Assembly (NCBI GenBank): GCA_964351975.1
Contig: CAYGPK010000001.1
Coordinates: 85,270-149,269, forward strand
Direction: 5' to 3'
From: an uncultured Methanosarcinales archaeon
GTDB taxonomy: Archaea; Nanobdellota; Nanobdellia; Woesearchaeales; UBA583
Length of the DNA: 64,000 nt
Part shown: positions 1 to 64,000 of the stretch, piece by piece
Layout: every line of letters begins with the position of its first letter
Numbering within the stretch: position 1 is the first letter of the stretch
The notes under the pieces: generated by a model
What the model was told of the DNA's origin: nothing
Database searches by the model: none
What the model saw: only the letters and a program-made list of their open reading frames with translations
Program-made: the position numbers and the translations under genes

Positions 1-265
1 CCCCAATCCCCCCAGTCTCTTTCCTTCAATTCTTCAATTTCTTTAGTTTGTATATTATCTTCACTAGCTATTATTTGTGCAGTTTGTTTAGTTCTTTGCA
101 TTGGAGAATAATAAATTTTTTCAAAATTATATTTTTTTAATTTTTGTGCTAACTGTCTTACTTCATTAATTCCATTTTCTGTCAATTCTGCTGTGCTTAA
201 AACAGGAGAGTTGATACCTTTTAAGTTATCTTTTGTTTCACCGTGTCTTACAAATATTATTTTCA
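1..265 (-). CDS. histidine phosphatase (phosphoglycerate mutase family) protein, partial. N-terminus at 265, C-terminus off the window.
   Basis: Manual reverse-strand translation gives MKIIFVRHGETKDNLKGINSPVLSTAELTENG..., with the RHGE catalytic motif of the histidine phosphatase superfamily. It is not in the ORF track because it is truncated. Confidence 0.55.
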
Positions 266-395
266 TATTATAATTGAGATTTTATAATTTATATAATTAT
301 TGAAAATTTGAGAGTTTATATTAATGATAAATATGTGATTTTTTCTATGATTTTTAAAATACAACAAAAAGTTATTTAATACAGAAGTATTAGTT

Positions 396-1109
396 ATGAC
401 TATGAAAGAAGATATTATGTTAATTAAAGCAGAGACAAGAGGAAAAGGTGATTATGGTTGGCTTAAAACTAATTATTATTTTTCTTTTTCAAATTATTAT
501 AACCCTGAAAGAGTTGGGTTTTGTAAACTATTAGTTATTAATGACGATGTAATAGCGCCAGATAGTGGGTTTCCTTTTCATTCTCATCAAAATATGGAAA
601 TTGTTACAATTGTTATGGATGGTGAATTACAACATAAAGATTCACTTGGAAATATAGGTGATATTACTAAAGGTGAAATTCAGAGAATGAGTGCAGGGAC
701 AGGAATTACTCATAGTGAGTATAATTCTAGTTCTAAAGAGTTTTTGAAATTGTTTCAAATTTGGATTGAAACTGATAAAGTAGGAATGCCTGCAGATTAT
801 GAACAGAAGAACATTAATTTTGAAGATAAAGGGATTCATTTGTTAATATCACCTAAAGGAGAGAAAGGTAGTTTGAAAATTAATCAGAATACTTATTTTT
901 CAATTTTAAATTTAGAGAAAGATGAAAAGTTTGTATATAAAAATTATGATGAAACTAATTCTATATTTATTTTATTAATTGATGGAAAAGTTAATGTTTT
1001 AAGTTATGATTTAGAGAAAAGAGATTCAATTGGTTTTTATGATAAGAATGAAGTTGAAATTAGTTCAAAAGAAAAGAGTAGTGTTTTAATTATTGAAGTT
1101 GCTAAGTAA
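396..1109 (+). CDS. pirin-family cupin protein
   Basis: FPFHSHQNMEIVTIVMDGELQHKDSLGN...MSAGTGITHSE matches the pirin N-terminal cupin metal-binding pattern (HxH...H...E). Confidence 0.65.
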   Translation: MTMKEDIMLIKAETRGKGDYGWLKTNYYFSFSNYYNPERVGFCKLLVINDDVIAPDSGFPFHSHQNMEIVTIVMDGELQHKDSLGNIGDITKGEIQRMSAGTGITHSEYNSSSKEFLKLFQIWIETDKVGMPADYEQKNINFEDKGIHLLISPKGEKGSLKINQNTYFSILNLEKDEKFVYKNYDETNSIFILLIDGKVNVLSYDLEKRDSIGFYDKNEVEISSKEKSSVLIIEVAK

Positions 1110-1135
1110 TTTTTTTGTTAGTGCCTTGGTTTATT

Positions 1136-3031
1136 TTAAACGTCAATATCTTTTGCAAACTCTGCGTTTTCTATGATAAAGTTTTTACGTGGTTCTACTT
1201 TATCACCCATAAGCATTACAAATGCCATATCAGCTTCTATTGCATCATCAATAGTTACTTTTTTAAGGAATCTAAACTCAGGATCTAGCGTAGTTTCCCA
1301 TAATTGTTCTGCATTCATTTCTCCAAGACCTTTATATCTTTGAATTTCAATTTTTGTACCAGGATTTTCTTTTCTACATTCATCAAGAGCTAAATCATTG
1401 AATAAATATTTGCTAGTTTTTCCAATCTTTACTCTGTATAGTGGAGGCATTGCAATATATATGTGACCTTTTAATATTAATTCTTTAAAGTGTCTAAAGA
1501 ACAATGTTAATAATAATGTTGAAATGTGAGAACCATCAACATCAGCATCTGTCATAATAATAATTTTATGATATCTTAATTTTTCTGCATCAAAGTTTTC
1601 ACCAAAACCAGTTCCAAGAGCAGAGATTAGAGTTTTGATTTCTTCGTTTTCAAGAATTTTTACAAGTCTTGCTTTTTCAACATTTAAAATTTTTCCTTTA
1701 AGAGGTAGTATTGCTTGAGTTTCTCTAAGTCTTCCTTGTTTTGCTGATCCCCCCGCACTGTCTCCCTCTACAATAAATATTTCTGAAATAGAAGGGTCCT
1801 TACTTGAACAATCAGCAAGTTTACCCGGCAGAGATGAAAATTCTAGAACATTTTTTCTTCTTACTAAGTCTTTTGCTTTTCTAGCAGCTTCTCTTGCTTT
1901 TTGAGCTTGAAGAGCTTTTTCTAAAATGGATTGAGCAGCTTTTGGATTTTCATCTAAATATGTGTATAGTTTATCAAAGAATACAGTATTTACAATATTT
2001 TGAACTTCAGGATTTCCTAGTTTATCTTTTGTTTGACCTTCAAATTGTGGTTCTGGAACTTTAACTGAGATAATTGCAACGATTCCTTCTCTGATATCTT
2101 CACCAGTCAAGTTAATTTTCTTATCATTTGCTTTTCCATGTAAATTTAGATAGTCCTTTATTGCTTTAGTTATTGCAAGTTTAAATCCTGAGATATGTGT
2201 TCCACCACCTGGTGTTGGAATAATATTTACAAAACCTTCAAGTGTTTCATTGTAGGAATCAGTATATGTCATTGCAATATCAACTGTCACATCATCTTTT
2301 TCTCCACTTACGTGAACAATATCTTTAATTACTTGTTTAGAATTTTGTGTCATATATTTTACAAAATCACTAAGCCCACCTTCGTAGTGGAAAATTTCTT
2401 CTTTATTATTTCTCTCATCTGTAAATATAATTTTAACTTGAGGAGTTAGAAAAGCAACTTCACGATATCTTTTTATCATCGTTTTGAAATCAAATTCAAT
2501 TGTTTGAAAAATAGAAGCATCTGGGTGAAAAGTAACTTTTGTTCCCCTTTTAGAAGTTGGGCCTGTTTCAGATAAAGGATGAATTGCTTTTTGATCTTTG
2601 AATTTCATCTCAAATTTTTTACCACCACGGCAAATTTCAACTTCAAGATGAGTAGATAGTGCATTAACAACTGATGCACCAACACCATGTAGTCCTCCTG
2701 AAACTTTATAAGAGTCTTTATCGAATTTTCCACCTGCGTGTAGAACGGTGAAAATAACTTCTGCAGCGGATACTCCTTCTGCATGTTTATCAGTTGGGAT
2801 TCCACGGCCATTATCTTCAACAGTTACAGAATTATCTTTATGAATTGTAATTCTTACTTTATCACAATGTCCTGCTAGAGCTTCATCTATAGCATTATCA
2901 ACTAATTCTTTTACTAAGTGATGAAGACCATCTATTCCTGTTCCACCAATATACATCCCCGGTCTTTTTCTAACTGCTTCAAGTCCTTTTAGAACTTTAA
3001 TATTACTTGCTCCGTAATCTTCGTCTACCAT
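1136..3031 (-). CDS. gyrB: DNA gyrase subunit B
   Basis: The GHKL ATPase N-terminus (LEAVRKRPGMYIGGT, HHLVKELVDNAIDEALAG), a Toprim domain (EGDSAGG) and a C-terminal tail are present. 631 aa. No gyrA is adjacent. Confidence 0.9.
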   Translation of the reverse strand: MVDEDYGASNIKVLKGLEAVRKRPGMYIGGTGIDGLHHLVKELVDNAIDEALAGHCDKVRITIHKDNSVTVEDNGRGIPTDKHAEGVSAAEVIFTVLHAGGKFDKDSYKVSGGLHGVGASVVNALSTHLEVEICRGGKKFEMKFKDQKAIHPLSETGPTSKRGTKVTFHPDASIFQTIEFDFKTMIKRYREVAFLTPQVKIIFTDERNNKEEIFHYEGGLSDFVKYMTQNSKQVIKDIVHVSGEKDDVTVDIAMTYTDSYNETLEGFVNIIPTPGGGTHISGFKLAITKAIKDYLNLHGKANDKKINLTGEDIREGIVAIISVKVPEPQFEGQTKDKLGNPEVQNIVNTVFFDKLYTYLDENPKAAQSILEKALQAQKAREAARKAKDLVRRKNVLEFSSLPGKLADCSSKDPSISEIFIVEGDSAGGSAKQGRLRETQAILPLKGKILNVEKARLVKILENEEIKTLISALGTGFGENFDAEKLRYHKIIIMTDADVDGSHISTLLLTLFFRHFKELILKGHIYIAMPPLYRVKIGKTSKYLFNDLALDECRKENPGTKIEIQRYKGLGEMNAEQLWETTLDPEFRFLKKVTIDDAIEADMAFVMLMGDKVEPRKNFIIENAEFAKDIDV

Positions 3032-3136
3032 AGTTAAACTTAAATAAAATGAGTTTTTAAAGGTTTGTAATTCTATTATTATAGACAGTTATATTTTTTT
3101 TGTTTTCTTTTTATCACTTGATAAAAGTGAGAAATC

Positions 3137-3147
3137 TCTATATAATT
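3137..3147 (+). promoter_or_regulatory. archaeal TATA-box-like element ~27 nt upstream of ATG 3169. Consistent with a leaderless or short-leader transcript.
   Basis: The sequence ctctatataat is centred ~27 nt upstream of the start codon. Confidence 0.3.
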
Positions 3148-3168
3148 TTCTTAGTATAATAAGTTTAT

Positions 3169-3513
3169 ATGTTAGCTAAAAGACACGACGAAAAACAGGA
3201 GTTTTCATTACTTGATACTGCTGTTATTAACTTAATTGTTGAAAAAACTAAGTTAAACAAGGAGAAGTATAGTCTAGTACTTTCTAAAACAGTTATAGTT
3301 TATGCACTGTTAATTTTAATTGCGGTGTATTCTTCTGTTCAAGAAATTATTTCAGGTCAAATTATGGTTGTGGCACTTATTGTTGGAACGCTTTTATTAT
3401 TTGTTGTTTATTTATATGTAATTGAACATTTTAATAAGATGGATAGAGATATTGATGAAGTTGTGTCACTTCTTCAAACTAAAGCTTTAATGCACAATAA
3501 AAATAATAAATAA
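3169..3513 (+). CDS. hypothetical small membrane protein
   Basis: ORF with two hydrophobic segments. No recognisable motif. Confidence 0.4.
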   Translation: MLAKRHDEKQEFSLLDTAVINLIVEKTKLNKEKYSLVLSKTVIVYALLILIAVYSSVQEIISGQIMVVALIVGTLLLFVVYLYVIEHFNKMDRDIDEVVSLLQTKALMHNKNNK

Positions 3514-3638
3514 TTCTTTTATTTTAATTTCAAATTTTGGATTTTATTTTTTACAAATTAATATCAAATCAGTTTCCTTCGAACCTTTTCTTTAACGTTT
3601 ACTTTCATGGCACTAAGAAAAGCTTCACCAAAAGAATC

Positions 3639-4172
3639 TTATTTTCTACAAACTAAAATTAAATCTTTTTCTTCTTCAATTTTTTCTTCTATTTTAAAAT
3701 ATTTATTTAATTCACTTATTATATTTTCTTTTTTAGATGATTTTTTTAGAAATGAGAGAATTAAAATCCCCTTATTTTTTAAAATTCTATTAATTTCTGA
3801 AATTACTTTTTTAGTATTTTCAACATCTTGAATTGCTGTAAATGAAATTATATTATCTATGGAATTTGTTTTTATTGGGATATTAGTTATTGATGCTTGA
3901 AGTTTATTTTTATTTGAATTATTTTTAAGCATTTTAAAACTTAAATCAAGGGAGATTAAGTTTTGTTTTTTATCTAAGAAATTATTCAAAACACCATCTC
4001 CTGAACCTAAATCTAAAATTGGAGATTGAAGATTGGGAAGGTGAGAAGAGACAAGAGAAATTTTTTTAATTTGCTCAGAATGGTATAATTCAGAATATCC
4101 TTTAGAAATAGCATCATAGTAAAACTGAGTTTTTTTAATTTGAGGAATTTCTAAACCTTTATTTTTTTCCAT
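3639..4172 (-). CDS. class I SAM-dependent methyltransferase
   Basis: Motif I ILDLGSGDGVL. Confidence 0.6.
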   Translation of the reverse strand: MEKNKGLEIPQIKKTQFYYDAISKGYSELYHSEQIKKISLVSSHLPNLQSPILDLGSGDGVLNNFLDKKQNLISLDLSFKMLKNNSNKNKLQASITNIPIKTNSIDNIISFTAIQDVENTKKVISEINRILKNKGILILSFLKKSSKKENIISELNKYFKIEEKIEEEKDLILVCRK

Positions 4173-4205
4173 ACTTTTATAAAATAATTTAAGTTTAAAA
4201 ATATT

Positions 4206-5837
4206 ATGTCAGATAAAAAAGATAGTTTTAAAGAAAAAACTATTGATATTTTATTAAATTTTAGAATTTGGATTTTAGTTTTTTTTATTTTTATTAGTTT
4301 TATTGCAATAGGATTTAACTTTGATACTAAAGGGATTGCAATTAATGGAGTTACTCAAAATTCTATTGCTTACAATTCAGGAATAACTTATAAATCTGAA
4401 GTTAGTCAGTCTAATTTGGAGAGAATTTTATATGTAGGTTATAATGAGGTTAATTCTGAATCAGAGTTTTATAACTTAATTGAAAACTTAGAACCTAATT
4501 CTAGTGTTTTAATTTATACAGATTTAAATCCAAGTGGTTATAATTTAGAACTTGGCAATTTCTCAAGCGATTTAGTTGATACTTTAGGAGTTTCAGTAAG
4601 ATCAGTTCCAACATCAAATATTAAGTTAGGAATTGAACTTGAAGGGGGTTCAAGATTAATTTTAAAACCAACTCAGAATTTAACAGAAGATGAATTTGAT
4701 TTATTAGTTAATACACTTCAAAGTAGACTTGATGTTTATGGAGCAAGTGGAACTAAAGTTAACAAATTAGAAGATGTTTTTTCAAATGAGAAGTTTATTA
4801 TTGTTGAGAGTATTAATTCTAATAAAAATGATATTTTTGAATTAATTAAAAGACAAGGAGAATTTGAAGCTAAAGTTGGCAATGTTACTGTTTTTACAGG
4901 AGATAATGTTGTTAGAGTATTAAATGATCCAACTCATGAAATTTTAAAAGGTTGTACTGATTCAGGAACTTCAGTAAATCCTGTTAGTTGTAGTTATACG
5001 TTTTCAATAGAAATTGATTCAACTGGTACAGATAATTTTTTTAATGTATCAAAGGATTTATCTGTGACAAATGGATATTTATCAGAAAAAATTTCTTTTT
5101 ATTTAGATGGAGAAGAAATTACTTCATTAAATGTTGCAGCAAGCTTTAAGTATCAAAAAATTAGTAATCCACAAATTACAGTTTCAGAGTCAGGAATTAA
5201 TGAGGAAGAAGCAATTAGAAATACTAAAAAAGAAATGAGATTTTTACAAGCAATTTTATCAACTCAGAGTTTACCAAGTGATTTAGAAGTTGTTCAAAGT
5301 TATTCAATTTCAAGTTCACGTGGGGATGTTCTTTTAGAGAATGCAATTTACGTTGGTATTGCAGCTCTTCTTTTAGTTTCAAGTATTGTTGCAATTAGAT
5401 ATAGAACACTACCCGTATTTTTTGGAATTGTTATTGCTCTTGTAACTGAGATTTTCATTGTTTTTGGAGCTGCAGCATTTTTAAGACTTAGTATTGATCT
5501 TGCAGCAATTGGAGGACTTATTGCAGCAATAGGAACTGGAGTTGATGATCAAATTATTATTACTGATGAACAGTTTAGAAATAAGAAGAAAAATATATCT
5601 TCAAGAAAGAGAATTAAAAATGCGATGTATATTATTATGATTGCATATTTTACAACTCTTGCTGCTATGGGTCCATTATATTTTGCAGGATTAAAAGTTC
5701 TTCAAGGATTTGCATTTATGATTATTGTTGGAATTACAATTGGAGTTTTTATTACAAGACCAGCATATGCTGCTTATTTGAGAGTTATGATGACAAGTAG
5801 AAAAGAAAGAAAAGAAGAGGAGGAGAATGAAAAATAA
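4206..5837 (+). CDS. SecD/SecF-family protein-export membrane protein (single unit)
   Basis: An N-terminal TM and a large extracytoplasmic domain are followed by a C-terminal TM bundle with LSIDLAAIGGLIAAIGTGVDDQIIITDEQ. This resembles the SecD/SecF/RND 'GIAG..L.IG..VD.N.li.ER' signature. Confidence 0.5.
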   Translation: MSDKKDSFKEKTIDILLNFRIWILVFFIFISFIAIGFNFDTKGIAINGVTQNSIAYNSGITYKSEVSQSNLERILYVGYNEVNSESEFYNLIENLEPNSSVLIYTDLNPSGYNLELGNFSSDLVDTLGVSVRSVPTSNIKLGIELEGGSRLILKPTQNLTEDEFDLLVNTLQSRLDVYGASGTKVNKLEDVFSNEKFIIVESINSNKNDIFELIKRQGEFEAKVGNVTVFTGDNVVRVLNDPTHEILKGCTDSGTSVNPVSCSYTFSIEIDSTGTDNFFNVSKDLSVTNGYLSEKISFYLDGEEITSLNVAASFKYQKISNPQITVSESGINEEEAIRNTKKEMRFLQAILSTQSLPSDLEVVQSYSISSSRGDVLLENAIYVGIAALLLVSSIVAIRYRTLPVFFGIVIALVTEIFIVFGAAAFLRLSIDLAAIGGLIAAIGTGVDDQIIITDEQFRNKKKNISSRKRIKNAMYIIMIAYFTTLAAMGPLYFAGLKVLQGFAFMIIVGITIGVFITRPAYAAYLRVMMTSRKERKEEEENEK

Positions 5838-5880
5838 TTTTTTTAAATTAATTATTTTATGTTTTATTTAATTTTTTAAT

Positions 5881-6663
5881 ATGGGATTTGTTGATGTTCA
5901 TTGTCATTTAGACTGGGAGAGTTACGGGGAAGATATTTACAAAATTATCTCAGAGATGAAAGAGAAGAAAATAATCGGCCTTTCAAATACTACGACACCA
6001 GAAGGTTTTGAACTTGCAAAAGAGAAGTTTAAAGAATATGATAATGTTAAAGTTTGCCCAGGACTTTATCCAACTGAGGCAAATAAGATTTCTGATTCTG
6101 ATTTTGAGAAATATTTAAAATATTTAGAAAGTATTAAGGATGAATTTCTTGCAATTGGAGAAATTGGTCTTGATAGACACCTTAATCGAGAGATGAGTGA
6201 AGAAGACCAAGAAATCGATAATAATGTTCAAGAGAAAAGATTTAGAGCTTTAATTGAGCTTGGGATTAAATTAGATAAGCCTTTGATTATACATACAAGA
6301 AGGGCGGAGGCTAGAGTTTTAGAAATAGTTCGTGAATATGTTGAGAGTACAGGATTTAAAAAATTTAATTTACATTGTTTTATGGGAAAGAAAAAGTTAA
6401 TAAAGGATATTGTAGAGTTACAAATATACTGTTCAATTCCATACATTGTTATGAACACTGAGAGTTTTAAAATTCTGGTTAATGAACTTCCGATTAGACA
6501 AATTTTAGTTGAGACGGATAGTCCTTTTTTACATCCAGATAGAATTCAAAATTCACCACTTAGTGTGCCTTTTATTTATGAAGAAATTGCAAGAATTAAA
6601 GGCTATGATAAAATAGAGATTGAGAATATAATATACCGAAACTATATGAAATTAATTAATTAA
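5881..6663 (+). CDS. tatD: TatD-family metal-dependent hydrolase (DNase)
   Basis: MGFVDVHCHLD and ETDSPFL motifs. 260 aa. Confidence 0.85.
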   Translation: MGFVDVHCHLDWESYGEDIYKIISEMKEKKIIGLSNTTTPEGFELAKEKFKEYDNVKVCPGLYPTEANKISDSDFEKYLKYLESIKDEFLAIGEIGLDRHLNREMSEEDQEIDNNVQEKRFRALIELGIKLDKPLIIHTRRAEARVLEIVREYVESTGFKKFNLHCFMGKKKLIKDIVELQIYCSIPYIVMNTESFKILVNELPIRQILVETDSPFLHPDRIQNSPLSVPFIYEEIARIKGYDKIEIENIIYRNYMKLIN

Positions 6664-6680
6664 AAATATAAAAAATTAAA

Positions 6681-7415
6681 ATGGCAAAATTAGAAGTTAT
6701 TACAGTTCCTGAGTCAAAGGATGAAAAAGATGTTACGTATAAATACCAAAAGGTATTAGAAGATAGAAGTAGTTCAATTGCAAAATTGTTTAAGATGGAA
6801 GTTTTAGATGTTACTTTAAAACTTCATTTTTCAAGAGGTGCAATTGTTGCTGCTATGGGTCCTAATGGAGATTCAATGGGAGTTTTTGCAAGTTATGGAG
6901 ATTGTGATGATTTTATTAATGTAATTCATCCAGCTGCAGCTCAAGGTCTTTTTTCTGACTTAGATAAACAGATGTTAATTTTAATTGATTATTGTCTTGT
7001 TAAATTTTATTTATGTAAAAAATATTTCCCACAAAGTACTGATTTTAAAATGTATTACAAATATTTATCTGATGTTCTTGCTGGAATTGTTTCAGGAGAT
7101 TTTAGAGAAGAGAGTATTAAATTTGATATTAGAATGTATGAAGATGGAAAGAAACTTAAGAAAGATCAAGAGCTTGCTATGATTTTTTATATTATGATGA
7201 AGAATTCAGGAGTAGATTTTATTTTTGAACATTTAGATAAAATTATGCAAGATTGTGATATTGTAAAAACTGTATTTACAATTTATAAGAAGAGTTTTTC
7301 TGAACTTGTTAAAGTTATTAAAAAAGATGTTCTTGATGAAAAGAGAAAATTAGAAGAGCTTGAAAGAAATAAAAGAGCAGCTCAAAGAGATAGAGCAAGA
7401 AATGCTAGTGCTTAA
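6681..7415 (+). CDS. hypothetical protein
   Basis: 244-aa ORF with a basic, coiled C-terminus. No motif recognised. Confidence 0.4.
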   Translation: MAKLEVITVPESKDEKDVTYKYQKVLEDRSSSIAKLFKMEVLDVTLKLHFSRGAIVAAMGPNGDSMGVFASYGDCDDFINVIHPAAAQGLFSDLDKQMLILIDYCLVKFYLCKKYFPQSTDFKMYYKYLSDVLAGIVSGDFREESIKFDIRMYEDGKKLKKDQELAMIFYIMMKNSGVDFIFEHLDKIMQDCDIVKTVFTIYKKSFSELVKVIKKDVLDEKRKLEELERNKRAAQRDRARNASA

Positions 7416-7948
7416 AGAAGAAATCTATAATCCCCAATGTTAGGAGTAATTAACGTGTCTAGGTGTTTTTTATTTTTTTTACTTGATTTTGCATCATAGT
7501 ATCTTCTAAGTTGTCTTGCAATTTCATCAGCTCTATTTACAATTGGATATTGAGTGTCAGCTTGTTCAGTTATTACAATTCTATCTCTAAAAAATTCATA
7601 TTCAGGAATTTCTAGTCTTTTTAATGCTTCTGTTAATTTAGAAAGGCTTGTAATTAAAGGTGATTCTGCAATAAATACTTGTTTAGGTTTAAAATACTGA
7701 ATTAGTTCGCAAATTCCAATTAAATTTATTTGATCTTCATTAGCAAATCTTTTGCTAAATTCTTCAGGGATAAATACATGTTTGTAATTAACTCTCCAAA
7801 CACACGGTTGTCCTTTTCTATCTCTTGGGTCTAATCTTCTCATAGTATGTTCTTCTATATGTTTATCATTGTTTGATGTAACACCAACAAAAATTTTAGG
7901 CATTTTTCCATTGTTTGTTGAATCGATTCCTAAATATTTATAATCCAT
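7412..7948 (-). CDS. hypothetical protein. Possibly an RNase H-like/YqgF-like fold (weak).
   Basis: The N-terminus YLGIDSTNNGKMPKIFVGVTS is reminiscent of the RuvC/YqgF 'LGIDxG...IGVAVS' start. Weak. Confidence 0.35.
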   Translation of the reverse strand: MDYKYLGIDSTNNGKMPKIFVGVTSNNDKHIEEHTMRRLDPRDRKGQPCVWRVNYKHVFIPEEFSKRFANEDQINLIGICELIQYFKPKQVFIAESPLITSLSKLTEALKRLEIPEYEFFRDRIVITEQADTQYPIVNRADEIARQLRRYYDAKSSKKNKKHLDTLITPNIGDYRFLL

Positions 7949-8062
7949 ATTTTAGTTACTATTAAATAGTTTATAAAGCAAATTAATGTGTGCTAATTGT
8001 TTTTCTTTTTTTTCTTTTAAAAGCAAAATCTTTTTAAAGATAATCTGAATTATTATTATTAT

Positions 8063-8134
8063 GCGTCTATAGCTCAGTGGTAGAGCGGCTGCCTTGTAAG
8101 CAGCAGGTCGCGTGTTCAAATCGCGCTAGGCGCT
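8063..8134 (+). tRNA. tRNA-Thr (anticodon UGU)
   Basis: Manual fold. Acceptor stem GCGTCTA/TAGGCGC, D-arm GCTC-AGTGGTA-GAGC, anticodon stem-loop GCTGC-CTTGTAA-GCAGC, T-arm GCGTG-TTCAAAT-CGCGC. No encoded CCA. Confidence 0.85.
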
Positions 8135-8150
8135 TTAATTTTATGATTAA

Positions 8151-8160
8151 AGTTTTAAAT
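8151..8160 (+). promoter_or_regulatory. TATA-box-like 'ttttaaat' ~25 nt upstream of ATG 8181
   Basis: Spacing is typical for an archaeal TATA box ahead of a leaderless mRNA. Confidence 0.3.
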
Positions 8161-8180
8161 CAAAACTTGTTCTAATTTTT

Positions 8181-8624
8181 ATGAATGAAAAAAGAGATTC
8201 AAATATTAATGTTCTCAAATCAGTCGATTCTCTTCAAGAAGAGAGAATTCAAGCACTTTTTCAATTGATGAATATTGCTGATGATGATTCTTTAGATGCT
8301 ATTTTTGAATGTTTAAAAAATGATTCTTGTGAAATTGTTCGCCATGAAGCAGCTTTTGTTTTAGGAGAATGTGTATCTCAGAGGGCGATTGCGGAACTGA
8401 AAAGAGCGATAACTGATGATGATAGTGATGTTGTTAAACACGAAGCTCTTCTAGCCCTTGGAACGATTGCAGATAAGGATTTAATTGAATTTATAACTTC
8501 TATTCAAGATGATGAGAAATATTCTCATTTTGTTCGTGAAAGTGCAAAAGTTTCTCTACAAAGATTAAATTATACTCAAAAGCCATATCGTGGTCCAGAT
8601 GAATTTGAGTATTTGAAAGAGTAA
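8181..8624 (+). CDS. HEAT/PBS-lyase-like repeat protein
   Basis: Repeated VRHEAAFVLGE / VVKHEALLALGTI HEAT-like units. Confidence 0.55.
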   Translation: MNEKRDSNINVLKSVDSLQEERIQALFQLMNIADDDSLDAIFECLKNDSCEIVRHEAAFVLGECVSQRAIAELKRAITDDDSDVVKHEALLALGTIADKDLIEFITSIQDDEKYSHFVRESAKVSLQRLNYTQKPYRGPDEFEYLKE

Positions 8625-8627
8625 AAG

Positions 8628-9125
8628 TTACTCAATCATAATTGTTTCAAAAGGTCTATCTAACCAAGAAAATAAATTTATTTCATCTCTGTTTTCTATT
8701 CTATTTAAAAAAAATATATATGTGGCAGTATTTTTTTTAAAAAAATTATCTATTGTTTCTTTAAATATTTCAGAATTTTTCTCATCTGTAAAAATCTGTT
8801 CAGAGTTTTTAATTATTAAAAAAGAGGGGATATCACCATAAGAAATACTATTAATAAATGAATTTACTTCTTCAAATTTGTCATTATCAATTATACTTTT
8901 ATTAAAGTTTACTTTATCTAAAATTTCTATTAAAAATTTTAAAAAATTTTCAATTTTGTCATATTCAGTAGATGCATATATTCCTCCTTTTTTTCTATTA
9001 ATATTTTTTTCATATTCTAAATCCATAATAGTAAAATCAACACTTTCTCCTAATTTTCTATAAGGCGTTTGATAAATAAGAAATCTTTTAATCCTTTCAA
9101 TTTTATCATATAGTTCGTTAGTCAT
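8628..9125 (-). CDS. hypothetical protein
   Basis: 165-aa ORF. No motif. Confidence 0.4.
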   Translation of the reverse strand: MTNELYDKIERIKRFLIYQTPYRKLGESVDFTIMDLEYEKNINRKKGGIYASTEYDKIENFLKFLIEILDKVNFNKSIIDNDKFEEVNSFINSISYGDIPSFLIIKNSEQIFTDEKNSEIFKETIDNFFKKNTATYIFFLNRIENRDEINLFSWLDRPFETIMIE

Positions 9126-9194
9126 AAGATAGATGCAATTTTAGAATTTATAAATTTTTACTTTTAATCTATAAAAATGGTAAATATATTAGAA

Positions 9195-9425
9195 TTAGGA
9201 TTCAGAAATAATTTGGTCTTTATACGCTTCTTCAAGTAATACCATTAATTTAGGTAAATCCGAAGTTCTTAGACTTTGAGTATGAGCCCATTTGTCTTCT
9301 TTATCTTTATATGATCTTTGAAATGAGTATGATTTTATTTTTTCTGTTCCAATTCCATTCTCCCAAACATTTAATGAGAGTACTCCTGCTTTGAATGATT
9401 TAACTGGTTTATTTGTTTCAACCAT
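9195..9425 (-). CDS. PC4-like (DUF3276-like) single-stranded DNA-binding protein
   Basis: 76 aa. KSFKAGVLSLNVWENGIGTEKIKSYSFQRSYKDKEDKWAHTQSL resembles the bacterial PC4/YdbC-like fold pattern. Confidence 0.45.
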   Translation of the reverse strand: MVETNKPVKSFKAGVLSLNVWENGIGTEKIKSYSFQRSYKDKEDKWAHTQSLRTSDLPKLMVLLEEAYKDQIISES

Positions 9426-9504
9426 AATCTAACATAGTTTTAGAATTATAAATATTTTACTTTTGAGTTTGGATAAAAAAATTTATTTTTTTAAAATAAG
9501 GATT

Positions 9505-10572
9505 TTATTTAATAACTTTTAATTTGTTAGGGTCAAATTTTTTCATTTGTTTTTTGCAGTTTTCAATTAATTCTTTTTTAAGAATTTCATAATCTTTGTA
9601 AATTACAAATTTTTTAATTTTATTTTCAGTTTCTTTTATTCTTTCTTCATCTTCTTCATCAAAAATATCAGTTTTACTAAAATAGATTTGAATATTTTTA
9701 TTTGATGTATCTTGTGTTTTTTTTAATAATTTTAGTTGACTCTCAATTGAATAACCACAACTTTGAGTAAAGTCTAATACAAAGATAATTTCATTTGCAT
9801 ATTGAGTCACAACTATTTGCGCACGTTCTTCTATATCATTATTTTTATCTCTTCCTAAAAGTCCAGGAGTATCAATTAGTTGAATTACTTTTCTATCATT
9901 TTCGTATAAATAAGAAAACATTAAACCTTTAGTTGTAAAAGGATAGTTTTGAATTTCTACATCAGAACCACTCATATTTTTCATAAGAGTTGATTTTCCA
10001 ACGTTTGGATATCCTGCAATACAAATTGTGTATAAATCTTCAAAGCTTGGAAGTTTATTCATAAATTTTCTAGCATCATCTAAGCTTAAGAAAAATTCTT
10101 TATTTTTTCTAAATAAGGAGTTTACTTTTCCTAAATGTTTTTTCATAAGAAAACCAACAGTTTCTCCAGTTCTTGCGTATTTGATTTTATGTTCTGTTTT
10201 TTGTGTGAATTCATCAATTGTATTTGCAATCCAAATAATTCTTCCAAGTGAATCCTTTATGCTAGCAACTTTAACAGGTGAAGTATTGATTAACTTTAGA
10301 TAAATTTGGTCTACTTTTTCGAAGTGTGGAAATTTTTTATCTATTTTTCTTAAACTAGTGTTTAAATGATTGTTTAGATATCTTATTTTTTGTAATTCTA
10401 AATCTTTTCTTTTATCTAAATTAACATCATCTTTTTGTTTTCTTTGAGTTGAAGCTACTCTTTTGAATCTTTCACCAATTTTTTCTCTTTCATTTGTTGC
10501 AAATTCTTGCATAGCTTTCATTGCTTGGTCAATATAAAAGTCAGCTTTTTCTATTTGTGGTATTTTGAACAT
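9505..10572 (-). CDS. NOG1-family GTPase
   Basis: G1 GYPNVGKST, G3 DTPGLL, and a NOG1-type N-terminal domain. Confidence 0.8.
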   Translation of the reverse strand: MFKIPQIEKADFYIDQAMKAMQEFATNEREKIGERFKRVASTQRKQKDDVNLDKRKDLELQKIRYLNNHLNTSLRKIDKKFPHFEKVDQIYLKLINTSPVKVASIKDSLGRIIWIANTIDEFTQKTEHKIKYARTGETVGFLMKKHLGKVNSLFRKNKEFFLSLDDARKFMNKLPSFEDLYTICIAGYPNVGKSTLMKNMSGSDVEIQNYPFTTKGLMFSYLYENDRKVIQLIDTPGLLGRDKNNDIEERAQIVVTQYANEIIFVLDFTQSCGYSIESQLKLLKKTQDTSNKNIQIYFSKTDIFDEEDEERIKETENKIKKFVIYKDYEILKKELIENCKKQMKKFDPNKLKVIK

Positions 10573-10658
10573 AGATATGTTAATATAGATTGATTAATAA
10601 ATATAAGTGTAATTTTTGCTAACTTTATTTAGTGTTTGATTAAATGTTTATACAAAAG

Positions 10659-10670
10659 TTTTTAAATAAA
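10659..10670 (+). promoter_or_regulatory. TATA-box-like 'tttttaaataaa' upstream of ATG 10688
   Basis: Lies at -29..-18 relative to the ATG. The same 'ttttaaata' core recurs upstream of 8181 and 17641. Confidence 0.3.
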
Positions 10671-10687
10671 AAAGATGATTATTTACT

Positions 10688-11173
10688 ATGGCTGATTTTA
10701 GTGAAACCCCACTTATGGAAATTATTCTTAGAAGATATGAGAGTCCTCATAACCTTAATGAACGTGATTCTTTAAAGAAAATATGTTTAGCGCTAGGTTT
10801 ATTACAACCTGGGGATTCTAGAGATATTATTGTTGATATTTTACTTGTTCTTGAGAAGGCAAAAAAAGATAAAAAAGAGCTTAGTGCTGTTGAAATTAAA
10901 TATGAATTACTTGAAATTAGAAAGAAAAATGGACTTTCTTTAAATGGAACTGCTGATTCTAATATTAGACGTCAACTTAAAAGATTAAGAGATGTTTTTT
11001 TAGCAGAAAAAGTTAGAAATAATTACAGAATTTTAGAATTTATGAGCTTAGAAGACATTTTTAACGAAAAGATTAAAAAGATAATACTTGATGCTATATT
11101 ATCGCGTAATGAAGAATATTTTAAATATTACAACGAAAACTTTGAGGTAAAGAAAAGTGATAAAAAAAAATAA
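10688..11173 (+). CDS. hypothetical protein
   Basis: 161-aa ORF. No motif. Confidence 0.4.
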   Translation: MADFSETPLMEIILRRYESPHNLNERDSLKKICLALGLLQPGDSRDIIVDILLVLEKAKKDKKELSAVEIKYELLEIRKKNGLSLNGTADSNIRRQLKRLRDVFLAEKVRNNYRILEFMSLEDIFNEKIKKIILDAILSRNEEYFKYYNENFEVKKSDKKK

Positions 11174-12035
11174 GTTAATTGTTTTGTTTTTGGTTTTATT
11201 TGGACTCTTGTTTAGTTCTTGTTCTAGTTTAACAGGAGATGATACTCAAACAAGTGGGATTAGTATTGGTAAAGGAAGTAGTTCTTCTTCAGGAAATGGA
11301 GTTAGTTTAACTTTTGGGGACAGTAATGTTGACCCTCAGAAAGGATTTGAATTTCCTCTTCAATTAATTATCAATAATTATCAAAGACATGCTATTGATG
11401 ATTTAAAAATTAAACCGACAGGTTTTGATTGGGGATATGTTTCAGGTCTTGATAGAGAGTATAATGTCAGGATGGGCGCTGCTACAGAGTCTGGACCTAA
11501 TCAATATTCACAGCTAATTCAAAGTATTAAGCTTGATGGGTTTACAGGGAGTTATCCCTTTGATCCAACTTTTAAATACTGTTACAGCGCTAAAACTGTG
11601 TTTCGTGAAACTGTTTGTGTTCCAGATAAATTTGGTGCTTGTGATATTTCAGGGGGGGATAATTTTGAGAATGGACCATTAAATATTAATATTGATAGAA
11701 TTTATCCTAGAGGAGAGCAAGACATTTTAGTTGAATTTTCAGTTAAAGATTCAGCAGGTGGAAATATTGTTAATGAGTGTTTTCAAGATGAGAGAAAAAT
11801 GGATTTTGGAAATGTTTATGCTTTGCAAGATATTAAGTTAGGAAGTAGTAGTGGAAATTGTAAACCTTTATCTTCAGATACTTATGTTGTTAACAGTGGA
11901 ACTTCAAAATTTTTATGTGAATTTACAAGAAGTAGTGAGGACCAATACAGTGCTCAATTAAGTGCAGGTCTAGATTATAAATATCAACAACAAGCTCAAA
12001 AGAAAATTACTATTCGTGATTTACAAATAGGATAG
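11157..12035 (+). CDS. secreted putative lipoprotein (lipobox-like LLFSSC), unknown function
   Basis: GTG start preceded by gaggt. Signal peptide MIKKNKLIVLFLVLFGLLFSSCSS. Paralogous in architecture to 50249..51145. Confidence 0.5.
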   Translation: MIKKNKLIVLFLVLFGLLFSSCSSLTGDDTQTSGISIGKGSSSSSGNGVSLTFGDSNVDPQKGFEFPLQLIINNYQRHAIDDLKIKPTGFDWGYVSGLDREYNVRMGAATESGPNQYSQLIQSIKLDGFTGSYPFDPTFKYCYSAKTVFRETVCVPDKFGACDISGGDNFENGPLNINIDRIYPRGEQDILVEFSVKDSAGGNIVNECFQDERKMDFGNVYALQDIKLGSSSGNCKPLSSDTYVVNSGTSKFLCEFTRSSEDQYSAQLSAGLDYKYQQQAQKKITIRDLQIG

Positions 12036-12037
12036 TT

Positions 12038-12136
12038 AATTCTTTTTTTCCCCTTCGTAAAAAAGAATATAACAACAATTTTTTTTAAATATAAAAATTC
12101 TTGGAACATTTTTTTCCCTTCGTGAAAAAGAATATT
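12038..12136 (+). repeat. two copies of 'ttttttcccttcgtRaaaaagaatat', each forming an AT-stem hairpin. Terminator/promoter region between 11157..12035 and 12170..13705.
   Basis: Copy 1 at 12038..12070 (stem attctttttt / aaaaaagaat, loop tccccttcgt). Copy 2 at 12108..12136. A TATA-like 'atttataaa' at 12135..12143 lies inside the palindrome aagaat-atttataa-attctt. Confidence 0.4.
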
Positions 12137-12169
12137 TATAAATTCTTTTTTTTATAAAATAGTATAATA

Positions 12170-13705
12170 ATGGATATAAAATTTATTTTAAGGTTTTCAA
12201 TTGCAATATTTCTAGTTTTTGGTGTGGTTTTAGGTGGAGTGTTTGGTGCAGCACCTATAACTGGTACTGTTTCTCAATCTGTTGTTCCTCAACAACAGGC
12301 TCAAACAACTGCAAGTACTCCTGCTTCAACTTTAACAGGGAATGTTGCAAATTCTAAGATTCAACAACAAACTCAAACACCCTCCACCAAATATTTAACT
12401 AGAGTTGTAGGTGACAAGTATTTTATTTATCCTTATGATGAGAATACCGATGTTAAAGATGGTATTTTAAATTATGTTGATCCTACACCCGGTGGACCTA
12501 ATATTCAAATTCCTTTGAAATCAGGTTTTGTTTCTGATGATGTGAATATAGCTTCAATAAAAGGAAAGTATAACACAAATAAATTAGATAAAGAAACTAT
12601 TGAAAAAATTCCTGCAACTGAGATAATGGCTTTGCCATTAGCTGAAAAAGAAGCATTAATTAAATTGGCAAATGATGAAGGGGATGGATATTTAAATTCT
12701 ATTTTCTCTGCATTTACACAAAAGATGACAGCTACAACTCTTGGTGCTAAAACTGTAGATGAAGTTTCAAAAAATACTGCTGCAAGTTGTAGTGGATGTA
12801 GTGCTGCTCAATATAATACTGAATATGAAAAGCAATTAAATTCCAAGTTAAGTAATCTATGTAGTAATGCCTTAAACAGTAATAAACCTTGTTCTTGTAG
12901 TTTAAATAGTTGTGATTTAAATGTATTATCTCAATTAGATAAGGATATATATAATTCTATTAAAAACAATTATGATAAGAAAACACAAGTTGAAACTAAT
13001 GGAATTTACAAAGCAATTTCTATTCTTACTAATCCAGATGAGAATGCTTTAAAGGCATCTAAATTATTTGGACTTGATGAAGCATTTAATTTTAAGGATA
13101 ATGCACTATATGATGTTTTTGGTGAGCCATTTCCTTCTAATATTTGTATTGCAAAGATAGATGGATACTTAGATGATCAACAAAACACAAATGGCGGAGT
13201 TACATCTTATCAATTCGGGACTGATGATCCTGATGAAAAACTTTCAGAGAGATCTATTAATGTACGTTATGATTTAAGAGCACAAATGACCAGAGTTACA
13301 CCAGATGCTAAAGTTAGTATTTCATATTCATATTTTGTAAAAGCGCCATTTGAAGAAGATTTACAATTTATTATTGCAGTTTCTTATGTTGCTGATAATA
13401 AAGTTAAAAAGGTTGCCTTAACAGATTTAAAATCAATAAAGGGCGGAGAGAAATCAAATGGTTTTGAAACAGTTGATTTGCCTTTAAATTCAACTAATGT
13501 TGATGAAAATTCATTTCAAATTGGGCTTGTAGCTGTTGATTCAACAAAGAGTCCAGTTTATAGTGTAACTACCCCTATAATTTTAATAACCTCTGGAACT
13601 AATAATTATAATATTAATTCTGGAAGTGGGAATTCACAAGGTAATACTAATGCACAATCAAATGCAAACTCTTTTGGTGTGGAGGATATGCTTAATTTGA
13701 TTTAA
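12170..13705 (+). CDS. secreted/surface protein, Cys-rich, with an N-terminal TM/signal and a Q/T-rich linker
   Basis: MDIKFILRFSIAIFLVFGVVLGG... followed by a QQQAQTT linker and a Cys cluster CSGCSAAQ...CSNALNSNKPCSCSLNSCDLN. Confidence 0.5.
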   Translation: MDIKFILRFSIAIFLVFGVVLGGVFGAAPITGTVSQSVVPQQQAQTTASTPASTLTGNVANSKIQQQTQTPSTKYLTRVVGDKYFIYPYDENTDVKDGILNYVDPTPGGPNIQIPLKSGFVSDDVNIASIKGKYNTNKLDKETIEKIPATEIMALPLAEKEALIKLANDEGDGYLNSIFSAFTQKMTATTLGAKTVDEVSKNTAASCSGCSAAQYNTEYEKQLNSKLSNLCSNALNSNKPCSCSLNSCDLNVLSQLDKDIYNSIKNNYDKKTQVETNGIYKAISILTNPDENALKASKLFGLDEAFNFKDNALYDVFGEPFPSNICIAKIDGYLDDQQNTNGGVTSYQFGTDDPDEKLSERSINVRYDLRAQMTRVTPDAKVSISYSYFVKAPFEEDLQFIIAVSYVADNKVKKVALTDLKSIKGGEKSNGFETVDLPLNSTNVDENSFQIGLVAVDSTKSPVYSVTTPIILITSGTNNYNINSGSGNSQGNTNAQSNANSFGVEDMLNLI

Positions 13706-13718
13706 GAGATTATAGAAA

Positions 13719-14063
13719 ATGGCATTGTTTAATAAAAAAAGGATTACTATCGGATTAATTGAAGATATAACTTTAGAAAATGGAACAACTTACAAAGCAA
13801 AGATAGATACTGGTGCTGATTCAAGTTCTATTGATGAAGCTATTTTAGAAAAACTGGGAAAGAAAGAATTTTCTAAACATAAAATTGTTAAATCTGCATT
13901 AGGTAAACACAAAAGAGCGACAGTTATTTTGGATGTTGAGTTTAAGGGTAAGATGTTTAGAGAGAGATTTTCAATTTCAGATAGAACTCATTTGAAATAT
14001 AAAATTTTAATAGGTAAAGATATTTTGAAAAAAGAAGGATTTTTGATAGATCCTAATAGTTAG
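13719..14063 (+). CDS. retropepsin-like aspartic protease (RimB-like, 'ATP-dependent zinc protease' domain) partner of RimK
   Basis: IDTGAD aspartyl-protease motif. 114 aa. Lies immediately upstream of a RimK-type ATP-grasp gene. Confidence 0.6.
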   Translation: MALFNKKRITIGLIEDITLENGTTYKAKIDTGADSSSIDEAILEKLGKKEFSKHKIVKSALGKHKRATVILDVEFKGKMFRERFSISDRTHLKYKILIGKDILKKEGFLIDPNS

Positions 14064-14098
14064 GTAATTTTATAAAATGAGAGTGGTTAAAGGTTAAT

Positions 14099-15175
14099 AT
14101 GGGATTAAGATTTGGACTTATAAGTTTGGGTAGTAAGTCTTCTAAAATGATTTTAGAGGAAGCAGGAAAACTTTTTGAAGTTGCTGATGAAATTGATTTA
14201 AAAAAAATTGAAGTTAAAATTGATAAACAAACTACAGTTTTGTACAATGGTCAACCTCTGGAAAAATACGATTGTCTTTATATGAGAGGTAGTTATAAAT
14301 ATTCAACACTTCTCTATGCATTATCTGAGGTCTATAGAGATAAGTGTTTTGTTCCTATTGATGCTAATGCACATATAATTGCACATAATAAATTTATGAC
14401 ACATTTATTTTTATCTTCTGAGAAATCTTTAAAAATGCCAGCAACTTATTTTGCTGCAAAAATTTCTGAAACCAAAGAATTTCTTAAAACCTTAAATTAT
14501 CCAATTATTATGAAATTTCCATCTGGAACACATGGTAAAGGAGTTATTTTTACAGAGAGTTATTCTAGTGCAAGTTCTATGATTGATGCTCTTAATGTAT
14601 TTGATCAACCAGTTATTATTCAAGATTATGTTAATATAAAATCTGATATTAGAATTATTGTTGCTGGAGATAAAGTAGTTGGAGCTATGAAGAGAACTTC
14701 TGCTAAAGATGAAGTTAGAGCAAATGCACATATGGGTGGAGATGCTGAGCCTTTTGTTGTTACACAAGAGATTAAGTTAATGTCAATTAAAGCTGCTCAA
14801 AAACTTAAAGCAGGAGTTTGTGCTGTTGATATTATTGAATCAGAGTATGGTCCACAAATTTTAGAAATTAATACTTCACCTGGACTTCAAAAGATAACAG
14901 AGGTTACAAAGAAAAATATTGCAAAAGAAATTGCAAGTTATTTATTTAATGAAACAGATAAAATTAAATCTGGTAAAGATAGAAAAATTTCAAAAGATGT
15001 TATGGGTAGTTTAGGAATTGATGAAATTGGTGTTCGTGAAATTGAAGGTGAAATACTTGTTAGAACAGGTAAGATAGTTTTACCAGAGTTTGCAACTACA
15101 ATGTCAGAATTTACTGATGGTGAAAATGTTATTTTAAAAGTTTCTAAAAATTCTATAGAGATAAGAAAAGAATAA
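14099..15175 (+). CDS. RimK-family alpha-L-glutamate ligase (ATP-grasp)
   Basis: ATP-grasp motifs (IMKFPSGTHGKGV, IIQDYV, ANAHMGGDAEP, ILEINTSPGL), plus a ~60-aa C-terminal extension. Confidence 0.75.
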   Translation: MGLRFGLISLGSKSSKMILEEAGKLFEVADEIDLKKIEVKIDKQTTVLYNGQPLEKYDCLYMRGSYKYSTLLYALSEVYRDKCFVPIDANAHIIAHNKFMTHLFLSSEKSLKMPATYFAAKISETKEFLKTLNYPIIMKFPSGTHGKGVIFTESYSSASSMIDALNVFDQPVIIQDYVNIKSDIRIIVAGDKVVGAMKRTSAKDEVRANAHMGGDAEPFVVTQEIKLMSIKAAQKLKAGVCAVDIIESEYGPQILEINTSPGLQKITEVTKKNIAKEIASYLFNETDKIKSGKDRKISKDVMGSLGIDEIGVREIEGEILVRTGKIVLPEFATTMSEFTDGENVILKVSKNSIEIRKE

Positions 15176-15186
15176 TTTTTAAAAAT

Positions 15187-15504
15187 TTATTTAATATCTT
15201 TTTTTGAGAGTGCTTTTATTCTTAAATATTTATCTTCAATTGAATGATTATCATAAGTATTTCCTTTTTTTAATTTTAGATGATTGAATTCATTTAATTC
15301 TTTATCGTGAATGTGCCAGGCAAGTTGTCCTTTTGGTGTTTCAATCATAACTATATTTCTTAGTTCTACTGGCCACTTTTCATCTTCAATTGGATGTTTT
15401 TCTAAATGAGAAGGAAATAATTTTGTTAAGAATAAAATTAGTTGATCTCTTTCCCAATAAGCAATGTCTTTATGTTCTTTATCTGTAAAATTAAGCTTGT
15501 TCAT
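15187..15504 (-). CDS. hypothetical protein
   Basis: 105-aa ORF overlapping the upstream Pop5-like gene by 14 nt (operon). Confidence 0.4.
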   Translation of the reverse strand: MNKLNFTDKEHKDIAYWERDQLILFLTKLFPSHLEKHPIEDEKWPVELRNIVMIETPKGQLAWHIHDKELNEFNHLKLKKGNTYDNHSIEDKYLRIKALSKKDIK

Positions 15505-15889
15505 TTTTTTTAGCTTTTTTATCCATTCTAATTCCTTTTAGAGTTGAGCTTGTTTTTAGTGTTTTAATTTTAATACTACAACTTCCAATATTTTGAATTA
15601 GTGCTAAAACTCCAATTAATTTATCTTTTGATTTAGTACTAACTTTAATAATTATTTCTTGTTTTTCAAAGTCAAATTTATCTCTAAGTAACCAAATTCC
15701 AGATTTTCCTAATTCAACAACTCCAAGATATTTTATTAATTCTTCAATTAAATTTTCAGATAATTCTTTAAAATCAAACTGTTTGCTCGATTCAATTTTT
15801 AGTAAAACAAACCTTTTTTTCTGTCTAAGCGTTGGACTTAAAACTTTAAGTTTTGAATCAGCGAGTGTTGTTTTACTATTTTTTTGCAT
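15491..15889 (-). CDS. RNase P protein subunit Pop5-like
   Basis: RFVLLKIES...LIEELIKYLG...IKVSTKSKDKLIGVLALI...TLKTSSTLKGI fits the Pop5/Rpp14 family pattern (KRY-lvfe...fGe...SGTlk). Confidence 0.5.
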   Translation of the reverse strand: MQKNSKTTLADSKLKVLSPTLRQKKRFVLLKIESSKQFDFKELSENLIEELIKYLGVVELGKSGIWLLRDKFDFEKQEIIIKVSTKSKDKLIGVLALIQNIGSCSIKIKTLKTSSTLKGIRMDKKAKKNEQA

Positions 15890-15981
15890 ATTTCTAATAT
15901 AATTAAAGATAATATAAGTTAAAAGGTTTTCCCTTTTTAAGAGATAACAAGTTTTATAAAACTTTAAGCTAATATTTAACT

Positions 15982-16872
15982 ATGTCAGATTTGCATTATT
16001 GTAAACCATCTAAGAATGATTTATTTTTAGTTTTTATAGTATCGGTTGTTTTTTCAGTATTGTTTTCTATGATGTTTTTGAGATTTGATTCAGGTTCAAC
16101 TATTTTTGAAACAATTATTATATTTTTTATTTATTTATTTATTCTATTTTTAACAAGATTAGTTATTATGAAATTTGCAGGAATTAGAAATGCATTTGAA
16201 TTAAATTTAGAATGGATATATTTTGATAGATTTGGTTTTAGATCTTATGACAAATTATCCTATTATAAAAATAAAGTTGAGGATAATACAGTTGGGCTTT
16301 CGATAGATGTTGCTCACTCTATTGGAAAATTAAAAGAAATTAATTATTCTAAAGTTGATAATTTTAAAGGGATACCAGTTTTGTTTATTAGCGTATTTTT
16401 TTATATTTTGACATTAGGTTTTTTTATCTTTCCTTCAGTTTTAAAATACAATATTAAAAAAATTCCTCATTTGTTTTTAGGTTCTAAAAAGAGATGGGAA
16501 TTTAGTTTATTATATTTCTATAATATGGACATTTCAGGTTATAGAGTTAGTAAAGTTTTATTTACTGGGTTTTTATATTATTTTGTTTTTGGAATTTTTG
16601 TTAAATTATTTTTAGGAGATTCAGAATTTTATTATTGGTTTATTTTTATTTTATATTGGTTTGCATTTATTACTTTAATACCATATCCTAGTTCAGAAGG
16701 ATTTCAATTATTTAGTTATAATAAATTTGCTTGGCTTATGGTTTTTACAATTTTAGTTTTAGGAATGATTGGACTTTTAGTTTTTAATAATTTATGGTAT
16801 ATGTTTGGAGTTTTAATTTTTGGATTTATTGCAGTTATGTTTGTTACACTTTGGAAGAAATTTATGGGCTAA
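15982..16872 (+). CDS. hypothetical polytopic membrane protein
   Basis: Multiple TM segments. No protease or peptidase motif found. Confidence 0.45.
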   Translation: MSDLHYCKPSKNDLFLVFIVSVVFSVLFSMMFLRFDSGSTIFETIIIFFIYLFILFLTRLVIMKFAGIRNAFELNLEWIYFDRFGFRSYDKLSYYKNKVEDNTVGLSIDVAHSIGKLKEINYSKVDNFKGIPVLFISVFFYILTLGFFIFPSVLKYNIKKIPHLFLGSKKRWEFSLLYFYNMDISGYRVSKVLFTGFLYYFVFGIFVKLFLGDSEFYYWFIFILYWFAFITLIPYPSSEGFQLFSYNKFAWLMVFTILVLGMIGLLVFNNLWYMFGVLIFGFIAVMFVTLWKKFMG

Positions 16873-16893
16873 TATAACTAAGAGTGATTGTGA

Positions 16894-17463
16894 TTGATGA
16901 TGAAAGGTAGGCGAGAAATAAGAAGTAGAAAAGCAGAACTTGGAATAGAAACTATGTTTTTTATTTTGATGGGTATTATTATGATTGCAATTATAGTTTT
17001 TGGTTTTAATAAGATTTTTTTAGTTAATGATACTTTATCACAATTAGAAGTTAATGATATGAAAAATCAAATTGAAGATGCCTTTAATCACTGTGAAGAT
17101 CCTCTTGCTAAGGGAGATGTTCAAGTTGTAAAATTTAAAAATAATTTATTTAATAGTGTATGTGTTATGAGTGGCGAGGTTACCCAAGATGATTTTTTAA
17201 ATCTTTTATATGAGAATGATATTAGTTATGATTTAAATAATATTGATTTTTTATATGGAGTTTTACGTGATGTTAATACTATTTTTCAAAGTGGAGATAA
17301 TGTAATTTTATTTGATTCTACTTTTATTAAAACTCAAGATACTTATTTATTATCCGATTTTCAAATCACACACAGTTTTAATGTTAATTTTGCATCTGAT
17401 AAATTATTTTGCCAATTTGATAAAGAGGGAGAAGGAGAGTTTGAGTTAAAACTTACTTGTTAG
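16894..17463 (+). CDS. putative archaeal type IV pilin-like protein (class III signal peptide)
   Basis: The N-terminus MMMKGRREIRSRKAELGIETMFFILMGIIMIAIIVFG has a charged region, then a K-A|E-L site fitting the FlaFind pattern, then a hydrophobic helix. Confidence 0.4.
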   Translation: MMMKGRREIRSRKAELGIETMFFILMGIIMIAIIVFGFNKIFLVNDTLSQLEVNDMKNQIEDAFNHCEDPLAKGDVQVVKFKNNLFNSVCVMSGEVTQDDFLNLLYENDISYDLNNIDFLYGVLRDVNTIFQSGDNVILFDSTFIKTQDTYLLSDFQITHSFNVNFASDKLFCQFDKEGEGEFELKLTC

Positions 17464-17475
17464 ATTACTTAAGTA

Positions 17476-17624
17476 TTTATCAATATATTTTCAAATAAAC
17501 CTTTTTTCGACGATTTTTCTTTTCGCAGTTTTTAAGTTCCGTTGAATCGAGAACTTAAACCTAGAAAATCGTAAAAAAGCTTTACCAAAAAATGGTGTTT
17601 TTATCAATATATTTTTAAATAAAC
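17476..17624 (+). repeat. palindromic ~97-bp element (17501..17597) flanked by a 25-bp direct repeat (17476..17500 and 17598..17624; 24/25 identical; contains TATA-like tttttaaataaac)
   Basis: Outer stem cttttttcgacgatttt / aaaatcgtaaaaaag. Inner hairpin taagttc-CGTTGAATCGAG-gaactta. The second direct-repeat copy sits 17-28 nt upstream of ATG 17641. Confidence 0.6.
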
Positions 17625-17640
17625 TAGAACTTAATAAGTT

Positions 17641-17871
17641 ATGAAGTCAGAAGATATCAAACTTGAGGCAAAAAATATTATGGATAATTTTATGTCTGCT
17701 ATGAAAGATATTGAAGTAGAGAATGATTTTATATTAGAGAGAGAAAATTCTTTTCGAGTAGAAGGAGATGGAGATGAATTAGATGAGAGTTTTAAGCAAA
17801 GATTTTTAGCAAATGCTAAAAGAACAACTGGTGATGCTATTCTCGCAAATAAAGGTGAGTGGGAGAGATAA
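17641..17871 (+). CDS. small acidic protein, possibly GatC-like
   Basis: LERENSFRVEGD...FKQRFLANAK resembles the GatC 'LReD...eeaLaNAP' region. Weak. No gatA/gatB nearby. Confidence 0.3.
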   Translation: MKSEDIKLEAKNIMDNFMSAMKDIEVENDFILERENSFRVEGDGDELDESFKQRFLANAKRTTGDAILANKGEWER

Positions 17872-18455
17872 ATATGGTAAAAAAAGAAGAAAACAAAAAG
17901 AAATATTTAAAGAAAGAAGAAGAAGGAGTTAGCAAACAAACTAAATATATGAGTTATTTTATTATTTTTATTATGATTTTTAGTGTAGCAGGTTTTGCAA
18001 TTTTAAGTGGAGGAGGAGGTAGTTTAGGAAGTTCTGGCACTTCTACCACTAGAGATTTACCTTTACAAGCAGATGTTTTTCAAAATCCACAAACTGGAGA
18101 AACTTATTGGGGAGCAGTTCTTAATGGTGAGCAATTTATTTTCTTTAATGGAGTTGAGGGTTATGAATTAAGAGAGGATATGAAAGGGATTGCTTCACAA
18201 ATTAAAAGTACTGAGTTTGTTAATATTTATGTTGATCCAAATTATCAATCTTCTGATGCTATTTATGTTGTTGAGAAAGCTTTAACTGGTCTGGAAATTT
18301 CACATCAAAGAATTACAGGAAATTTGAGTTGTACACCTAATACTTTAGTATTTACAAATAATATGACTGTAGATGGAGATTGTATTGTATTTGTAAGTCC
18401 ACAGGGTGAAGAGTATTTAGAATCAGATGTATTAGTTTATCATTTAATCAAATAA
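17859..18455 (+). CDS. membrane-anchored secreted protein, unknown function
   Basis: K-rich N-terminus, TM segment (YMSYFIIFIMIFSVAGFAIL) and a G/S-rich linker. The start may be the ATG at 17874 rather than 17859. Confidence 0.45.
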   Translation: MGEINMVKKEENKKKYLKKEEEGVSKQTKYMSYFIIFIMIFSVAGFAILSGGGGSLGSSGTSTTRDLPLQADVFQNPQTGETYWGAVLNGEQFIFFNGVEGYELREDMKGIASQIKSTEFVNIYVDPNYQSSDAIYVVEKALTGLEISHQRITGNLSCTPNTLVFTNNMTVDGDCIVFVSPQGEEYLESDVLVYHLIK

Positions 18456-18573
18456 ACCTTTTTTCTGCGATTTCTACTAATCGATGTCACAAACACCGTT
18501 GTATCGAGTGGTTTGTTCCTAAGAAATCGAAAAAAGCTTTACCAAAAAAAGTTTTTAATTTATTTCACAAACC
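18435..18573 (+). repeat. second copy of the palindromic element (core 18459..18550), with degenerate flanking repeats
   Basis: The termini aaaccttttttc and aaaaaagctttaccaaaaaa and the loop CGTTGTATCGAG are the same as in copy A. Outer stem cttttttc-tgc-gatttc / gaaatcg-aaaaaag. Inner stem acaaac/gtttgt. Confidence 0.55.
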
Positions 18574-19363
18574 ATTCTTGAATATCTTTTAGTGAGTATA
18601 TTCTTTTTGCATTTTTTTCAACATCATGAACTTTTAAAAGCCATTCTTCTTTAGGGTGAAATGGAGTTTTCCCAAAGTAGAGTTCTTTTGGAAGTATTTT
18701 TCTAATTGCTGTTTCATTTTTGTAGTTGGTATATTTTATTTTTACTTCTTCTTTTGCAAAGATTAGTATTTCAGGTAAAAGTTCTTCAAATTTATGAAGT
18801 ATTTTATGAGGGTTTCCATCATTTAAAACTTCAATACTATGAAATCCCCAACTAACTGCAAGTGATTTAACATTAACTTTATGAGCTTCTTTTAAATCTC
18901 CAAGCGTGTCTGTTATGAATAAACATTCTTCTGGTTTTAGATTATAATCCTTGAATAGCATTTTAAATTTTTCAACTTTAGAAGGATGTGTTTCTCTACC
19001 CATTATACTCTCAAAGTTTTTTTTTAAATCTACACTTTCAAGATACTTTGTTATTTTATTATTTCCTCCACTTGTTATTACATGTAGTTTAAATCTTTTT
19101 TTAAGGTTAGTAATAGTTTCAAAGATTGGTTCGAAAAAATGTTCTTCTTTTTTAAATCTTTGATTATGTTCAGAATCAAAACTCTCCATTGGTATTGTAT
19201 TAGTTGAGGTTTTAGGATTTTCGTAGACATTACTATTATGTAAATCCCTATATTCTTTTTCCTTCATTTTAGGATGGAAAACTTTAACTACTTCGTAATT
19301 CAATTTATAAGTATTGGCAATTACACCATCAAAATCAAAAATGACAGCTTTTAAATTGGTCAT
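18560..19363 (-). CDS. HAD-superfamily hydrolase with a C-terminal extension
   Basis: N-terminal VIFDFDGVIANT (HAD motif I). Confidence 0.7.
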   Translation of the reverse strand: MTNLKAVIFDFDGVIANTYKLNYEVVKVFHPKMKEKEYRDLHNSNVYENPKTSTNTIPMESFDSEHNQRFKKEEHFFEPIFETITNLKKRFKLHVITSGGNNKITKYLESVDLKKNFESIMGRETHPSKVEKFKMLFKDYNLKPEECLFITDTLGDLKEAHKVNVKSLAVSWGFHSIEVLNDGNPHKILHKFEELLPEILIFAKEEVKIKYTNYKNETAIRKILPKELYFGKTPFHPKEEWLLKVHDVEKNAKRIYSLKDIQEWFVK

Positions 19364-19422
19364 TTTTGGTCACCACAAAATATATTTTGTGATAAGTCGA
19401 ATATAATTGCTTTTAGAACCAT

Positions 19423-21828
19423 TTACTTTTTAGCAACTTTTTTAGTTGTAGTTTTTTTTGTTGCTGCTTTTTTAGTAGTTGCTTTTTTGGTTGTTGTTTT
19501 CTTTGTTGTTTTTTTTGCAGCAGGTGTAACAGGATTTGTGTTCACTTCTCCATTTCTAATTTGCATCATTGTTTTACATTTTGGATAATTATTACATCCT
19601 AAAAATTCACCATAAAAACTTTTTCTTAAGACCATTTGACCTTCATTACAATTAGGACAAGTCATTCCTTCTTCCTTATATTTTTTTTCACCTAATTCTT
19701 TTTCTTCTTCTTCAGGTGTATCTGGGTTCAAACAAACTTTTCTATAATTACCTTCAGACTTACCTGCTAGAAACCAAATTTTTCCATCATCATCTGTTGC
19801 ATCTTCTTCAAGGCCTTTAATGTAATTTACTTGAGGTGCATTAAATATAGTTTTACACTCGGGGTATTTATCACATGCAATGAATTTTTTTCTTGTTTTT
19901 CTTGCAGTTTTTAAAACTAAAGTTCCATCTTCACAATTTGGACATTTTGCAATTTTAGCAGCTTCAAATCTTGCAAGTTTAGATGCATCTGCTAATTTTT
20001 TCCCAAGTTCAATTTCATTTTTTCTAATGTCAGTTAAAATTTTTGTTAATTTTTCTTTAGCAGAATTTAAAACTTTTTCAGGTGTTGATTTTTCTTGTCT
20101 AATTAATTCCATCTCATCTTCAAATTCTCTTGTTAACTCTTCTTCAACTAAAGTAGGCACTTCATCTGTTAGAACAGAGTCCATTTGAAGACCTAATTCG
20201 GTAACTTTTATTGATTTATCAACAATGTACCCTCTATCTTTTAATTGTTCTAATATTGTTGCCCTAGTTGCCTTTGTTCCTAGATTTCTTTTTTCAAGTT
20301 CTTTAATAATTGATGCGTCAGTGTATCTTTTAGGCGGAGATGTTTCTTTTTCAATTTCTTCAATTTCATTATTAACAACTTCTGTTCCTTGATCTAATTT
20401 TGGAAGCTGTATATCCTCAAATTTTAAATAAGGCTCATACAATTCATGCCAGTTTTTTTCAACAGTTCTTGTTCCTTTTAATACAAAATTGTGAGAGTTG
20501 ATATCAATTGTTATTGTGTTTGTTTCACGAATTGCATCTTCACCAAATACAGCGAAAAATCTTTTCACAATTAAATCATACAATCTTGAATCTTGAGGGT
20601 TTTCAAATTGTTTCGGAACTTCACCTGTTGGATGAATTGCAGGATGCGCAGGGTCATCTTTATTTCCTTCTTTAGGTTTTATGTTAGGATTTATTTTTAG
20701 AACTTTATCTACAAGTTCTTTGTATTTAGATTGGGATTTTAATTTTAGTAATTTATCTTTTAAATCAAGTTCTTTTGGTAATTTTTGTGAAGAAGTTCTT
20801 GGATATGAAGTTACACCTTCAATATATAATTTTTGAGCAATTTCAAGTGTTCTTTTTGGGGAGAGTCCAAGCATAGTTGATGCCTCCATTTGTAGGGATG
20901 TTAAATCAAAAGGATAAGGAACTGCTTGTTTGAATTTTTTTGCAGTTATTTCTTTAATAGTTCCATTTTTATTTTGTGTTTCTGAAACAACTTTTTGTGA
21001 GAACTCTTTGTTAAAAATTTTGTATCTATCTATTGTTTTTTTAACTTCTCCATCTTCATTTTCCTCGTCAAGTTGATGCTCTTTTGCAATGTCAAGAGGA
21101 AGTTCATATTGCGCCTTTATATTTACTGATTTACAATTTCCATCTAAATAAATCTCTGTAAATGATTCTGGTTGAAACGCTTCAATTTTTCTTTCTCGAT
21201 TTGCAAGAAAGTGAAGTGTTGGCGCTTGAACTCTTCCAGTTGATAGAACTTTGAATTGATTTGTTCCTTTTTTTATACTCTCAGTAAATGCCCTTGATAA
21301 ATTAATTCCATAATACCAATCTAAGGTATGTCTTGTTTCTCCTGCTTTTGCTTGACCCCACTCAAGATGTTTTTGTTTGTTTTCATATGATTTAATAAGT
21401 TCATTTTTAGTTAGAGTTGAGAATTTCATTCTATTTGCATCTTCACGACCTAAGGCATATCTTACAATATTTAGCCCAATAACTTCACCTTCAATATCAA
21501 AGTCTGATGCAATTGTTACTTCATCTGCTCCTTTTCCTAGATTAATTAAATTGTTAAGATAGTCTTTTGTATATGCCGCGGCTTTATTTGTTTTATATGT
21601 TGCTTTCCACTCTGTATTAAAAACAGGATACTCCCAACTTTCTCCACCTTTTTCTCCAAGTCCATATAAATGTCCAACTGCTGATGCTACAATTATTTTT
21701 TTACCGTTATGTGTTAATTCAAAATTGTTAACTTTATCTCTGGACTTTTTAGCAGAAGTATCTGCTAGTGCTTCTGCAATTTTTTGCGCTGCTTGTGGTT
21801 TTTCAGAAATGATTAACTCATAGGACAT
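19423..21828 (-). CDS. topA: DNA topoisomerase I (type IA) with C-terminal zinc ribbons and a Lys/Thr-rich tail
   Basis: Toprim N-terminus and the active-site motif GVTSYPRTSSQ. Two zinc ribbons (CPNCEDG...CDKYPECK and CPNCNEG...CNNYPKCK). Tail AAKKTTKKTTTKKATTKKAATKKTTTKKVAKK. Strong SD (aggagg) upstream. Confidence 0.9.
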   Translation of the reverse strand: MSYELIISEKPQAAQKIAEALADTSAKKSRDKVNNFELTHNGKKIIVASAVGHLYGLGEKGGESWEYPVFNTEWKATYKTNKAAAYTKDYLNNLINLGKGADEVTIASDFDIEGEVIGLNIVRYALGREDANRMKFSTLTKNELIKSYENKQKHLEWGQAKAGETRHTLDWYYGINLSRAFTESIKKGTNQFKVLSTGRVQAPTLHFLANRERKIEAFQPESFTEIYLDGNCKSVNIKAQYELPLDIAKEHQLDEENEDGEVKKTIDRYKIFNKEFSQKVVSETQNKNGTIKEITAKKFKQAVPYPFDLTSLQMEASTMLGLSPKRTLEIAQKLYIEGVTSYPRTSSQKLPKELDLKDKLLKLKSQSKYKELVDKVLKINPNIKPKEGNKDDPAHPAIHPTGEVPKQFENPQDSRLYDLIVKRFFAVFGEDAIRETNTITIDINSHNFVLKGTRTVEKNWHELYEPYLKFEDIQLPKLDQGTEVVNNEIEEIEKETSPPKRYTDASIIKELEKRNLGTKATRATILEQLKDRGYIVDKSIKVTELGLQMDSVLTDEVPTLVEEELTREFEDEMELIRQEKSTPEKVLNSAKEKLTKILTDIRKNEIELGKKLADASKLARFEAAKIAKCPNCEDGTLVLKTARKTRKKFIACDKYPECKTIFNAPQVNYIKGLEEDATDDDGKIWFLAGKSEGNYRKVCLNPDTPEEEEKELGEKKYKEEGMTCPNCNEGQMVLRKSFYGEFLGCNNYPKCKTMMQIRNGEVNTNPVTPAAKKTTKKTTTKKATTKKAATKKTTTKKVAKK

Positions 21829-22000
21829 TGTTTATTCCTCCTTGAGTTAATTGTCCAAAAATTCTATTTGCACATAAATTAAAATTTATGGCATGCCAAA
21901 AATAATTAATTTTTGAGCATTTGAGAATAATTAATTCGTAAGTCATATGTATATATTTTAGAAAGGTTTTTATAAAAGTTTGTCTTAGCAATAATATAAT

Positions 22001-22456
22001 ATGGTTGACTTTTATCATTATGATGCAAAAAATTTTGAAGGCAATGAAATAACTGTTACAATTGCAACTGGTCCAGTAATTATTGATAATTTAGGAAAAT
22101 ATTTATTACATAGAGCGGATAGTACGGGGAAATATCAATTTACAGGAGGAAGATTAGATGATACTAAAACTTCACAAGATAATGCAGTTTTTAGACCTTT
22201 TGAAGATTTAGGAGTTGAAGTTGAATTAGAAAAATCAATTAATCCTTTTGTTGTCTCAGATGAAATTGAAAGAAATGGAGTTAAAGAAACTTTAGTTTTA
22301 ATTCATTATTTAGCCAAACTAAAAAACAATTCTTTACCTGAAAAAGGAGAGTGGAATTGGTTTACTTTAGAAGAAATTATTGCAATGGAAAAAAGAAATG
22401 AAGTTTCCTCACCAAACATTAGGCTTGCTTGTGAACATTTTAGAGAGTATAATTAG
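22001..22456 (+). CDS. hypothetical protein, possibly a degenerate Nudix-like fold
   Basis: FTGGRLDD...FRPFEDLGVEV partially resembles a Nudix box but lacks the canonical glutamates. Confidence 0.35.
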   Translation: MVDFYHYDAKNFEGNEITVTIATGPVIIDNLGKYLLHRADSTGKYQFTGGRLDDTKTSQDNAVFRPFEDLGVEVELEKSINPFVVSDEIERNGVKETLVLIHYLAKLKNNSLPEKGEWNWFTLEEIIAMEKRNEVSSPNIRLACEHFREYN

Positions 22457-23124
22457 CTAAGTGTTAAATATAAATTACCTTTATCATATTCTTTTTTTTT
22501 TAGTTTAAAATTAGCTTCTTTACATAAATCAATTAGTTCTTTTTCTTCAAATAAATAATAATAACGTTCGAGTGTGATTGGAGATAGGTGATTTGAGACA
22601 TCAGTATAAGTGACTTTTACTTCTTGTTTTGAAATAAATTCAAATTTCTTTTTTTTAATTTGTTCTTCTATAAACTTTTTTTCTGGAAACCAATTTGATA
22701 AAAGTAGTTTTCCACTATCCTTTAGAACTCGTTTCATTTCCTTTAATGATTTTAATTGTTCTTCTTTTTTTAGCAAATGATGATGAGCTGCAATGCAGAT
22801 TATTATATCAAAAGAATTGTCTTCAAATGGAATATTTGTAAGCTCACCTTCAATTGCTCGAAATCCTTTTTCTTTAACAATTTTTAATTGTCCTTGGGAA
22901 TAATCGTAACCTGTTAAATTTTTATTTTTAAAATTTAAATTTTGGGCAAGTTCTAGAAACCTCCCCGTTCCACAACCAAGATCAATAAGAGAAAGTGATT
23001 TTGAATTTGAGAACTCAGATAAAAATTCTTCAACTGGTTTCCAAGTATATTTTCTTTTGGTATCCCAATTCTCAGAAATAGAATTATAAGTTTCTTTTGT
23101 TATTTTATTATAATCTAATTTCAT
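22453..23124 (-). CDS. class I SAM-dependent methyltransferase
   Basis: LSLIDLGCGTGRFLE (motif I) and DIIICIAAHHHL (motif II/III). Confidence 0.7.
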   Translation of the reverse strand: MKLDYNKITKETYNSISENWDTKRKYTWKPVEEFLSEFSNSKSLSLIDLGCGTGRFLELAQNLNFKNKNLTGYDYSQGQLKIVKEKGFRAIEGELTNIPFEDNSFDIIICIAAHHHLLKKEEQLKSLKEMKRVLKDSGKLLLSNWFPEKKFIEEQIKKKKFEFISKQEVKVTYTDVSNHLSPITLERYYYLFEEKELIDLCKEANFKLKKKEYDKGNLYLTLS

Positions 23125-23848
23125 TTGTTTTTCTATTTATATAATAATCAAGTATGATTTTAAGATTTACAATGTCTTCATAATTATATTTTAATAATTT
23201 TGCAAGGGCATTTGGATCTCCTCGTTTATATCTTCTCCAAAGTCTTACTGCTTCAAATCCATCAACTCCTAATAATTCATCTGGTCTTGTAATTCCTAAT
23301 TCTAACTCTATTTTTTTTAATCCTCCAGAGAGTCCAAATTCTTTTAACATCCATCTCAAATCTAAATGTATAATATCATATTTTTCTTTAAACTTATATT
23401 CAATAAATGGCATATCAAAAGTTTTTCCGTTAAATGTAACAATTATATCAAATTTTTTGAGATGTTCTTTAGCATCTTCTAAATCAATACCTTGTATATA
23501 GGATTTAGCAATTTCACCATCATAAATCCCAATCATAGTTATTTCATCAGTGTATCTTGAGAGTCCAGTTGTTTCAATATCAACAAATGCAATTTTACAA
23601 GAATTGTGTAGTCTCCAATGTTCATTTGAATCTAGTTTTTCACGAAAATATTTTAAGTTATTTTCTTCTAAATTTTGTTTTGAGAAGAAAAGTTCAGTTT
23701 TTATTTTATCTATTTTAGACTGAGGTAGAAAATTTATTTCTGAATGTTTTTCAAGAAATTGTTCCCAATTTTCTATATTGTTGTTCCATAGAAGTTTTTC
23801 AGTTTCTTTTGAAACTCCTTCAATATGGCAGAAAGTTTTATTTATCAT
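23108..23848 (-). CDS. RNase H-like/DEDD-type predicted 3'-5' exonuclease (YprB-like)
   Basis: IAFVDIETTGL and FNGKTFDMPF motifs. Overlaps the downstream methyltransferase by 17 nt. Confidence 0.6.
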   Translation of the reverse strand: MINKTFCHIEGVSKETEKLLWNNNIENWEQFLEKHSEINFLPQSKIDKIKTELFFSKQNLEENNLKYFREKLDSNEHWRLHNSCKIAFVDIETTGLSRYTDEITMIGIYDGEIAKSYIQGIDLEDAKEHLKKFDIIVTFNGKTFDMPFIEYKFKEKYDIIHLDLRWMLKEFGLSGGLKKIELELGITRPDELLGVDGFEAVRLWRRYKRGDPNALAKLLKYNYEDIVNLKIILDYYINRKTNEIRL

Positions 23849-23966
23849 TTTAATATATATAGTAAAAAAGATTTCTATTTAAAAGATTTGTTCATTATCT
23901 ATTTCGAAACCTTTAGTTTTAAAGTTATAAGTTAGTTTTATAAACTTTAATATAAAATATTTCTTT

Positions 23967-25193
23967 GTGGCTACAATAGATCCTTTAATGATTGGCATTG
24001 TGATAATTGCATTTTTTGCAGTTTCAATGACTCTTCTTCTTAAATATTTTAAAATGCCTTCAGTTGTTGCTTATATAATAGGAGGTGTTGCAATGGGGTC
24101 TTATGGATTTAATCTTATTCCTAATTCTAATTTTGTAACTCAATTAGGTTCTTTAGGTGTTCTTTTTCTTCTTTTTTTTATTGGAATGGAATTTGATTTA
24201 AAAAAAATAATCTCAAATTGGAAGATTACAGTTTTCGGAGTATTTTTTAAAGTATTATTTACTTTGATTTTTTTTATAGTATTGAGTTATTTTTTTTTAG
24301 GTTGGCCTTTCGGAAGATTAATATTCATTAGTTTTGTTTTAAGTATAAGTAGTACAGCAGTTGTTTTGAAAATTCTACAAGAAAGAAATGAACTTGATAC
24401 TTTAGTTGGTTCAAATGTTGTTAGTGTTTCTTTAGTTCAAGATATTGCAACAATTCCAATGATTGTTATTTTAAGCTTTTTTAGTTCAGAAGGAGTTGAG
24501 GCATCAAAGTTATTTTTACAAATTATAGGTGGGATGTTATTTATTGCAACTTTAATATTTCTAATAAAGAAAAAAAATTTTTCAATACCATTTGGAAAAC
24601 ACTTTAAAGATGATAATGATGTTCAATTTTTTGTTGCTCTTTTGTTTTGTTTTAGTTTCGGGATTATAAGTTTATTATTTGAACTCTCAGCAACACTAGG
24701 GGCTTTTTTAGCAGGATTAATTATTTCTGCAGGTAAAGAAACTAGTACTTTCAAATCAAATTTACATCCATTTTATATTTTATTTATGGCTTTATTTTTC
24801 ATTTCAATTGGACTTTTGATTGACTTACTTTTTATGTATGAAAATTTTAAAGTAATTATTTTTTTAGTTCTTTTCGTATTTCTCATCAACACACTTATTT
24901 ATGCAGTTATATTTAGATTGTTTAAAAGAAGATGGAAAACTAGTTTTTATGCAGGAGCATTGTTATCAAATATAGGAGAATTTAGTTTTGTACTCGCTGC
25001 AATAGGGCTTGAGGGTGGGATTATTTTTAATTATGGATACCAGATGACTATTGCAGTTATATCTTTATCATTACTTTTAAGTCCACTTTGGATTTATTTA
25101 ATAAAATATGTTATTGATTTTGATAACCTAAAACTTTCAGTTTTAAAAATTCCTAAAATTTCAAGAATTAGAAAATCCAAAATTAAAAATTAA
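23967..25193 (+). CDS. cation:proton antiporter (CPA2/Kef-type), paralog 1
   Basis: MPSVVAYIIGGVAMGSYGFNLI N-terminal Kef/NapA-type motif and ~12 TM segments. Confidence 0.75.
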   Translation: MATIDPLMIGIVIIAFFAVSMTLLLKYFKMPSVVAYIIGGVAMGSYGFNLIPNSNFVTQLGSLGVLFLLFFIGMEFDLKKIISNWKITVFGVFFKVLFTLIFFIVLSYFFLGWPFGRLIFISFVLSISSTAVVLKILQERNELDTLVGSNVVSVSLVQDIATIPMIVILSFFSSEGVEASKLFLQIIGGMLFIATLIFLIKKKNFSIPFGKHFKDDNDVQFFVALLFCFSFGIISLLFELSATLGAFLAGLIISAGKETSTFKSNLHPFYILFMALFFISIGLLIDLLFMYENFKVIIFLVLFVFLINTLIYAVIFRLFKRRWKTSFYAGALLSNIGEFSFVLAAIGLEGGIIFNYGYQMTIAVISLSLLLSPLWIYLIKYVIDFDNLKLSVLKIPKISRIRKSKIKN

Positions 25194-25237
25194 TCTTTTT
25201 AATTAGTTTTATAAACATATAAATTTAGTCTCATATT

Positions 25238-26485
25238 ATGGTAGGTTTAGATCCAATTATTTCTGCAACAGCAATTATAGCATTAGTTATTGTAATTGTT
25301 AGTATAATTTTAAAAGTATTAGATATGCCTTCAGTTGTAGGTTATATTTTGGCAGGAGTATTACTAGGATCTTACGGTTTTAATTTTATTACAAATATTG
25401 ATTTTATTACTCAATTAGGTTCAATTGGTGTTTTACTTTTATTATTTTTTATTGGAATGGAAGTTGATATAAATAAAATTATTTCTAATTGGAGAATTGC
25501 GGTTTTTGGAGTTTTATTGAAAATTTTTTTAACATTATTAATAATATTTGGGCTTAGTTATTTGTTTGTAGATTGGACTTTAGAAACAATAATTTTGATT
25601 AGTTTTGTTTTAAGTATAAGTAGTACTGCTGTTGTTTTGAAAATTTTACAAGATAGTAATGAGATGGAAACAAAAGTTGGTGCTAATGTCATTAGTATTT
25701 TAATTGTACAAGATATTGTTGTTATTCCAATGATTGTTATTTTGAATTTATTTAGTCCTGAACCATTAAGTACTTCTGAATTATTCTTACAATTAGTAGG
25801 AGGATTTTTATTTATTGCAACTTTGGTTTACATTTTAAAAAAAAAAGAAATCAAATTACCTTTTGGAAAATATATTAAAAAAGATACCGAAGTTCAATTC
25901 TTTATTGCACTTTTGTTTTGTTTTGGTTTTTCAGTATTTAGTGCTTGGTTTCACTTATCAGCAACTTTGGGAGCATTTTTAGCAGGAATACTAGTTTCAG
26001 CTGGAAAAGAGACTAGTTGGTTCAAAGAGAATTTACATCCATTTTATATTTTATTTATGGCTTTATTTTTCATTTCAATCGGTCTTTTAATTGATATTGA
26101 TTTTTTAATTGAAAATATTAATATTATCGTATTTTTACTTTTATTTACATTTTTGATAAATACTATTTTATATTATTTTATTTTCAGATTATTTAAAAGA
26201 GGCCCAAAAGCAAGTTTATATGGTGCAAGTTTACTTTCTCAAGTTGGAGAATTTAGTTTTATACTTGCAGCAGTTGGTCTTGCAAACGGTATGATTTTAA
26301 ATTACTCTTATCAAATTTCAATATTAGTAATTTCTTTATCATTATTATTTAGTCCACTTTGGATTGGTATAATTAAATATTTGATTGGTTTTGATAAGAT
26401 GAGATTAGTAAAAATCAAATTTCCAAATACTAAAAATTTAAAAGATAAGTTGAAATTTAAATCTGGAAAGAAAGCTGAGAGTTAG
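25238..26485 (+). CDS. cation:proton antiporter (CPA2/Kef-type), paralog 2
   Basis: Collinear with the previous gene (MPSVVGYILAGVLLGSYGFNFI ... HPFYILFMALFFISIGLLID identical blocks). Confidence 0.75.
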   Translation: MVGLDPIISATAIIALVIVIVSIILKVLDMPSVVGYILAGVLLGSYGFNFITNIDFITQLGSIGVLLLLFFIGMEVDINKIISNWRIAVFGVLLKIFLTLLIIFGLSYLFVDWTLETIILISFVLSISSTAVVLKILQDSNEMETKVGANVISILIVQDIVVIPMIVILNLFSPEPLSTSELFLQLVGGFLFIATLVYILKKKEIKLPFGKYIKKDTEVQFFIALLFCFGFSVFSAWFHLSATLGAFLAGILVSAGKETSWFKENLHPFYILFMALFFISIGLLIDIDFLIENINIIVFLLLFTFLINTILYYFIFRLFKRGPKASLYGASLLSQVGEFSFILAAVGLANGMILNYSYQISILVISLSLLFSPLWIGIIKYLIGFDKMRLVKIKFPNTKNLKDKLKFKSGKKAES

Positions 26486-26645
26486 GTTAATTAAAAAATT
26501 ATTCTTTTCGTTAGTTTTATAAATTATTATTCACATATATATACTATGTCAAAAGAGAAAAAAGTTATTGAAGAAATGGAAAAAGTTGCAGAGATTGCAT
26601 TTGATTCTATTCCTGAAGTTATGAAGGATTTATCAAATCTTTAGT

Positions 26646-27161
26646 TTATCTTTTATATTCTCTAATTTTACCTGTTTTTAAAAATTCTTTAATTTCATTA
26701 AATTCGTAATAATTTCCTTCTCGAATTCCAATCATCATTTTAGCATCCATTTTAGAATATCTATCAACAAAGAATTTAGAGATGTTTAGAGCATTATCTA
26801 TATACCCTTTTTTCTCATCAAAAATCAGAAAATAACTTGCTGATAAAAATGCTGTTCTTCTATTCGCACTTGAAAATGCGTGCGCTTGAACAATTTTTAT
26901 TAAAAGTTCAGTTACTTTATCATATTTATCTCCCTTTTTATTTAGATAGGAAATAATTGCATTTTTTAATTTTAGGGAACTTTTACATTTATAAGAATCA
27001 CCTTTGTGACCCCAGTTATGTTCTTTTGACATTTTAATAACTGTTTTATTTAAGTTACAAATTGCTTTTTCATAAATATGAACTAATTCTAATTTATTCT
27101 TATCTTCTAAAAATAATTCTTTCGAGTCAAAGAGAAGGGGAAGCTTTGTTTTCTTCCCCAT
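26646..27161 (-). CDS. Fic/Doc-family protein
   Basis: Core motif HAFSSANRRTAF (HxFx[DNS][AG]N[KR]R). The start codon lies inside the last 35 nt of thrS. Confidence 0.55.
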   Translation of the reverse strand: MGKKTKLPLLFDSKELFLEDKNKLELVHIYEKAICNLNKTVIKMSKEHNWGHKGDSYKCKSSLKLKNAIISYLNKKGDKYDKVTELLIKIVQAHAFSSANRRTAFLSASYFLIFDEKKGYIDNALNISKFFVDRYSKMDAKMMIGIREGNYYEFNEIKEFLKTGKIREYKR

Positions 27162-29106
27162 TTTTAATTTCTTTATTATCTCTTTCTTTAGTTATTCCTT
27201 TAATGAAATCATCAATATTTGTTGTTGTTGTTTTATTATTTCTATCTCTATAAGAAATAGTTTTTTCTTCTAAATCTGTATCACCTATAATTAACAGATA
27301 ATTGGGTTTGTCATTTTCAAAGGAGAGTCTTATTTTATTTGATACAGTCTCGTGTTCATAATTAGTATCCACTCTGAAATTATTTTCTTCAAGTTTTTGT
27401 TTTATTTCATTACAATAATCAATGTGCCTATCAGCAACATTTATTATTTTAACTTGAATTGGTGCAAGCCATAAAGGAAATTTCCCTGCAAAGTGTTCAA
27501 TCATAACTGCCATAAATCTTTCTAATGATCCTAATATTGCTCTATGAATCATTACTGGTTGCATAGGACCTTTACCTTCTGATTCATATTTTAATTCAAA
27601 TCTTTGAGGAAGATTAAAGTCTAGTTGAATTGTTGCAGTTTGCCAAACTCTATTTAATGTGTCTCTTATTCTAAAGTCAATTTTAGGTCCATAAAAAGCA
27701 CCATCACCTTCACAAATTTTATATTCTTTATTGTTTCTTTCTATAGCGTTTGCTAATGATTTTTCTGCGGAATCCCATATTTCTTTAGTTCCTAGAAAGT
27801 CATCTGGTCTTGTTGAGAGTTCGATTTCATATTTCATTTGAAAAACATCTTTGTAAACGTAATCTACAAATTCTAAAAGTTTATCGATTTCATCTTCAAC
27901 TTGTTCCATTGTACAAAAAATATGAGCATCATCTTGACAAAATTTTCTAACTCTTGTTAAACCTGATAATGCCCCTGAAAGTTCATTTCTATGTAATGCT
28001 CCAAAATCTGCAATTCTTAGAGGTAGTTCTTTATATGATCTAAAATCATTTTTGAAAATTAAACAATGAGATGGACAATTCATAGGTTTTAATGAAAATT
28101 CTTGACCTTCAACATTAAATATAAACATATCATCTTTGTAATGTTCCCAATGCCCTGATGTTTCCCATAATTTTTTATTAAACATATTAGGAGTCATAAC
28201 TTCTTTGTAATCATATTTTTTATATTGTTCTCTTATGAAGTTTTGAAGTTCTTTCCACATATGAAATCCTTTTGGTAAAAAAAAAGTCATACCAGGTGCG
28301 TATTCGTGTGTCATAAATAAATCTAACCCTTTTCCTAGAATTCTATGGTCTCTTTTTTTTGCTTCCTCTAGCATTTCAAAGTATTCATCCATATCAGTTT
28401 TTTTCCAAAAAGCAGTACCGTAAACTCTATTTAATTGTTTATTGTTAGCATCTGCTCTCCAATATGCTTTAGTTACTTTTTCAAGTTTGAAAGCTTTAAT
28501 TAATCCAGTTTTAGGTAAGTGTGGACCAGTACATAAATCTTCGAATTCAGATTGTTTATAGAATTTAAATTTACCATTTTCTAAATTTCCTTCCTCAAGT
28601 TCTTCTTCTTTAAGATTTCCTTTTGAGATTGCTTCAATTATTTCTTTTTTGTATTCATTGTTTTTGAAATGTTTTAGAGCTTCTTCTTTTGTTTTATAAT
28701 TTATTGTTATTTCTAAATCTTCTTTGATTATTTTTTGCATCTCAGCTTCAATTTTAGGAAGTTTTTCATCAGTTATTTCATCACAATCAACATCATAGTA
28801 AAATCCATTTTCAATTGCAGGACCTATTGTTATTTTTGCTTTTGGAAATAATCTTAATACTGACTGTGCAAAAACGTGCGCTGTTGTGTGTCTTAAAATG
28901 TGAAGTGATTCCTCTGATTTAGATGTTATTATTTCAATACTGCTATCTGTGGTTATGGTAGTGCTTAAATCAATTAGTTTATTATCTATTTTTGCAGCAA
29001 TTGCCATTCTGGCAAGTCCTTCTGAAATAGATCTTGCAACATCAAGTGCTGTAGTCTCTTTTTCAAATTGTTTAATTGTTCCATCAGGTAGCGTTATTTT
29101 TACCAT
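27127..29106 (-). CDS. thrS: threonyl-tRNA synthetase (bacterial-type, with TGS and N2 editing domains)
   Basis: TGS N-terminus, HTTAHVFAQ, class II motifs (HRNELSGALSGLTRVRKFCQDDAHIF) and an anticodon-binding C-terminus. Confidence 0.9.
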   Translation of the reverse strand: MVKITLPDGTIKQFEKETTALDVARSISEGLARMAIAAKIDNKLIDLSTTITTDSSIEIITSKSEESLHILRHTTAHVFAQSVLRLFPKAKITIGPAIENGFYYDVDCDEITDEKLPKIEAEMQKIIKEDLEITINYKTKEEALKHFKNNEYKKEIIEAISKGNLKEEELEEGNLENGKFKFYKQSEFEDLCTGPHLPKTGLIKAFKLEKVTKAYWRADANNKQLNRVYGTAFWKKTDMDEYFEMLEEAKKRDHRILGKGLDLFMTHEYAPGMTFFLPKGFHMWKELQNFIREQYKKYDYKEVMTPNMFNKKLWETSGHWEHYKDDMFIFNVEGQEFSLKPMNCPSHCLIFKNDFRSYKELPLRIADFGALHRNELSGALSGLTRVRKFCQDDAHIFCTMEQVEDEIDKLLEFVDYVYKDVFQMKYEIELSTRPDDFLGTKEIWDSAEKSLANAIERNNKEYKICEGDGAFYGPKIDFRIRDTLNRVWQTATIQLDFNLPQRFELKYESEGKGPMQPVMIHRAILGSLERFMAVMIEHFAGKFPLWLAPIQVKIINVADRHIDYCNEIKQKLEENNFRVDTNYEHETVSNKIRLSFENDKPNYLLIIGDTDLEEKTISYRDRNNKTTTTNIDDFIKGITKERDNKEIKNGEENKASPSL

Positions 29107-29202
29107 ATATGAATAAAAAAGTCAGGTTTTATAAATTCTTTGTTCTCTTTTAGATAAAAATTAGATAAAAATATTTATATATATTAAAGCATATTTCTTG
29201 TT

Positions 29203-30006
29203 ATGCTAGAAAAAAAGATAGATGAAAACTTCATTATATTCTTGAGGGGCCAATTTAATGATAGAAAAAAAGAGTTGACAGATGAAAGAGTTGAATTGAC
29301 AAAATTATGGCTTTCTATTTTTAATGATTTATCTAGTAAAAATTTATCTATTGAAGATGAAACAAATCTGAGAGAAAAGATATCTGAGAATATCGGTTTG
29401 TATATAAATTTAAATAAGGAGATAGAATCTAAACGTAAAGAGATATGGAAGTTCATTCTGGAGTTGATTTCAAAAGATTTTGAAGATTCATACAATTCTG
29501 TCAATAGTCAGTTTTTTTCGCAAGTTTTAAACTTAAGTGAACATATCAACAATTTAAATATAATATTTGGAGAATCTAATTTAAATACTTTTTTACAAGA
29601 CTTACAAAAAAGTGTTAACGATAAAAATTTCTTAATTTCTGAACTTAGATATAGATTTAATTTATTTTTTAATAGGTTTTATGATAAAACAGAAGATACT
29701 TTACCTATTGAAATTTGTAGATCTCTTTCTATTTTGACTTTTTTATTTAATATTGTTAGAGATTTAGAAAAGAATCTAGACTCATCATTGTCAATTAGTT
29801 TAGTTTATTTCTGTAATGGATTTCTAATAGATTATTTAATTGCTATAGAACCTCTTCAGTTTATAGATTTGAAAGATAATAATATGAATATATCTTTTTT
29901 TAAAGGTGATATTTTCCATTATGATGGAGAAAGCTGTTCAATAACCAAGATTTATAACAAACTACTTGTGATTGATAAGTATTTATTTTCTAGTTTAAAT
30001 AAATAG
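29203..30006 (+). CDS. hypothetical protein
   Basis: 267-aa ORF. TATA-like atttatatatatt ~30 nt upstream. Confidence 0.4.
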   Translation: MLEKKIDENFIIFLRGQFNDRKKELTDERVELTKLWLSIFNDLSSKNLSIEDETNLREKISENIGLYINLNKEIESKRKEIWKFILELISKDFEDSYNSVNSQFFSQVLNLSEHINNLNIIFGESNLNTFLQDLQKSVNDKNFLISELRYRFNLFFNRFYDKTEDTLPIEICRSLSILTFLFNIVRDLEKNLDSSLSISLVYFCNGFLIDYLIAIEPLQFIDLKDNNMNISFFKGDIFHYDGESCSITKIYNKLLVIDKYLFSSLNK

Positions 30007-30101
30007 AGCAATTTTTATTTTTTTTTATTTTTTTAGAGATAAATAATTTTTTTATATATATAATTAGTTTTATTAATAGCATTTGATTACTATTAGTTAA
30101 G

Positions 30102-30776
30102 ATGAGTAAGAAAGTAGTTTTAATGGAATTTGAAAGTAATCCTAATGTTGGGCTTTATATGTTTGCAAATGATAAATTTTGTCTTTTAGGATGTGAAGTA
30201 GATTCAGCGAAGAAAAAAGAGATAGAGAGTGTTTTAGGAGTTAAGGTTTATACTGTTACAGTACTGGGTACAGAGCTTGTAGGAGTTTTTGTTTCAGGTA
30301 ATAATGAAACTTTAGTAATTCCAGAGATGTTTGATTATGAGAGAAAAGTAATTGATAATATTTGTCAAGAATATGGTGTTAAATTACTTGTTATGGATAA
30401 TAAAATTAATACTTATGGAAATAGTATGTGTATGGGTAAAGAAGAGATTTTAATTAATTCAGATTATGATTTAGATTTTGTTAAGAAATTGAAAAAAAAG
30501 ACAGAATTGGAAGTTCACAAAATTAAAAATAAAGAATTTAAGGCAACAGGGGGGGTAATTAGATTTTTAAATGGAAAATATTATGCTTCTCAAGATTTAG
30601 AGAAAGAAGATGTTAAAGTTGTTTTAGATAAAATAGCAGGAGTTGGTAGTGTTAATTCTGGAGCTAGTTTTGTATCAAGTGGAATTGTTGGTAATTCAAA
30701 TGGACTTATTTTAGGTTCAATGTGTTCAACTGTTGAAATTCAAGATATTGTTGAGAGCTTAGATTATTTAGATTAA
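30102..30776 (+). CDS. eif6: translation initiation factor 6 (aIF6)
   Basis: 224 aa with repeated V/I-G-x-F pentein-like units (NPNVGLYMFAN, GTELVGVFVSGNNETLVIP). Confidence 0.75.
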   Translation: MSKKVVLMEFESNPNVGLYMFANDKFCLLGCEVDSAKKKEIESVLGVKVYTVTVLGTELVGVFVSGNNETLVIPEMFDYERKVIDNICQEYGVKLLVMDNKINTYGNSMCMGKEEILINSDYDLDFVKKLKKKTELEVHKIKNKEFKATGGVIRFLNGKYYASQDLEKEDVKVVLDKIAGVGSVNSGASFVSSGIVGNSNGLILGSMCSTVEIQDIVESLDYLD

Positions 30777-30782
30777 AATAGA

Positions 30783-31523
30783 ATGTTTGGGGCATTAGAT
30801 ATAGCTTATTGGCAATTGTATTCAAAGAAATTAGATCATCTAATAGGGGAGGAACATTTTGAAGAACCTTTGTTTGTAGATAGAAAAACTCAAGATTTAT
30901 GGGTTTGTTTTTTGCCTTGGCGAACATCTTTAAAAGAAGCTAATTTATTTGGCTTACTTCCTAGAAATGATTCTTTGCTTATTTATGAAGGTCCACCCAG
31001 TTTAGTAGGAACTACACCAACTCAAGCAAAAGAGAGTTTGCTTAGATTAATTGATTATTTTGATGAACATAAATTTATGGATATGTTTAATTGCAAAGTT
31101 TTAGGATTAAGTATTGGCACTTTACCAGCTTTTTATTTAGCCAATCATTTTTCTGTACAAAAAATAGTCACAGTTGCTGCAGGGGCAAGATTAGGTGAAA
31201 ATATTTATTCAAGTTTAGCAACTCAAGAAGTTAAAAAGAGAGCAATTTTAAATGGTTTTGAAACTTCAGAAGATTATGATCATAGAATGAAAGGATACAA
31301 TCCTATTGATAATTTAGATGATTTACCTTTTGGAGAGATTTATATTGAACTAGCAGAATTTGATAAACATATACCAACAAGAAGTGGGATGACTCTGATA
31401 AGCGAATTAAGAAAGAAAAAGATTGGTCATACTTTTCAATTAAATAGATGTGGTGATCATAGTTCAACTATTTTAGGTTGGGGGATGAGAAATAGATTTG
31501 GACAACTTCCTTATATGAATTAA
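30783..31523 (+). CDS. alpha/beta-hydrolase-fold protein (GxSxG)
   Basis: VLGLSIGTL nucleophile-elbow motif. Confidence 0.4.
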   Translation: MFGALDIAYWQLYSKKLDHLIGEEHFEEPLFVDRKTQDLWVCFLPWRTSLKEANLFGLLPRNDSLLIYEGPPSLVGTTPTQAKESLLRLIDYFDEHKFMDMFNCKVLGLSIGTLPAFYLANHFSVQKIVTVAAGARLGENIYSSLATQEVKKRAILNGFETSEDYDHRMKGYNPIDNLDDLPFGEIYIELAEFDKHIPTRSGMTLISELRKKKIGHTFQLNRCGDHSSTILGWGMRNRFGQLPYMN

Positions 31524-31577
31524 TTTACCTTTATGTGAATAGTAATCTATATAAATACTTTTGATTAAATTATATAT

Positions 31578-31883
31578 ATGATACCCATTGTTTTTTATAC
31601 TATAGGATTTGTTTTTTATTGCGCTTTTTGCCTTGTGACGTTTGATGTTTATTCTAAAAAGAGAGAACATACGAATCCACTTATTTTAAGTATGATTTTT
31701 GTTTATTATTCAATTCTTGCAGCGTATATTGTAAGTATAATGGAAACATCAACTGATGTTTTTGTTTTATCAATTGAAATTTTAATTTATGTTTTAGGAA
31801 GTGGTTTTTTATGTTTTTATTATTATAATACTGCAATTAGACCTAAGGATTCGGATTATGAAAAAGAAAGAAACGAATTTTAA
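31578..31883 (+). CDS. hypothetical small membrane protein
   Basis: Three hydrophobic segments. Confidence 0.35.
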   Translation: MIPIVFYTIGFVFYCAFCLVTFDVYSKKREHTNPLILSMIFVYYSILAAYIVSIMETSTDVFVLSIEILIYVLGSGFLCFYYYNTAIRPKDSDYEKERNEF

Positions 31884-31992
31884 TTCTAAATATCTATTTT
31901 TCTAATTTTTTCGTTATTTTAATGTTTACATAGTTATACTATGCTACACACTAAAATGTCTCAAACTTAAAAAAATATCTAATTTAGAATTT

Positions 31993-32511
31993 TTAATAAC
32001 ATTCGTTGTAGAATTCTTTGATTAATCTTCCTTCAATATTTTCAATTGAATATTTATGAACATTATAACCTTTATTTTTAACCCATTCTACAAATTTTTT
32101 TTTTTGTTCACCTGACATTAATTTGTAGTATATAAAAGTTTCACATTCAAAATTTACATCACAGTGCCCAATTCTTAAATCTTTTTTTGGTCCTTCTAGT
32201 TGTTCTTTAGGAACTATTTCATTTATTTTATTATGAAGTGGACAGGCAAAACAAGTTTCACTAAATTGAACTAGATTAAAGCAAACCCCAGATTTTGGAA
32301 ATTCATCATTATCATATCTTTTTTTGAAATTAATTAGAGCTGTTTCATTATCTTGTTCTTTTTCTAGTTCCTCGTTTAGCTCAATTGTATTTTCTTGAAT
32401 ATCTCTCAATACTTCTTTCTCAGTTGTAAGACCGGGAGAACAACAACCGTAACAGCTGATGCCGAGTTCAGGTATTTGACATGGGACTTTTGGCGGTTGA
32501 GAATAGGTCAT
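31993..32511 (-). CDS. cysteine-rich protein, possibly a YkgJ-like Zn/Fe-chelating domain
   Basis: ISCYGCCSPG (CxGCC), CFNLV...CFACPLH and GHCDVNFEC. Lies 7 nt downstream of metG on the same strand. Confidence 0.4.
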   Translation of the reverse strand: MTYSQPPKVPCQIPELGISCYGCCSPGLTTEKEVLRDIQENTIELNEELEKEQDNETALINFKKRYDNDEFPKSGVCFNLVQFSETCFACPLHNKINEIVPKEQLEGPKKDLRIGHCDVNFECETFIYYKLMSGEQKKKFVEWVKNKGYNVHKYSIENIEGRLIKEFYNECY

Positions 32512-32517
32512 ATTTTA

Positions 32518-34515
32518 TTAACAAATTTTACCTTCTATATTTTTATCAATTGTAATGCTTTCAATTTCTTTGTTATCATATAATACTTTTAATTTTTTTC
32601 CAAACATCTCAATTTTTTTAAATTGTTTTGAATTAATTATTTTATCGTTATTTGCAGTTTTTTTATCACAAATTAAATTAGTTCCATGTTTTAATTCAGA
32701 TGTTAAAAGTGCAACTTCACCTTTTTCGCTCTCACATGCAAGAATCATTCCATTTGATTCGTAGCCACCTAATTTTGCAGGTTTTAGATTTGTTATTACA
32801 ATAACATTTTTATTTTGTAATTCTTCTAATTTGTATATCTCTTGAAGTCCTGAAACTATTTGTCTTGTTTCTTTTCCTAAATCAACTTGAATAATATATA
32901 GTTTAGTTGAGTCTGGATGTTTTTCGATTTTTGAAATTTTTCCAGCAGTTAAATTTAATTTTTCAAAGCCTTGTTTTTCATCTGAGTTATTTTGATTGTT
33001 ATTATTTTCTTTTTTTTCTTCTAGTTTTATTTTTTCAAAAATATTTTCTTTTTCTGCAAGTTTGTGATTTTCTTTCATGAATTCAAATTTGAAGATTTTA
33101 TCATTTTCTAAATTAAATTGTTTGAAAATTAATTTTGATTTTTCAGGCATGAAACAATCAATATATTTTGCAATTAGAATACAAGTTGAGCAAAGCGTAT
33201 TTATTATTGTAGCAAGTCTTTTTTGATCTTGTTCTTTCCAAGGTGAGACTTTATTTACATAAGCATTACTTTCACGAATTGCAAACCAAATTGTTTCTAG
33301 AGTTTTATGGATTTCAACACCATTCATTTCAGTTTTTATTTTTTCAAAAATATTTAAAGTTTCTAAAAGTTCTGTTTCATTATTTGTTAACTTATCAACT
33401 TTAGGTATTCCAGTTGGAAAATATTTATTTGCCATTGCATGAACTCTTGATACTAAATTTCCTAAATCATTATTTAAATCATTATTAACTTTTTGAGCAA
33501 ATTCTTTCATCTCAAAATTTTGATTTTCTCCAAAACTACCGCCTGAAAATAGATAATATCTCAGTTCATCAACTCCGTATTCTTTTGCAATTTTAATTGG
33601 ATCAATAACATTACCCATTGATTTACCCATTTTTTCTCCTTCAACTGTCCACCAACCGTGTGCAAAAACTTTCTTTGGTGTTTCATATCCTGTTGACATT
33701 AAAAATGCAGGCCAATAAACTTTGTGAAACCACATAATATCTTTTCCAACCATATGAAGGTTTGCCGGCCAAAAATTTTCTTTATTATTTTCTTTTAGAG
33801 CTGAGAGGTAATTGAAAAGTGCATCGAACCAAACATATGTTACATGCTCTGAATCAAATGGCAATTCAATCCCCCAAGTTAAAGTTTTTTTATTTCTTGA
33901 AATTGAAATATCTTGGAGTCCTTCTTTAACTCTATTTAGTGTTTCTTGAGAGATTGATTTTGGAGATAAAAATTTAGGGTTTGTTTTATATAATTCAAGT
34001 AGTTTATCTTGATATTTTGATAATCTAAAAAAATAGTTTTCTTCTTCCATTTCATCAACTTTTTTTTTATGAATTGAACAGATGTTACCTTCTAATAATT
34101 CATCTTCTTTGTAATACTGCTCACAATCAATACAGTACAATCCTTTGTATTTTGCTTTGTAAATATCCCCATTATCAAATGATTTTTGAAGCATCCCTTG
34201 AACAAATCTTTTATGGTGTTCATCAGTTGTTCTAATAAAATAATCATATGAAACGTTTAATACTTTTAATTGAGATTTAAAATGTGGAATAAGTGAGTCA
34301 ACAAATTGCTTTGGTTTTATTTTTGCTTCTGTTGCTTTTTTCTCAACTTTTTGTCCGTGTTCATCTGTTCCTGTTGTAAAAAATACTTCTTTACCTATAT
34401 TTCTATTCCACCTTGCAATAATATCACAGGCAACGGATGTGTAGGCGTGTCCTAAGTGAGGTTTACCAGATGCGTAATAGATAGGCGTTGTAATGTAAAA
34501 AGTCTTGTCTGTCAT
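32518..34515 (-). CDS. metG: methionyl-tRNA synthetase with a C-terminal EMAP/Trbp111-like tRNA-binding domain
   Basis: HIGH (PHLGHAYT) and KMSKS (KMGKSMGN) motifs. C-terminal OB-fold (GKISKIEKHPDSTKLYIIQVDLG). Confidence 0.9.
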   Translation of the reverse strand: MTDKTFYITTPIYYASGKPHLGHAYTSVACDIIARWNRNIGKEVFFTTGTDEHGQKVEKKATEAKIKPKQFVDSLIPHFKSQLKVLNVSYDYFIRTTDEHHKRFVQGMLQKSFDNGDIYKAKYKGLYCIDCEQYYKEDELLEGNICSIHKKKVDEMEEENYFFRLSKYQDKLLELYKTNPKFLSPKSISQETLNRVKEGLQDISISRNKKTLTWGIELPFDSEHVTYVWFDALFNYLSALKENNKENFWPANLHMVGKDIMWFHKVYWPAFLMSTGYETPKKVFAHGWWTVEGEKMGKSMGNVIDPIKIAKEYGVDELRYYLFSGGSFGENQNFEMKEFAQKVNNDLNNDLGNLVSRVHAMANKYFPTGIPKVDKLTNNETELLETLNIFEKIKTEMNGVEIHKTLETIWFAIRESNAYVNKVSPWKEQDQKRLATIINTLCSTCILIAKYIDCFMPEKSKLIFKQFNLENDKIFKFEFMKENHKLAEKENIFEKIKLEEKKENNNNQNNSDEKQGFEKLNLTAGKISKIEKHPDSTKLYIIQVDLGKETRQIVSGLQEIYKLEELQNKNVIVITNLKPAKLGGYESNGMILACESEKGEVALLTSELKHGTNLICDKKTANNDKIINSKQFKKIEMFGKKLKVLYDNKEIESITIDKNIEGKIC

Positions 34516-34549
34516 AAGTTTACTAATGAAAGGTTGTTTATAAATATAA

Positions 34550-35431
34550 TTAATTTTCTTTATTTTTACCTAAAAATTCAATATTTATTACTTTCCCTTT
34601 TTTAGTATCAATTTCAACTAAAGTATTTACATTTCCACCAAAACCTGCGTTTATACAAATTGTTTTACCAATTTTATCTTTTCCATAACCTTCGTGCATA
34701 TGTCCACCTATGCAAAGTAGAGGTTGATATTTTTCAATTAAACCTTTTGCTATAACTGAGCCGAAATGGTGTCCATCTCTAGGTGATTCCTTATTGTTAA
34801 TTTTGTCTAATTTAGTCTGAAATGGAACATTGTGTGAAACAAATATAATTGGTTTTTTACTATTTTCAAATAAAGTTGATAACTTAGCAAAAGTTTTATC
34901 AAAATCATTTTTAGTTTTTTTAAGTTGTTCTTTTGTATAGAGATTTAAATCTTGCTTATATTGTGGATATTCTGGTCCAGAAATTATTCCATGACCAATA
35001 AAAGAGAGATTTTCAGTTTCAATTTTCTTGTGATGAAGGTCAATAATATTTGGCAAATTTTTAATTAATTCTTTGTAAAAATTATTTTTTAAATAATCCC
35101 AATTAGATTCTTCTCCAGTCCAATCCCAATTCCCGGGAGTTATATATATGGGGACATTTAATGAATTTAGATATTCTAATACTTTTCTTCCGTTTTTTAG
35201 AGATTCTTTAATTATAATTTTAGCTTTTCTTTTTCCACAAATATCATACCAAGTTGTTTTATTTTTTGGGTTTTTTAATTGTTTTTTTAAAGACTCAAAC
35301 ATTAGTGGTTTTGATTCATCACTACAAAAATCACCAGGTCCAATTATTGCATCAAAGTCTTTAGCATGCATAATTGGCATTGCTCCGTGTAAATCTCCAA
35401 TTATTAAAAATTTCACAATATTTTTAGTCAT
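34550..35431 (-). CDS. metallophosphoesterase (calcineurin-like)
   Basis: IIGDLHG and GHMHEGYG motifs. Confidence 0.7.
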   Translation of the reverse strand: MTKNIVKFLIIGDLHGAMPIMHAKDFDAIIGPGDFCSDESKPLMFESLKKQLKNPKNKTTWYDICGKRKAKIIIKESLKNGRKVLEYLNSLNVPIYITPGNWDWTGEESNWDYLKNNFYKELIKNLPNIIDLHHKKIETENLSFIGHGIISGPEYPQYKQDLNLYTKEQLKKTKNDFDKTFAKLSTLFENSKKPIIFVSHNVPFQTKLDKINNKESPRDGHHFGSVIAKGLIEKYQPLLCIGGHMHEGYGKDKIGKTICINAGFGGNVNTLVEIDTKKGKVINIEFLGKNKEN

Positions 35432-35462
35432 GTTTTATTTTAAATAAAGTTTTTTATAAAAC

Positions 35463-38132
35463 TTAGTTTTCAAAGAAATGATATTTATCTTGTATGAAAT
35501 TACCAAGTGTGTTTAGTAAAAATACTATTAATGTTGCTCCAAGTATCATTGTCCAATCTGTAAATCCTAAAAATACGGTTCCAAAGAAAATATTAATAGG
35601 AGTGTAAATTACAATTAATTGTAATATTAATGAAATGCATACTGCCCATACTAAATAGGGATTTGAGAATGGACCTAAATTATATTCTGTTCTAATTGCT
35701 TGAAGCCGAACTAGTTCCATTACGATAATTGCTGTAAATGCTATTGTTTGAATTTTTTCTAAAGAAAAACCTTTATTTTGTGCCCATACAATTAGAGCAA
35801 GAATTGCAATAGTTATTAGAATACCAACATAAACTACGTGAAACATCATTTCCTTATCCATAATTCCTTCTGAGGCTTTTTTAGGGGGCTTTGACATTAA
35901 CTTATCAGATTTAGGATCAGCACTTAGAGCAAGAGCAGGTAGTCCATCTGTTACAAGGTTTAACCATAAAAGCATAATTGCAGTCATAGGTAGAGGAAGT
36001 CCAAGTACTATTGCAAAGAAAATTAATAGTACTTCTGCTAAATTTGAAGAGAATAAATAGTTTACAAATTTTTTAATGTTTTCATAAATTCCTCTTCCTT
36101 CTTCAACGGCATTTACAATACTTGTGAATTTGTCATCAAGAAGAATCATCTCTGATGATTCTTTAGCAACATCTGTCCCATTTATACCCATTGCAATTCC
36201 CATATCAGCAGCTTTAATTGCAGGTGCATCATTTACTCCATCACCAGTCATTGCAACAACTTCACCTTGCTCTTGAAGAAGTTTTACTATTTGCATTTTA
36301 TGAATAGGTTCAACTCTTGCAAAAATTCTTATTTTTTTTATTATTTTCTTTTTTTCAGATTCAGAGAGTTTTGCAAAGTCTTCTCCATTCATAGATTCAC
36401 CTACAATTCCTATTTCTTTACCAATTGCAGCTGCTGTAATCTTATTATCACCAGTTATCATTATTACTTTAATTCCTGCAGTATTACATTTTGCAATTGC
36501 TTCTTTAACATCTAAATGAGGTGGGTCAATCATTGCTTGAAGTCCAACAAATATTAAATTAGATTCATTTTTTTCTTTTGAATTATATATTTTATATGCA
36601 AACCCTAAAACTCTTAGAGCAGAGCTTGCATAATTTTCATTTTGTTTTAGAATAGCTTTTTTATCAGAATCGTTTATGTTTCTAATTTTTCCATTGTCAA
36701 GAATTTTTTTACAAATTTTTAGAACTTGTTCTGGTGCTCCTTTAGTATGAACAATTTTTTCTTTTGTTTTACTATTTTCATTAATTGTACTCATTAATTT
36801 TCTATCAGAATCAAATGGTTCTTCATCTATTTTTTTCCAAAGTTTATTTGTTTCATCAAGATTAAAATCTGCTTTTTTTGCTGAAACTAAAAGAGCACCC
36901 TCAGTTGGATCTCCCGTTATTTTCCATAAATTTTTTTCTTTTAGAAGTGAAGCTGAATTACAAAGAAGTCCAATTCTAAATATTAGATTATCAATTTTTT
37001 TTGAAAGTGTTCCTTGTGGATTATATCCAATACCATCAATTTCACATTCAGAATCAATAGTCCAAACTTTTCTAACGGTCATTTGATTTTTAGTTAGTGT
37101 TCCAGTTTTATCAGTACATATAACTGTTGTTTCACCAAGTGTTTCAACTGATGGTAGTTTACGAATAAGTGCATTTTTTTTAACCATTGCTTTAACACCA
37201 AGAGCAAGAGCGATTGTAACAATTGCAGGAAGGCCTTCTGGAACTGCAGCAACAGCAAGGGAAATTGCAGTTAGAAACCAGTCTTTAGATGCAAAAACAA
37301 ATTCAGAGAATTGTCCTGAAAATAGAAGAGGAAGATAACCATCTTTAGTTACACCAACAATAAATATAATAGCACAAATAGCAAGAGTTGCACTTGCAAC
37401 CCATTTTCCAAATTGTTCTAATTTTTTTTGAAGTGGAGTCATTTCATTTTCAGTTGTATTTAGAAGATTTGCAATTTTTCCAATTTCGGTTTCCATTGCA
37501 ATTGAAGTTACTATTGCTCTTCCTTTTCCTTTTGTAATTATTGTTCCTGAAAACAACATATTTTTTCGATCAGCAACAGTTAAGTTCCCTTTTATTTCAT
37601 CTACTTGTTTAGATACTGGAACTGATTCCCCTGTTAACGCTGCTTCTTCAACACTTAGATTTTTACACTCAATAATTCTACAATCAGCAGGAATTTTATC
37701 TCCTTCTTCAAGAATTACAATATCACCTGGAACTAGTTCACTTACATCAATTTGTATTATTTGTTCATTTCTAAGTACTCTTGTTTTTAATGCGGAGATT
37801 TTTCTTAGAGCTTCTATTGATTTTTCTGCTCTGTACTCTTGTAAAAATCCAAACACCGCATTGAATACTAAAATAATTAAAATAATAATTGCCTCTGTGT
37901 ATTCTTTAGAGATAAAGGAGATTATAACTGCAAAGATTAAAATGTATATGATGAAACTTTTAAATTGATTGATGAATAGAATAAATGGATTTATTTTTTC
38001 TTTTTCAGTAAGTTTATTTTCTCCATATTTGTTTTGTCTAGTTTTAACTTCAGATGGAGAAAGTCCTGTTTGAGAATTGGATTTTAATTCTTTAATTGTA
38101 TCATTATAAGAGAGGTTGTAATAGTTTAACAT
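35463..38132 (-). CDS. P-type cation-transporting ATPase (P2/Ca2+-type)
   Basis: [10 protein letters not shown] phosphorylation site and [26 protein letters not shown] present. 889 aa. Confidence 0.9.
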
Positions 38133-38216
38133 AGATATTTCTTAAGAAATGGATTTATAATAATTTATACTTATCTTAGAGTTAGAATATTAAAAAGATT
38201 AAATATATATTATTAA

Positions 38217-38486
38217 TTAACAAATATTTGTGTGGTGCTCATACATTAATGCAACGTCACCATCTTCGATAATTAAAAGATTTTGAATTTCAGTTTTAAT
38301 ATCAACTGAATCTACTCTTTTACTTTTTTGAATTAATTCATCAATTGCAATTGTAATTTTAGTTGCAATTTCTTCAGCTCTTTGTTCATTTAAATGAGCA
38401 TTAATTGCAGATGCGTAGACGGTTGTGTAAATTTTTTTCTCGTCATACTTTTCTGCGTGCCCCCCTCTTTTAACTACTATTACCAT
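38217..38486 (-). CDS. ATP-cone domain protein
   Basis: MVIVVKRGGHAEKYDEKKI...VALMYEHH matches the ATP-cone (NrdR N-terminal) pattern. Confidence 0.55.
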   Translation of the reverse strand: MVIVVKRGGHAEKYDEKKIYTTVYASAINAHLNEQRAEEIATKITIAIDELIQKSKRVDSVDIKTEIQNLLIIEDGDVALMYEHHTNIC

Positions 38487-38497
38487 ATTTTTTTCTT

Positions 38498-38538
38498 TAT
38501 TTTTAGTTTAAATTAATTGTTCCATTTGCAATCAACAA
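38498..38538 (-). repeat. diverged duplicate of the ccdA 3' end, encoding the same C-terminal peptide (L)LIANGTINLN*
   Basis: The reverse-strand translation of 38503..38538 gives LLIANGTINLN-stop. It differs from the real gene end (38573..38608) only by synonymous changes, and is out of frame with ccdA. Confidence 0.55.
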
Positions 38539-38572
38539 AAATCTTAGATTTTTGAGATCACAAATTTCACTT

Positions 38573-39277
38573 TTAGTTAAGGTTGATAGTTCCATTTGCA
38601 ATTAATATTAATAACCAACCTAGACCAATTAATAATAATCCTGTGAAGTATCTCATATAGGATTTATTTGATTGTTTCCAATTTTGAACTTTTTGAATTT
38701 TAACACCAAAGTATACCATAAGTACAATTATAATTAATGGTAATACAAATATGAAATTGTATATCATAAGTAATATTAATGCACTCATGTCAAAATTTTC
38801 TTTAAGTATTAAAAGAATTGCAAGGTAAGGTCCACCAGTACAAGGTAGTTCTACAGCTGCAACAAATGCTCCTAAAAAGATAACTGTTCCAACAGAAACA
38901 TTTTGCATTTTTTCTTGAATTTTCTTTGCATATTTTGGAGGAATATGAAGTGAAACTCCTTCCCCATACCAAAAATAATCTTTCATTTCAAGAATTCCTG
39001 CTATAACTACAATTATTCCTACAAATATTGAAATATACTCTGCAACCCAAATTGGAATTGCTGATAGGAATGCTAGAACTCCGAATCCTAGTACGAAGTA
39101 TGTAATATATACTGCAGCAATATATAGTGCTCCAATCTTTAGCATTTTACTTTTTTGTTTTGTAACAAGTAGAGTTGATAACAATAAAATTAAAACTCCT
39201 ATAGCACAAGGATTTATACTATCAATTAATGCTGTAAAAATGATAGTTGTTAATGTTGGTAATGCGATTTCTACCAT
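38573..39277 (-). CDS. ccdA: cytochrome c-type biogenesis/thiol-disulfide transporter CcdA (DsbD transmembrane-domain family)
   Basis: Conserved NPC (IDSINPCAIG) and PCT (VELPCTGGPY) cysteine motifs in a 6-TM protein. Confidence 0.7.
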   Translation of the reverse strand: MVEIALPTLTTIIFTALIDSINPCAIGVLILLLSTLLVTKQKSKMLKIGALYIAAVYITYFVLGFGVLAFLSAIPIWVAEYISIFVGIIVVIAGILEMKDYFWYGEGVSLHIPPKYAKKIQEKMQNVSVGTVIFLGAFVAAVELPCTGGPYLAILLILKENFDMSALILLMIYNFIFVLPLIIIVLMVYFGVKIQKVQNWKQSNKSYMRYFTGLLLIGLGWLLILIANGTINLN

Positions 39278-39349
39278 CTTACTTACTCACCTCATACATC
39301 TGATTGTGATTGTGTTTAAAACAAAGATTAGTGATTTGCGATGTTAGTT

Positions 39350-40117
39350 TCATTGTTGCACCTCAACAAGACCTTGTCCATCTATATATTGCCATCCTTC
39401 TCCCATCCAACTTGGTTGATTAAACTTCTCTTTTCTAAGTTCTTTGAAATTTTCATAGTTCCAACTATTTGCAGCCCAGAAGTCACAAATTTTAGTTGTT
39501 GTATCGGGTAAGTTAGGTCCAAATTCAATTATAACACAATCACCTGGAGGCATACTTCCATGAGGGTAATACATATAAGTTTCTACATTATTGATTTTTT
39601 GTCCATTCACATAAACTTTTAATTGAGAAGGTTGTCCATTACAAGAATCTCCACTTTTAACATTAACATCTTCTCCGTTTTCAACAAGATATGCGAATTC
39701 ATTTGTAGTTAATTTCCCACCAACAGTTCTAAAAAATGAGGATAAAGTTACATCATCCATATTTGAAACTGTTCCTTCAACATGAATTCTATCGTCATTG
39801 TGTTCGTGAAATAAAGGAGTTCCAATTTTATTTGAGAGTCCAGTTGGATCAATTAAATCTTTTCTTTCTCCACAAACCCAAACTTGATAATCTGCGTGCC
39901 AGTGAATTGGTCCACCAGTTACTGATTTTATATTTTTGTATACTGTATTTCCTGCTAAATAAAGAGTTGGAAGTAAAACAATAATTACAATAAATATAAA
40001 AATACTTTTTTTAAATTTGGTCATAAATTTTTCTTTTGCAAATAAGACTACAATAGTTATAACTACAAGTAGAATTGCTGCAATTTCTATATATAATACT
40101 GGATTTGTTAATTTCAT
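39350..40117 (-). CDS. secreted/membrane-anchored hypothetical protein
   Basis: N-terminal TM and a Cys/His-containing extracytoplasmic domain. 4-nt overlap with the upstream small membrane ORF. Confidence 0.45.
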   Translation of the reverse strand: MKLTNPVLYIEIAAILLVVITIVVLFAKEKFMTKFKKSIFIFIVIIVLLPTLYLAGNTVYKNIKSVTGGPIHWHADYQVWVCGERKDLIDPTGLSNKIGTPLFHEHNDDRIHVEGTVSNMDDVTLSSFFRTVGGKLTTNEFAYLVENGEDVNVKSGDSCNGQPSQLKVYVNGQKINNVETYMYYPHGSMPPGDCVIIEFGPNLPDTTTKICDFWAANSWNYENFKELRKEKFNQPSWMGEGWQYIDGQGLVEVQQ

Positions 40118-40368
40118 TTTTTTTTAATTTTAATATGTTTTCCAATAACCATTAATGTTAATGTATAAATTCCCCAAGCTATTAAAAGCCAGAGACCTAT
40201 AATTAATATCCCATAAAAGTCATAACCATGAGAAAAATATTCAAAAGGATTTATACCTCCTGAAAATACTTCTTCTTCCCCATTATGAGCATAAGTAAGA
40301 CTTAAGGTTGTAAGTGTACTTAGTATATAACTAATAATTTTTTTCATTTTAACAAAAAGGACATGCAT
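40114..40368 (-). CDS. small membrane protein
   Basis: Signal-like N-terminus plus a C-terminal TM. Translationally coupled (ATGA overlap) to the downstream gene. Confidence 0.35.
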   Translation of the reverse strand: MHVLFVKMKKIISYILSTLTTLSLTYAHNGEEEVFSGGINPFEYFSHGYDFYGILIIGLWLLIAWGIYTLTLMVIGKHIKIKKK

Positions 40369-40495
40369 CTTCTTCTTTTTTGGAATCGTGCTTATGTTTA
40401 TCTTCTTTTTTAGGTTTTTCTGCCATATAAGATATTTTGGAGTTTTAAGGTTTATAAATATTTATTGTAAAGTTATAGTTATTACAGATTAGAAT

Positions 40496-41269
40496 TTAGT
40501 TAGTTTCTAAGATAATAGGATAATGATCTGATCCAAGAGAATTAGAATTAACTTTTTTATTTTTTATTTTTATAGGAATTGGAGTTAGTATATGATCAGT
40601 TTGATTTTTTATTTTAACTATAGTAGAATTATTTTTAAAATTGTTTATTAATTTATATTTTTTAAATATTTCTTCAAATTTTTTTCTTTCATTGATAAGA
40701 AAAGCTTCTTTAAAGCTATGTTCTATAAAAAAACTAAATGGTTTAACAAATTTGTTTTCTATAATATTAAAATCACCAGTTATTATATTGAAATTTTTTT
40801 CTGATAAGTTATCAATTATTTTATTAAATTGATTAATTCGTCTATTAATTCCTGAAACTAATTTTAGTCTTGCATTGTGAATCCTATATTTTTCATTTTT
40901 TATTTCAGTTTCAATATATATGGCTCCATTTCCAAAGTTTGATTTAGACCACCCAAATTGTTTTAATAAGAATATTACAAATAAAGATCTGGTTTTATAT
41001 TTGAATTTTTCAGAGATAATATATTCTTTTTTTTTGTTGATTTTGGTTTTAGATAGAATTACAAGATATAATTTTATTTTTTTATTTTCTACAAATGTAA
41101 AAGTATCTAGATCATAAAAGATGTAATAATCCAGTTTTTTTAATTTATTTAAAAATTCAACAGTAACTTCTTGTAGGGAGCAAATGTCTGGGGACTCAGT
41201 TTTTATAAATTCAATTATCTTATTGTGATTTTTGTTAGAGAATAAAACATTGAAACTTATAATTTTCAT
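40496..41269 (-). CDS. endonuclease/exonuclease/phosphatase (EEP) family protein
   Basis: N-terminal MKIISFNV...ICSLQEV and C-terminal SDHYPI motifs typical of the EEP fold. Confidence 0.65.
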   Translation of the reverse strand: MKIISFNVLFSNKNHNKIIEFIKTESPDICSLQEVTVEFLNKLKKLDYYIFYDLDTFTFVENKKIKLYLVILSKTKINKKKEYIISEKFKYKTRSLFVIFLLKQFGWSKSNFGNGAIYIETEIKNEKYRIHNARLKLVSGINRRINQFNKIIDNLSEKNFNIITGDFNIIENKFVKPFSFFIEHSFKEAFLINERKKFEEIFKKYKLINNFKNNSTIVKIKNQTDHILTPIPIKIKNKKVNSNSLGSDHYPIILETN

Positions 41270-41316
41270 ATTAATACTTTGGGTTTAAGATTTATATTAC
41301 TTTCTTTTATTTAGAA

Positions 41317-41346
41317 AGCGGCAAGACTGAGATTTGAAGTCTTAGA
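41317..41346 (-). repeat. partial duplicate of the tRNA-Ser 3' end (acceptor 3' strand plus T-loop; non-functional T-stem)
   Basis: ga[ag]agcggcaagactg[ag]gatttgaa is shared with 41424..41450 (25/27 identical). In the duplicate the T-stem pairing is destroyed. Confidence 0.6.
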
Positions 41347-41428
41347 GTGAAACGACGAGATACCAAAAATTATTATATAATTTCTAAGAAATAATTTTTG
41401 AGTACCAGAATGTAATTCTGGGTGAGAG

Positions 41429-41510
41429 CGGCAAGACTGGGATTTGAACCCAGAATTCCAAAGGAACCACCTTTCCAGGGTGGCGCAATACCGGATTATG
41501 CGATCTTGCC
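41429..41510 (-). tRNA. tRNA-Ser (anticodon GGA), type II with a long variable arm and 3-bp D-stem
   Basis: Manual fold of the reverse complement. Acceptor stem GGCAAGA/TCTTGCC with discriminator G. Anticodon stem-loop CCACC-CTGGAAA-GGTGG. Variable arm TTCC-TTT-GGAA. T-arm CTGGG-TTCAAAT-CCCAG. No encoded CCA. Confidence 0.85.
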
Positions 41511-41626
41511 ATTATATTAGAATAATAAAATTAACTTGATTGGTTTTAAAAACATTTGGGAGAATTTAATATTAAGATAGCTTAAAAATACATTATATTT
41601 ATAAAAAACAACTTTATATTTATATT

Positions 41627-42160
41627 ATGAAATTAAATCCGAAGTATTCTTATGAGTTTAACTGTGTATTAAACTCAAATTATGATGAGAGCGAGCAAAT
41701 TAAAAATTTTACTTCATTAATTACTGACAAAGATAGATTTTTGATTTTATTACCTTTGTTAAACCATAATAGAGAGTTAATTGAGAAAGGTTTAGGTTAT
41801 ACTTTACCTGAAAATTTAGATTTTTTTATTGTAAGAGGTGAATTATTCAAATCATTTTCTGAGCCTATTACAGTTGAGTATTCAATTTTACCCGAGGAGA
41901 TGTTTTTATTTTTATTTAAAGAAATTTTGAAAGTTACCATCACTGATAGGTTTTTATCTGAGGAGTTAAGGGAGCAATATATTAATTCATTTATAGATTA
42001 TGTCTGTGTTAATGGAGAATTTGGAAAAAATGATTTTGTTAAGTTTACAAAAAATTTACATGATGAGAGTAAGAGACTTTTTCCAAATTATGAATTTAAA
42101 GAATATGATTTTTCAAATAAAACAATGCTGGATTATATATCAGAGATGTACGAAAACTAA
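41627..42160 (+). CDS. hypothetical protein
   Basis: Its stop is 2 nt from the start of lgt, so the two are probably co-transcribed. Confidence 0.4.
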   Translation: MKLNPKYSYEFNCVLNSNYDESEQIKNFTSLITDKDRFLILLPLLNHNRELIEKGLGYTLPENLDFFIVRGELFKSFSEPITVEYSILPEEMFLFLFKEILKVTITDRFLSEELREQYINSFIDYVCVNGEFGKNDFVKFTKNLHDESKRLFPNYEFKEYDFSNKTMLDYISEMYEN

Positions 42161-42162
42161 AA

Positions 42163-42903
42163 ATGGTTGACCCTGTTGCTTTTTCAATATTTGGCCTTGA
42201 AATTTATTGGTATGGTTTAACTTATGCAATAGGTTTTTTAGTTTCTTATTTTTTTATTATGCACTTTGGAAAAGCAATTGCCAAAAGAGAGATTTTAGAA
42301 GATTTATTTTTTTATTTTATGATTTTTTCAGTTTTAGGAGGAAGAGTCTTTGAAATTATTTTTTATGATTTAAGTTATTATTTAGCTGAGCCTATAAAAA
42401 TATTTTACGTTTGGGAAGGAGGGATGAGTATTCACGGGGGATTTTTTTTTGGAATGATTACTCTTTGGTATTTATGTAGAAAGTATAAAGTTGATTATTT
42501 AAAAATTTGGGATTTATTTTCTATTCCAACTGCATTAGGTCTTTCTTTTGGAAGACTTGCAAATTTTGTTAATCAAGAATTAGTTGGTAAAGTTACAACC
42601 TCTAATTTAGGGATAGTTTTTCCTTTATACGACAATCAAAATCGTTGGCCTACTACAATTTTTGAGAGTGTTAAAAATATGGCAACTTTTCAAATTATTT
42701 TGTATTTGAGCTTTTTTAAAAGTTTAAAACCTGGGATTTTAACAGCTTGGTTTTTTATATTATATGATTTTGGAAGATTCTTTATTAATTTTTTACGTGA
42801 ACCAACAGTTAGTTTAGGTTTTATTTCAATGGGGCAATTTTTATGTTTGATTTTTGGATTCTATGGAGTTTGGATGTTGTATAAGATTAACAAAAAAAAT
42901 TAA
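42163..42903 (+). CDS. lgt: prolipoprotein diacylglyceryl transferase
   Basis: GRLANFVNQELVG matches the Lgt signature G-R-[LIV]-[GA]-N-F-[LIV]-N-x-E-[LIV]-x-G exactly. 7-TM topology. Conserved YW..Y and HGG motifs. Confidence 0.8.
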   Translation: MVDPVAFSIFGLEIYWYGLTYAIGFLVSYFFIMHFGKAIAKREILEDLFFYFMIFSVLGGRVFEIIFYDLSYYLAEPIKIFYVWEGGMSIHGGFFFGMITLWYLCRKYKVDYLKIWDLFSIPTALGLSFGRLANFVNQELVGKVTTSNLGIVFPLYDNQNRWPTTIFESVKNMATFQIILYLSFFKSLKPGILTAWFFILYDFGRFFINFLREPTVSLGFISMGQFLCLIFGFYGVWMLYKINKKN

Positions 42904-42913
42904 TTGAATTTAT

Positions 42914-44797
42914 TTAATTTAATATTTTTTCTTTTAGAAATAATCTAATAAATGCTATGCTTCCAAATATATAAAATATAGCTGTGAAGAAGAATCTTAT
43001 TATTTCTAAATTATTTAATGTAGTATTTTGTTTTAAGCCTATTATTGGCTTTATAATTTCAATTAATTCTGCTTGATTGATTTGTTTATCAAAAACATTT
43101 GAATTATTTTCTAATTGGTATATGAACATCACATTGCCTTTTTGAAATTTAAAATCTTGATAATCTTTTGAATTTTCAAAATAAATATTTTCTAGATTTT
43201 TAATATTGTACTTTTTTGTTGTATCAATGTTTTCTAAATTAAATAATATATATTCTGATTTAATATCCTTTAATGGAGTTAACTTAAGATTATAATAATT
43301 TGATCCAATTGAGATAGTTTCATATTTGTCAATCTCATCATTTTTGATTTTATTACTTAAATCATTATATTCAGTTTCACCTTTAACTTGATCATTTAAA
43401 GTAAATTTTTCTTGAATAGTTGTAGTTTGGAGTTTTGCTATACTAAAGAAAAACATACTAATATAGATTATAAAAAAGATTAACGCTATTGTTGGCATTA
43501 ATTTGTATTTGATTATTTTTGAATTTGTATTTTTTAATGTATAATAAATCCCAATTGAAACTATTAAACTTAAAACTAAAAAAGTTATCGTACTTAGCAT
43601 AGTTGTATTTGTTATTTGAGTTATAGTTTGATGAGTATTAAAATTTACACCAATTATTTGAGAGTTATCAAGCGCGGAGTTTATAGTTATATTTGGATTT
43701 AAATCAGGAATTAAAAACAATGATAAGTAAAGTATGCTTACAGTTAGAAATATATATTTTACTAAATCAGGGCTATGAGTTTTGTTATTGGTTATGAATT
43801 TGTAGAAATAATAAAATGGTCCAAGCATTACTAAAAAATAGAATAGAATAGTTGTCATATAACTTACTAGAATAGTTAAAATTAACAATGGATTATAATT
43901 TGCAATTGTAAAATCTAGATAAATTTGTGAGAATTGATAATTAAATATATTAATTAATGGAGTGTTTATTGATGAAGCGTATAGAGCGTTCGGATTTCCC
44001 AATAAATATGGTATTAAATAAACTCCTATGTCAACAATTAGATGAATAGTTAATATTAATGATGTTCCAATTAGAAATGTTTTTTTGTTTGAAAATTGAT
44101 TAATTAAATTTTGATAAAAATTATTTCCAGTATTTGAAATTGTTCCAAGGTATTTTTCTGTATTTAATTTAGTGTGTTTATGGAGATATTTGATTATATA
44201 ATAAATTAAACCTATTACAAGTATTACTGAATCTACAGCAAGTGCAAACCACTCCATAAAGAAATTAAATACTATTAAACTAAAGAAGGTTAGAGTAAAG
44301 ATTAGTATTATATATTCTCCTCCTACAAATTTTATATATCCTTTCAGATTAAAACTTCCAATAAGAGAATCTTTTGTTGCCACATATTTTTTTAGAGAAT
44401 AAAATGAAATAAAAATTATTATTATAAGTCCTATTATGAAGAGTGTTTGTTCAAAAGTTGTTATTTCTTTTATATTTTGAAAGAATTTAATTATAAACTC
44501 GAAAATTAAGAAATTTGATTTTTGAGTTGATTCAAGATGAACATATAACACTATTGATTTTGTAATTGTCATTAATGAGAATGCTAAAAGTAGAATTAAA
44601 TCAATTATTTTATCCCTTGTTCCTAAAAATATTTTGGTGAAACTACTTTTGTAAAAGATATAACCAATAATTGTCCAAGAAAGAAGTTTCTTAAAAAAAT
44701 CAAAGTCTCCTTGTAAATATCCAAGAAAATCAAAGACATTTAGAAGGATGAATATTATAAAATATACTTGTAAAAGTATTTTTTTAGGAATTTTCAT
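42914..44797 (-). CDS. large polytopic membrane protein, unknown function
   Basis: 627 aa with >12 hydrophobic segments plus a soluble domain. No STT3 WWDYG motif. Confidence 0.45.
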   Translation of the reverse strand: MKIPKKILLQVYFIIFILLNVFDFLGYLQGDFDFFKKLLSWTIIGYIFYKSSFTKIFLGTRDKIIDLILLLAFSLMTITKSIVLYVHLESTQKSNFLIFEFIIKFFQNIKEITTFEQTLFIIGLIIIIFISFYSLKKYVATKDSLIGSFNLKGYIKFVGGEYIILIFTLTFFSLIVFNFFMEWFALAVDSVILVIGLIYYIIKYLHKHTKLNTEKYLGTISNTGNNFYQNLINQFSNKKTFLIGTSLILTIHLIVDIGVYLIPYLLGNPNALYASSINTPLINIFNYQFSQIYLDFTIANYNPLLILTILVSYMTTILFYFLVMLGPFYYFYKFITNNKTHSPDLVKYIFLTVSILYLSLFLIPDLNPNITINSALDNSQIIGVNFNTHQTITQITNTTMLSTITFLVLSLIVSIGIYYTLKNTNSKIIKYKLMPTIALIFFIIYISMFFFSIAKLQTTTIQEKFTLNDQVKGETEYNDLSNKIKNDEIDKYETISIGSNYYNLKLTPLKDIKSEYILFNLENIDTTKKYNIKNLENIYFENSKDYQDFKFQKGNVMFIYQLENNSNVFDKQINQAELIEIIKPIIGLKQNTTLNNLEIIRFFFTAIFYIFGSIAFIRLFLKEKILN

Positions 44798-44848
44798 TGT
44801 TATAATTTAATTAAAAATCTTTATAAACTTTCTTTATCACTTGTAATT

Positions 44849-45718
44849 ATGCTTGATTTTAAGAATCTTTTCAAATTAGAAGAAAGACTTGTATTTTTCA
44901 TGAATTTTATTTTTGTTTTAATAGTTATTTTTTCTTTATTGTATAATATTTCTCTTAGATATTTTTTTTATTTTAATATAATTACAACTTTTGTTGTTTC
45001 ATATTTTTTCTTTAAAAGATCAAGAAAACTCGCTAAACAACTAATTGTTACGAATTTATTTATATTTTTTTATTTTTTATATCCACAAGTAGCTTGGTTT
45101 TTATCAGAAATTTTCTCAGCACAGAGTTATATTTTTATTATAGCATATAATGTTATTATAGCCTATATTTTTTTAATATTTTCAGGAAATCAAAAGAACT
45201 TATTGGGGAATTTTAATAGATTTCATTTAGGGGTTTTATTTTGTATTGCTTTGTTAGGTATGGTTTTTGGACTTCTTTTTAATTTAGTTAAAGAACCAGT
45301 TCCGAGTTTGTTTGTTAATTTTGCATCAGGAGAGTTAGCTAGTGTTTTCATTTTTTTAATTTTTAGCTCTTTTGCGGTTGCTTTTTCAGAACAAATGATT
45401 TTTTCGGGATTTTTATTTAATACTTATAGAAGTTTAACTTCAAAGTATGACGCATTTTATCAAGTTTCATTAATATTTGTTTTGTTTCATTTACTTAGAT
45501 TTGAAATACTTGTGAAACATTATTTTACTAATTTTACTAATTGGTATTTAGTTTTCATTACTTGTTATTATTTATTATTGTTTGTATTTATGCTACTTTG
45601 TCTTTATTTTTATTCTTTTAAATATAAGAAATATGAAGGTAATTTTTTATATCCTGTAATTTTTCATTTTATGGCAGATTTAGGATTATTCATATTCTAT
45701 ATAATTGGAGCTGGGTAA
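44849..45718 (+). CDS. CPBP-family intramembrane metalloprotease (CAAX protease/Abi)
   Basis: Motifs SEQMIFSG (EExxxR-like), FVLFH (FxxxH) and HFMAD (HxxxD/N). Confidence 0.55.
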   Translation: MLDFKNLFKLEERLVFFMNFIFVLIVIFSLLYNISLRYFFYFNIITTFVVSYFFFKRSRKLAKQLIVTNLFIFFYFLYPQVAWFLSEIFSAQSYIFIIAYNVIIAYIFLIFSGNQKNLLGNFNRFHLGVLFCIALLGMVFGLLFNLVKEPVPSLFVNFASGELASVFIFLIFSSFAVAFSEQMIFSGFLFNTYRSLTSKYDAFYQVSLIFVLFHLLRFEILVKHYFTNFTNWYLVFITCYYLLLFVFMLLCLYFYSFKYKKYEGNFLYPVIFHFMADLGLFIFYIIGAG

Positions 45719-45728
45719 TTTGGAATAA

Positions 45729-46478
45729 ATGTTTGAGACTTTCATTTTTAATTCAGAGAAAAACTATTCTTTTTTTAGAGTTTTTTTAGGATGTTTTTTT
45801 TTAACTCTAATTATTTCAATCTTAAATTCATTTTTAGGGGGAGATTTTTTATTTCTAGTTGCTTTGGTTTCTTTAGGTTTATCTTATCCAGTTATTAATT
45901 TTATTTTAGATTTTAGTAAAGTTGAACTTGAGACTCAGATGAGAGCAAAAATTTTATTTTTAAGACATGAGAGAGAAATGATTGTTTTTTTAAGTTTATT
46001 TTTAGGTGTTAGTTTAGGATTTTTTTTATCTAGTTTTTATTTTATTTCTGATTTTTCATATCAGGAAAAATTTGTCGATTTGATTAGTGGAAGTTTTTTG
46101 AATTTAGAGAGTTCTTTTTTTACTATCTTATTAAATAATTTAATTGTTGGTTGTTTTACTTTTTTGATTAGTATGTTTATATTTTCAGGATTTATTTTTA
46201 TTTTAGTTTGGAACGCATCTATTTTGAGTTATTTTATTTATAGTTTAAAGAGTACAAGTTCTATGTTTATTTCTTTTGTTTCTATTTTACCTCATCTTTT
46301 ATTTGAGATAGGAGGATTTATTTTAGCAGGATTCGCAGGATCAGTTCTTGCTTACAAATTTTATAGAAAAGAAAAGTATGGACATAATTTTAACAATGAA
46401 TTTTTCAAGGATTTAATAATACTTATTTTTATGTCGTTTGTTTTTATTTTAATTGGAGCTTTAATTGAAGTTTTGTGA
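45729..46478 (+). CDS. SpoIIM-like/DUF95-family membrane protein
   Basis: LPHLLFEIGGFILAG resembles the DUF95 'PHGxxE' signature. 10-nt gap after the CPBP protease gene. Confidence 0.4.
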   Translation: MFETFIFNSEKNYSFFRVFLGCFFLTLIISILNSFLGGDFLFLVALVSLGLSYPVINFILDFSKVELETQMRAKILFLRHEREMIVFLSLFLGVSLGFFLSSFYFISDFSYQEKFVDLISGSFLNLESSFFTILLNNLIVGCFTFLISMFIFSGFIFILVWNASILSYFIYSLKSTSSMFISFVSILPHLLFEIGGFILAGFAGSVLAYKFYRKEKYGHNFNNEFFKDLIILIFMSFVFILIGALIEVL

Positions 46479-46538
46479 GTTGAGAAGTTATAATTAATTT
46501 GCTATATATTTATTAAGGATTAATGAGAATTTATTTTA

Positions 46539-47711
46539 ATGAAAGTTGAAGATGTTATTTTAAAATCTCGAAATTTAATTTTAAAATCTAAAAATCCTAT
46601 TGTTTTTTTCGATCAGGACACTGATGGTTCTTGTTCTTATATTCAATTAAGAAAAACCTTTTCAAATATTAAAGAGGGTTATCCACTTTCAAAAAATGAT
46701 GATTCTCAAGATGAGTGTTTAGAAAAAATTTACGATAATCATGATTTGATTATTTTTGTTGATACGCCTTATTTAAAGAAAGAGTTTTTTGAAACTGTAG
46801 GTAAAAGAGATTGTATTTGGGTTGATCATCACCCGCGTGCGGGTGAGATGCAGGAAATACGAAAGAGTTTTAGTGATAATATAATTGTTTTGAATCCACT
46901 TGATTTTGACTCTAAAGACGGGAGATGTACTAGTTATCAGATTTATAGAATTTGTGATAAAAAAAAAAATTTAGTTTATTGCGCTCTTGCTTGTGTTTCT
47001 GATTTTTATTTGTTTGACATATTAATTGATTTGTATAATTATGATTCTAAATTGTTTAGTTTAGTTTTTAAAATATCTGAGGAGAAGAGACTTGAACTTT
47101 TTGATTTTATTAATAAGTACGATTTTCGTGATGATACAGTTTATGATGAGAGGGCAAATTGGATACAGTATTTAAGTTATGATTGTGGTAGCATATTATA
47201 TAAAAATTTTTTTGATTTACTTTACAAATTTAGTGATTCTCGAGATTCAACTCGTCTTTTAAGAAAAATTTCTAAACTAGATTTCATTGATTTTAAAGTT
47301 GAGTTAAATAATTCTAAGGATGAGTTATTTGAGAGATTCAATACTATTTACGATGAATACAAACAAGTTTACAAAAAAGTGTTTAAGAGTTTATCAAAGG
47401 GTGAGTGGAAGAAAAGTGGAATTGTTTTTGTAGAACATAGTAATTGTATAAAGAGTTTTAATAGGCAATTATCAGAGGAACTTGCTTATAGATTAGAGGA
47501 TTGGAGAGTTATTTGTTCTTGTTATCAAAAGGATAATTATGATAGCGTTTCTTGTAGTTTAAGAAGTAGAGGAGTTAATGTTAATGAGCTTTTACAAAAT
47601 GCTTTAAGTGGACTTGATGGAAGAGGTGGTGGTCATGATTTTGCTTGTGGTGCTAGCATTTCAAAGAAAGATTTTAATGAGTTTAAGAAAAGATTAAACG
47701 CAGGAGTTTAG
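46539..47711 (+). CDS. DHH/DHHA1-family phosphoesterase (NrnA/RecJ-like)
   Basis: FFDQDTDGSCS (motif I), WVDHHP (DHH) and GRGGGHDFACGA (DHHA1 GGGH). Confidence 0.7.
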   Translation: MKVEDVILKSRNLILKSKNPIVFFDQDTDGSCSYIQLRKTFSNIKEGYPLSKNDDSQDECLEKIYDNHDLIIFVDTPYLKKEFFETVGKRDCIWVDHHPRAGEMQEIRKSFSDNIIVLNPLDFDSKDGRCTSYQIYRICDKKKNLVYCALACVSDFYLFDILIDLYNYDSKLFSLVFKISEEKRLELFDFINKYDFRDDTVYDERANWIQYLSYDCGSILYKNFFDLLYKFSDSRDSTRLLRKISKLDFIDFKVELNNSKDELFERFNTIYDEYKQVYKKVFKSLSKGEWKKSGIVFVEHSNCIKSFNRQLSEELAYRLEDWRVICSCYQKDNYDSVSCSLRSRGVNVNELLQNALSGLDGRGGGHDFACGASISKKDFNEFKKRLNAGV

Positions 47712-49535
47712 ACAGTTTCCATCATTAGCATTAGAGTTTGAATTTGCAACTTGAGTTTCTTGCGGAGTTCCTTCTTTTTCATTTATATTTTGAGTATTTT
47801 GTGTATTTTCTGAAGTTGTAGTATCAGTAGTAATTTGTGTTTGAGGAGTGTTTGAGTTTTCATTTGATGCAATTAGGGGTTCGTCTTTCTCTTCTACGAA
47901 GTTAGGATCTTTTATTGCTAGCCTTAATGTGCCTTTTTTCTCAAACTCTGAATTTGTTGTAAAAGTTATAACATCATTTATACTTTCTTCTTCAAGTGTT
48001 GAACCTTCAGTTGTAATTGTAAATCTTAAAGATGCTTTATCTTTGTAGGATGCAAGTTCATAGGGTATTGTAGGAGGATTTTTAATTGAAATTATTTTGT
48101 CTGTTGGTTGTTCAAATTTAGTTAATGTGCTCTTTGTTAGAGTTCCTAAATTATTTAGATTGTCTTCTTGAAAAATTATTTCTACATAATATTCTCTATC
48201 ATTTTCATCAGGACTATTTATAATTACAGGAAACGGTGAGTTTTCAATAGTATATTTTAGAGCATTGTTTAGTGCTGCAACTCTTCCTTGTCCTAAATTT
48301 TCTAATGCGTGAGAATATACATCTTCACCACTATCAAAATCTAACTTTTGAATGTACAAATCATAATTTACTACAGGAATTTCTAAATTGGAATTAGTTT
48401 CTACCTCTAAAAATAGAACTGTTTTTATTTGGACATCTTCATCAAATTCTTGTTCTAATTTTAATTTTTCTGCTGAACACCTAAATACTTCATTTTTACT
48501 TTTTTGAGCTATTATAATTTTATTTATTTCAACAGTCTCTAATAGAGTATTTCCTTGATAACATTCAATTTTTTTAACTAAAATTCCATTTTCTCCAGTT
48601 TCAAAATTATATATAACTGGAATTTTTTCTTCTTTTAAAATAGGTAAATCATAACGAGGATTATTGGGTTGTTCTAATCTTACTGTATATCTTTCTATAG
48701 TTTTTGTTTCAGTTTCAACAGAGTTTTCTTTTGCAGAACATTCTGTGGGAGTTTTACTAAGGTAGCACATAGGTCCGTCTAAAAAGTTTTGCCATGCTGA
48801 TTTGGATTGTGTTTGGACAGTATCTATAGGATTTGTATCATCAATTTGAAATGTATTTGCCCAAATTAGAGAAGTTCCAACAGGAATTAATAGGAAAATT
48901 AGCATTATAGCTTCCCAATATACGAATTTCATAGTTGTTTCTTTTGTGTTATCTTTAGCTTTTAATAAATATTCAAACCAGAGAAAAGGAAGGAGAATTA
49001 AAATGTTAGCATATAGAGTTAAGGTTAGATACCCTACAACAATACTTAAATATGATTTAGCACTGATAGTCCAAATAGTAGGATGAGTGTATAGATTTGC
49101 TACTGATGAAAATAAATTACCAATAATACTAACAGTTCCTAATAGATTAAATTTTATATATAACATATAAATGCACACAAGTGCAAAAAGATAAATCGTA
49201 GTTCTTAAGATATCAGAAGAAAAATTCCCTTTATGATTTGTAGGTTTTGTTTCTGTTTCATCTTGTCTTTCTTTTAATTCATTAATTCCAGAGCTTACTT
49301 TTTTGAATTCATTTTCAATTTTTTTGGCTTTGTCGGTATCTAGAAATAAAAAAATAATTGGTATAAATACTTTAAATTGATTTAATATTTGAAATATTTT
49401 TTCAATATAAGACAAATTAAATAGTATAATTGAGATTAAAACTATCGAAGTACTAAGTAACAAGTATCGAGGGTGTAATATATTTTTTTTTATTTCAACC
49501 TTTGAAATAAATCTTGAGGATTCTAAATATTTCAT
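47694..49535 (-). CDS. membrane protein with a large extracytoplasmic domain and a T/N/Q-rich C-terminal tail
   Basis: N-terminal TM bundle. The C-terminus is TPQTQITTDTTTSENTQNTQN...NDGNCLNSCV. ATGA overlap with the upstream gene. Confidence 0.45.
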   Translation of the reverse strand: MKYLESSRFISKVEIKKNILHPRYLLLSTSIVLISIILFNLSYIEKIFQILNQFKVFIPIIFLFLDTDKAKKIENEFKKVSSGINELKERQDETETKPTNHKGNFSSDILRTTIYLFALVCIYMLYIKFNLLGTVSIIGNLFSSVANLYTHPTIWTISAKSYLSIVVGYLTLTLYANILILLPFLWFEYLLKAKDNTKETTMKFVYWEAIMLIFLLIPVGTSLIWANTFQIDDTNPIDTVQTQSKSAWQNFLDGPMCYLSKTPTECSAKENSVETETKTIERYTVRLEQPNNPRYDLPILKEEKIPVIYNFETGENGILVKKIECYQGNTLLETVEINKIIIAQKSKNEVFRCSAEKLKLEQEFDEDVQIKTVLFLEVETNSNLEIPVVNYDLYIQKLDFDSGEDVYSHALENLGQGRVAALNNALKYTIENSPFPVIINSPDENDREYYVEIIFQEDNLNNLGTLTKSTLTKFEQPTDKIISIKNPPTIPYELASYKDKASLRFTITTEGSTLEEESINDVITFTTNSEFEKKGTLRLAIKDPNFVEEKDEPLIASNENSNTPQTQITTDTTTSENTQNTQNINEKEGTPQETQVANSNSNANDGNCLNSCV

Positions 49536-50131
49536 TGTAGCACCTCTTCAATTTTTTTTGGATTAAATTCATATTGTCCTATACTTTCTATCAATTGTTT
49601 TAATTGAGCTTTCTTTCTTGTTCTTTTAAGAAAAGACAAATTTCGAAAATCATAAGTTTGAGTATATTTTTCAACTTTTGTTGCAAAGTACGCTCTTAAT
49701 TTATTTTTTAAATGTCCTTTAAATTTTTCAAATTCTTCATTATCTTCTAATTTTAAAATACTTTCAATAACATCAAATCTTGCAATGATATAGAAATTAA
49801 TTAGTTTGTCAATAATATTTGAACAATTTTCATTAACTTGATTTTGGTTTGCTTTGTATTCTGATAACCATTTTGAATAAGCTTGTTTTATTATTTGTAA
49901 ATCATCGCTACTTTCTTGATTGTTTTCAGTTTGATTTTTAATTTCATTTTCACATTCATCAATTATTTGTTTTGCCCAAGGTTCAATTTCAGGTTTTTCT
50001 TTAAATTTAATTAAGTCATTTTGGTTTTGTGAAACTAAATTTATTATTGAATTTTTTATTTTATTTTTAGAATAATTATCAGTTGAGTTTTTGTATTCGT
50101 TAAGAAGGTTAAGTAATTCTAGTTCAAACAT
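49532..50131 (-). CDS. hypothetical cytoplasmic protein (first gene of a two-gene operon)
   Basis: 199-aa acidic ORF with N/Q-rich stretches. Confidence 0.4.
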   Translation of the reverse strand: MFELELLNLLNEYKNSTDNYSKNKIKNSIINLVSQNQNDLIKFKEKPEIEPWAKQIIDECENEIKNQTENNQESSDDLQIIKQAYSKWLSEYKANQNQVNENCSNIIDKLINFYIIARFDVIESILKLEDNEEFEKFKGHLKNKLRAYFATKVEKYTQTYDFRNLSFLKRTRKKAQLKQLIESIGQYEFNPKKIEEVLQ

Positions 50132-50248
50132 ATATATTTATCTGTGAAAATTGTTTATAAATGTTATTTTTTGTTTAAGAGTGAAGTTTTTATATAAAAA
50201 GGTTTTAATAAAATTAAAGTTACTAGTAAACTATATAAATATTAATGC

Positions 50249-51145
50249 TTGTTTTATTTTATGAGAAAAGTTTTAATAATTTTATTTATACTTTTAGGAC
50301 TTATTTTTAGTTCTTGTTCAGGTGGATTGAATTTTGGAGGAAGTAAGACTGATTATCCTGATGAAGTTAAAAGTGGAAATGGTCTTAAAATTAATTTTAA
50401 TATTGATGATAGATGGATAAAGGCAGGAAAATTACAATATGAAATAACATTAAAAAATGAAGGAACTGATGAAATTAAACTTTCAAAAGATAATTTTGTT
50501 TTAAGTGTTGATACGACTCAGAGTGTTTTTGTTCCTAGTTCTTTAGAAGAGTTTTATAATAGTATATTAGAGGGGGGAGATTTAGTTTTATATCCTAGTC
50601 AAGAGAGAAGTTCTGGTGGGGCTTTAGAGTTTGAACCTAATTTTTTAGAAGATAGAGTTTTACCCGATTTTAATTTAATTTTAAATGTCAATTATGATTA
50701 TACTACAAAGTTTGATAGTAGTGTTAGTTTAAGAAGAGAGAGTGGAATTTGGAAATTAGGTCAAGATAATTCTAACCAAGCAGCTCCAGTTAAGATAGAT
50801 AAATTAGAACTTATGCTTGATAAAGGAAATAACTATTTTTTAATTTTTTATTTTAGAGATGTTGGTCAAAATGGAGGTTTACTTTCAAATAATGTTTTAA
50901 TTAATATTGATAATTTTAATGCTAATTTAGGAACAGGTTCACTTAGTTGTGTTCCTTCTTATTATGATGGAAAATATTTTACTTCGGCTAATGGTTATAT
51001 TATTAACTCAGAAAAAGATGATTTGGTTGCAAGATGCAGTATTTCACTAGGAGATGTTTCAGATTATACTACTAAAGTTGTTTCAACTTTTGATTATAAT
51101 TATAAGATGAGATTTAATGAGAAGATTACATTTCCTAAAAATTGA
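50249..51145 (+). CDS. secreted putative lipoprotein (lipobox-like LIFSSC), paralog of 11157..12035
   Basis: Signal peptide MRKVLIILFILLGLIFSSCSGG. Architecture similar to the 11157 gene. Confidence 0.5.
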   Translation: MFYFMRKVLIILFILLGLIFSSCSGGLNFGGSKTDYPDEVKSGNGLKINFNIDDRWIKAGKLQYEITLKNEGTDEIKLSKDNFVLSVDTTQSVFVPSSLEEFYNSILEGGDLVLYPSQERSSGGALEFEPNFLEDRVLPDFNLILNVNYDYTTKFDSSVSLRRESGIWKLGQDNSNQAAPVKIDKLELMLDKGNNYFLIFYFRDVGQNGGLLSNNVLINIDNFNANLGTGSLSCVPSYYDGKYFTSANGYIINSEKDDLVARCSISLGDVSDYTTKVVSTFDYNYKMRFNEKITFPKN

Positions 51146-51246
51146 TTGAGAGAATATTTCTAACAAAAATATTTATAAAGGCATATTTATTCTTATTATT
51201 ATAAATCCGTTTACTATAGTCTTGTTACTATAGGAGGAGCTTTAAA

Positions 51247-51897
51247 ATGAATGTTAAAGATATTGAGAAAAAAGTAAAAGAAGTTCGAGCAAACTCTAAA
51301 AAGAGAGGTTTTCCTCAAACTTTTGATTTGATTTTCAACCTACAAAATATGGACTTGAAAAAGCCAGACCATAAGGTTGATGTTGGAGCTGTGTTATACA
51401 CACAAGTTAAAACTAGCAAATTTAAGATTTGTGCTATTATTGATCATAGTGTTTCTGGTGCTGATGAAGTATTTGATAGAGTTTTATTTAATGATGAACT
51501 TGCTGCCCTTAAAGGTAATATGAAAGAAATTAGAAAAATTACTCAAGGTTATGATAAATTTGTTGTTCAAGCAAATCATATGCCTTTATTTGCTCAAATT
51601 TTAGGTAGATACTTAGGACCTATGAATAAAATGCCTTCTCCAAAATTAGGTATGATTATTACAGCTAAAACTCCTCTTGATGATTTATATAGTAAATTAC
51701 AAAAGACAGTTCATTTACAAACTAAGAAAAATTTAGTTATTCAAGCAAGTGTTGGTTCAGAAAAAGAATCAGATAATAATGTTGCACAAAACATTGTTCA
51801 TATTTATGAGACAATGCTTCATGCACTTCCAGCACAAAAGAATAATATCAAAGATGTTAGCTTAAAGCTTACTATGGGTAAGCCTGAGGTGTTATAA
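51247..51897 (+). CDS. rpl1: 50S ribosomal protein L1
   Basis: L1-family pattern (RGFPQTFDLIFNL...GRYLGP). Leader with a GGAGG Shine-Dalgarno. Confidence 0.9.
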   Translation: MNVKDIEKKVKEVRANSKKRGFPQTFDLIFNLQNMDLKKPDHKVDVGAVLYTQVKTSKFKICAIIDHSVSGADEVFDRVLFNDELAALKGNMKEIRKITQGYDKFVVQANHMPLFAQILGRYLGPMNKMPSPKLGMIITAKTPLDDLYSKLQKTVHLQTKKNLVIQASVGSEKESDNNVAQNIVHIYETMLHALPAQKNNIKDVSLKLTMGKPEVL

Positions 51898-51898
51898 A

Positions 51899-52912
51899 AT
51901 GGCAATTGATAGTACTTATAAATCCAAAGTAAATCCTAGAAATAAAGAATTTGCAGATAAGATTAGAAATTTATCTAATAAATATTCAATTGTAGGTATT
52001 GTTGATGTTTCAGGTTTACCTGCACCACAATTTCAAAGAATTAGATCAAAAGTTAAAAAAACAGCAGAAGTTTTAATTGTAAAGAAAAATTTAATTGAAA
52101 TTGTTTTAAAGGAACTTGAAACTAAGTTTAAAGGTATTAGTGACTTAATTTCTAAAACTTCAGGAGTTGTAGGACTTGTTTTTACTAATGATAATCCTTT
52201 TACTTTATATAAATTTGTTAAAAAGAATAAATCAACAGCACCTGCTAAAGCAGGTCAAATTGCACCAAATAATATTGTAGTTCCAGCAGGACCAACTAGT
52301 TTTGCACCTGGGCCAATTATTGGTGAGTTAGGAGCTTTAGGAATTAAAGCAGGAATTACAGCGGGTAAAGTTGAAATTAAGGCAGACTCAGTTGTTGCAA
52401 AAGAAGGAGATGAAATATCAGCAGCTCTTGCTGGAGTTTTATCCAGACTTGGTATTGAACCTATGGAAGTTGGTTTAAATATTAAAGCTATTTATGAAGA
52501 AGGAACAATTTATGGAAGAGATATTTTAGATGTTGATTCAGATGCAATTCTGGCAGATCTTATAGGTGCTGCTAGTGATTGTTTCAACTTAGCTTTAGGA
52601 TTGCATTATCCAACTAAGGAGAACGTATCATTGTTAATTGGTTCTGCAGCGAGAGATTCTCTTGGTTTAGGAATTGGTGTTGCATATCCTGCTGCTGAGA
52701 CAATTAAGCAATTAATTACTAAGGCTGAGTCTCAAGGTTATGGGGTAGCATTATCCCTACCAGAAGATAACAGGCCTGCTGGGTTTGCTGTTAAATCAGC
52801 ACCAGTAGCAGAAAATAATAATGTTTCTGCTAATGAAGAGTCAAAACCAGAAGATAAAAAAGAAGAAGCTCCTGCAGCAGACATGTCTGCTGGCTTTGGA
52901 GGACTTTTTTAA
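51899..52912 (+). CDS. rplP0: 50S ribosomal protein L10 (acidic P0)
   Basis: Archaeal P0 with an Ala/Glu-rich C-terminus ending ...MSAGFGGLF. Confidence 0.9.
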   Translation: MAIDSTYKSKVNPRNKEFADKIRNLSNKYSIVGIVDVSGLPAPQFQRIRSKVKKTAEVLIVKKNLIEIVLKELETKFKGISDLISKTSGVVGLVFTNDNPFTLYKFVKKNKSTAPAKAGQIAPNNIVVPAGPTSFAPGPIIGELGALGIKAGITAGKVEIKADSVVAKEGDEISAALAGVLSRLGIEPMEVGLNIKAIYEEGTIYGRDILDVDSDAILADLIGAASDCFNLALGLHYPTKENVSLLIGSAARDSLGLGIGVAYPAAETIKQLITKAESQGYGVALSLPEDNRPAGFAVKSAPVAENNNVSANEESKPEDKKEEAPAADMSAGFGGLF

Positions 52913-52949
52913 AAATTATTTGAGATTAAATCTCATAAACTTATAAAAA

Positions 52950-53246
52950 ATGGAATACATATACGCTGCTATGCTTTTAAACAAAGCTGGGAAAAAAATT
53001 GAAGAGAAAGATATGACTGCAGTTCTTAAAGCTGCAGGTGTTGAGGCTGACGCTGCTAAAGTTAAGTCTTTAATTGCTGCACTTGATGGTGTAGATATTG
53101 CTCAAGTAATTGCTGATTCAGCTATGGTTGCTGCACCTTCTGCTGCTGCTCCTGCTGCATCTGCTGCATCTGCTCCTGCTGCTGAAGAGAAAAAGGAGGA
53201 AGCTCCTGCTGTTGACGCATCTGCTGGGCTTGGCTCATTATTTTAA
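52950..53246 (+). CDS. rpl12: 50S ribosomal protein L12 (P1 stalk protein)
   Basis: MEYIYAAMLLNKAGK... with Ala-rich hinge and tail ...EEAPAVDASAGLGSLF. Confidence 0.85.
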   Translation: MEYIYAAMLLNKAGKKIEEKDMTAVLKAAGVEADAAKVKSLIAALDGVDIAQVIADSAMVAAPSAAAPAASAASAPAAEEKKEEAPAVDASAGLGSLF

Positions 53247-53424
53247 TATTTTTATTTAATATTATTTTTTCAAATTTACGTCAAATATTAATAGGAATAT
53301 TAAATATTTTTATTATATTTTATAGTAAATAAACAAACAAACTAAACAAAATCATAAAAAATGGGAGAGACGCTCAAAAATTCGCTCTTTCACATTTTTT
53401 ATTAACAAAAAACATATATAAAAA

Positions 53425-54315
53425 ATGGATAAAGAGGCAATTCGTGATGAATTGAAAAAGGTTCGAGAAGAAATCAAAAAGGTTAAATCCGAATTTTTGA
53501 CTAAAAAAGATAAGAAAGAAGAGCACTTTGAAAAAGGTGATGATTATTCTAAAGAAATTGATGCTTTATATGAAGAAGTTAAAACTATTGAGCAAGATAA
53601 TAATTTAGATAAGATTAATGAAGAATTAGAGATTCAAAAAAAAGAATTTGATGAACACTCTGCTAAATTAAAAATTTTACAAACTGAATTTGATAAAGCA
53701 AAAACTCAAGAGAAACCTTCTACATTTAAACCTAAGATTAAAACTGTTTCTTTAGATAAAGCAAACAAAGAAATTGCAGAATTAGATTTGAAATTACAAA
53801 CTCAAGTTTTATCTTTAGATAAAGAATCTGTTATTACTAAAAAGATTGCAGAATTAAAAGATTTCATTGGAAAACATCAAACTTCTTCTTCATCTTCTTC
53901 AGAAGGTAATTATAGTGATGATTTTAAACAAGTTAGAAAAGATTTTAACAATGTTCGAAAAAAATTTAATAATTCAGAGAGAAAGATTAGAAACCTTTAC
54001 AAGAAAATTCGTTTAATTAGTAAAGAGAAGAAATTAAGATATAAAAAGATTGATGAATTAAGAAATCTTAAAAAAGAGGTTTTTGAAGAATTTAGAAGTC
54101 AAAAGAAAGAATATTCTGATATTGGAAAATCGCTTCGTGATCTTTTTAAAAAAGAAGAAGAACTACTTATTGAGTTAGGTGAATCACCAAATCAAAAGAA
54201 GAGACAATTCGAAAAAGACATTAAAGTAAAACAAAAGGAAGCTGAGGATAAATTTATGAATAAAGGTATTCTTACAACTGATGATTTACTGATGTTACAA
54301 TCAGGTAAAAAATAA
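53425..54315 (+). CDS. K/E-rich coiled-coil protein, unknown function
   Basis: 296 aa, low complexity with heptad-like repeats. Confidence 0.4.
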   Translation: MDKEAIRDELKKVREEIKKVKSEFLTKKDKKEEHFEKGDDYSKEIDALYEEVKTIEQDNNLDKINEELEIQKKEFDEHSAKLKILQTEFDKAKTQEKPSTFKPKIKTVSLDKANKEIAELDLKLQTQVLSLDKESVITKKIAELKDFIGKHQTSSSSSSEGNYSDDFKQVRKDFNNVRKKFNNSERKIRNLYKKIRLISKEKKLRYKKIDELRNLKKEVFEEFRSQKKEYSDIGKSLRDLFKKEEELLIELGESPNQKKRQFEKDIKVKQKEAEDKFMNKGILTTDDLLMLQSGKK

Positions 54316-54401
54316 TTTTATTCTTTTTTAACTACTACTACTACTAATTTTCACTAATAAAGTTTAATTAAATTTATAAATTTGTATTTTTCTATTTTAT
54401 T

Positions 54402-55043
54402 ATGTTTATATACATTTTTGCTTTATTTGTTGTATTTTTGGGAATTTATATTTTATACAATAGTTTTACTTTTCAAATTTTTATTAGAAAAGTTAGAGTT
54501 AAAAATAAAGTTTTAGATGAATTTGTTTCAAAAGTAAGGGGAACTTATGTTAGTTCAGGATATTTTTCACTTTCTCATAAGATAATCTATGAAAAAGAAT
54601 ATATTTCTTTAAGCAATAGAGTAAAAAAAGAGTATGGAAATTGTTATAATGTTGTTAAATTTAGAACTGCAGATGCTAATTGGGAGCTTTTTTTTCATCT
54701 TTTGAAAGAAGGATTGAAGTTTAGTGAGATAATGACTGTTAGAGTTTTTCCAAATGATATTAAAATACGTAGTGAAGGTAATATTGAGAAGATTCATTCT
54801 AGGTTAAATATATTTACTAATAATCAATATTTAAGCAGAATATTAGAAGATTCACATATGAAGAATCATTTAAATTTTTTATTGCAATCCAATGGAGATA
54901 TGGGCTTAATTGCACATAACAATATACATTTTAAGACTTTTACCAGTGGAGTTTCAGTTGAGGTTAATGATATTTTAGAGATTATAAAATCTATTAATTA
55001 TATTAAAAATAAAGTGTATGTTAAAGGAGTTATGGAATATTAA
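54402..55043 (+). CDS. hypothetical N-terminally membrane-anchored protein
   Basis: N-terminal TM MFIYIFALFVVFLGIYILY. Confidence 0.4.
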   Translation: MFIYIFALFVVFLGIYILYNSFTFQIFIRKVRVKNKVLDEFVSKVRGTYVSSGYFSLSHKIIYEKEYISLSNRVKKEYGNCYNVVKFRTADANWELFFHLLKEGLKFSEIMTVRVFPNDIKIRSEGNIEKIHSRLNIFTNNQYLSRILEDSHMKNHLNFLLQSNGDMGLIAHNNIHFKTFTSGVSVEVNDILEIIKSINYIKNKVYVKGVMEY

Positions 55044-55142
55044 TTTCAGAATCAGATTGAGATTGCGAGGAATGTATAGTAGTTGTGAAAGGCGATGAAA
55101 ATTTAGACTAAAATTAATAAGTAATTAAGAATTGTATTATTT

Positions 55143-55646
55143 ATGGATTGGAATAATGTTAAGTTTAGAAATTTAATTACAGATGAATTAGAATTAAATC
55201 TACCTAAAGACAAAGAAGTTCAACAAAGACTTTCAGCTTATTGCTTAGTTATTAAAGATACAAGGGTTTTACTTGTAAAAGATAGTTTTGGTGAAAAAGA
55301 ATTTTGGCAATTACCAGGAGGGGGAGTAGAAATAGGTGAATCTCTTTTTGAAGCTGGAGAGAGAGAAACTTTAGAAGAGAGTGGTTATGAAGTTAAGATT
55401 TTTGATAAACTTCCTGTAGTAATTAGAACTGATTTTGCAAAGAATGCAATTTCAGATAATTATTATCAGAGTTTTTTGTTTATTTATAGGGCGGAGTTGT
55501 TAAATGATAAAGTTAAAGAATTAAATTTGGATTTTGAGGGAGAAGTTACGGAAGTTAAATGGATTGAACTTAAGGATTTAGAGAAATTAGAAAATATAAG
55601 AGAAGTTAATAAAGAAGTTTTAAGAAATATTAAATCTTATCTTTGA
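55143..55646 (+). CDS. Nudix hydrolase
   Basis: Canonical Nudix box GGGVEIGESLFEAGERETLEESGY. Confidence 0.8.
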   Translation: MDWNNVKFRNLITDELELNLPKDKEVQQRLSAYCLVIKDTRVLLVKDSFGEKEFWQLPGGGVEIGESLFEAGERETLEESGYEVKIFDKLPVVIRTDFAKNAISDNYYQSFLFIYRAELLNDKVKELNLDFEGEVTEVKWIELKDLEKLENIREVNKEVLRNIKSYL

Positions 55647-56494
55647 ATTTTTAGTTGCCTTAATGCCTTTATTCGATCTTCTGTTGAAGGGTGAGTTGAA
55701 AACATTTTAAACAATGAACTTGATTTAAATGGATTAATTATAAATAAACTCTCTGTTGCAGCAGCACTAGGATTATTATTTGTGTGTCCTTTTACTCCTT
55801 CTTCAAGCTTTCGTAGTGCATTAATCATTGGTTGTGCTGTTTTCATTATTTGAGCTGCTCCAGCATCTGCAAGATATTCTCTTTGTCTTGAAATTGCTAA
55901 TTGAATTATAGTTGCAATTAAAGGCGTTAATATAATTATTGCCATAGCACCAACAATATTACTTAATCCATTATCATTATCACCTCTACCATATCCAAAA
56001 ATAATTGCCCATTGAAGCATATTTGCAATAAGAGAAATTGCTGATGCTATTCCTACAGCTATTGTTTGAATCAATGTGTCTCTGTGTTTAATGTGAGATA
56101 GTTCGTGAGCCATAACAGCTCGGACTTCTTCCTCGCTCATAAGGGTGAGAAGTGATTCGGTAGCTGCGACTGCTGAATTTTTGTAATTTCTTCCTGTTGC
56201 AAAAGCGTTTGGAGATGGAGCTGTTATTGTATATACTTTTGGTGTTGGAATTTTTGCAAGTCTTGCAAGTTCCTTTACTATAATATATAATTTATGATCG
56301 TGTGAAACTTCTTTTGCTTTGTACATTTTAAGTACAATTTTATCACTAAACCAATAACTACCGAAATTGAAGATCATTGCAATTGCAAAACCAATTATCA
56401 TACCTACTTGATTACCTATTAGGTATCCAATTCCAATAAAGAGACCTGCTAAAGTTGCAAGTAATATAGTTGTTTTTATTCTATTTCCTATCAT
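55637..56494 (-). CDS. htpX: HtpX-like M48 zinc metalloprotease
   Basis: HELSHIKHRD (HExxH), N-terminal TM helices, and the conserved layout of HtpX. Confidence 0.85.
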   Translation of the reverse strand: MIGNRIKTTILLATLAGLFIGIGYLIGNQVGMIIGFAIAMIFNFGSYWFSDKIVLKMYKAKEVSHDHKLYIIVKELARLAKIPTPKVYTITAPSPNAFATGRNYKNSAVAATESLLTLMSEEEVRAVMAHELSHIKHRDTLIQTIAVGIASAISLIANMLQWAIIFGYGRGDNDNGLSNIVGAMAIIILTPLIATIIQLAISRQREYLADAGAAQIMKTAQPMINALRKLEEGVKGHTNNNPSAAATESLFIINPFKSSSLFKMFSTHPSTEDRIKALRQLKIQR

Positions 56495-56633
56495 TTTATT
56501 TTATTATGTTATATTAATTATAAATGTTAATATATATTTAAATATTTCTTTTATTTAACAATTGTTAATAAATAGGTTATTATGTAGTATTCAAATTACA
56601 AATTTTTATAAATGCTTGAATTTAGAATAGTTT

Positions 56634-56879
56634 ATGGTAAAAAAATCCTGGTTTGATAAGTTTGAGAGTATAGATAGACACACAATGGCTCATTTCTATT
56701 TAGGAATTGGTGTAACAATTTTCATATTGAATGTAATTTCATTTATGTCAATTTACGTTTATTTTAAAGATTCAAGTTTAGGAGTTGTTGGTCCTTATTT
56801 TGGTCATTATTCTTCATTTGTTGCAGCAATTTTATTGATTGTCTTTTCAATTTATGAAATGAACAAACATAAGAAATAA
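56634..56879 (+). CDS. small membrane protein
   Basis: Two TM segments. Confidence 0.35.
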   Translation: MVKKSWFDKFESIDRHTMAHFYLGIGVTIFILNVISFMSIYVYFKDSSLGVVGPYFGHYSSFVAAILLIVFSIYEMNKHKK

Positions 56880-56992
56880 TTTTTTTAATTTTAAGTTAAG
56901 TTTATAAATAATTTATTCTTAACTATATCATTGAGTTTTGGTACTCTATAATTCTTAATTCGAAATATTATACGAAAAGAATTCTATTTAAA

Positions 56993-58906
56993 ATGGTAAA
57001 AATCCTAGATGAAATTATGAAAGAATTACCTCAAGAAGAGGTTAGTTCTGTTGAATTTGAAGGTGCAAACATTGTTGTTTACACGAAAAGTAAAGACTTC
57101 CTATTTAAAGGAAGAGCAAAGATAAAACAAATTGTTTCTATCTTTAAAAAAAGAATTGAACTACGTGCTGACGCAAGTATTTTAATGAAAGAAGAAGATA
57201 CGCAGAAAGCAGTAAAAGAGATTTTAAGCGATGTTGAAAATTTAGAATTTAAATTTGATTCTGCAAGATCAAGATTGACTTTAGAAGTTGATAATGTTGG
57301 TGCTGCTGTTGGTAAAGAGGGTTCTAATTTGAAAGAAATTCAGAAAAGAACAATGTGGACTGTTGTTGTAAGGAGAATTCCTCCTATTAGATCAAAAACT
57401 GTTGATGCTATGCGTGCTGTTGAGTTTCAAGAATCAGAGTATAGAAGAAAATTTTTGAATAAAGTTGGTAAGAGAATTTATGGAGGTTGGAACAAAGGAA
57501 AGATTAAAGGCTGGTCAAGAGTTACTATGCTTGGAGCTGGAAATCAAATAGGTAGAAGTTCTATTTATTTACAAACAACTGAGAGTAGAATTTTATTTGA
57601 TTGTGGAATTGATCCAAGTGTTCCTTTGGGTGACCCCGCGGAATTTCCTTATTTAGATTCTCCAGATTTTAAGTTAGAAGATGTTGATGCAGTAGTTTTA
57701 TCACATGCACATATGGATCATTGTGGTTTACTTCCTTATTTATATAGGGTAGGATATAAAGGTCCTATTTATTGTACTGAGCCAACGCGTGATATTATGG
57801 CTCTTTCCCAATTAGATTTTATTAAAATTATGGGACAAACTCAAGCTGAGAGTGTTTTATATAAAGCTGAAGATGTTAAAGAGATGATTAAACATGTTAT
57901 TACACTTGATTATGGAAGTGTGACAGATATTACTCCGGACATTAGATTAACATTTTATAACAGTGGGCATATTTTAGGTAGTGCATTTTGTCATGTTAAT
58001 ATTGGTAATGGTATGCATAATTTCATGTATACAGGAGATTTTAATTATTCTTTTAAACAAAGATTACTTGATAGGGCTGTTACTGAATTTCCAAGACTTG
58101 AGAGTATTATGATGGAAAATACAAGTACTGGTTCTAAAGATATTTCAATGTCTCGTGAAGATGCTGAAGAGGAACTTCTTAAAATTTTAGTTGATGCTTA
58201 TGTAAATAAAGGAAAAGTTATTATTCCAGTTTTTGGTGTTGGACGTTCACAAGAAATGCTTCTGGTTATTGAGAGTTTAATTTCTCAAGGAAGATTACCT
58301 AAAGATATTAAAGTTTATGTTGATGGAATGGTTTATGAAGTTACAGCAATTCACACAGCTTATCCTGAATTTTTAAATAGGCAATTAAGAAGTAGAATTT
58401 TGCGAGGGGATAATCCTTTTACAATTGAGAATTTTAAAGCAGTAGGTTCTCATAAAGAGAGAGAAGCAATTTTTGAGAGTAATGAGTGTGCAATTGTTCT
58501 TGCAACATCAGGTATGCTTAATGGTGGAACTTCACTTGAATATTTTAAACAATTCGCACCTTATGAAAATAATGCAATTGTTTTTGTTGGTTATCAAGCA
58601 AGAGGAACTTTAGGACGTCGTGTTAAAGATGGTGAGAAGGAAATCTTATTATCTAATACTGGAAGTTCTGATGATAGAATTTCTGTTAAAATGAAAGTTT
58701 GTGAAATGAAAGGTGCATTTTCAGCTCATAGTGATTTTAATCTAACTAAGAAATTTGTTTCAAATTTATCAGTTAAACCTAAAAAAGTGATTTTAAATCA
58801 TGGTGAACCTGCTAAGCTTGCTTCATTTTCAGAAGTTGTTAAAAGAATTATTCCGGGTGTTAAAACTTATACTCCTGAGAACTTGGAATCAATTAGATTG
58901 AATTAG
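56993..58906 (+). CDS. archaeal CPSF1-type beta-CASP ribonuclease with N-terminal KH domains (aCPSF1/FttA)
   Basis: KH-like N-terminus. Metallo-beta-lactamase HAHMDHCG. Length 637 aa is typical of aCPSF1. Confidence 0.85.
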   Translation: MVKILDEIMKELPQEEVSSVEFEGANIVVYTKSKDFLFKGRAKIKQIVSIFKKRIELRADASILMKEEDTQKAVKEILSDVENLEFKFDSARSRLTLEVDNVGAAVGKEGSNLKEIQKRTMWTVVVRRIPPIRSKTVDAMRAVEFQESEYRRKFLNKVGKRIYGGWNKGKIKGWSRVTMLGAGNQIGRSSIYLQTTESRILFDCGIDPSVPLGDPAEFPYLDSPDFKLEDVDAVVLSHAHMDHCGLLPYLYRVGYKGPIYCTEPTRDIMALSQLDFIKIMGQTQAESVLYKAEDVKEMIKHVITLDYGSVTDITPDIRLTFYNSGHILGSAFCHVNIGNGMHNFMYTGDFNYSFKQRLLDRAVTEFPRLESIMMENTSTGSKDISMSREDAEEELLKILVDAYVNKGKVIIPVFGVGRSQEMLLVIESLISQGRLPKDIKVYVDGMVYEVTAIHTAYPEFLNRQLRSRILRGDNPFTIENFKAVGSHKEREAIFESNECAIVLATSGMLNGGTSLEYFKQFAPYENNAIVFVGYQARGTLGRRVKDGEKEILLSNTGSSDDRISVKMKVCEMKGAFSAHSDFNLTKKFVSNLSVKPKKVILNHGEPAKLASFSEVVKRIIPGVKTYTPENLESIRLN

Positions 58907-58943
58907 GATTTAAGGCTTTTAAATTTAAATATTATTAAATAAA

Positions 58944-59606
58944 ATGATTATTCCTCAAAAACTTGAAAAATTAATATTACAAGAGAGATTTAATATTGGG
59001 TCTTTTTCAAATAGTGATATTGAAATGGATATAGGGGGTAATTTTTATTGTGATGGTTCAAATGAGTCCCATTCTTTTCCTTCTTTTTTTAAAAAATCAG
59101 ATGGAGCATATCAAATTCATTTGATAACTGAAGGTTTAGAAAGAGGTTTAGCTATAGCTGGACTTAGTTTTGATATTGATGAAGATTTAGAAATAGTAAA
59201 AGTTCTTCAAATTCAAGGTTTAGTTGATAAAGAATATTTTAAAGAATATTTAGATTTACTTAAAGAAGTAGATTGGAAAAAATTACTTTTAAGTTATATG
59301 GTGTCTTTGTCAAAAAAATTAAATGCAGCAGAGATTTCTGTTCAAGGGTATAGAAATAATTTATCTGTTGGAGAAACTTATGAGTTTGTAAGGGAAGTCG
59401 GAGAAAAAGTAGATTTTAATAATTTTTTAGTTTTTTCAAATAGAAAGATGAGAAAGTTAACAGATTCAATTTTAATTTCTAGTGATGATCCAAATAAAAG
59501 CTACCATTTATGGCCAAAAAGAGCATATCAAATTTATGATCAAACGGCTTTAGATTTAGGATTTTCTCCAGATGGAAATGGAGATTATGTTTTAGATTTA
59601 AAATAA
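58944..59606 (+). CDS. hypothetical protein
   Basis: 220-aa ORF. No motif. Confidence 0.4.
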   Translation: MIIPQKLEKLILQERFNIGSFSNSDIEMDIGGNFYCDGSNESHSFPSFFKKSDGAYQIHLITEGLERGLAIAGLSFDIDEDLEIVKVLQIQGLVDKEYFKEYLDLLKEVDWKKLLLSYMVSLSKKLNAAEISVQGYRNNLSVGETYEFVREVGEKVDFNNFLVFSNRKMRKLTDSILISSDDPNKSYHLWPKRAYQIYDQTALDLGFSPDGNGDYVLDLK

Positions 59607-59746
59607 ATTTATCAAAAAACCTCAGTTCCTTTTTAAAGGTTATTATGCGATTTCTTTCACACTTATTCTAAGCTACAATAAGCTTTATAAACCAATTAAC
59701 GTTATTTTATAGTTATGCCGTTTGCATTAAGCGGTGTTTGATTGGT

Positions 59747-59820
59747 GGGCCTGTAGCTCAGTCCGGTAGAGCATCGCCCTTGCAAGGCGGGGGCCTCGGG
59801 TTCAAATCCCGGCGGGTCCA
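59747..59820 (+). tRNA. tRNA-Ala (anticodon UGC)
   Basis: Acceptor stem GGGCCTG/CGGGTCC including the G3:U70 Ala identity pair. Anticodon loop CTTGCAA. T-loop TTCAAAT. No encoded CCA. Confidence 0.9.
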
Positions 59821-59926
59821 TTGAGTGTGCAGTACTTGAGATTATCTCGAGTGCGAAGAACGGAAGAAATGTTTACATTTCTAATGAGGTTAAATTTGAA
59901 TCTGTAGTAAAAATATAGTGTATTTG
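59821..59926 (+). other. 5' strand of the 23S rRNA processing stem (pairs with 62747..62816)
   Basis: 59888..59926 (ggttaaatttgaatctgtagtaaaaatatagtgtatttg) is complementary to 62747..62779. 59821..59829 (ttgagtgtg) pairs with 62808..62816. The stem begins immediately after tRNA-Ala. Confidence 0.7.
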
Positions 59927-62748
59927 TAAAATAATAAACTCTATTATGTGGATGACTTGGCTTGAGTAACGATGAAGGGCGTGGTTAGCTGCGATAATCG
60001 TAAGGTAGGGGCATACTCCCATTGAACTTACGGTACCTGAATTGGACTTCCTAATAATTCGCTAGACGAAGGTGTACCTGGGGAACTGAAACATCTTAGT
60101 ACCCGGAGGAAGAGAAATCAATTGAGATTCGGTTAGTAACAGCGAGTGAAAACCGATCAGATCAAACTGAATCTGTATTAGTAATAATATAGAGATGTGG
60201 TGTATGGAGCCTTGTTGGACCTTGATAAATGTTAAAATATTCTGGAAAGTATAACCTTAGAGGGTGATAGTCCCGTATGGCATTGTTGATAGGTTCTTTA
60301 GGAATTCCTGAGTAGTGTCTGTTGGAATTCAGGCATGAATATGGGGGACACTGACCTCCAAATCTAAATATAACTCAAGACCGATAGAGAATTAGTAGCG
60401 TGAGCGAATGTTGAAAAGAAGCCTTAATAGGTTTTGAAAAGATCTGAAACATACTAGAGATAGGATGATGCGGCGTTTAGGCGTTGCATCGTACGTTCTG
60501 AATAACGGGCCAGGGAGTTTATTTTTGTGGCAAGATGAAAGTCGAAGGGAAACCGAGTGGTGTTAATAGCGCCCATAGTCACAGGGATAAGACCCGAAAC
60601 CAGATGATCTATACCTGAGCAGGCTGAAGCGGGAGTAAAATCCCGTGGAGGGCCGAAGCTGTATCGCGTTTATTGATTTGTATGACTTGGGTATAGGGGT
60701 GAAAAGCCAATCGAATCTGGTGATAGCTGGTTCCAGTCAAAATTGGCCTTAGTCAAGCCTTCATGGAGAATGTTACAGGGGTAGAGCTACGGATTAGAAG
60801 GTTGGGGAGAGCAATTTCTTCATTTTTTAGTCCAACTCCGAATACTGTGACTTCGTAGAAGTGAGGAGACGGGATTACACGGGGTAAACTTGTAATCCGC
60901 GAGGGGAACAACCCAGACTACAGTTAAGGCCCCTAAATGATAATTAAGTGATAAAGGGTAAAGGGTGTGTGTATTCGAAGACAAAGAGGAGGTTTGCTTA
61001 GAAGCAGCAATCCCTTAAAGAATGCGTAACAGCTCACTCTTCGAGAGTATATGCCCCGAAAATAATCGGGTCTAAATTATCTGCCGATACTGTAGTTCAT
61101 GCACACGGTGCATGTAAGTTAGACTGGTGATGTGATAGGGTAGAAGTAAGTCTTCAAGGATTTGTGGACCTATTACATATAAGAATCCTGGCGGTAGTAG
61201 GAGAATAGAGGTGTGAGAGTCACCTCGGACGAAAGGGCAAGGGTTCCTTCTCAATGTAGTTCAGAGAAGGGTTAGTCACTCCTAACTCCTGTCCTAATTG
61301 GATAAGGGGGAAAGGGAAACAGATTAATATTTCTGTACTGTTTAGATAAACATGGTGACATAAGTACTATTTCGATCGGATAGGGCTAATTGCTACTAGA
61401 CTTGTCTAGTTTAAGAAGCATAAGACATTGGAGTGTTGTAATGACGAGAAAATGTTTAAACTTTTATGAGTAATTTGTGATGACGCCTAGTTTCTTTGAA
61501 AACGAAATAGTATTGATTCTAAATAAGTGTACCCACAACCGGCACAGGTGCCCCAAGGTGAGAAACCTAAGTCCTGCAGGGTTAATCTTTCTAAGGGAAT
61601 TCGGCAAATTAGCCACATGCCTTCGGTATATGTGGTCCCTGGAATATATGATAATTTCAATTAATTTCAGGGTGCAATAGCAAGGACGGTCCGACTGTTT
61701 AATTAAAACATAGCCAACTGCTAGGCCGTAAGGCTGCGTATAGTTGGTGAAGTCTGCCCACTGCCAGTAACTAAAACCCTTTTTCAAGGGGGCCAAGGTC
61801 TGGTAAAGGGCGGGGATAACTATGATCCTCTTAAGGTAGCGAAATGCCTTGCCGTTTAAATGACGGCTTGCATGAATGGCGTAACGAGATTGTCACTGTC
61901 CCTAGAAAGAACCCTCCGAATACACTATCCCGGTGCAAAAGCCGGGGACTCCAAGTGGGAAGTAAAGACCCCGTTGAACTTTACTGCAGCCTGCTATTGT
62001 GATCAATTTTATAGTATAACAAGGAGCTTCGGCGACAAGGTAGTACTTGTTGCTATGAAGTTGGTTGCTTATCCCTATATGGGAAACAGTAGTTGGTGGG
62101 CAGTTTGGCTGGGGTGGCACCCTGCTGAAAAGATATCAGCAGGGCCCAAAGGTTGGCTCAGTTGGTTTAGAAATCCAACGTAGAGTGTAAGGGCAAAAGC
62201 CAGCTTTATTGTGATTACCATAATACTAATCGCAATTTGGAAACAATGGCCTAACGATCTACAATGTGCTTCTTAGTGAGGCCTTGTATTGACAGAAAAG
62301 TTACCACGGGGATAACAGAGTTGTCGCTCCTGAGAGTTCATATCGACGGAGCGGTTTGCTACATCGATGTCGGCTCATCCTAACCTGGCACTGCAGCAGG
62401 TGCCAAAGGTGGGGGTGTTCACCCATTAAAAGGGTTCGTGAGCTGGGTTTACAACGCTGTGAGGCAGTTGGTATAATATCTGCTTGGAGTGTTTAGTATC
62501 TGCGAGAAAGATGCGTTTAGTACGAAAGGAACGGCGGGTCGTGGCCACTGGTGTATCTATTGTCCATATGGGCATGTAGAGCAGCTACGCCATCAGGGAT
62601 AAAGGCTGAAAGCATCTAAGCCTGAAACCCTCCTCTAAAAAAGATACATTGTTTGCGAGTAAAAGACTCGTTTGATAGGAGTGCGGTGTGCGATAGAAGC
62701 TAAAGCGACTATTTTAGCCGGCACTTACTAAAAAACATATTAAACACA
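59927..62748 (+). rRNA. rrl: 23S ribosomal RNA (~2.8 kb, boundaries +/-20 nt). No intron.
   Basis: Conserved 23S blocks are present: GTGGATGACTTGGC near the 5' end, GCGTAACAGCTCAC (~1090), a sarcin-ricin-like AGTACGAAAGGAAC (~62517), and the 3' block TTAGCCGGCACTTACTAA. GC content rises to ~50%. Confidence 0.9.
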
Positions 62749-62816
62749 AAATACACTATATATAGATTCAAATTTAACCTGCAATTCGTTCTGCACAACT
62801 TAAATCACACTCAAGC
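62747..62816 (+). other. 3' strand of the 23S rRNA processing stem
   Basis: Complementary to 59821..59926 (see above). Confidence 0.7.
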
Positions 62817-63011
62817 ATAAAAAATTAAAATAAAAACTTAATTTATTTGTTCTAAACATAATAATTATAACTTAAATTGATCATTTTATATTCAAAGAAT
62901 TAGTCTAATTAGCTAATTTATTGATATTTTGAAAACTTTTATTTTCATAGTCCAATAAATTGAAAGATTTATTGATAAAATTTTATAAATAACTTTTTTT
63001 TAATATTTTTA

Positions 63012-63842
63012 ATGAAAAAGATAGGTTTGTATATTGAAGGAGGTGGCAATAAAGTTTTTTTTGCAAATGGTGTTCTTAAAGTATTTAATGAAAATAAAAT
63101 AAAGGTTGATCATGTTTTTGGAATAAGTTCTTCTTCTGCAATTTTATTTGCATATTTATTTAATTGTAATAATTTTGTTTTGAAAATTTTTGGAAAAAAA
63201 TTAAGAGAAAATAAAAGAAATTTTTATTATTTTAAGAAAAAACATTTTCCTCAAAATGATATTTATAAAAATTCAATTGAAGAAATGTTTGAAAAATATT
63301 TTGATAATTTCAAAGATAAAAACTTAAATTATACAATTATAGCATCTTCAACTTCGATAAGATTTAAGCGTTTAAAAGGGGTATTTGCTTCATTTTCTTT
63401 AATTTTAGATATTATATTCTTAAAAATTTTACCGAAAAATTACTTTTTAAAATTAATAAAAAAAGTATTTAATATTTCTGAGTTTTATTTTTATTCAAGT
63501 AAAGAACATACTTCTAAAGATATAATTAATGTTATTATGGGGTCTTCTACAATATACCCATTTATAGATTTACATACTTATAGAAATAAATTAATTTTAG
63601 AAGGTAGTTTTGCACAAGCTAACTATAATTTATTGTTAGAGAAATATGAGAAGAAAATAGTTATTCATAATGATTTTGGAAAAACACAAATTAGGGATAA
63701 TACTCTTCATATTTATTCTTCAATAAAAATTCCTGAGAATATTTTAGATTATACCGATGAAAATAAAATTATAAATTATCATAATGCTGGTGAAATTGAA
63801 GCAAAGAGAAACTTAGGATTAATCAAGAGTTATTTATCTTAA
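63012..63842 (+). CDS. patatin-like phospholipase-family protein (variant GxSxS nucleophile motif)
   Basis: LYIEGGGNKVFFANGVLKVFNE...VFGISSSSAI follows the patatin 'GGGxKG...GxSxG' pattern, with Ser replacing the final Gly. Confidence 0.45.
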   Translation: MKKIGLYIEGGGNKVFFANGVLKVFNENKIKVDHVFGISSSSAILFAYLFNCNNFVLKIFGKKLRENKRNFYYFKKKHFPQNDIYKNSIEEMFEKYFDNFKDKNLNYTIIASSTSIRFKRLKGVFASFSLILDIIFLKILPKNYFLKLIKKVFNISEFYFYSSKEHTSKDIINVIMGSSTIYPFIDLHTYRNKLILEGSFAQANYNLLLEKYEKKIVIHNDFGKTQIRDNTLHIYSSIKIPENILDYTDENKIINYHNAGEIEAKRNLGLIKSYLS

Positions 63843-63873
63843 CATTTATAAGTTCTTAATTTATATTTATTTT

Positions 63874-64000
63874 ATGAATAAAGTTAAAGCAATTTTATTT
63901 GATATGGATGGTGTTTTAGTTGATTCTATGTCAGCACATATAGAATCTTGGTATAAAGCTTTTCACAAATTTAATATTAAAGTTTCTAAAGATGAGTTAA
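63874..64000 (+). CDS. HAD-superfamily hydrolase (beta-phosphoglucomutase-like), partial. C-terminus off the window.
   Basis: MNKVKAILFDMDGVLVDS (HAD motif I). Confidence 0.6.
   Translation, partial: MNKVKAILFDMDGVLVDSMSAHIESWYKAFHKFNIKVSKDEL

What the first reader, a model, noticed from the sequence alone, without database searches (positions are those of the whole stretch)
17501..17597. Structured ~97-nt palindromic element directly after a stop codon. It is copy A of a small family that varies by compensatory changes.
The element starts exactly at 'aaacc' after the stop of the pilin-like gene. It has an outer inverted repeat (cttttttcg-acgatttt / aaaatcgt-aaaaaag) and an inner hairpin, taagttc-[CGTTGAATCGAG]-gaactta. 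A second copy at 18459..18550 keeps the identical termini (aaaccttttttc ... aaaaaagctttaccaaaaaa) and the loop (CGTTGTATCGAG). Both of its stems differ in a compensatory way: the inner stem becomes acaaac/gtttgt, and the outer stem gatttt/aaaatc becomes gatttc/gaaatc. A conserved loop with co-varying stems is the classic signature of selection on RNA structure. This points to a structured 3'-UTR/terminator module, a small ncRNA, or a MITE-like element whose hairpin is functionally constrained. I do not recognise it as any standard RNA family. It is not C/D-box, tRNA-like or SRP-like.
Basis: partly seen in the sequence, partly recalled or inferred. Interest (0 to 1): 0.72.

Follow-up and report, generated by a model that had tools for sequence, protein, structure and literature searches.

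The report
Widespread clamp-hairpin repeat at gene ends
The two hairpins are real, have a third copy in the window, and belong to a very large family of small palindromic repeats with near-identical ends and free-varying interiors, found in many archaea and in giant viruses, so they are probably selfish DNA that may also act as a transcription stop, not a locus-specific regulatory RNA.

Summary
A (17497-17592) and B (18454-18549) are equally long. Their ends are identical (32/32 nt), the apical loop matches 11/12, and the remaining 52 nt match at 37%, yet both stems persist through compensatory changes. One detail is wrong: A lies 37 nt after its gene's stop codon, and only B abuts one. A third, shorter copy lies at 3581-3634. 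The shared ends, 5'-(R)AACC-T4-6 ... A4-6-GCTT-Y-ACC-A4-G, define a far larger family. A metagenome scan hit its 120-locus limit, on contigs of 22-71% GC. These include haloarchaea-like, Methanosarcinales and other archaeal contigs, giant-virus MAGs and a protein-primed-polymerase (pPolB) virus-like contig with 8 copies in 14 kb. Family members sit 0-2 nt behind stop codons, tRNA and SRP RNA 3' ends, in tRNA introns, inside a 23S rRNA gene and beside CRISPR repeats. Some carry flanking duplications (28 nt around A). No Rfam family matches and the sequence appears in no searchable paper. Best reading (about 0.5): a non-autonomous, REP/MITE-like palindromic element whose ends are the recognised part. 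It places oligo-T tracts before the hairpin on both strands, so it probably also stops transcription. Mobility and function are both inferred, not shown.

The parts
17497..17592 (+). Copy A, full element. Clamp helix P1 is 17497-17507 paired with 17573-17583, with a C.C mismatch at 17500/17580. P2 is 17510-17517 with 17565-17572. The asymmetric internal loop is 17518-17530 and 17560-17564. P3 is 17531-17539 with 17551-17559. The apical loop is 17540-17550. The single-stranded tail ACCAAAAAA is 17584-17592.
18454..18549 (+). Copy B, full element, starting inside the stop codon TAA (18453-18455) of the 193-aa gene. P1 is 18454-18464 with 18530-18540. P2 is 18468-18474 with 18523-18529. P3 is 18489-18496 with 18508-18516, with G18511 bulged. 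The apical loop is 18497-18507. The tail is 18541-18549. The stop codon of the convergent HAD hydrolase gene (18560-18562, minus strand) lies 10 nt beyond the tail.
3581..3634 (+). Copy C, a clamp-only member. GAACCTTTTCTT (3581-3592) pairs with AAGAAAAGCTTC (3615-3626), with the same C.C mismatch (3584/3623) and a G-C terminal pair in place of A-T. The loop is 22 nt and unstructured. The tail ACCAAAAG is 3627-3634. It lies between convergent genes: 3169-3513 on the plus strand and a methyltransferase at 3639-4172 on the minus strand.
17473..17500 (+). Upstream copy (DR1) of the 28-nt direct repeat around A: GTATTTATCAATATATTTTCAAATAAAC. Its last 4 nt form the start of A's clamp.
17597..17624 (+). 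Downstream copy (DR2) of the direct repeat: GTTTTTATCAATATATTTTTAAATAAAC. It contains TTTTTAAATA 19 nt before the ATG of the 76-aa gene (17641). A similar TTTAAATA box sits at the same distance in syntenic relatives, so DR2 is probably that gene's TATA-box region and DR1 a duplicate of it (inference).
17502..17507 (+). T6 tract at the 5' side of A on the plus strand. The equivalent tract in B is 18459-18464, 4 nt after the stop codon. It resembles an archaeal oligo-T termination signal (inference).
18530..18550 (-). On the minus strand of B the sequence reads TTTTTTTGGTAAAGCTTTTTT: two T tracts, beginning 9 nt after the stop of the HAD gene and lying before the hairpin. The equivalent region in A is 17573-17592.

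Best explanation
A, B and C are three copies of a small, non-autonomous palindromic repeat, which I call a clamp-hairpin element. It belongs to a very large family. The family is defined by its ends: 5'-(R)AACC-T4-6 at one side and A4-6-GCTT-Y followed by ACC-A4-G at the other. The two ends pair into a 9-12 bp clamp helix that usually carries one C.C mismatch. A single-stranded tail of about 9 nt follows. The interior is free to be anything that folds, from a 2-nt loop to a branched hairpin of about 80 nt. I think these are insertion-type, REP/MITE-like selfish DNA elements copied in trans by machinery not yet identified. That machinery would recognise the clamp and tail, and would need a hairpin, possibly in single-stranded DNA of the complementary strand. 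This would explain why the ends stay identical while the stems drift through compensatory changes. Where copies persist, directly behind stop codons and behind tRNA and SRP RNA 3' ends, they place oligo-T tracts in front of the hairpin on both strands. They therefore probably also work as two-way transcription stops or insulators between tightly packed genes. What is shown: the anatomy, the family, its distribution and its genomic contexts. What is inferred: mobility, the strand that folds, and the terminator effect.
For: Family. The clamp pattern finds exactly A, B and C in the window with 0 expected, although it was partly designed on C. A relaxed scan of those loci gave 224 copies, up to 8-9 per contig. 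Features that the search pattern did not force:
- The base before AACC covaries with the base after GCTT: A..T 90, G..C 40, G..T 14, against G..A 3 and A..C 5.
- 44-48% of interiors are significant hairpins, against 5% expected, and there are 71 unrelated interior types among 113.
Host range. Contigs range from 22 to 71% GC. They include GC-rich contigs with eIF2-gamma and A/V-type ATPase, a Methanosarcinales MAG, contigs with archaeal rRNA and SRP RNA, giant-virus MAGs with an mRNA-capping enzyme and a PolX-ligase, and a pPolB contig with 8 copies in 14 kb.
Insertion-like contexts:
- The canonical 37/38 introns of tRNA-Glu(UUC), Glu(CUC), Gly(UCC) and Val.
- A 57-nt insert in the conserved GAAA^CAUCU loop of a 23S rRNA, and a 63-nt insert in a second 23S loop.
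- Directly after CRISPR repeats.
- Tandem arrays.
- The same interior in different flanks: a 74-nt subfamily with 17 members.
Absence in relatives. Syntenic loci from relatives (45-50% protein identity) have no element at the two positions or anywhere in about 8 kb.
Flanking duplications: 28 nt around A, 15 nt in L185, 11 nt in L260.
Strand. The complementary strand folds better, 47 to 20 among cluster representatives (p = 2e-4). It has twice the G.U pairs, and 22 of 24 recurrent triloops read GAA on that strand. A and B show the same asymmetry.
Neighbours. Nearby genes are ordinary housekeeping genes, with no recurrent partner.
Against: No filled-versus-empty site was found between close relatives, so mobility is not demonstrated. 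There is no fixed-length target-site duplication. The flanking repeats vary from 11 to 28 nt and occur in only a minority of copies. No transposase carrying these ends was found. The one IS next to a copy has its own, different inverted repeats. Copies within one genome mostly have different interiors, which is not typical of recent copy-and-paste. The AACC end sits within 0-5 nt of a gene boundary far more often than random insertion predicts. In the pPolB contig there is about one copy per intergenic region. Both of these patterns look like a functional signal. All 8 copies that sit in or next to well-supported stable-RNA genes are in the sense orientation. That is unexpected for a pure DNA parasite. 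Homology across domains rests on a motif of about 25 nt.
Confidence: 0.5

Rival explanations
1. It is a cis-acting transcript-boundary signal that evolves in place. The clamp and tail would be read by a conserved factor of the archaeal-type transcription or RNA 3'-end machinery, and the hairpin would protect or define RNA ends. In this reading it is a terminator, 3'-processing site or stabiliser, comparable to the structure-only 'hairpin rule' signal of Mimiviridae.
For: A, B and C all lie in the sense orientation downstream of a plus-strand gene, 37, 0 and 68 nt after the stop. Many GC-rich copies begin at or inside the stop codon (TGA-ACC, TAG-AACC). L201 follows the ETF-alpha gene stop directly. 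Copies start 0-2 nt after tRNA and SRP RNA 3' ends, always in sense. In L233, each gene of a convergent pair has its own sense copy, arranged tail to tail. The pPolB contig has roughly one copy per intergenic region, with compensatory stem variation between copies. In Mimiviridae, mRNA 3' ends are made at palindromic hairpins that are not conserved in sequence (PMC4402537).
Against: A terminator inside tRNA anticodon-loop introns, with T4-T6 tracts, or inside a conserved 23S loop would be harmful. The window has only 3 copies for about 68 genes, so it is not the general terminator of this genome. Orientation relative to neighbouring genes is mixed: 15 copies face a gene end and 9 face a gene start. 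In the pPolB contig, 4 of 8 copies abut start codons in antisense. No single factor is known to be shared by haloarchaea, DPANN archaea and giant viruses that could read a specific 17-nt box. The bacterial-type layout of hairpin followed by U tract is absent.
Confidence: 0.25
2. It is a mobile mini-intron, or the seed of one. When transcribed inside a stable RNA the element is removed by the archaeal splicing endonuclease, which would allow it to colonise tRNA and rRNA genes as well as gene boundaries.
For: In four different tRNAs the element is in sense orientation and begins 0-2 nt after the 5' splice site at the canonical 37/38 position. In tRNA-Gly and tRNA-Glu the predicted fold shows the anticodon stem, a 3-nt bulge holding the 3' splice site, and a 4-bp helix, as in the bulge-helix-bulge (BHB) splicing motif. 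In a 23S rRNA the insert interrupts the conserved GAAA^CAUCU loop and again starts with GAACC.
Against: The 5' splice site lies in a 4x7-nt internal loop and not in a 3-nt bulge, so the motif is relaxed at best. The exon-pairing segment lies outside the element, so the element may simply have landed in pre-existing introns. A, B and C are intergenic and have no exons. Giant viruses have no such splicing system known to me. The 23S of L265 has many other inserts that lack the element.
Confidence: 0.08
3. It is a gene for a small stable RNA. Candidates are an H/ACA-like guide (lower stem, pocket, upper stem, K-loop, 3' box) or a tRNA-acceptor-like minihelix ending in ACCA, processed out of co-transcripts.
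For: The clamp helix is followed at once by single-stranded A-C-C-A, like an acceptor stem with discriminator and CCA. The terminal pair covaries. A and B have a stem, internal loop, stem and conserved apical loop, with GA...GA in A. Functional small RNAs are known to reside in archaeal tRNA introns (my own knowledge).
Against: There is no Rfam hit, even at permissive thresholds. The 3' box is ACC, not ACA. In A the lower stems place it about 21 nt from the internal loop, not 14-16 nt. The GA of the putative K-loop is GT in B. The ACC varies in the family (ATC, ACT). The interior ranges from 2 to 80 nt, so no common guide or pocket exists. T tracts precede the hairpin on both strands.
Confidence: 0.07
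4. It is a site-specific recombination site of the integron attC type, marking gene-cassette boundaries, with A and B bracketing the two-gene unit 17641-18455.
For: An imperfect palindrome of 50-100 nt directly after a stop codon, with conserved ends, a variable structured middle and a better-folding bottom strand, is the layout of attC sites (my own knowledge). A and B are direct repeats flanking two genes.
Against: The attC core sites RYYYAAC and GTTRRRY are not present at the ends. The two genes between A and B are in conserved synteny in relatives that lack the elements, so they are not a cassette. No recombinase lies among the neighbours. Orientation relative to genes is mixed in other loci.
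Confidence: 0.04

Closest known systems
REP/BIME elements of bacteria (repetitive extragenic palindromes, mobilised by RAYT Y1 transposases)
   Same: Both are small (about 25-40 nt in minimal form) imperfect palindromes with a short conserved single-stranded flank on one side. Both are high-copy and extragenic, often sit just behind stop codons, and occur singly, as inverted pairs (L233) or in arrays. Both show a strand-specific folding preference, with stems that vary while structure is kept.
   Different: The conserved flank is TTTTGGTR/YACCAAAAG plus an AACC..GCTT clamp, not GTAG or CGTC. The hosts are archaea and giant viruses, not bacteria. The interiors can be long and branched. No RAYT-like gene was found or searched for genome-wide.
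MITEs (miniature inverted-repeat transposable elements), reported as abundant in Woesearchaeota and Halobacteriales (PMC11602168)
   Same: Both are short, non-coding and AT-rich at the ends, with terminal inverted repeats (the clamp). Both are dispersed in many copies, with subfamilies that share an interior, and both are absent from syntenic relatives.
   Different: There is no fixed-length target-site duplication and no partner insertion sequence with the same ends. The element is asymmetric, with an 8-nt tail at one end only. It is much smaller than usual. The ends are conserved across domains while interiors are unrelated.
Mimiviridae 'hairpin rule' polyadenylation/termination signals (Byrne 2009; Priet 2015, PMC4402537)
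   Same: Both are intergenic palindromes at transcript ends whose structure is conserved rather than their sequence. The present family occurs in giant-virus MAGs and in marine AT-rich contigs, directly abutting the AAAATTGA early-promoter octamer.
   Different: The published signal is described as not conserved at the nucleotide level. Here about 25 nt of flank are conserved, and the same flanks occur in archaea.
Integron attC sites
   Same: Both are structured imperfect palindromes after the stop codon, with conserved ends, a variable middle and a bottom-strand folding bias.
   Different: The core sites are absent, the flanked genes are syntenic chromosomal genes, and no integrase is nearby.
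Archaeal oligo-T intrinsic terminators
   Same: T6 lies 4 nt after the stop of the 193-aa gene in B. T7 plus T6 lie on the opposite strand 9 nt after the stop of the HAD gene.
   Different: Oligo-T terminators need no hairpin and no GCTTYACC box, and only 3 of about 68 genes in the window have the element.

Membership tests
REP/BIME (RAYT-associated) | Imperfect palindrome of 20-40 nt, extragenic, in many copies | tested here: met
   Minimal members are 26-33 nt. There are 3 copies in 64 kb here and up to 8 in 14 kb elsewhere.
REP/BIME (RAYT-associated) | Conserved GTAG or CGTC tetranucleotide at the 5' foot of the hairpin | tested here: not met
   The flank is AACC on one strand and CTTTTGGTR on the other.
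REP/BIME (RAYT-associated) | A RAYT (Y1 HUH) gene in the same genome, flanked by REPs | not tested
   Only the immediate neighbours and 121 flanking ORFs of other loci were scanned. No Y1_Tnp appeared among the 25 families listed (of 143 hit) or the ORFs scanned singly. Whole genomes were not available.
MITE | Terminal inverted repeats | tested here: met
   The clamp is 11-12 bp with one mismatch in A, B and C.
MITE | Target-site duplication of fixed length directly flanking the ends | tested here: not met
   Flanking repeats are 28, 15 and 11 nt, occur in a minority of copies, and lie at variable distance from the ends.
MITE | Autonomous insertion sequence with the same ends | tested here: inconclusive
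   None was found in 2.3 Mb of fetched loci. The IS in L233 has different inverted repeats. An IS91-family gene in L262 lies about 700 nt away with no shown link.
Integron attC | Core sites RYYYAAC (5') and GTTRRRY (3') that pair with each other | tested here: not met
   AATAAAC and GTTTTTA around A and B fit the consensus poorly, and C and most family members have no GTT at the 3' side.
Integron attC | Bounds mobile, mostly promoterless cassettes next to an integrase | tested here: not met
   The genes between A and B are syntenic in relatives without the element. No integrase lies among the neighbours.
Archaeal H/ACA guide RNA | ACA box directly 3' of the lower stem, 14-16 nt from the pocket | tested here: not met
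   The box is ACC, and about 21 nt of stem separate it from the internal loop in A.
Archaeal H/ACA guide RNA | K-turn or K-loop with tandem G.A pairs in the upper stem | tested here: inconclusive
   A has GA...GA with a 4-nt bulge. B has GT...GA.
Any Rfam 15 family | Covariance-model match at or near the gathering score | tested here: not met
   Nothing was found at the gathering threshold, and only weak matches (E of 0.4 or more) at the permissive threshold. Nothing overlapped the elements in 34 other loci.
Archaeal bulge-helix-bulge intron | Two 3-nt bulges separated by a 4-bp helix at the exon-intron junctions | tested here: inconclusive
   In the tRNA cases the 3' bulge and the 4-bp helix are predicted, but the 5' site lies in a 4x7 internal loop. 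This does not apply to the intergenic copies A, B and C.
Archaeal oligo-T terminator | Run of at least 5 T shortly after the gene end on the coding strand | tested here: met
   T6 is at 17502-17507 and 18459-18464. T7 and T6 lie on the minus strand of B.
Archaeal oligo-T terminator | RNA 3' ends map to the T run | not testable with these tools
   No transcript data are available.
tRNA-like minihelix | Helix followed by discriminator base and CCA | tested here: inconclusive
   ACCA follows the clamp in A, B and C, but family members have ATCA, ACTA and GACC variants.

The most novel reading that the evidence does not exclude
The clamp-hairpin is a new class of very small mobile element shared by archaea of several phyla and by giant viruses and their pPolB satellites. 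It would either ride on a universal host activity or behave as a mobile mini-intron, spliced out of tRNA and rRNA. The about 25 conserved nucleotides would be the recognition site of a still unknown, cross-domain enzyme.
Probability: 0.12. Interest if true: 0.9.

Novelty: new variant of a known kind. Interest (0 to 1): 0.7.

Why it matters
If the family is what it appears to be, about 25 nucleotides are kept from 22%-GC archaea to 70%-GC haloarchaea-like contigs and on to Mimiviridae-like viruses, while everything between them is free to vary. Conservation that deep in a non-coding repeat implies a shared machine that reads it, either a mobilising enzyme or a transcript-end factor, and that machine is not yet identified. 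The family would also explain part of the high small-repeat load reported for Woesearchaeota and Halobacteriales. It gives a concrete sequence for studying how tiny genomes punctuate tightly packed genes. It links some tRNA introns and rRNA inserts to a repeat family. It would serve as a practical marker for annotation, and it coincides with assembly breaks: the three short contigs found for this region all end inside the elements.

Tried and rejected
1. Rfam at gathering and permissive thresholds, on the window and on 34 loci, gave no family for the element.
2. The genome-collection scan for CCTTTTTT..AAAAAAGCTTTACC gave 30 single hits. Of these, 28 look like chance, leaving one Methanosarcinales tRNA intron and one Komagataeibacter site. 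The source genome is not in that collection.
3. A strict scan for the A/B apical loop plus the 3' end found nothing in metagenomes and only stem-less chance hits in viral contigs. The loop is therefore private to A and B.
4. A profile search (nhmmer) with the A/B alignment found only A, B and a marginal hit to C in the window, and nothing in the syntenic relatives.
5. I tested whether the ends encode a protein motif. Open frames span many copies, but the frame is inconsistent (38/21/22) and the flanks are repeat-derived, so this was rejected.
6. I looked for an 'empty target site', that is GAACC joined directly to GCTTCACC. It is not seen in 2.3 Mb of loci.
7. I looked for filled-versus-empty sites by all-against-all BLAST of the fetched loci, and by fetching other contigs that carry the same neighbour proteins. 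Neither gave any.
8. I looked for a partner transposase. The neighbours are housekeeping genes, and the DDE transposase in L233 has unrelated inverted repeats.
9. Full-text searches for the sequence gave no relevant paper. The one curiosity is that GCTTCACCAAAAG is printed in a paper that uses the Un1Cas12f1 guide RNA.
10. The bacterial-type terminator scan found none.
11. The attC, H/ACA, K-loop, T-loop and promoter (BRE/TATA) readings were each considered and failed on defining features. See the membership table.
Full report
**1. What is in the window**

The window comes from an AT-rich archaeon: about 27% GC, with an archaeal 23S rRNA at 59924-62747 and three tRNAs. Genes are tightly packed, with typical gaps of 10-130 nt.

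Element A lies in the 177-nt gap between ORF 16894-17463 (no Pfam hit) and a 76-aa ORF at 17641-17871. Element B lies in the 104-nt gap between a 193-aa ORF (17874-18455) and a convergent HAD-family hydrolase gene (18560-19363, minus strand).

A and B are the same length and 957 nt apart in direct orientation. Segment by segment:
- 5' end: 12/12 nt identical.
- 3' end plus tail: 20/20 nt identical.
- Apical loop: 11/12 nt identical.
- Everything else: 19/52 nt identical.

Three helices are nevertheless present in both copies:
- P1, the clamp, is AAACCTTTTTT/AAAAAAGCTTT with a C.C mismatch. It does not vary.
- P2 has one T-A to C-G double change.
- P3 is 9 bp in A and 8 bp plus a bulged G in B. 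Five pairs are changed on both sides.

A chance stem of that quality at that position has a probability of about 0.006. Both copies fold better than shuffles, z about -2.8. The observation therefore stands.

One point is wrong. A starts 37 nt after the real stop codon (TAG, 17461-17463). Only B overlaps a stop.

**2.

First, A is bracketed by a 28-nt direct repeat, 17473-17500 and 17597-17624, 26/28 identical. It is unique in the window. The downstream copy carries TTTTTAAATA 19 nt before the ATG of the 76-aa gene. A similar box sits at the same distance in syntenic relatives. The repeat therefore looks like a duplication of that gene's TATA-box region around an inserted segment (inference).

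Second, there is a third copy, C, at 3581-3634, between convergent genes. C has the same clamp with the same C.C mismatch, the same tail (ACCAAAAG) and no inner hairpin. Its terminal clamp pair is G-C where A and B have A-T.

All three copies are on the plus strand, each downstream of a plus-strand gene. No further copies were found with relaxed patterns.

**3. The family outside the window**

The source organism is rare. Only short, identical Logan contigs exist, and they break inside the elements.

Relatives with the same gene order exist at 45-50% identity for the 193-aa protein. The shared order is RimK, Rpp14/Pop5, a membrane protein, the 76-aa gene, the 193-aa gene and topoisomerase. These relatives have no element at either position or anywhere else in their roughly 8-kb loci.

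A scan for the A/B loop plus the 3' end found nothing. A scan for the clamp alone, AACCTTTT..(21-81 nt)..AAAAGCTTYACCAAA, stopped at the 120-locus limit. By comparison, an earlier scan of similar information content in 596 Gb of genomes gave 30 hits, and 28 of those showed no further feature.

In the metagenome set most hits share features the pattern did not ask for:
- A stable interior hairpin: 44-48% have z below -1.65, against 5% expected.
- 71 unrelated interior types among 113 unique interiors.
- Covariation of the pair that closes the clamp: A..T 90, G..C 40, G..T 14.
- The extra A and G after the tail.
- Several copies per contig.

About 10-15% of hits lie in long real ORFs without a hairpin and look like chance.

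**4. Who carries it**

Contig GC ranges from 0.22 to 0.71.
- GC-rich contigs encode eIF2-gamma, A/V-type ATPase A and B subunits and ETF-alpha. That is consistent with haloarchaea (inference).
- One genome hit is a Methanosarcinales MAG.
- Other contigs carry archaeal 16S/23S rRNA, SRP RNA or archaeal-type AdoMet synthetase.
- A scan of viral contigs for the 16-nt box also hit its limit. 38 of those matches have the 5' partner within 90 nt, against about 1 expected by my estimate.
- Among the viral hits are giant-virus MAGs encoding an mRNA-capping enzyme, an SNF2 helicase and a PolX-ligase.
- A group of AT-rich marine contigs shows the element directly abutting TCAATTTT, the reverse complement of the Mimiviridae early-promoter octamer AAAATTGA (PMC4402537).
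- A 17.7-kb contig encoding a pPolB has 8 copies in 14 kb, about one per intergenic region.
- One isolate bacterium, Komagataeibacter, has a minimal copy.

The cross-domain claim rests on about 25 conserved nucleotides plus the shared architecture.

**5. Where copies sit**

- Gene ends. In many archaeal copies AACC starts at or inside the stop codon. L201 follows the ETF-alpha gene stop directly.
- Stable-RNA 3' ends. Copies begin -1 to 2 nt after the 3' end of tRNA-Val, tRNA-Trp and tRNA-Pro, and 1 nt after an SRP RNA.
- tRNA introns. Copies form most of the canonical 37/38 intron of tRNA-Glu(UUC), Glu(CUC), Gly(UCC) and Val. They are always in sense and start 0-2 nt after the 5' splice site. 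Two further ARAGORN calls with introns of 150-167 nt are not supported by Rfam and were set aside; one of them would be antisense.
- rRNA. In L265 a 57-nt insert starting with GAACC interrupts the conserved GAAA^CAUCU loop of 23S rRNA. A 63-nt insert sits in a second hairpin loop.
- CRISPR arrays. In L270, copies follow CRISPR repeats directly.
- Tandem arrays. Arrays of 28-30-nt minimal units occur in L148 and L210.

The AACC end is the one that abuts functional sequence. That holds for 7 of 8 copies in the pPolB contig, and the AACC end is nearer to an ORF than the tail end in 16 of 24 copies on AT-rich contigs. Orientation relative to protein genes is mixed: 15 copies face a gene end and 9 face a gene start.

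Flanking direct repeats longer than in mismatched controls occur in a minority of copies. Repeats of 11 nt or more flank 12 of 149 copies against 7 of 737 controls, and some of the 12 come from tandem arrays. Independent cases are A (28 nt), L185 (15 nt) and L260 (11 nt).

**6. Which strand folds**

Every pair in A and B is Watson-Crick. Across the family the complementary strand, 5'-CTTTTGGTRAAGCTTTT..hairpin..AAAAGGTTY, is predicted to be more stable:
- 78 interiors against 29.
- 47 against 20 among cluster representatives (p = 2e-4).
- The same direction with DNA energy parameters (p = 0.02).

That strand has twice the G.U pairs. The commonest apical loop reads C-UUC-G on the plus strand 22 times and C-GAA-G twice. 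So it is a GAA triloop, GCGAAGC-like, on the complementary strand. From my own knowledge, that triloop is a notably stable DNA and RNA mini-hairpin. A and B show the same asymmetry, -26.3 and -23.5 against -21.3 and -19.4 kcal/mol.

There is a caveat. The asymmetry could also reflect G-poor unpaired regions in a plus-strand RNA, and all copies linked to stable-RNA genes are in sense. The strand question stays open.

**7. Interpretation**

Several facts argue against a locus-specific riboregulator and for an insertion-type repeat:
- Conserved ends with unconstrained but foldable interiors.
- Dispersed subfamilies.
- Presence in introns, rRNA loops and CRISPR arrays.
- Absence from syntenic relatives.
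- Flanking duplications.
- A host range that crosses domains.

In such a repeat the ends would be what the propagation machinery reads. In architecture it is closest to bacterial REP elements and to MITEs, but it fails their defining sequence features: no GTAG tag, no fixed target-site duplication and no partner IS.

The exact placement at gene and RNA ends, the density of about one copy per gap in the pPolB contig, and T tracts ahead of the hairpin on both strands all point the other way. They suggest that resident copies act as two-way transcription stops or end-protecting hairpins. That may be why they persist.

I give the selfish-repeat reading, with a probable terminator side-effect, about 0.5. 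A purely host- or virus-encoded end signal gets about 0.25. A mobile mini-intron, a stable small RNA and an attC-like site share most of the remainder.

Mobility itself is not shown. No filled/empty pair was found.

**8. Novelty**

No Rfam 15 family matches. Full-text searches for the conserved sequence found nothing relevant.

A 2024 survey reports very high MITE densities in a Woesearchaeal genome and in a Halobacteriales strain, but does not describe this element in the passages I read (PMC11602168). The Mimiviridae hairpin signal is described as not conserved in sequence (PMC4402537).

I therefore rate it as a new variant of a known kind: small palindromic extragenic repeats. A minority reading would make it categorically new.

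Noticed in passing
window 17473-17500 and 17597-17624: A 28-nt direct repeat brackets copy A. The downstream copy holds a TTTTTAAATA box 19 nt before the ATG of the 76-aa gene. The upstream copy has TTTTCAAATA instead, one of its two differences, which makes its last 10 nt identical to the 10 nt before copy B.
   Followed up: partly
L152 4568-4640, L154 4490-4560, L156 3565-3600, L160 3525-3600: In several distant relatives the 3' end of the orthologous 193-aa gene (..VYH[LM][IV]K*) is repeated just downstream. L152 and L160 have a small unrelated hairpin between the copies, and L156 has a plain tandem copy. Hairpin insertion with flank duplication seems to recur at this gene end without the clamp motif.
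   Followed up: partly
L152 3873-4000 and L154 3799-3926: A 128-nt segment separates the 75-aa and 193-aa genes, which are 19 nt apart in L156 and 2 nt apart in the window. It is bracketed by a repeated AAAAATGGT that includes the start codon, so it looks like another small insertion.
   Followed up: no
L270 4800-6600 (minus strand): Several short CRISPR arrays (36-nt repeat GTTTCAATCCTTGTTTTCTTAGACTCTCCTGCAAC, 72-nt period) are separated by repeated leader-like blocks. Clamp-hairpin copies sit directly after the last repeat, and a perfect AAACCTTTTT..AAAAGGTTT hairpin sits directly before the first repeat.
   Followed up: partly
L265 264-8887: An archaeal rRNA operon with a 23S gene stretched to 5.7 kb and a 16S gene in at least two separated pieces. 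It has many inserts of 54-114 nt, and only some of them contain the clamp-hairpin.
   Followed up: partly
Un1Cas12f1 (Cas14a1) guide RNA, from literature: GCTTCACCAAAAG is printed in a paper that uses the Un1Cas12f1 guide RNA. From my memory of that scaffold (not re-read here), GAACC comes directly before it, which would be the clamp with the T tract, hairpin and A tract missing. As I recall, the nuclease comes from an uncultivated DPANN archaeon. This may be coincidence or a remnant.
   Followed up: no
L151, L293, L294 (Logan contigs identical to the window): All three short contigs end inside or at the edge of elements A or B: at the apical loop, a stem or the clamp. The palindromes or their shared ends seem to break short-read assemblies.
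   Followed up: no
L215 183-479 and 1340-1528; L212, L226: The 74-nt subfamily copy lies inside an open frame that, by eye, resembles the start of a polysaccharide-deacetylase-like protein (..ILRIDVD..[insert]..LVDDLNERGIKASLFF). There is no Pfam hit, so in-frame insertion into a gene is unverified. In L215 a segment of about 250 nt that includes the copy is duplicated around a cassette that looks by eye like a nucleotidyltransferase/HEPN pair.
   Followed up: partly
L233 1791-1918 and 2011-4736: Two clamp-hairpins lie tail to tail around a GC hairpin between convergent units. About 90 nt away is an IS with a DDE_Tnp_1 transposase and its own 18-nt inverted repeats (GCTTTGTGTAATAAACCC).
   Followed up: yes
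L262 710-1960: An IS91-family rolling-circle transposase gene (Y2_Tnp plus Zn_Tnp_IS91) lies about 700 nt from an 84-nt clamp-hairpin. On the complementary strand the element ends in GGTTC, which contains GTTC, the IS91 target tetranucleotide as I recall it. No link is shown.
   Followed up: no
L223 2473-2502 and L003 3190-3215: A perfect mini-hairpin (AAACCTTTTTCGGTAAAAAGGTTT in L223; GACCCTTTTTTGAAAAGGGTC in L003), without the tail box, sits directly before the 5' end of the tRNA-Glu(CUC) whose intron holds a full element.
   Followed up: no
L009 (Komagataeibacter xylinus NBRC 15237), around 1711-1807: A minimal copy, GAAGCTTTTTGAAAAAAGCTTTACCAAAAAC, lies next to a GC-rich terminator-like hairpin in a 66%-GC bacterial isolate genome. 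It is the only bacterial instance seen.
   Followed up: no
window 15187-15504: A 105-aa ORF with a WDGH domain overlaps the start of the RNase P Rpp14/Pop5 gene by 14 nt on the minus strand. This is unrelated to the finding.
   Followed up: no

What the first reader, a model, noticed from the sequence alone, without database searches (positions are those of the whole stretch)
18459..18550. Copy B of the palindromic element, at the 3' end of a secreted-protein gene and convergent with a HAD hydrolase gene.
It has the same architecture as copy A (see 17501..17597). It begins inside or at the stop codon of ORF 17859..18455 ('...tcaaataaACCttttttc') and ends 10 nt before the stop of the minus-strand gene 18560..19363. 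Placing it between convergent genes fits a bidirectional terminator or stability element. Its flanks carry degenerate versions of the 25-bp direct repeat seen around copy A. The left one, 18435..18456, lies inside C-terminal codons. The right one is 18552..18573. This suggests an older insertion or duplication event.
Basis: seen in the sequence. Interest (0 to 1): 0.6.

Follow-up and report, generated by a model that had tools for sequence, protein, structure and literature searches.

The report
Stop-codon hairpin element between converging genes
A real, inserted, about 110-base hairpin-forming non-coding element sits between two converging genes of an AT-rich archaeon, most likely ends transcription from both sides, and has flanking motifs that match a family of hairpins placed right after stop codons in virophages and giant viruses.

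Summary
Copy B is real. By identity with copy A it spans 18448-18557. It starts in the stop codon of the 193-aa gene and ends 2 nt before the stop of the converging HAD gene. A and B share four near-invariant blocks (18/18, 6/6, 12/13, 20/20 nt). The rest is at random-level identity, yet the 8-9 bp upper stem is complementary in both copies with a different sequence. Hairpins are predicted as RNA (z about -2.4) and as DNA (z -3.9 to -4.7).

All orthologous loci in relatives lack the element. The claimed degenerate direct repeats around B are not significant (p 0.40 and 0.55). Copy A's 28-bp repeat is real and att-like. There is no Rfam hit and no transposase in the window.

The outer module (AACCTTTT ... 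AAAAGCTTNACCAAAA) also marks a short third copy (3581-3635). It is the signature of a multi-copy family in virophage and giant-virus contigs (31 and 20 loci versus 0 for a control), often starting exactly at a stop codon.

Best reading: an inserted 3'-end hairpin that works as a bidirectional U-tract terminator. The function is inferred, not shown.

The parts
18448..18557 (+). Copy B, whole element as defined by identity with copy A (TCAAATAAAC ... GTTTTTA)
   Evidence: Ungapped A/B alignment and block identities.
18453..18455 (+). TAA stop codon of the 193-aa membrane-anchored protein gene (17874-18455), inside the element's 5' lead
18455..18462 (+). 5' signature AACCTTTT; the T run continues to 18464 (T6), giving a U-tract 4 nt after the stop codon
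18458..18464 (+). Outer helix, 5' arm CTTTTTT; pairs with 18530-18536
   Evidence: Folds. The sequence is invariant between A and B.
18468..18474 (+). Second helix, 5' arm CGATTTC; pairs with GAAATCG at 18523-18529
18489..18496 (+). Upper helix, 5' arm ACAAACAC; pairs with GTGGTTTGT at 18508-18516 (G18511 bulged). The sequence is unrelated to A's TTTAAGTTC/GAACTTAAA
   Evidence: separate folds of each upper hairpin; direct reading.
18497..18507 (+). Conserved 11-nt apical loop CGTTGTATCGA (A has CGTTGAATCGA)
18508..18516 (+). Upper helix, 3' arm
18523..18536 (+). 3' arms of the second helix (GAAATCG) and the outer helix (AAAAAAG)
18532..18547 (+). 3' signature AAAAGCTTTACCAAAA, with a single-stranded ACCA after the helix
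18530..18550 (-). On the minus strand, T7 (18544-50) then GGTAAAGC then T6 (18530-35). These U-tracts begin 9 nt after the HAD gene's stop
18552..18556 (+). T5 downstream of the hairpin, a second plus-strand U-tract. It is conserved in A at 17598-17602
   Evidence: D6.
18560..19363 (-). Converging HAD-family hydrolase gene
   Evidence: Pfam HAD_2, 1.4e-21.
17491..17603 (+). Copy A of the same element
17473..17500 (+). Left copy of the 28-bp direct repeat around A. Its inner end TCAAATAAAC has the state seen in B
   Evidence: D4; D6.
17597..17624 (+). Right copy of the 28-bp repeat. It is the TATA-box promoter of the leaderless 76-aa gene, and its inner end GTTTTTA has the state seen in B
3581..3635 (+). 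Copy C, a short form with the outer module only (gAACCTTTT, 28 nt, AAAAGCTTCACCAAAA). It ends 3 nt before the stop of the converging methyltransferase gene 3639-4172
   Evidence: It is the top hit of the virophage-derived covariance model (25 bits, E about 1e-3).
56993..58906 (+). FttA/aCPSF1 gene, the candidate trans-acting factor for U-tract termination (inferred link only)
   Evidence: Pfam KH_TffA, Beta-Casp and RMMBL.

Best explanation
Copy B is one of three copies in this window of a lineage-specific non-coding hairpin element. The copies are A (17491-17603), B (18448-57) and a short form C (3581-3635). The element was inserted at gene ends and works as a transcript 3'-end and termination module in both directions.

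Shown:
- The invariant outer module consists of the stop codon overlapping AACC, a T6 tract, a helix, then GCTTTACC plus an A run.
- This places a U6 tract 4 nt after the stop of the 193-aa gene on the plus strand.
- It places U7 and U6 tracts 9 nt after the stop of the HAD gene on the minus strand.

Inferred:
- In archaea such U-tracts are the termination signal. They are bound by the KH domains of FttA/aCPSF1, which cuts downstream and prefers single-stranded CA (PMC8716108, PMC3553952, PMC7515710).
- The element offers a single-stranded ACCA just after the helix, and the genome encodes FttA.
- The inner hairpin (second helix, covarying upper helix, conserved 11-nt loop) is specific to A and B and is kept by selection on structure. 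Its role is undetermined: a protein-binding site, a 3'-end stabiliser on read-through transcripts, or the recognition site for whatever copies the element.

How it spread (inferred): copy A arrived by recombination or template switching between the element's joined ends and a look-alike promoter sequence, not by cut-and-paste transposition.
For: - Anatomy and position.
- Mosaic conservation: blocks of 18/18, 6/6, 12/13 and 20/20 nt are identical, against 6/22 and 3/13 in the variable blocks.
- The upper helix is complementary in both copies with unrelated sequences.
- Hairpins are predicted as RNA and as DNA.
- The element is absent from all orthologous loci. At site A, L005 and L041 have only 50 and 37 nt between the orthologous genes.
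- Relatives carry unrelated hairpins or a bare T6A6 at the same gene end: L040, L002, L006, L005.
- Other converging gene pairs in the window show the same T-run, hairpin, A-run layout, for example 31884-31992 and 12042-12065.
- An FttA gene is present.
- A's 28-bp repeat matches at 26/28, and both mismatches carry the state of the element ends as seen in B.
- The same outer signature marks a viral family: 13 of 45 distinct copies start within 2 nt of the stop codon of a long ORF, against 0.26 expected.
- A covariance model built only from virophage copies ranks C first, A third and B sixth in the window.
Against: - There are no expression or 3'-end data, so termination is inferred from sequence alone.
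- Archaeal termination does not need a hairpin (PMC7515710), so termination does not explain the conserved inner hairpin and loop.
- The T6 lies upstream of the hairpin, so efficiently terminated sense transcripts would not contain the hairpin.
- Copy A has two internal T5 runs on the plus strand.
- Copy A has no minus-strand gene to terminate.
- Only three copies are visible, and none were found outside this organism with the full A/B pattern.
- The FttA/CA-site link is an analogy taken from other archaea.
Confidence: 0.45

Rival explanations
1. The element is a selfish mobile DNA palindrome, MITE-like or att/ori-like. The hairpin and its conserved loop form in single-stranded or cruciform DNA and are the recognition or nicking site of a recombinase or HUH-type nuclease encoded elsewhere. 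The T and A runs are incidental. This overlaps with the best explanation, because an inserted element can also terminate transcription.
For: - A conserved loop on a stem of free sequence is typical of nick or recognition hairpins (a rolling-circle origin example: PMC13107129).
- DNA folds are more significant than RNA folds (z -3.9 to -4.7 versus -2.4).
- A's 28-bp repeat has an attL/attR-like chimeric pattern. It carries no other mismatch, while the variable blocks of A and B are saturated, which implies a recent insertion from another donor copy.
- ATCG motifs recur 4-5 times in about 60 nt of a 27% GC genome.
- Assembled contigs of the same organism break inside the elements, including a k-1 overlap that indicates a graph branch in B's 5' part.
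Against: - No transposase, integrase or Rep was found in any ORF of 90 aa or more in the 64 kb window.
- B has no flanking duplication.
- Viral family members show no consistent target duplication.
- Copy number is low.
- In 13 of 45 family members the placement is exactly at a stop codon, which points to a gene-end function or a very specific target.
Confidence: 0.25
2. A and B are paralogous genes for a small structured RNA of about 85-105 nt on the plus strand. Transcription would start from the TATA-like TTTCAAATAA / AATCAAATAA upstream and end at the GTTTTT downstream. The conserved loop would bind a protein or another RNA.
For: - The genome's promoters are TTTATAAA / TTTTAAATA boxes 22-28 nt upstream of leaderless start codons.
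- The left repeat of A is a near copy of such a promoter.
- A T5 follows both copies.
- The mosaic of conserved blocks plus a covarying helix is typical of structured RNAs.
Against: - The promoter geometry predicts a start near 17517 / 18474, inside the second helix. That would exclude the conserved outer helix from the RNA.
- The TATA-like box carries a C at a core position.
- A has internal T5 runs.
- No Rfam family matches.
- There are no C/D or H/ACA boxes. The K-loop reading fails because the required A is a U in copy B.
- No antisense targets were found in the rRNA or tRNAs of the window.
Confidence: 0.12
3. The element is a neutral by-product. A local duplication of an AT-rich terminator region has decayed, and the resemblance to the viral family is a low-complexity coincidence.
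For: - This genome and its relatives show several short intergenic duplications: 12044-12159, 38496-38612, 41314-41448, L002 and L006.
- Much of the shared signature consists of A and T runs.
- The N'-N pairing across the family is not significant (permutation p = 0.07).
Against: - Neutral decay cannot keep an 8-9 bp helix complementary while replacing its sequence, nor keep 56 of 57 positions in four blocks while the rest is saturated.
- The reversed-pattern control found 0 viral loci against 31 for the real pattern.
- The viral family is multi-copy, structured and tied to stop codons.
Confidence: 0.05

Closest known systems
Archaeal U-tract terminators that depend on FttA/aCPSF1
   Same: - U6/U7 tracts lie directly downstream of both converging stop codons.
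- FttA is encoded in the window.
- A single-stranded CA follows the helix. In Pyrococcus abyssi, aCPSF1 prefers single-stranded CA (PMC3553952), and in Methanococcus its KH domains bind U-tracts (PMC8716108).
   Different: - Known archaeal terminators are plain U-tracts with no conserved hairpin (PMC7515710).
- Here the tracts are the arms of a long conserved hairpin with invariant non-U motifs (AACC, GCTTTACC) and a conserved apical loop.
A/T-rich hairpins after stop codons in giant viruses and virophages (the 'hairpin rule' for 3'-end formation)
   Same: - The hairpin starts at or next to the stop codon.
- The window elements share the bipartite signature AACCTTTT ... AAAAGCTTNACCAAAA with a multi-copy family in virophage contigs (Sputnik-type capsid protein) and giant-virus-like contigs (fused topoisomerase II; GVMAG contigs).
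   Different: - The hairpin rule as described uses gene-specific palindromes without conserved flanks (as summarised in PMC8557863 and PMC4402537).
- The host here is an archaeon.
- The inner helices of the virophage subfamily are not shared: the covariance model aligns only the flanks.
MITEs and REP-type palindromic repeats of prokaryotes
   Same: - Small, non-coding and intergenic, with inverted arms.
- Present or absent between lineages.
- Can serve as terminators or mRNA stabilisers.
   Different: - No fixed-length target duplication, and none at all at B.
- No partner transposase or RAYT in the window, and no GTAG/CGTC head.
- Very low copy number.
- The stem covaries around a conserved loop, which is not expected for transposase-bound terminal repeats.
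Integron attC sites
   Same: - Imperfect palindromes at the 3' ends of genes.
- Conserved ends with a central part that is conserved in structure but variable in sequence.
   Different: - No RYYYAAC / GTTRRRY core sites and no integrase.
- The flanked genes are syntenic core genes in relatives, not cassettes.
- The central loop is conserved here, whereas in attC it is variable.
Metazoan histone mRNA 3' stem-loop followed by ACCCA and cut by CPSF73 (recalled from memory, a lead only)
   Same: - A stem-loop is followed by a single-stranded ACC(C)A.
- A viral variant of the family reads AAAGGCTTTACCCAAA.
- The nuclease family is the same as that of FttA.
   Different: - There is no SLBP or U7 system in archaea.
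- Stem and loop sequences are unrelated.
- Not tested here.

Membership tests
Archaeal U-tract / FttA-dependent terminator | A run of at least 4-5 U on the transcribed strand shortly after the stop codon | tested here: met
   T6 at 18459-64, 4 nt after the TAA. On the minus strand, T7 at 18544-50 and T6 at 18530-35, starting 9 nt after the HAD stop.
Archaeal U-tract / FttA-dependent terminator | The termination factor FttA/aCPSF1 is encoded by the organism | tested here: met
   56993-58906: KH_TffA, Beta-Casp and RMMBL domains.
Archaeal U-tract / FttA-dependent terminator | Transcript 3' ends map to the tract | not testable with these tools
   No transcript data are available.
Virophage / giant-virus post-stop-codon hairpin family (defined here by its signature) | 5' AACCTTTT and 3' AAAAGCTTNACCAAAA flanking a hairpin | tested here: met
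   Window copies A, B and C. The family has 31 viral loci at gap 0-30 and 20 at gap 28-58, against 0 for the reversed control.
Virophage / giant-virus post-stop-codon hairpin family (defined here by its signature) | The element starts within 2 nt of the stop codon of the upstream gene | tested here: met
   For B, the TAA ends at the first A of AACC. Family-wide, 13 of 45 copies against 0.26 expected. Window copies A and C do not meet this.
Virophage / giant-virus post-stop-codon hairpin family (defined here by its signature) | The three-tier fold of the virophage subfamily: 5 bp, 3x3 loop, 4 bp, 3x3 loop, 5-7 bp, with covariation | tested here: not met
   The virophage consensus has 14 pairs, 7 with compensatory changes. 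In the window the model aligns only the flanks and skips the interior.
Virophage / giant-virus post-stop-codon hairpin family (defined here by its signature) | A significant score against a covariance model built from virophage copies only | tested here: inconclusive
   C scores 25.0 bits (E about 1e-3), A 22.9 bits (E about 4e-3) and B 16.4 bits (E 0.18). An unrelated antisense site in gyrB also scores 22.9 bits. E-values are rough.
MITE | Terminal inverted repeats | tested here: met
   AAACCTTTTTTC..CGATTT(T)C against its complement at the 3' side.
MITE | A target-site duplication of fixed length flanking each copy | tested here: not met
   B has none (p 0.40 and 0.55). A has a 28-bp chimeric repeat. 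Viral copies show none.
MITE | A related autonomous element or transposase | tested here: not met
   None among all ORFs of 90 aa or more in the window. The rest of the genome could not be read.
REP / RAYT | A 20-40 nt palindrome with a GTAG or CGTC head, high copy number, and a RAYT gene | tested here: not met
   The element is about 110 nt, has no such head and has 2-3 copies. No Y1 transposase is present.
Integron attC | R''/R' core sites (RYYYAAC ... GTTRRRY) and a nearby integron integrase | tested here: not met
   The core sites are absent from the sequence, there is no integrase, and the flanked genes are syntenic in relatives.
Archaeal C/D box or H/ACA guide RNA | C/D boxes (RUGAUGA, CUGA), or an ACA box plus a K-turn or K-loop | tested here: not met
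   No boxes are present. The K-loop reading needs GA, but copy B has GU. No Rfam match at gathering or E<=10 thresholds.
IS200/IS605-derived palindrome-associated element | Two subterminal hairpins, insertion 3' of a fixed tetra- or pentanucleotide, no flanking repeat, and a TnpA gene | tested here: not met
   There is a single long hairpin, A has a 28-bp repeat, and there is no TnpA. Both copies do follow AAATAAAC.

The most novel reading that the evidence does not exclude
The outer module (stop codon/AACC, U-tract, helix, GCUUNACC, A-run) may define an undescribed family of transcript 3'-end elements, or of small mobile hairpins. The family would be shared by a DPANN-like archaeon, virophages and giant viruses. 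Two origins are possible:
- Polymerases and beta-CASP nucleases of the archaeal/eukaryotic type read the same signal.
- A tiny element crosses between these genomes.

Copies A and B would then be an archaeal elaboration that carries an extra hairpin with a conserved loop.
Probability: 0.3. Interest if true: 0.75.

Novelty: new variant of a known kind. Interest (0 to 1): 0.55.

Why it matters
Archaeal termination is currently described as plain U-tracts read by FttA, and no conserved structured terminator module is known. A hairpin with invariant flanks, a covarying stem and a conserved loop would give a concrete sequence to test with FttA and archaeal RNA polymerase. It sits exactly on stop codons and shows signs of having been copied within the genome.

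If the shared signature with virophage and giant-virus hairpins reflects common function or descent, it links 3'-end formation in archaea and in viruses of eukaryotes. It would also supply a searchable motif for annotating gene ends in these poorly annotated genomes.

If it is only a lineage-specific palindromic repeat, it is a modest addition to the catalogue of small prokaryotic repeats.

Tried and rejected
- **K-loop / H/ACA reading of the apical loop.** Rejected: the needed GA is GU in B, and there is no ACA box.
- **C/D box RNA.** No boxes in A or B. The AUGAUGA seen after the stop codon in relatives (L002, L040, L041) lies in Watson-Crick stems, not K-turns.
- **tRNA-like or T-loop reading.** ARAGORN and Rfam find nothing, and the loop has 6 unpaired nt rather than 7.
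- **Coding potential.** A has a 38-codon minus-strand ORF, but the same frame has stops in B. A search with that translation found nothing.
- **Antisense targets of the variable internal loops.** None in rRNA or tRNA.
- **attC, REP and IS200/IS605.** Defining features are absent (see the membership table).
- **Searches for further full-length copies.** The loop plus 3'-end pattern gave only chance hits in coding DNA of unrelated bacteria in one genome per species. The same was true in JGI metagenomes and in viral contigs. BLAST against phages and plasmids gave nothing. No extra copies were found in relatives' loci.
- **B's flanking repeats.** Tested and not significant.
- **N'-N base pair closing the outer helix.** It looked promising (G-C 9, T-A 4, C-G 1), but the permutation test gives p = 0.07.
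- **Target duplications in viral copies.** None found.
- **Homology between the insert next to tRNA-Ser and A/B.** None.
- **A properly gapped A/B alignment for pair counting.** Not possible with the tools, because B's bulge shifts the register. The consensus fold therefore captures only 5 pairs. The helices were instead read from the separate folds of each copy.

Full report
**Context.** The window is from an archaeon: an archaeal LSU rRNA lies at 59924-62747. GC content is 22-31% outside the rRNA. The genes are housekeeping ones, including gyrB, SecD/F, ThrRS, MetRS, eIF6, L1/L10, Rpp14, TopA and FttA/aCPSF1. Promoters are TTTATAAA / TTTTAAATA boxes 22-28 nt upstream of the start codon, so the mRNAs are leaderless. 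I infer a DPANN-type organism from the composition and from the relatives; this was not tested.

**Observation.** The palindrome reported at 18459-18550 exists. Aligned with copy A, which lies exactly 957 nt upstream in the same orientation and has the same length, the shared element runs from 18448 to 18557.
- Its first block, TCAAATAAACCTTTTTTC, contains the TAA stop codon (18453-55) of the 193-aa membrane-anchored protein gene.
- Its last block ends 2 nt before the stop (18560-62, minus strand) of a HAD hydrolase gene.

Conservation between A and B is sharply bimodal:

| Block | Identical positions |
|---|---|
| 5' lead (TCAAATAAACCTTTTTTC) | 18/18 |
| CGATTT | 6/6 |
| Apical loop region (CCGTTGNATCGAG) | 12/13 |
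| 3' block (AAAAAAGCTTTACCAAAAAA) | 20/20 |
| Variable block 1 | 6/22 |
| Variable block 2 | 3/13 |

The two variable blocks are at the level expected for unrelated AT-rich sequence. Inside them the upper helix is still complementary in both copies. A has TTTAAGTTC/GAACTTAAA (9 bp). B has ACAAACAC/GTGGTTTGT (8 bp plus one bulged G). Structure, not sequence, is kept. The whole element folds into a three-tier hairpin as RNA (z about -2.4) and as DNA (z -3.9 to -4.7).

**Flanks.** Copy A is bracketed by a 28-bp direct repeat, 17473-17500 and 17597-17624, identical at 26 of 28 positions. No other such match exists in the window (0.04 expected).
- The right copy is the promoter of the 76-aa gene.
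- Both mismatches lie at the ends next to the element, and each carries the state seen in copy B (TCAAATAAAC on the left, GTTTTTA on the right).
- The repeat is therefore chimeric, like attL/attR after recombination between the joined ends of an element and a look-alike target, or like a microhomology-guided template switch. The strictly duplicated core is TCAATATATTT.
- The repeat has no other mismatch, while the variable blocks of A and B are saturated. So A was inserted much later than A and B diverged, which implies further donor copies that I could not see.
Beyond the conserved element ends, the flanks are no more similar to A's repeat than random window sequence. Both flanks are the C-terminal codons of genes.

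**Empty sites.** Homologues of the 193-aa protein (37-68% identity) gave syntenic loci: RimK, Rpp14, a 273-296-aa membrane protein, a 170-189-aa protein in some loci, a 75-78-aa protein, a 193-aa protein and TopA. None contains the element or its signature.
- At site A, L005 and L041 have only 50 and 37 nt between the orthologous genes, holding a single promoter box. Orthology is confirmed.
- At site B, the closest relative (L040) has the same converging HAD gene and a 93-nt spacer with an unrelated two-tier hairpin.
- L002/L004 and L006/L007 have other hairpins plus duplications of the last 16-25 nt of the gene.
- L005 has a bare T6A6.

The element is therefore lineage-specific, while 'some hairpin or T/A tract at this gene end' is general. 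The relatives are distant, so this is not a strain-level empty-site test.

**Search for relatives of the whole element.** There is no Rfam hit. Patterns combining the loop with the 3' block, or all three cores, returned only chance matches in coding DNA of unrelated organisms. This held for one genome per species, JGI metagenomes and viral contigs. Phage and plasmid BLAST found nothing. No ORF of 90 aa or more in the window is a transposase, integrase or Rep.

**The outer module is a wider family.** A third site in the window, 3581-3635, has the same outer module around an unrelated 28-nt interior: gAACCTTTT ... AAAAGCTTCACCAAAA. The T-to-C change in the T-run is matched by an A-to-G change in the A-run. 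The site abuts the stop of a converging methyltransferase gene.

Searching viral contigs with AACCTTTT, a gap, then AAAAGCTTNACCAAAA gave these counts:

| Pattern | Viral loci |
|---|---|
| Gap 0-30 | 31 |
| Gap 28-58 | 20 |
| Gap 45-75 | 2 |
| Reversed control pattern | 0 |

 Members fall into three groups:
- **Virophage contigs.** These carry a Sputnik-type capsid protein and have 4-6 copies per roughly 22 kb. Each copy is a 59-67-nt three-tier hairpin. Its consensus has 14 pairs, 7 with compensatory changes and none broken in the middle helix.
- **A 53% GC contig with a fused topoisomerase II.** It has at least nine copies with perfect GC-rich hairpins.
- **Giant-virus bins.** These carry tandem arrays of the short form.

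In 13 of 45 distinct copies, a reading frame of 80 codons or more ends within 2 nt of the AACC, against 0.26 expected. The copies are not all independent. Window copy B is one of these 13. The viral copies have no consistent flanking duplication.

A covariance model built only from 12 virophage copies ranks the window sites as follows:

| Window site | Rank | Bits | E-value |
|---|---|---|---|
| C | 1st | 25.0 | about 1e-3 |
| A | 3rd | 22.9 | about 4e-3 |
| B | 6th | 16.4 | 0.18 |

The model aligns only the flanks, and one unrelated site scores as high as A. The window elements therefore share the outer signature, not the virophage interior. The family is not in Rfam, and its motif strings are absent from the searchable literature. 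The apparent base pair between the nucleotide before AACC and the N of GCTTNACC is not significant (p = 0.07).

**Mechanism.**
- *Shown:* U6 follows the plus-strand stop by 4 nt. U7 and U6 follow the minus-strand stop by 9 nt. A further U5 follows the hairpin. The organism encodes FttA.
- *From the literature:* archaeal termination relies on U-tracts and does not require hairpins (PMC7515710). FttA/aCPSF1 binds U-tracts through its KH domains and cuts downstream (PMC8716108). The Pyrococcus enzyme prefers single-stranded CA (PMC3553952). Giant viruses and virophages form mRNA 3' ends at hairpins placed after stop codons (PMC8557863, PMC4402537).
- *Inferred:* the outer module is a two-way 3'-end/termination signal, with the ACCA after the helix as a possible cut site. 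The inner hairpin of A and B serves something else: protein binding, protection of read-through transcripts, or recognition by the copying machinery. Other converging gene pairs in the window use the same T-run, hairpin, A-run layout with unrelated sequences, which supports the functional reading.

**Weak points.**
- There are no transcript data.
- The hairpin lies downstream of the first U-tract.
- Copy A has internal T5 runs and no minus-strand gene to stop.

**Rivals.**
- A purely selfish DNA palindrome recognised by a recombinase or nickase fits the att-like repeat, the conserved loop and the stronger DNA folds. It lacks any enzyme candidate and does not explain the stop-codon placement.
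- A stand-alone small RNA fits the promoter-like box and the T5. The predicted start, however, would exclude the conserved outer helix, and no known boxes are present.
- Neutral duplication is excluded by the compensatory helix and the mosaic conservation.

**Verdict.** The element is an inserted, structurally constrained gene-end hairpin. It is most plausibly a bidirectional terminator module, and it belongs by its flanks to an apparently undescribed family shared with virophages and giant viruses. The cross-domain link rests on about 23 specified bases plus architecture and position. I rate it as likely real but unexplained.

Noticed in passing
window 41314-41448 (tRNA-Ser at 41428-41510, minus strand): The last 21 nt of tRNA-Ser plus 4 nt downstream are duplicated 110 nt further on (23/25 identical). 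The duplicates bracket an 85-nt hairpin-rich insert. This looks like the att sites of an integrated element reduced to a stub. There is no integrase nearby and no homology to elements A or B.
   Followed up: partly
window 12042-12159: A roughly 65-nt unit is tandemly duplicated. The unit is a mini T7/A6 hairpin (CTTTTTTTCCCCTTCGTAAAAAAG, sharing TCGTAAAAAAG with copy A) plus a promoter-like T-rich box.
   Followed up: partly
window 38496-38612: A 47-nt direct repeat with 70-nt period lies in a 440-nt intergenic region that may hold an unannotated minus-strand ORF.
   Followed up: no
L002 6567-6647, L006 6566-6597, L041 about 6530-6610: In relatives, the last 16-25 nt of the 193-aa gene (...ATCATATGATTAAATAA) are duplicated in tandem or around a 31-nt insert. 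This is the same gene end where copy B sits in the window.
   Followed up: partly
L001, L108, L109, L110 (assembled contigs of the same organism from runs ERR3534985 and ERR3534981): Contigs break inside the elements. One ends at 17552 and the next starts at 17540, an overlap equal to the apical loop of A plus 2 nt. Two overlap by exactly 30 nt at 18453-18482, which is a k-1 graph branch in B's 5' part. One from another run starts at 18507, the last loop base of B. This may reflect extra copies, strain variation or hairpin-related coverage loss.
   Followed up: partly
L140/L143/L145 (IMGVR_UViG_2706796767_000001); L016, L027, L035, L138, L139, L141, L144, L147: Virophage contigs with a Sputnik-type capsid carry 4-6 copies of a 59-67-nt three-tier hairpin with strong covariation. 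Each copy sits after a gene end, and copies sometimes face each other between converging genes. No Rfam family matches.
   Followed up: partly
L111/L129/L136 (IMGVR_UViG_3300045825_000703, 53% GC): A giant-virus-like contig with a fused topoisomerase II has at least nine copies of AACCTTTT(A/C)TCT, a perfect GC-rich hairpin, then GCAAAAGCTT(C/A)ACCAAAA. They occur in both orientations and in tandem pairs.
   Followed up: partly
L112 2466-2642; L022, L033, L034, L036, L037: Giant-virus bins contain tandem arrays with a period of about 30 nt of the short form TATAACCTTTTGAAAAAAG(C/T)TTTACCAAAA.
   Followed up: no
L029, L032, L137, L112: A variant signature, A(G/C)CCTTTT ... AAAGGCTT(T/C)ACCCAAA, occurs beside the main form in the same contigs. 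Its helix is perfect in a shifted register and is followed by ACCCA.
   Followed up: no
window 18560-19363 versus L040 505-1203: The window's HAD protein has a 59-residue C-terminal extension that the closest relative lacks. The relative's protein ends at ...ELLPEILIFAKQESKE.
   Followed up: no
window 1864-1927 (+), antisense to gyrB: This site scores 22.9 bits with the virophage-derived covariance model, including inner helices. It lies inside a coding region and lacks the ACC motifs, so it is probably a chance hit.
   Followed up: no
window 31884-31992: Another converging gene pair is separated by T-runs, a long imperfect hairpin and an A7 run. The layout matches copy B but the sequence is unrelated.
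   Followed up: no

What the first reader, a model, noticed from the sequence alone, without database searches (positions are those of the whole stretch)
38498..38610. Synonymously recoded duplicate of the last 11 codons of ccdA, 37 bp downstream of the real stop.
ccdA ends ...LLILIANGTINLN*, encoded at 38573..38611 on the minus strand. The segment at 38503..38538 encodes LLIANGTINLN* again. Its six nucleotide differences across the ten codons after LL (three Leu-codon substitutions, AAC/AAT, ATC/ATT, ACT/ACA) are all synonymous. It is out of frame with ccdA, so it is not a read-through. Random decay of a slippage duplicate should not be purely synonymous. The pattern instead suggests that the second copy once served as a coding gene end in a different lineage. 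One example would be an integrative element that targets the ccdA 3' end and carries its own version of the terminal codons, with the element body now lost. Another would be a recombination joint with foreign DNA. A second att-like duplicate, the tRNA-Ser 3' end, lies ~2.8 kb away.
Basis: partly seen in the sequence, partly recalled or inferred. Interest (0 to 1): 0.55.

Follow-up and report, generated by a model that had tools for sequence, protein, structure and literature searches.

The report
Displaced old gene end beside ccdA
A tiny archaeon's membrane-protein gene carries a second, silently re-spelled copy of its last 11 codons 37 bases downstream. It is most likely a scar from a small piece of incoming DNA that brought its own gene end and pushed the original one aside, a known kind of event seen here without any surviving mobile element.

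Summary
The ccdA-like gene (38573-39277, minus strand) ends LIANGTINLN*, and the same 11 codons recur at 38503-38535, 70 nt out of register.

- **Real, not artefact:** six nucleotide differences, all silent. This is not chance, and three assemblies agree.
- **Specific to this lineage:** none of about 170 related loci has a second ccdA end, including a relative 97% identical in protein.
- **Which copy is older:** the downstream copy looks like the resident end. It uses this genome's preferred codons and sits next to the ATP-cone gene, which in relatives starts 1-8 nt after the ccdA stop. The working end uses atypical codons.
- **What lies between:** the 37-nt spacer plus the first bases of the downstream copy fold into a hairpin with a T5 run.
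- **A parallel case:** tRNA-Ser, 2.8 kb away, has the same anatomy, and its displaced fragment keeps the flank seen in a relative.
- **Related loci:** silently recoded gene-end duplicates recur there. Some bracket cargo (HicA toxin, Fic, an ABC transporter), and none of the three inspected has an integrase.

Best reading (0.55): an att-like recombination scar of the icd/icdC kind, with no element body. Interest is moderate.

The parts
38573..39277 (-). ccdA-like membrane protein gene (234 aa; Pfam SfLAP PF11139; homologues are named CcdA by JGI and 'GAP family' by NCBI)
   Evidence: ORF. Pfam hit of 44 bits against a cut-off of 35. No NCBIfam hit. 6356 homologues, the closest 120 ending in ...LIANGTINLN or a near variant.
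38573..38605 (-). Copy 1: the working gene end, LIANGTINLN*. Its last 19 nt (ACT ATC AAC CTT AAC TAA downstream of the core) use codons that are unusual for this genome.
   Evidence: ATC is used for 6% of Ile, AAC for 15% of Asn and CTT for 23% of Leu in the window. GC3 is 3/5 in this end against 0.14-0.15 for the ccdA body and the genome.
38589..38602 (-). 14-nt core ATTGCAAATGGAAC in copy 1, identical to the core in copy 2. Candidate crossover segment.
38536..38572 (-). 37-nt spacer with no relative in 172 other loci or elsewhere in the window
   Evidence: The best alignment to the downstream regions of 121 relatives is no better than for shuffled sequence (p=0.43).
38524..38565 (-). Hairpin. 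The outer 10-bp stem is ATTTGTGATC / GATTGCAAAT, whose 3' arm is the first 10 nt of copy 2 and includes 2 G.T pairs. A bulged T follows, then the inner 8-bp stem CAAAAATC-TAA-GATTTTTG, which contains a T5 run. Candidate terminator.
   Evidence: Fold z = -2.7 as RNA and -2.6 as DNA, with 2 of 200 shuffles folding as well. The motif CTCAAAAAT..ATTTTTG occurs 3 times in the window against 0.05 expected.
38503..38535 (-). Copy 2: the displaced, non-coding gene end (LIANGTINLN*), written in this genome's preferred codons
   Evidence: It is 2-4 nt from the ends of L168, L170, L163 and L164.
38519..38532 (-). 14-nt core ATTGCAAATGGAAC in copy 2
38506..38517 (-). ATTAATTTAAAC inside copy 2, at -31..-20 from the ATP-cone ATG. 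A weak match to this genome's promoter box, at the canonical distance.
   Evidence: A position-weight matrix learned from 58 upstream regions gives A..TTTATAAA at -32/-33 for about half of the genes. This site scores 4.9 bits, a score reached by 15% of random 50-mers. No Shine-Dalgarno sequence lies upstream.
38217..38486 (-). Stand-alone ATP-cone protein gene (89 aa), the conserved downstream partner of ccdA
   Evidence: Pfam PF03477. Conserved gene order in many DPANN and CPR loci.
38607..38734 (-). 128-nt tract with 1 mismatch to relative L165, against about 87% identity elsewhere in the gene. It ends where the repeat begins.
41428..41510 (-). tRNA-Ser(GGA), intact
   Evidence: ARAGORN and Rfam.
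41339..41423 (-). 85-nt spacer after tRNA-Ser with two hairpins, one of them carrying the CTCAAAAAT..ATTTTTG motif
   Evidence: Fold z = -4.7, with 0 of 200 shuffles folding as well. Motif match.
41314..41338 (-). Displaced 3' fragment of tRNA-Ser, running from the T-loop to 5 nt past the gene end. It is followed by the flank CTTTCTAAAT, which relatives L168/L169 have directly after their tRNA-Ser.

Best explanation
This is a recombination scar with the anatomy of an attL/attR pair, but with almost nothing between the two sites.

**Proposed event.** In the ancestor, ccdA ended with copy 2 and was followed closely by the ATP-cone gene. A piece of DNA that carried its own, separately evolved version of the ccdA end plus a short hairpin-bearing flank recombined with the chromosome inside the 14-nt stretch where the two versions were identical. 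The incoming end (the last 19 nt of copy 1) now completes ccdA. The 37-nt flank follows it. The resident end (copy 2) was pushed downstream and is no longer translated.

**Shown.**
- The duplicate is real and specific to this lineage.
- The two ends differ only silently.
- The downstream copy looks native by codon usage and by its position.
- tRNA-Ser, 2.8 kb away, has the same anatomy.
- The same kind of scar occurs in related genomes.

**Inferred.**
- A single crossover took place in the core.
- The working end is of foreign origin.
- The present-day role: the hairpin with its T5 run may end ccdA transcription. The old end may supply a weak promoter box at -31 for a leaderless ATP-cone mRNA, splitting a pair of genes that relatives have almost abutting.

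**Undecided.** I cannot tell whether a site-specific recombinase acting in trans or a homology/microhomology-driven event made the joint. I weight the two about equally.
For: - **Silent-only divergence.** Six differences, none changing the peptide or the stop; P = 2e-5 to 1e-3 under random substitution.
- **Bipartite pattern.** A 14-nt identical core is followed by changes in four of the next five sense codons.
- **Working end is a compositional outlier.** GC3 is 3/5 against 0.14 for the genome, and it is about 19-fold less likely than copy 2 under the window's codon usage. The ccdA body is typical, with GC3 0.15.
- **Position in relatives.** The ccdA stop lies 1 nt (L163, L168) or 8 nt (L171-L175) before the ATP-cone start. 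The 97% relative L165 and about 170 other loci have no second copy.
- **tRNA-Ser parallel.** The displaced fragment starts at the T-loop and is followed by the flank CTTTCTAAAT, identical to the flank after tRNA-Ser in L168/L169. The intact tRNA is followed by new sequence.
- **Recurrence.** A peptide-level scan of 173 sequences (172 related loci plus the window) found 18 downstream gene-end duplicates against 1 decoy hit. Several are recoded mostly silently. Cargo between copies includes a HicA toxin (L159), a Fic protein (L150) and an ABC transporter (L042), with no integrase in these three.
- **Direction.** In 6 of 7 such cases the displaced end fits local codon usage better than the working end.
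- **Local mosaicism.** ccdA is 97% and the ATP-cone protein 78% identical to L165, but the ATPase is only 54% identical. A 128-nt near-identical tract ends at the repeat.
- **Known precedent.** e14 integration into icd leaves the displaced end icdC, and excision swaps in silent changes (PMC13626634). Of 68 thaumarchaeal integrated elements, 14 sit in 3'-distal parts of protein genes (PMC6563490).
Against: - There is no element body. Only 37 nt lie between the copies, too short for an ORF.
- No integrase was found among the 20 window proteins scanned.
- No copy of the incoming end, the spacer, an attP-like junction or the tRNA end occurs in IMG/VR.
- No donor was identified. The nearest ccdA end in 121 relatives still differs from copy 1 at 5 of 33 nt.
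- Similarity of copy 2 to relatives may partly reflect shared AT-rich codon preference rather than ancestry.
- The CTCAAAAAT..ATTTTTG hairpin motif is enriched in this genome (3 in 64 kb, against 1 in the 172 other loci). That suggests the spacers are home-grown rather than foreign.
- The codon-usage direction test is weak overall (6 of 7 cases, one-sided p about 0.06).
Confidence: 0.55

Rival explanations
1. In-situ duplication. A template switch or slippage at the ccdA/ATP-cone junction copied the gene end and added a filler hairpin. Afterwards the coding copy changed only silently, because it is translated. The downstream copy stayed unchanged because it is young or constrained as a hairpin arm and promoter box.
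For: - The left arm of the hairpin (ATTTGTGATC) is an imperfect reverse complement of the start of the repeat (GATTGCAAAT), as a fold-back template switch would leave.
- The hairpin motif is enriched in this genome.
- Other short-range duplications occur in the window's intergenic DNA (12044-12159 and 17473-17624).
- Copy 2 overlaps a weak promoter-like box at the canonical distance.
- Any silent change away from preferred codons would make copy 1 look compositionally odd.
Against: - Only 47 of the 70 nt are repeated. The remaining 23 nt are unrelated, so this is not a simple tandem unit.
- Five or six silent changes in copy 1 imply a silent-site divergence of roughly 0.5. Over that time a free 33-nt copy 2 should have collected about 9 or more changes (my estimate). 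It shows no non-silent difference from copy 1.
- A promoter box and a 10-nt stem arm cannot constrain all 33 nt.
- The tRNA-Ser flank evidence and the cargo-bearing examples point to insertion rather than duplication.
Confidence: 0.22
2. Whole-gene replacement. A foreign ccdA allele, possibly with upstream genes, replaced the resident gene. It used homology on the left and an illegitimate microhomology joint on the right (homology-facilitated illegitimate recombination), leaving only the last 11 codons of the resident gene.
For: - ccdA is far more conserved between lineages (79-86% identity) than its neighbours (36-62%), and the gene cluster occurs in both DPANN archaea and CPR bacteria, which suggests frequent transfer.
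- The region is a mosaic when compared with L165.
- There is an 8/10 microhomology between the hairpin arm and the start of the resident end.
- The mechanism is documented in transformable bacteria (PMC6382021, citing de Vries & Wackernagel 2002).
Against: - The ccdA body has the genome's normal codon usage, GC3 0.15.
- ccdA and the first two-thirds of the ATP-cone gene are about equally diverged from L165 (85-88% nt identity), so there is no break in history across the junction.
- The compositional oddity is confined to the last 19 nt.
Confidence: 0.13
3. The second copy is translated, either through a +1 frameshift in ccdA that reads through the spacer to copy 2, or as a mini-ORF.
For: A 32-codon ORF (38503-38601, TTG start, +1 frame) runs from inside ccdA to the stop of copy 2. 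Translation would explain the silent-only differences.
Against: - All 120 closest homologues end with the same terminal peptide or a near variant, so none reads through to a second copy.
- The 23 inserted residues would be hydrophilic and would sit inside what is probably the last membrane helix (my inference).
- No slippery site or conservation was seen.
- No other lineage has the arrangement.
Confidence: 0.03
4. Chance similarity or an assembly artefact.
For: The genome is AT-rich (about 27% GC) and low in complexity.
Against: - 0 of 100 simulations reach the observed repeat.
- Three assemblies from different runs are identical across the junction.
- Two diverged copies cannot arise from collapse or expansion of reads.
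Confidence: 0.02

Closest known systems
e14 / phage 21 integration into the 3' end of icd in E. coli, leaving the displaced end icdC (Hill et al. 1989, as described in PMC13626634)
   Same: - A direct repeat of a protein gene's 3' end.
- The upstream copy completes the gene.
- The copies differ mainly by silent substitutions, because each has served as a coding end.
- The downstream copy is a non-coding relic next to the original flank.
   Different: - e14 has a 15-kb body with an integrase between the copies. Here there are 37 nt and no recombinase.
- The repeat here is 33-47 nt.
- No excision, free form or attP has been seen here.
- The host is a DPANN archaeon.
Archaeal integrated elements in tRNA genes and in 3'-distal parts of protein genes (Thaumarchaeota survey, PMC6563490)
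   Same: - The targets match: a tRNA 3' part starting at the T-loop, and a protein gene's 3' end.
- The repeat lengths (25 and 33-47 nt) fall within the reported att range of 8-69 bp.
- More than one type of target is occupied within one genome.
   Different: The reported elements have bodies of kilobases with recognisable mobile-element genes. Both scars here are essentially empty (37 and 85 nt).
Homology-facilitated illegitimate recombination during uptake of diverged DNA (de Vries & Wackernagel 2002, as summarised in PMC6382021)
   Same: - A conserved sequence (the ccdA 3' region or the tRNA) could serve as the one-sided anchor.
- There is a possible microhomology at the other joint.
- Short foreign DNA is inserted next to the anchor.
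   Different: - It usually deletes recipient DNA rather than leaving a duplicate of the anchor's end.
- It has been shown only in naturally transformable bacteria.
- No donor is identified here.
Att-flanked remnants that have lost their integrase (cis-mobilisable elements derived from integrative conjugative elements; recalled from memory, not checked in the paper library)
   Same: Flanked by att-type repeats, lack their own recombinase, and could depend on one supplied in trans.
   Different: Those elements are kilobases long and have been shown to be mobilised. Nothing here shows mobility.

Membership tests
attL/attR pair from site-specific integration into a gene's 3' end (icd-e14 type) | Direct repeat of the gene's 3' end, with the upstream copy completing the ORF | tested here: met
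attL/attR pair from site-specific integration into a gene's 3' end (icd-e14 type) | An identical core flanked by diverged arms; both copies keep the coding sense | tested here: met
   14-nt identical core; 6 silent differences; P = 2e-5 to 1e-3.
attL/attR pair from site-specific integration into a gene's 3' end (icd-e14 type) | The distal copy is the host's own end, next to the host's original flank; relatives have an empty site | tested here: met
   Relatives have the stop 1-8 nt before the ATP-cone gene. No second copy occurs in about 170 loci, including the 97% relative. Copy 2 uses native codons. The same holds for the tRNA-Ser flank.
attL/attR pair from site-specific integration into a gene's 3' end (icd-e14 type) | A mobile element body with an integrase or recombinase between the repeats | tested here: not met
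   37 nt between the copies, too short for an ORF. No recombinase domain in the 20 window proteins scanned against Pfam.
attL/attR pair from site-specific integration into a gene's 3' end (icd-e14 type) | attP or the element seen elsewhere (free form or in other genomes) | tested here: not met
   0 hits in IMG/VR for the degenerate ccdA end, the spacer, the copy 1 end, the attP-like junction and the tRNA end.
Simple tandem duplication by replication slippage | The whole unit is repeated head to tail, and the non-coding copy decays neutrally | tested here: not met
   Only 47 of 70 nt are homologous, and the rest match at 6/23. The differences are silent only.
Homology-facilitated illegitimate recombination | A one-sided homologous anchor, a microhomology joint, and identifiable foreign DNA | tested here: inconclusive
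   A near-identical 128-nt tract to L165 ends at the repeat. There is an 8/10 microhomology. No donor was found.
Miniature palindromic mobile element (MITE-like) | Several copies sharing sequence over their length, terminal inverted repeats and short target duplications | tested here: not met
   The motif CTCAAAAAT..ATTTTTG occurs 3 times against 0.05 expected. The four hairpin regions share nothing beyond that core.
CcdA (cytochrome c biogenesis thiol-disulfide transporter, DsbD family): the gene's name | A match to a curated CcdA/DsbD model | tested here: not met
   Pfam assigns SfLAP PF11139. There is no NCBIfam hit. The names 'CcdA' (JGI) and 'GAP family' (NCBI) come from the sources of homologues. 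Two Cys motifs (NPC, LPCTGGPY) are visible, but their function was not tested.

The most novel reading that the evidence does not exclude
In DPANN and CPR genomes, strongly conserved gene ends (ccdA, the ATP-cone gene, a Bud32-like kinase, a tRNA) may act as portable recombination sites for small cassettes that lack an integrase. Each cassette would arrive with its own silently recoded copy of the gene end and displace the resident one. Cargo would range from nothing but a terminator-like hairpin (this window, twice within 3 kb; L049; L058) to toxin-antitoxin, Fic or transporter genes (L159, L150, L042). That would be a cassette-exchange route for ultra-small genomes that does not need an element-encoded recombinase.
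Probability: 0.18. Interest if true: 0.65.

Novelty: new member of a known kind. Interest (0 to 1): 0.4.

Why it matters
On its own this is a 70-bp scar, an ordinary kind of footprint found in an unusual host. It has three uses.

- **Evidence of DNA exchange.** It shows that a DPANN archaeon with a small, tightly packed genome exchanges DNA at the very ends of conserved genes.
- **A detection method.** Silently recoded gene ends are a sensitive marker of insertion history. They can be found by peptide-level scanning even when the DNA similarity is weak.
- **A testable pattern.** The same scan turned up related cases that bracket toxin, Fic and transporter genes without integrases. If that pattern holds genome-wide, it points to an under-described way in which accessory genes enter DPANN and CPR genomes.

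There is also a concrete local prediction. The insertion may have turned an abutting gene pair into two transcription units, with a terminator hairpin followed by a promoter box made from the old gene end. Transcript mapping could test this.

Tried and rejected
- **Assembly artefact: rejected.** Two independent Logan assemblies are identical to the window across the junction.
- **Chance repeat: rejected.** 0 of 100 simulations reach it.
- **Neutral decay of a slippage duplicate: rejected.** The differences are silent only, and the unit is not fully repeated.
- **Donor search: nothing found.**
  - The spacer and the copy 1 end were searched in the window, in 172-175 loci and in IMG/VR, with no match beyond the same organism.
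  - The nearest ccdA end among 121 relatives is still 5 nt away.
- **Spacer as a decayed ATP-cone 5' end or internal motif: rejected.** Alignment scores are no better than for shuffled sequence (p=0.43).
- **Whole-ccdA foreignness by composition: rejected.** GC3 of 0.15 is typical for the genome.
- **Closer strains via the ATP-cone protein: none.** Only the window's own protein and the L165 protein were found.
- **Walking along the genome: little gained.** One flank added 5 kb with no further hairpin motif, and the other protein was not on record.
- **The hairpins as one mobile-element family: rejected.** They share no homology beyond a 9+7 nt core.
- **Copy 2 as a strong promoter: only weak support.** It scores 4.9 bits, although the distance is right.
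- **Sigma-70 and intrinsic-terminator scan of the junction region: uninformative.** Promoter-like sites were at the chance level and there were no terminator-like sites; the scan is built for bacteria.
- **A link between the two scars through the inversion seen in L170** (ccdA next to p177-LGT)**: rejected.** The breakpoints do not coincide with the scars.
- **An integron attC-like reading of the hairpin: dropped.** By eye I saw no R-box consensus. No IntI turned up in the limited Pfam scans, which did not target it.
- **An mRNA intron (bulge-helix-bulge) reading: dropped.** By eye the hairpin lacks that geometry.
Full report
**Setting.** The window comes from an AT-rich archaeon. It has an archaeal LSU rRNA at 59924-62747 and about 27% GC. 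The closest relatives are labelled Nano-, Woese- and Pacearchaeota. On the minus strand the order is tRNA-Ser, an EEP-family nuclease, p84, a 255-aa membrane protein, the ccdA-like gene, an 89-aa ATP-cone protein, a P-type ATPase, a metallophosphoesterase and MetRS. The 'ccdA' label is only partly backed. Pfam places the protein in SfLAP PF11139 and NCBIfam gives no hit. Homologues are called CcdA by JGI and 'GAP family' by NCBI.

- ccdA ends TTA ATT GCA AAT GGA ACT ATC AAC CTT AAC TAA (38605-38573).
- The stretch 38535-38503 reads TTG ATT GCA AAT GGA ACA ATT AAT TTA AAC TAA.
- Both encode LIANGTINLN*.
- The period is 70 nt, so the copies are out of frame. A 14-nt core is identical, and all six differences are silent.
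- One codon further upstream the match breaks (ATA Ile vs TTG Leu).
- The repeat is the top direct repeat in the region. Nothing like it appears in 100 Markov simulations.
- Random placement of 5-6 substitutions keeps the peptide and stop with P = 2e-5 to 1e-3.
- Two independent Logan assemblies from different runs are identical across the junction.

**Comparative picture.**
- The terminal peptide LIANGTINLN is nearly invariant in the 120 closest homologues. Any ccdA end that has been in use will therefore encode it.
- Among 172 related loci from genome and metagenome collections, none has a second copy.
- Relatives at 83-85% protein identity have the ccdA stop 1 nt before the ATP-cone ATG (L163, L168).
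- L171-L175 have 8 nt between the two genes.
- L164 and the 97% relative L165 have 73 and 68 nt without any duplicate.
- Copy 2 is within 2-4 nt of the ends of L168, L170, L163 and L164, whereas copy 1 carries ATC and CTT, seen in none of the eight closest relatives.
- This resemblance is partly codon bias, because copy 2 uses the genome's preferred codon at nearly every position.

**Which copy is the newcomer.**
- The ccdA body has ordinary codon usage (GC3 0.15).
- The five sense codons after the core in copy 1 have GC3 3/5.
- At the five silently differing codons, copy 1 is about 19-fold less likely than copy 2 under the window's usage.
- ccdA and the first two-thirds of the ATP-cone gene are similarly diverged from L165, at 85-88% nt identity. 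The history is therefore continuous across the junction, except for the 70 inserted bases.
- The odd piece is thus the last 19 nt of ccdA plus the 37-nt spacer, not the whole gene.

**The spacer.**
- It has no relative anywhere I could search.
- Together with the first 10 nt of copy 2 it folds into an 18-bp interrupted hairpin with a T5 run. The fold z-score is about -2.7, and 2 of 200 shuffles fold as well.
- This genome has a very regular promoter box, A..TTTATAAA, starting at -32/-33 from the ATG of about half its genes, which implies leaderless mRNAs.
- The ATP-cone gene has no Shine-Dalgarno sequence. Its best box, ATTAATTTAAAC, lies inside copy 2 at -31. The match is weak (4.9 bits) but correctly placed.
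- The idea that the insertion split an abutting gene pair into terminator plus promoter is my inference. It has not been shown.

**The tRNA-Ser parallel.**
- The intact tRNA-Ser (41428-41510) is followed by an 85-nt hairpin-rich spacer (z = -4.7).
- A 25-nt copy of its 3' part follows, starting at the T-loop.
- L168/L169 have tRNA-Ser(GGA) upstream of the same gene cluster.
- Their tRNA is followed by CTTTCTAAAT. In the window, that flank follows the fragment, not the intact tRNA.
- So here too the downstream fragment is the resident end and the working 3' end is new.
- Both spacers contain CTCAAAAAT...ATTTTTG, which occurs 3 times in the window against 0.05 expected and once in the 172 other loci. 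They share nothing else.

**Recurrence elsewhere.** I scanned the window and 172 related loci for ORF ends (the last 11 residues) repeated downstream in any frame. This gave 18 hits against 1 with reversed-peptide decoys.
- After setting aside paralogous domains and one repeat protein read from the opposite strand (L148), these cases remain: L027, L041, L042, L049, L058, L150 and L159.
- Their differences are mostly silent: 4 silent and 0 non-silent in L027, and 5 to 1 in L049.
- L049 and L058 duplicate the ATP-cone gene end about 100 nt downstream, with hairpins in between.
- L159 has three copies bracketing a HicA toxin with an adjacent small ORF (no Pfam hit; HicB-like only by my reading) and a coiled-coil gene.
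- L150 has a Fic gene between two ends of a Bud32/RIO-like kinase.
- L042 has an ABC transporter between two ends of a disulfide oxidoreductase.
- No integrase lies between the copies in L159, L150 or L042, the three cargo-bearing cases I inspected.
- In 6 of 7 cases the displaced end fits local codon usage better than the working end. This trend is weak.

**Mosaicism.** Against L165, ccdA is 97% identical, the ATP-cone protein 78% and the ATPase N-terminus only 54%. A 128-nt tract with a single mismatch (38734-38607) ends within a few bases of the repeat. Recombination with diverged DNA therefore happens here, and its tracts stop at the structural difference.

**Interpretation.**
- The silent-only divergence, the core-plus-diverged-arm pattern, the native look and position of copy 2, the tRNA parallel and the cargo-bearing analogues together favour insertion of DNA carrying its own gene end. 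This is the anatomy of attL/attR.
- The classic case is e14 or phage 21 in icd, which leaves icdC (PMC13626634).
- In archaea, 14 of 68 thaumarchaeal integrated elements sit in 3'-distal parts of protein genes and 39 in tRNA genes, with att sites of 8-69 bp (PMC6563490).
- A defining feature of that family is missing. There is no element body, no integrase and no attP anywhere I could look. I therefore do not file this as an integrated element.
- A homology- or microhomology-driven joint (PMC6382021) would leave the same scar.
- The main rival is in-situ duplication with later silent recoding. The fold-back look of the hairpin and the lineage-specific motif favour it. It needs all 33 nt of copy 2 to have stayed frozen while half of copy 1's silent sites changed, which I find unlikely.

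**Verdict.** The finding is real, specific to this lineage and non-random. It is an att-like recombination scar in which the old gene end survives as non-coding DNA, and it is a new example of a known kind. Interest is moderate. It rises if the integrase-less, gene-end-flanked cassettes seen in related loci turn out to be a general feature of DPANN and CPR genomes.

Noticed in passing
window 41314-41510 (minus); L168 186-480; L169 1248-1542: tRNA-Ser(GGA) is followed by an 85-nt hairpin spacer and a 25-nt copy of its 3' part. The flank after the fragment (CTTTCTAAAT) equals the flank after tRNA-Ser in relatives L168/L169, so the fragment is the displaced original end.
   Followed up: yes
L159 4721-6214; L150 4414-6263; L042 2858-6487; L049 6046-6182; L058 5950-6093; L041 850-1463; L027 10380-10677: Gene ends duplicated downstream, mostly with silent recoding, recur in related DPANN/CPR loci. 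Some bracket cargo with no integrase between the copies: a HicA toxin with a small partner ORF, a Fic protein, and an ABC transporter. Others bracket only hairpins.
   Followed up: partly
window 35463-40117 and many loci (e.g. L072, L080, L064, L146): The cluster of membrane protein, ccdA-like protein, stand-alone ATP-cone protein and P-type ATPase is conserved across DPANN archaea and CPR bacteria (Saccharimonadales and others). ccdA is far more conserved (55-86% identity) than its neighbours, which suggests cross-domain transfer of a functional module.
   Followed up: no
window 38607-38734 vs L165 605-732; window 37400-38132 vs L165 1192-1938: A 128-nt tract with one mismatch to L165 lies inside a gene that is otherwise about 87% identical. 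The adjacent ATPase is only 54% identical in protein. The region is a recombination mosaic.
   Followed up: partly
window, upstream of about 30 of 59 genes: A very regular promoter box, A..TTTATAAA, starts at -32/-33 from the ATG, implying mostly leaderless mRNAs. A minority of genes have GGAGG/GGTGA ribosome-binding sites instead (e.g. ccdA itself and the gene at 19423-21828).
   Followed up: partly
window 21897-21917, 38536-38556, 41364-41402 (minus); also 19336-19368: Small hairpins of the form stem - bulged T - CAAAAAT..ATTTTTG - stem. There are 3 exact pattern matches against 0.05 expected in the window, and only 1 in the 172 other loci. They may be terminator-like elements specific to this lineage.
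   Followed up: partly
window 17473-17624: Two 28-nt promoter-like copies (93% identical) flank a stretch of about 95 nt. That stretch folds well (z = -2.5) and has no Rfam family. It may be a small RNA gene with its own promoter upstream of the ORF that starts at 17641.
   Followed up: partly
window 12044-12159: An intergenic 51-nt direct repeat (76% identical, spacing 65) containing TTTTTTCCCCTTCGTAAAAAAGAATAT, upstream of the gene at 12170. It may be duplicated regulatory sites.
   Followed up: no
window 52850-52917 and 53184-53251: Two adjacent ORFs end with the same acidic tail, translating to about ...EEAPA..D.SAG.G.LF*. The tails are 68 nt long and 74% identical. By recall this matches the shared C-terminus of the archaeal ribosomal stalk proteins P0 and P1, but I did not check the genes' identity. 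If so, it is a case where a shared tail reflects paralogy rather than insertion.
   Followed up: no
L165 1-98: The 97% relative's ccdA homology begins only at about codon 14. It is preceded by unrelated sequence that looks GC-rich by eye. This is either a chimeric contig or a rearrangement that truncates the gene.
   Followed up: no
L003 and L004 (two contigs of MAG DS_MAG177): Both contigs end inside ccdA, with the 639-nt match to the query running to the contig edge. This suggests an assembly-graph branch in the conserved 3' part of the gene, from strain variation or a repeat there.
   Followed up: no
L170 863-2887 vs window 38573-42903: In L170, ccdA is followed directly by the p177 and LGT genes. 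In the window those genes lie beyond tRNA-Ser on the other strand. The segment from ccdA to tRNA-Ser is therefore inverted between lineages.
   Followed up: no
ATP-cone gene ends in 73 loci (e.g. L115, L105, L006): The tail (M/L)YETHRD(I/L)S* is highly conserved, and its Arg codon is mostly AGG even in genomes of 27-37% GC. This hints at a constraint at the nucleotide level on ...CAYAGGGAY...
   Followed up: no
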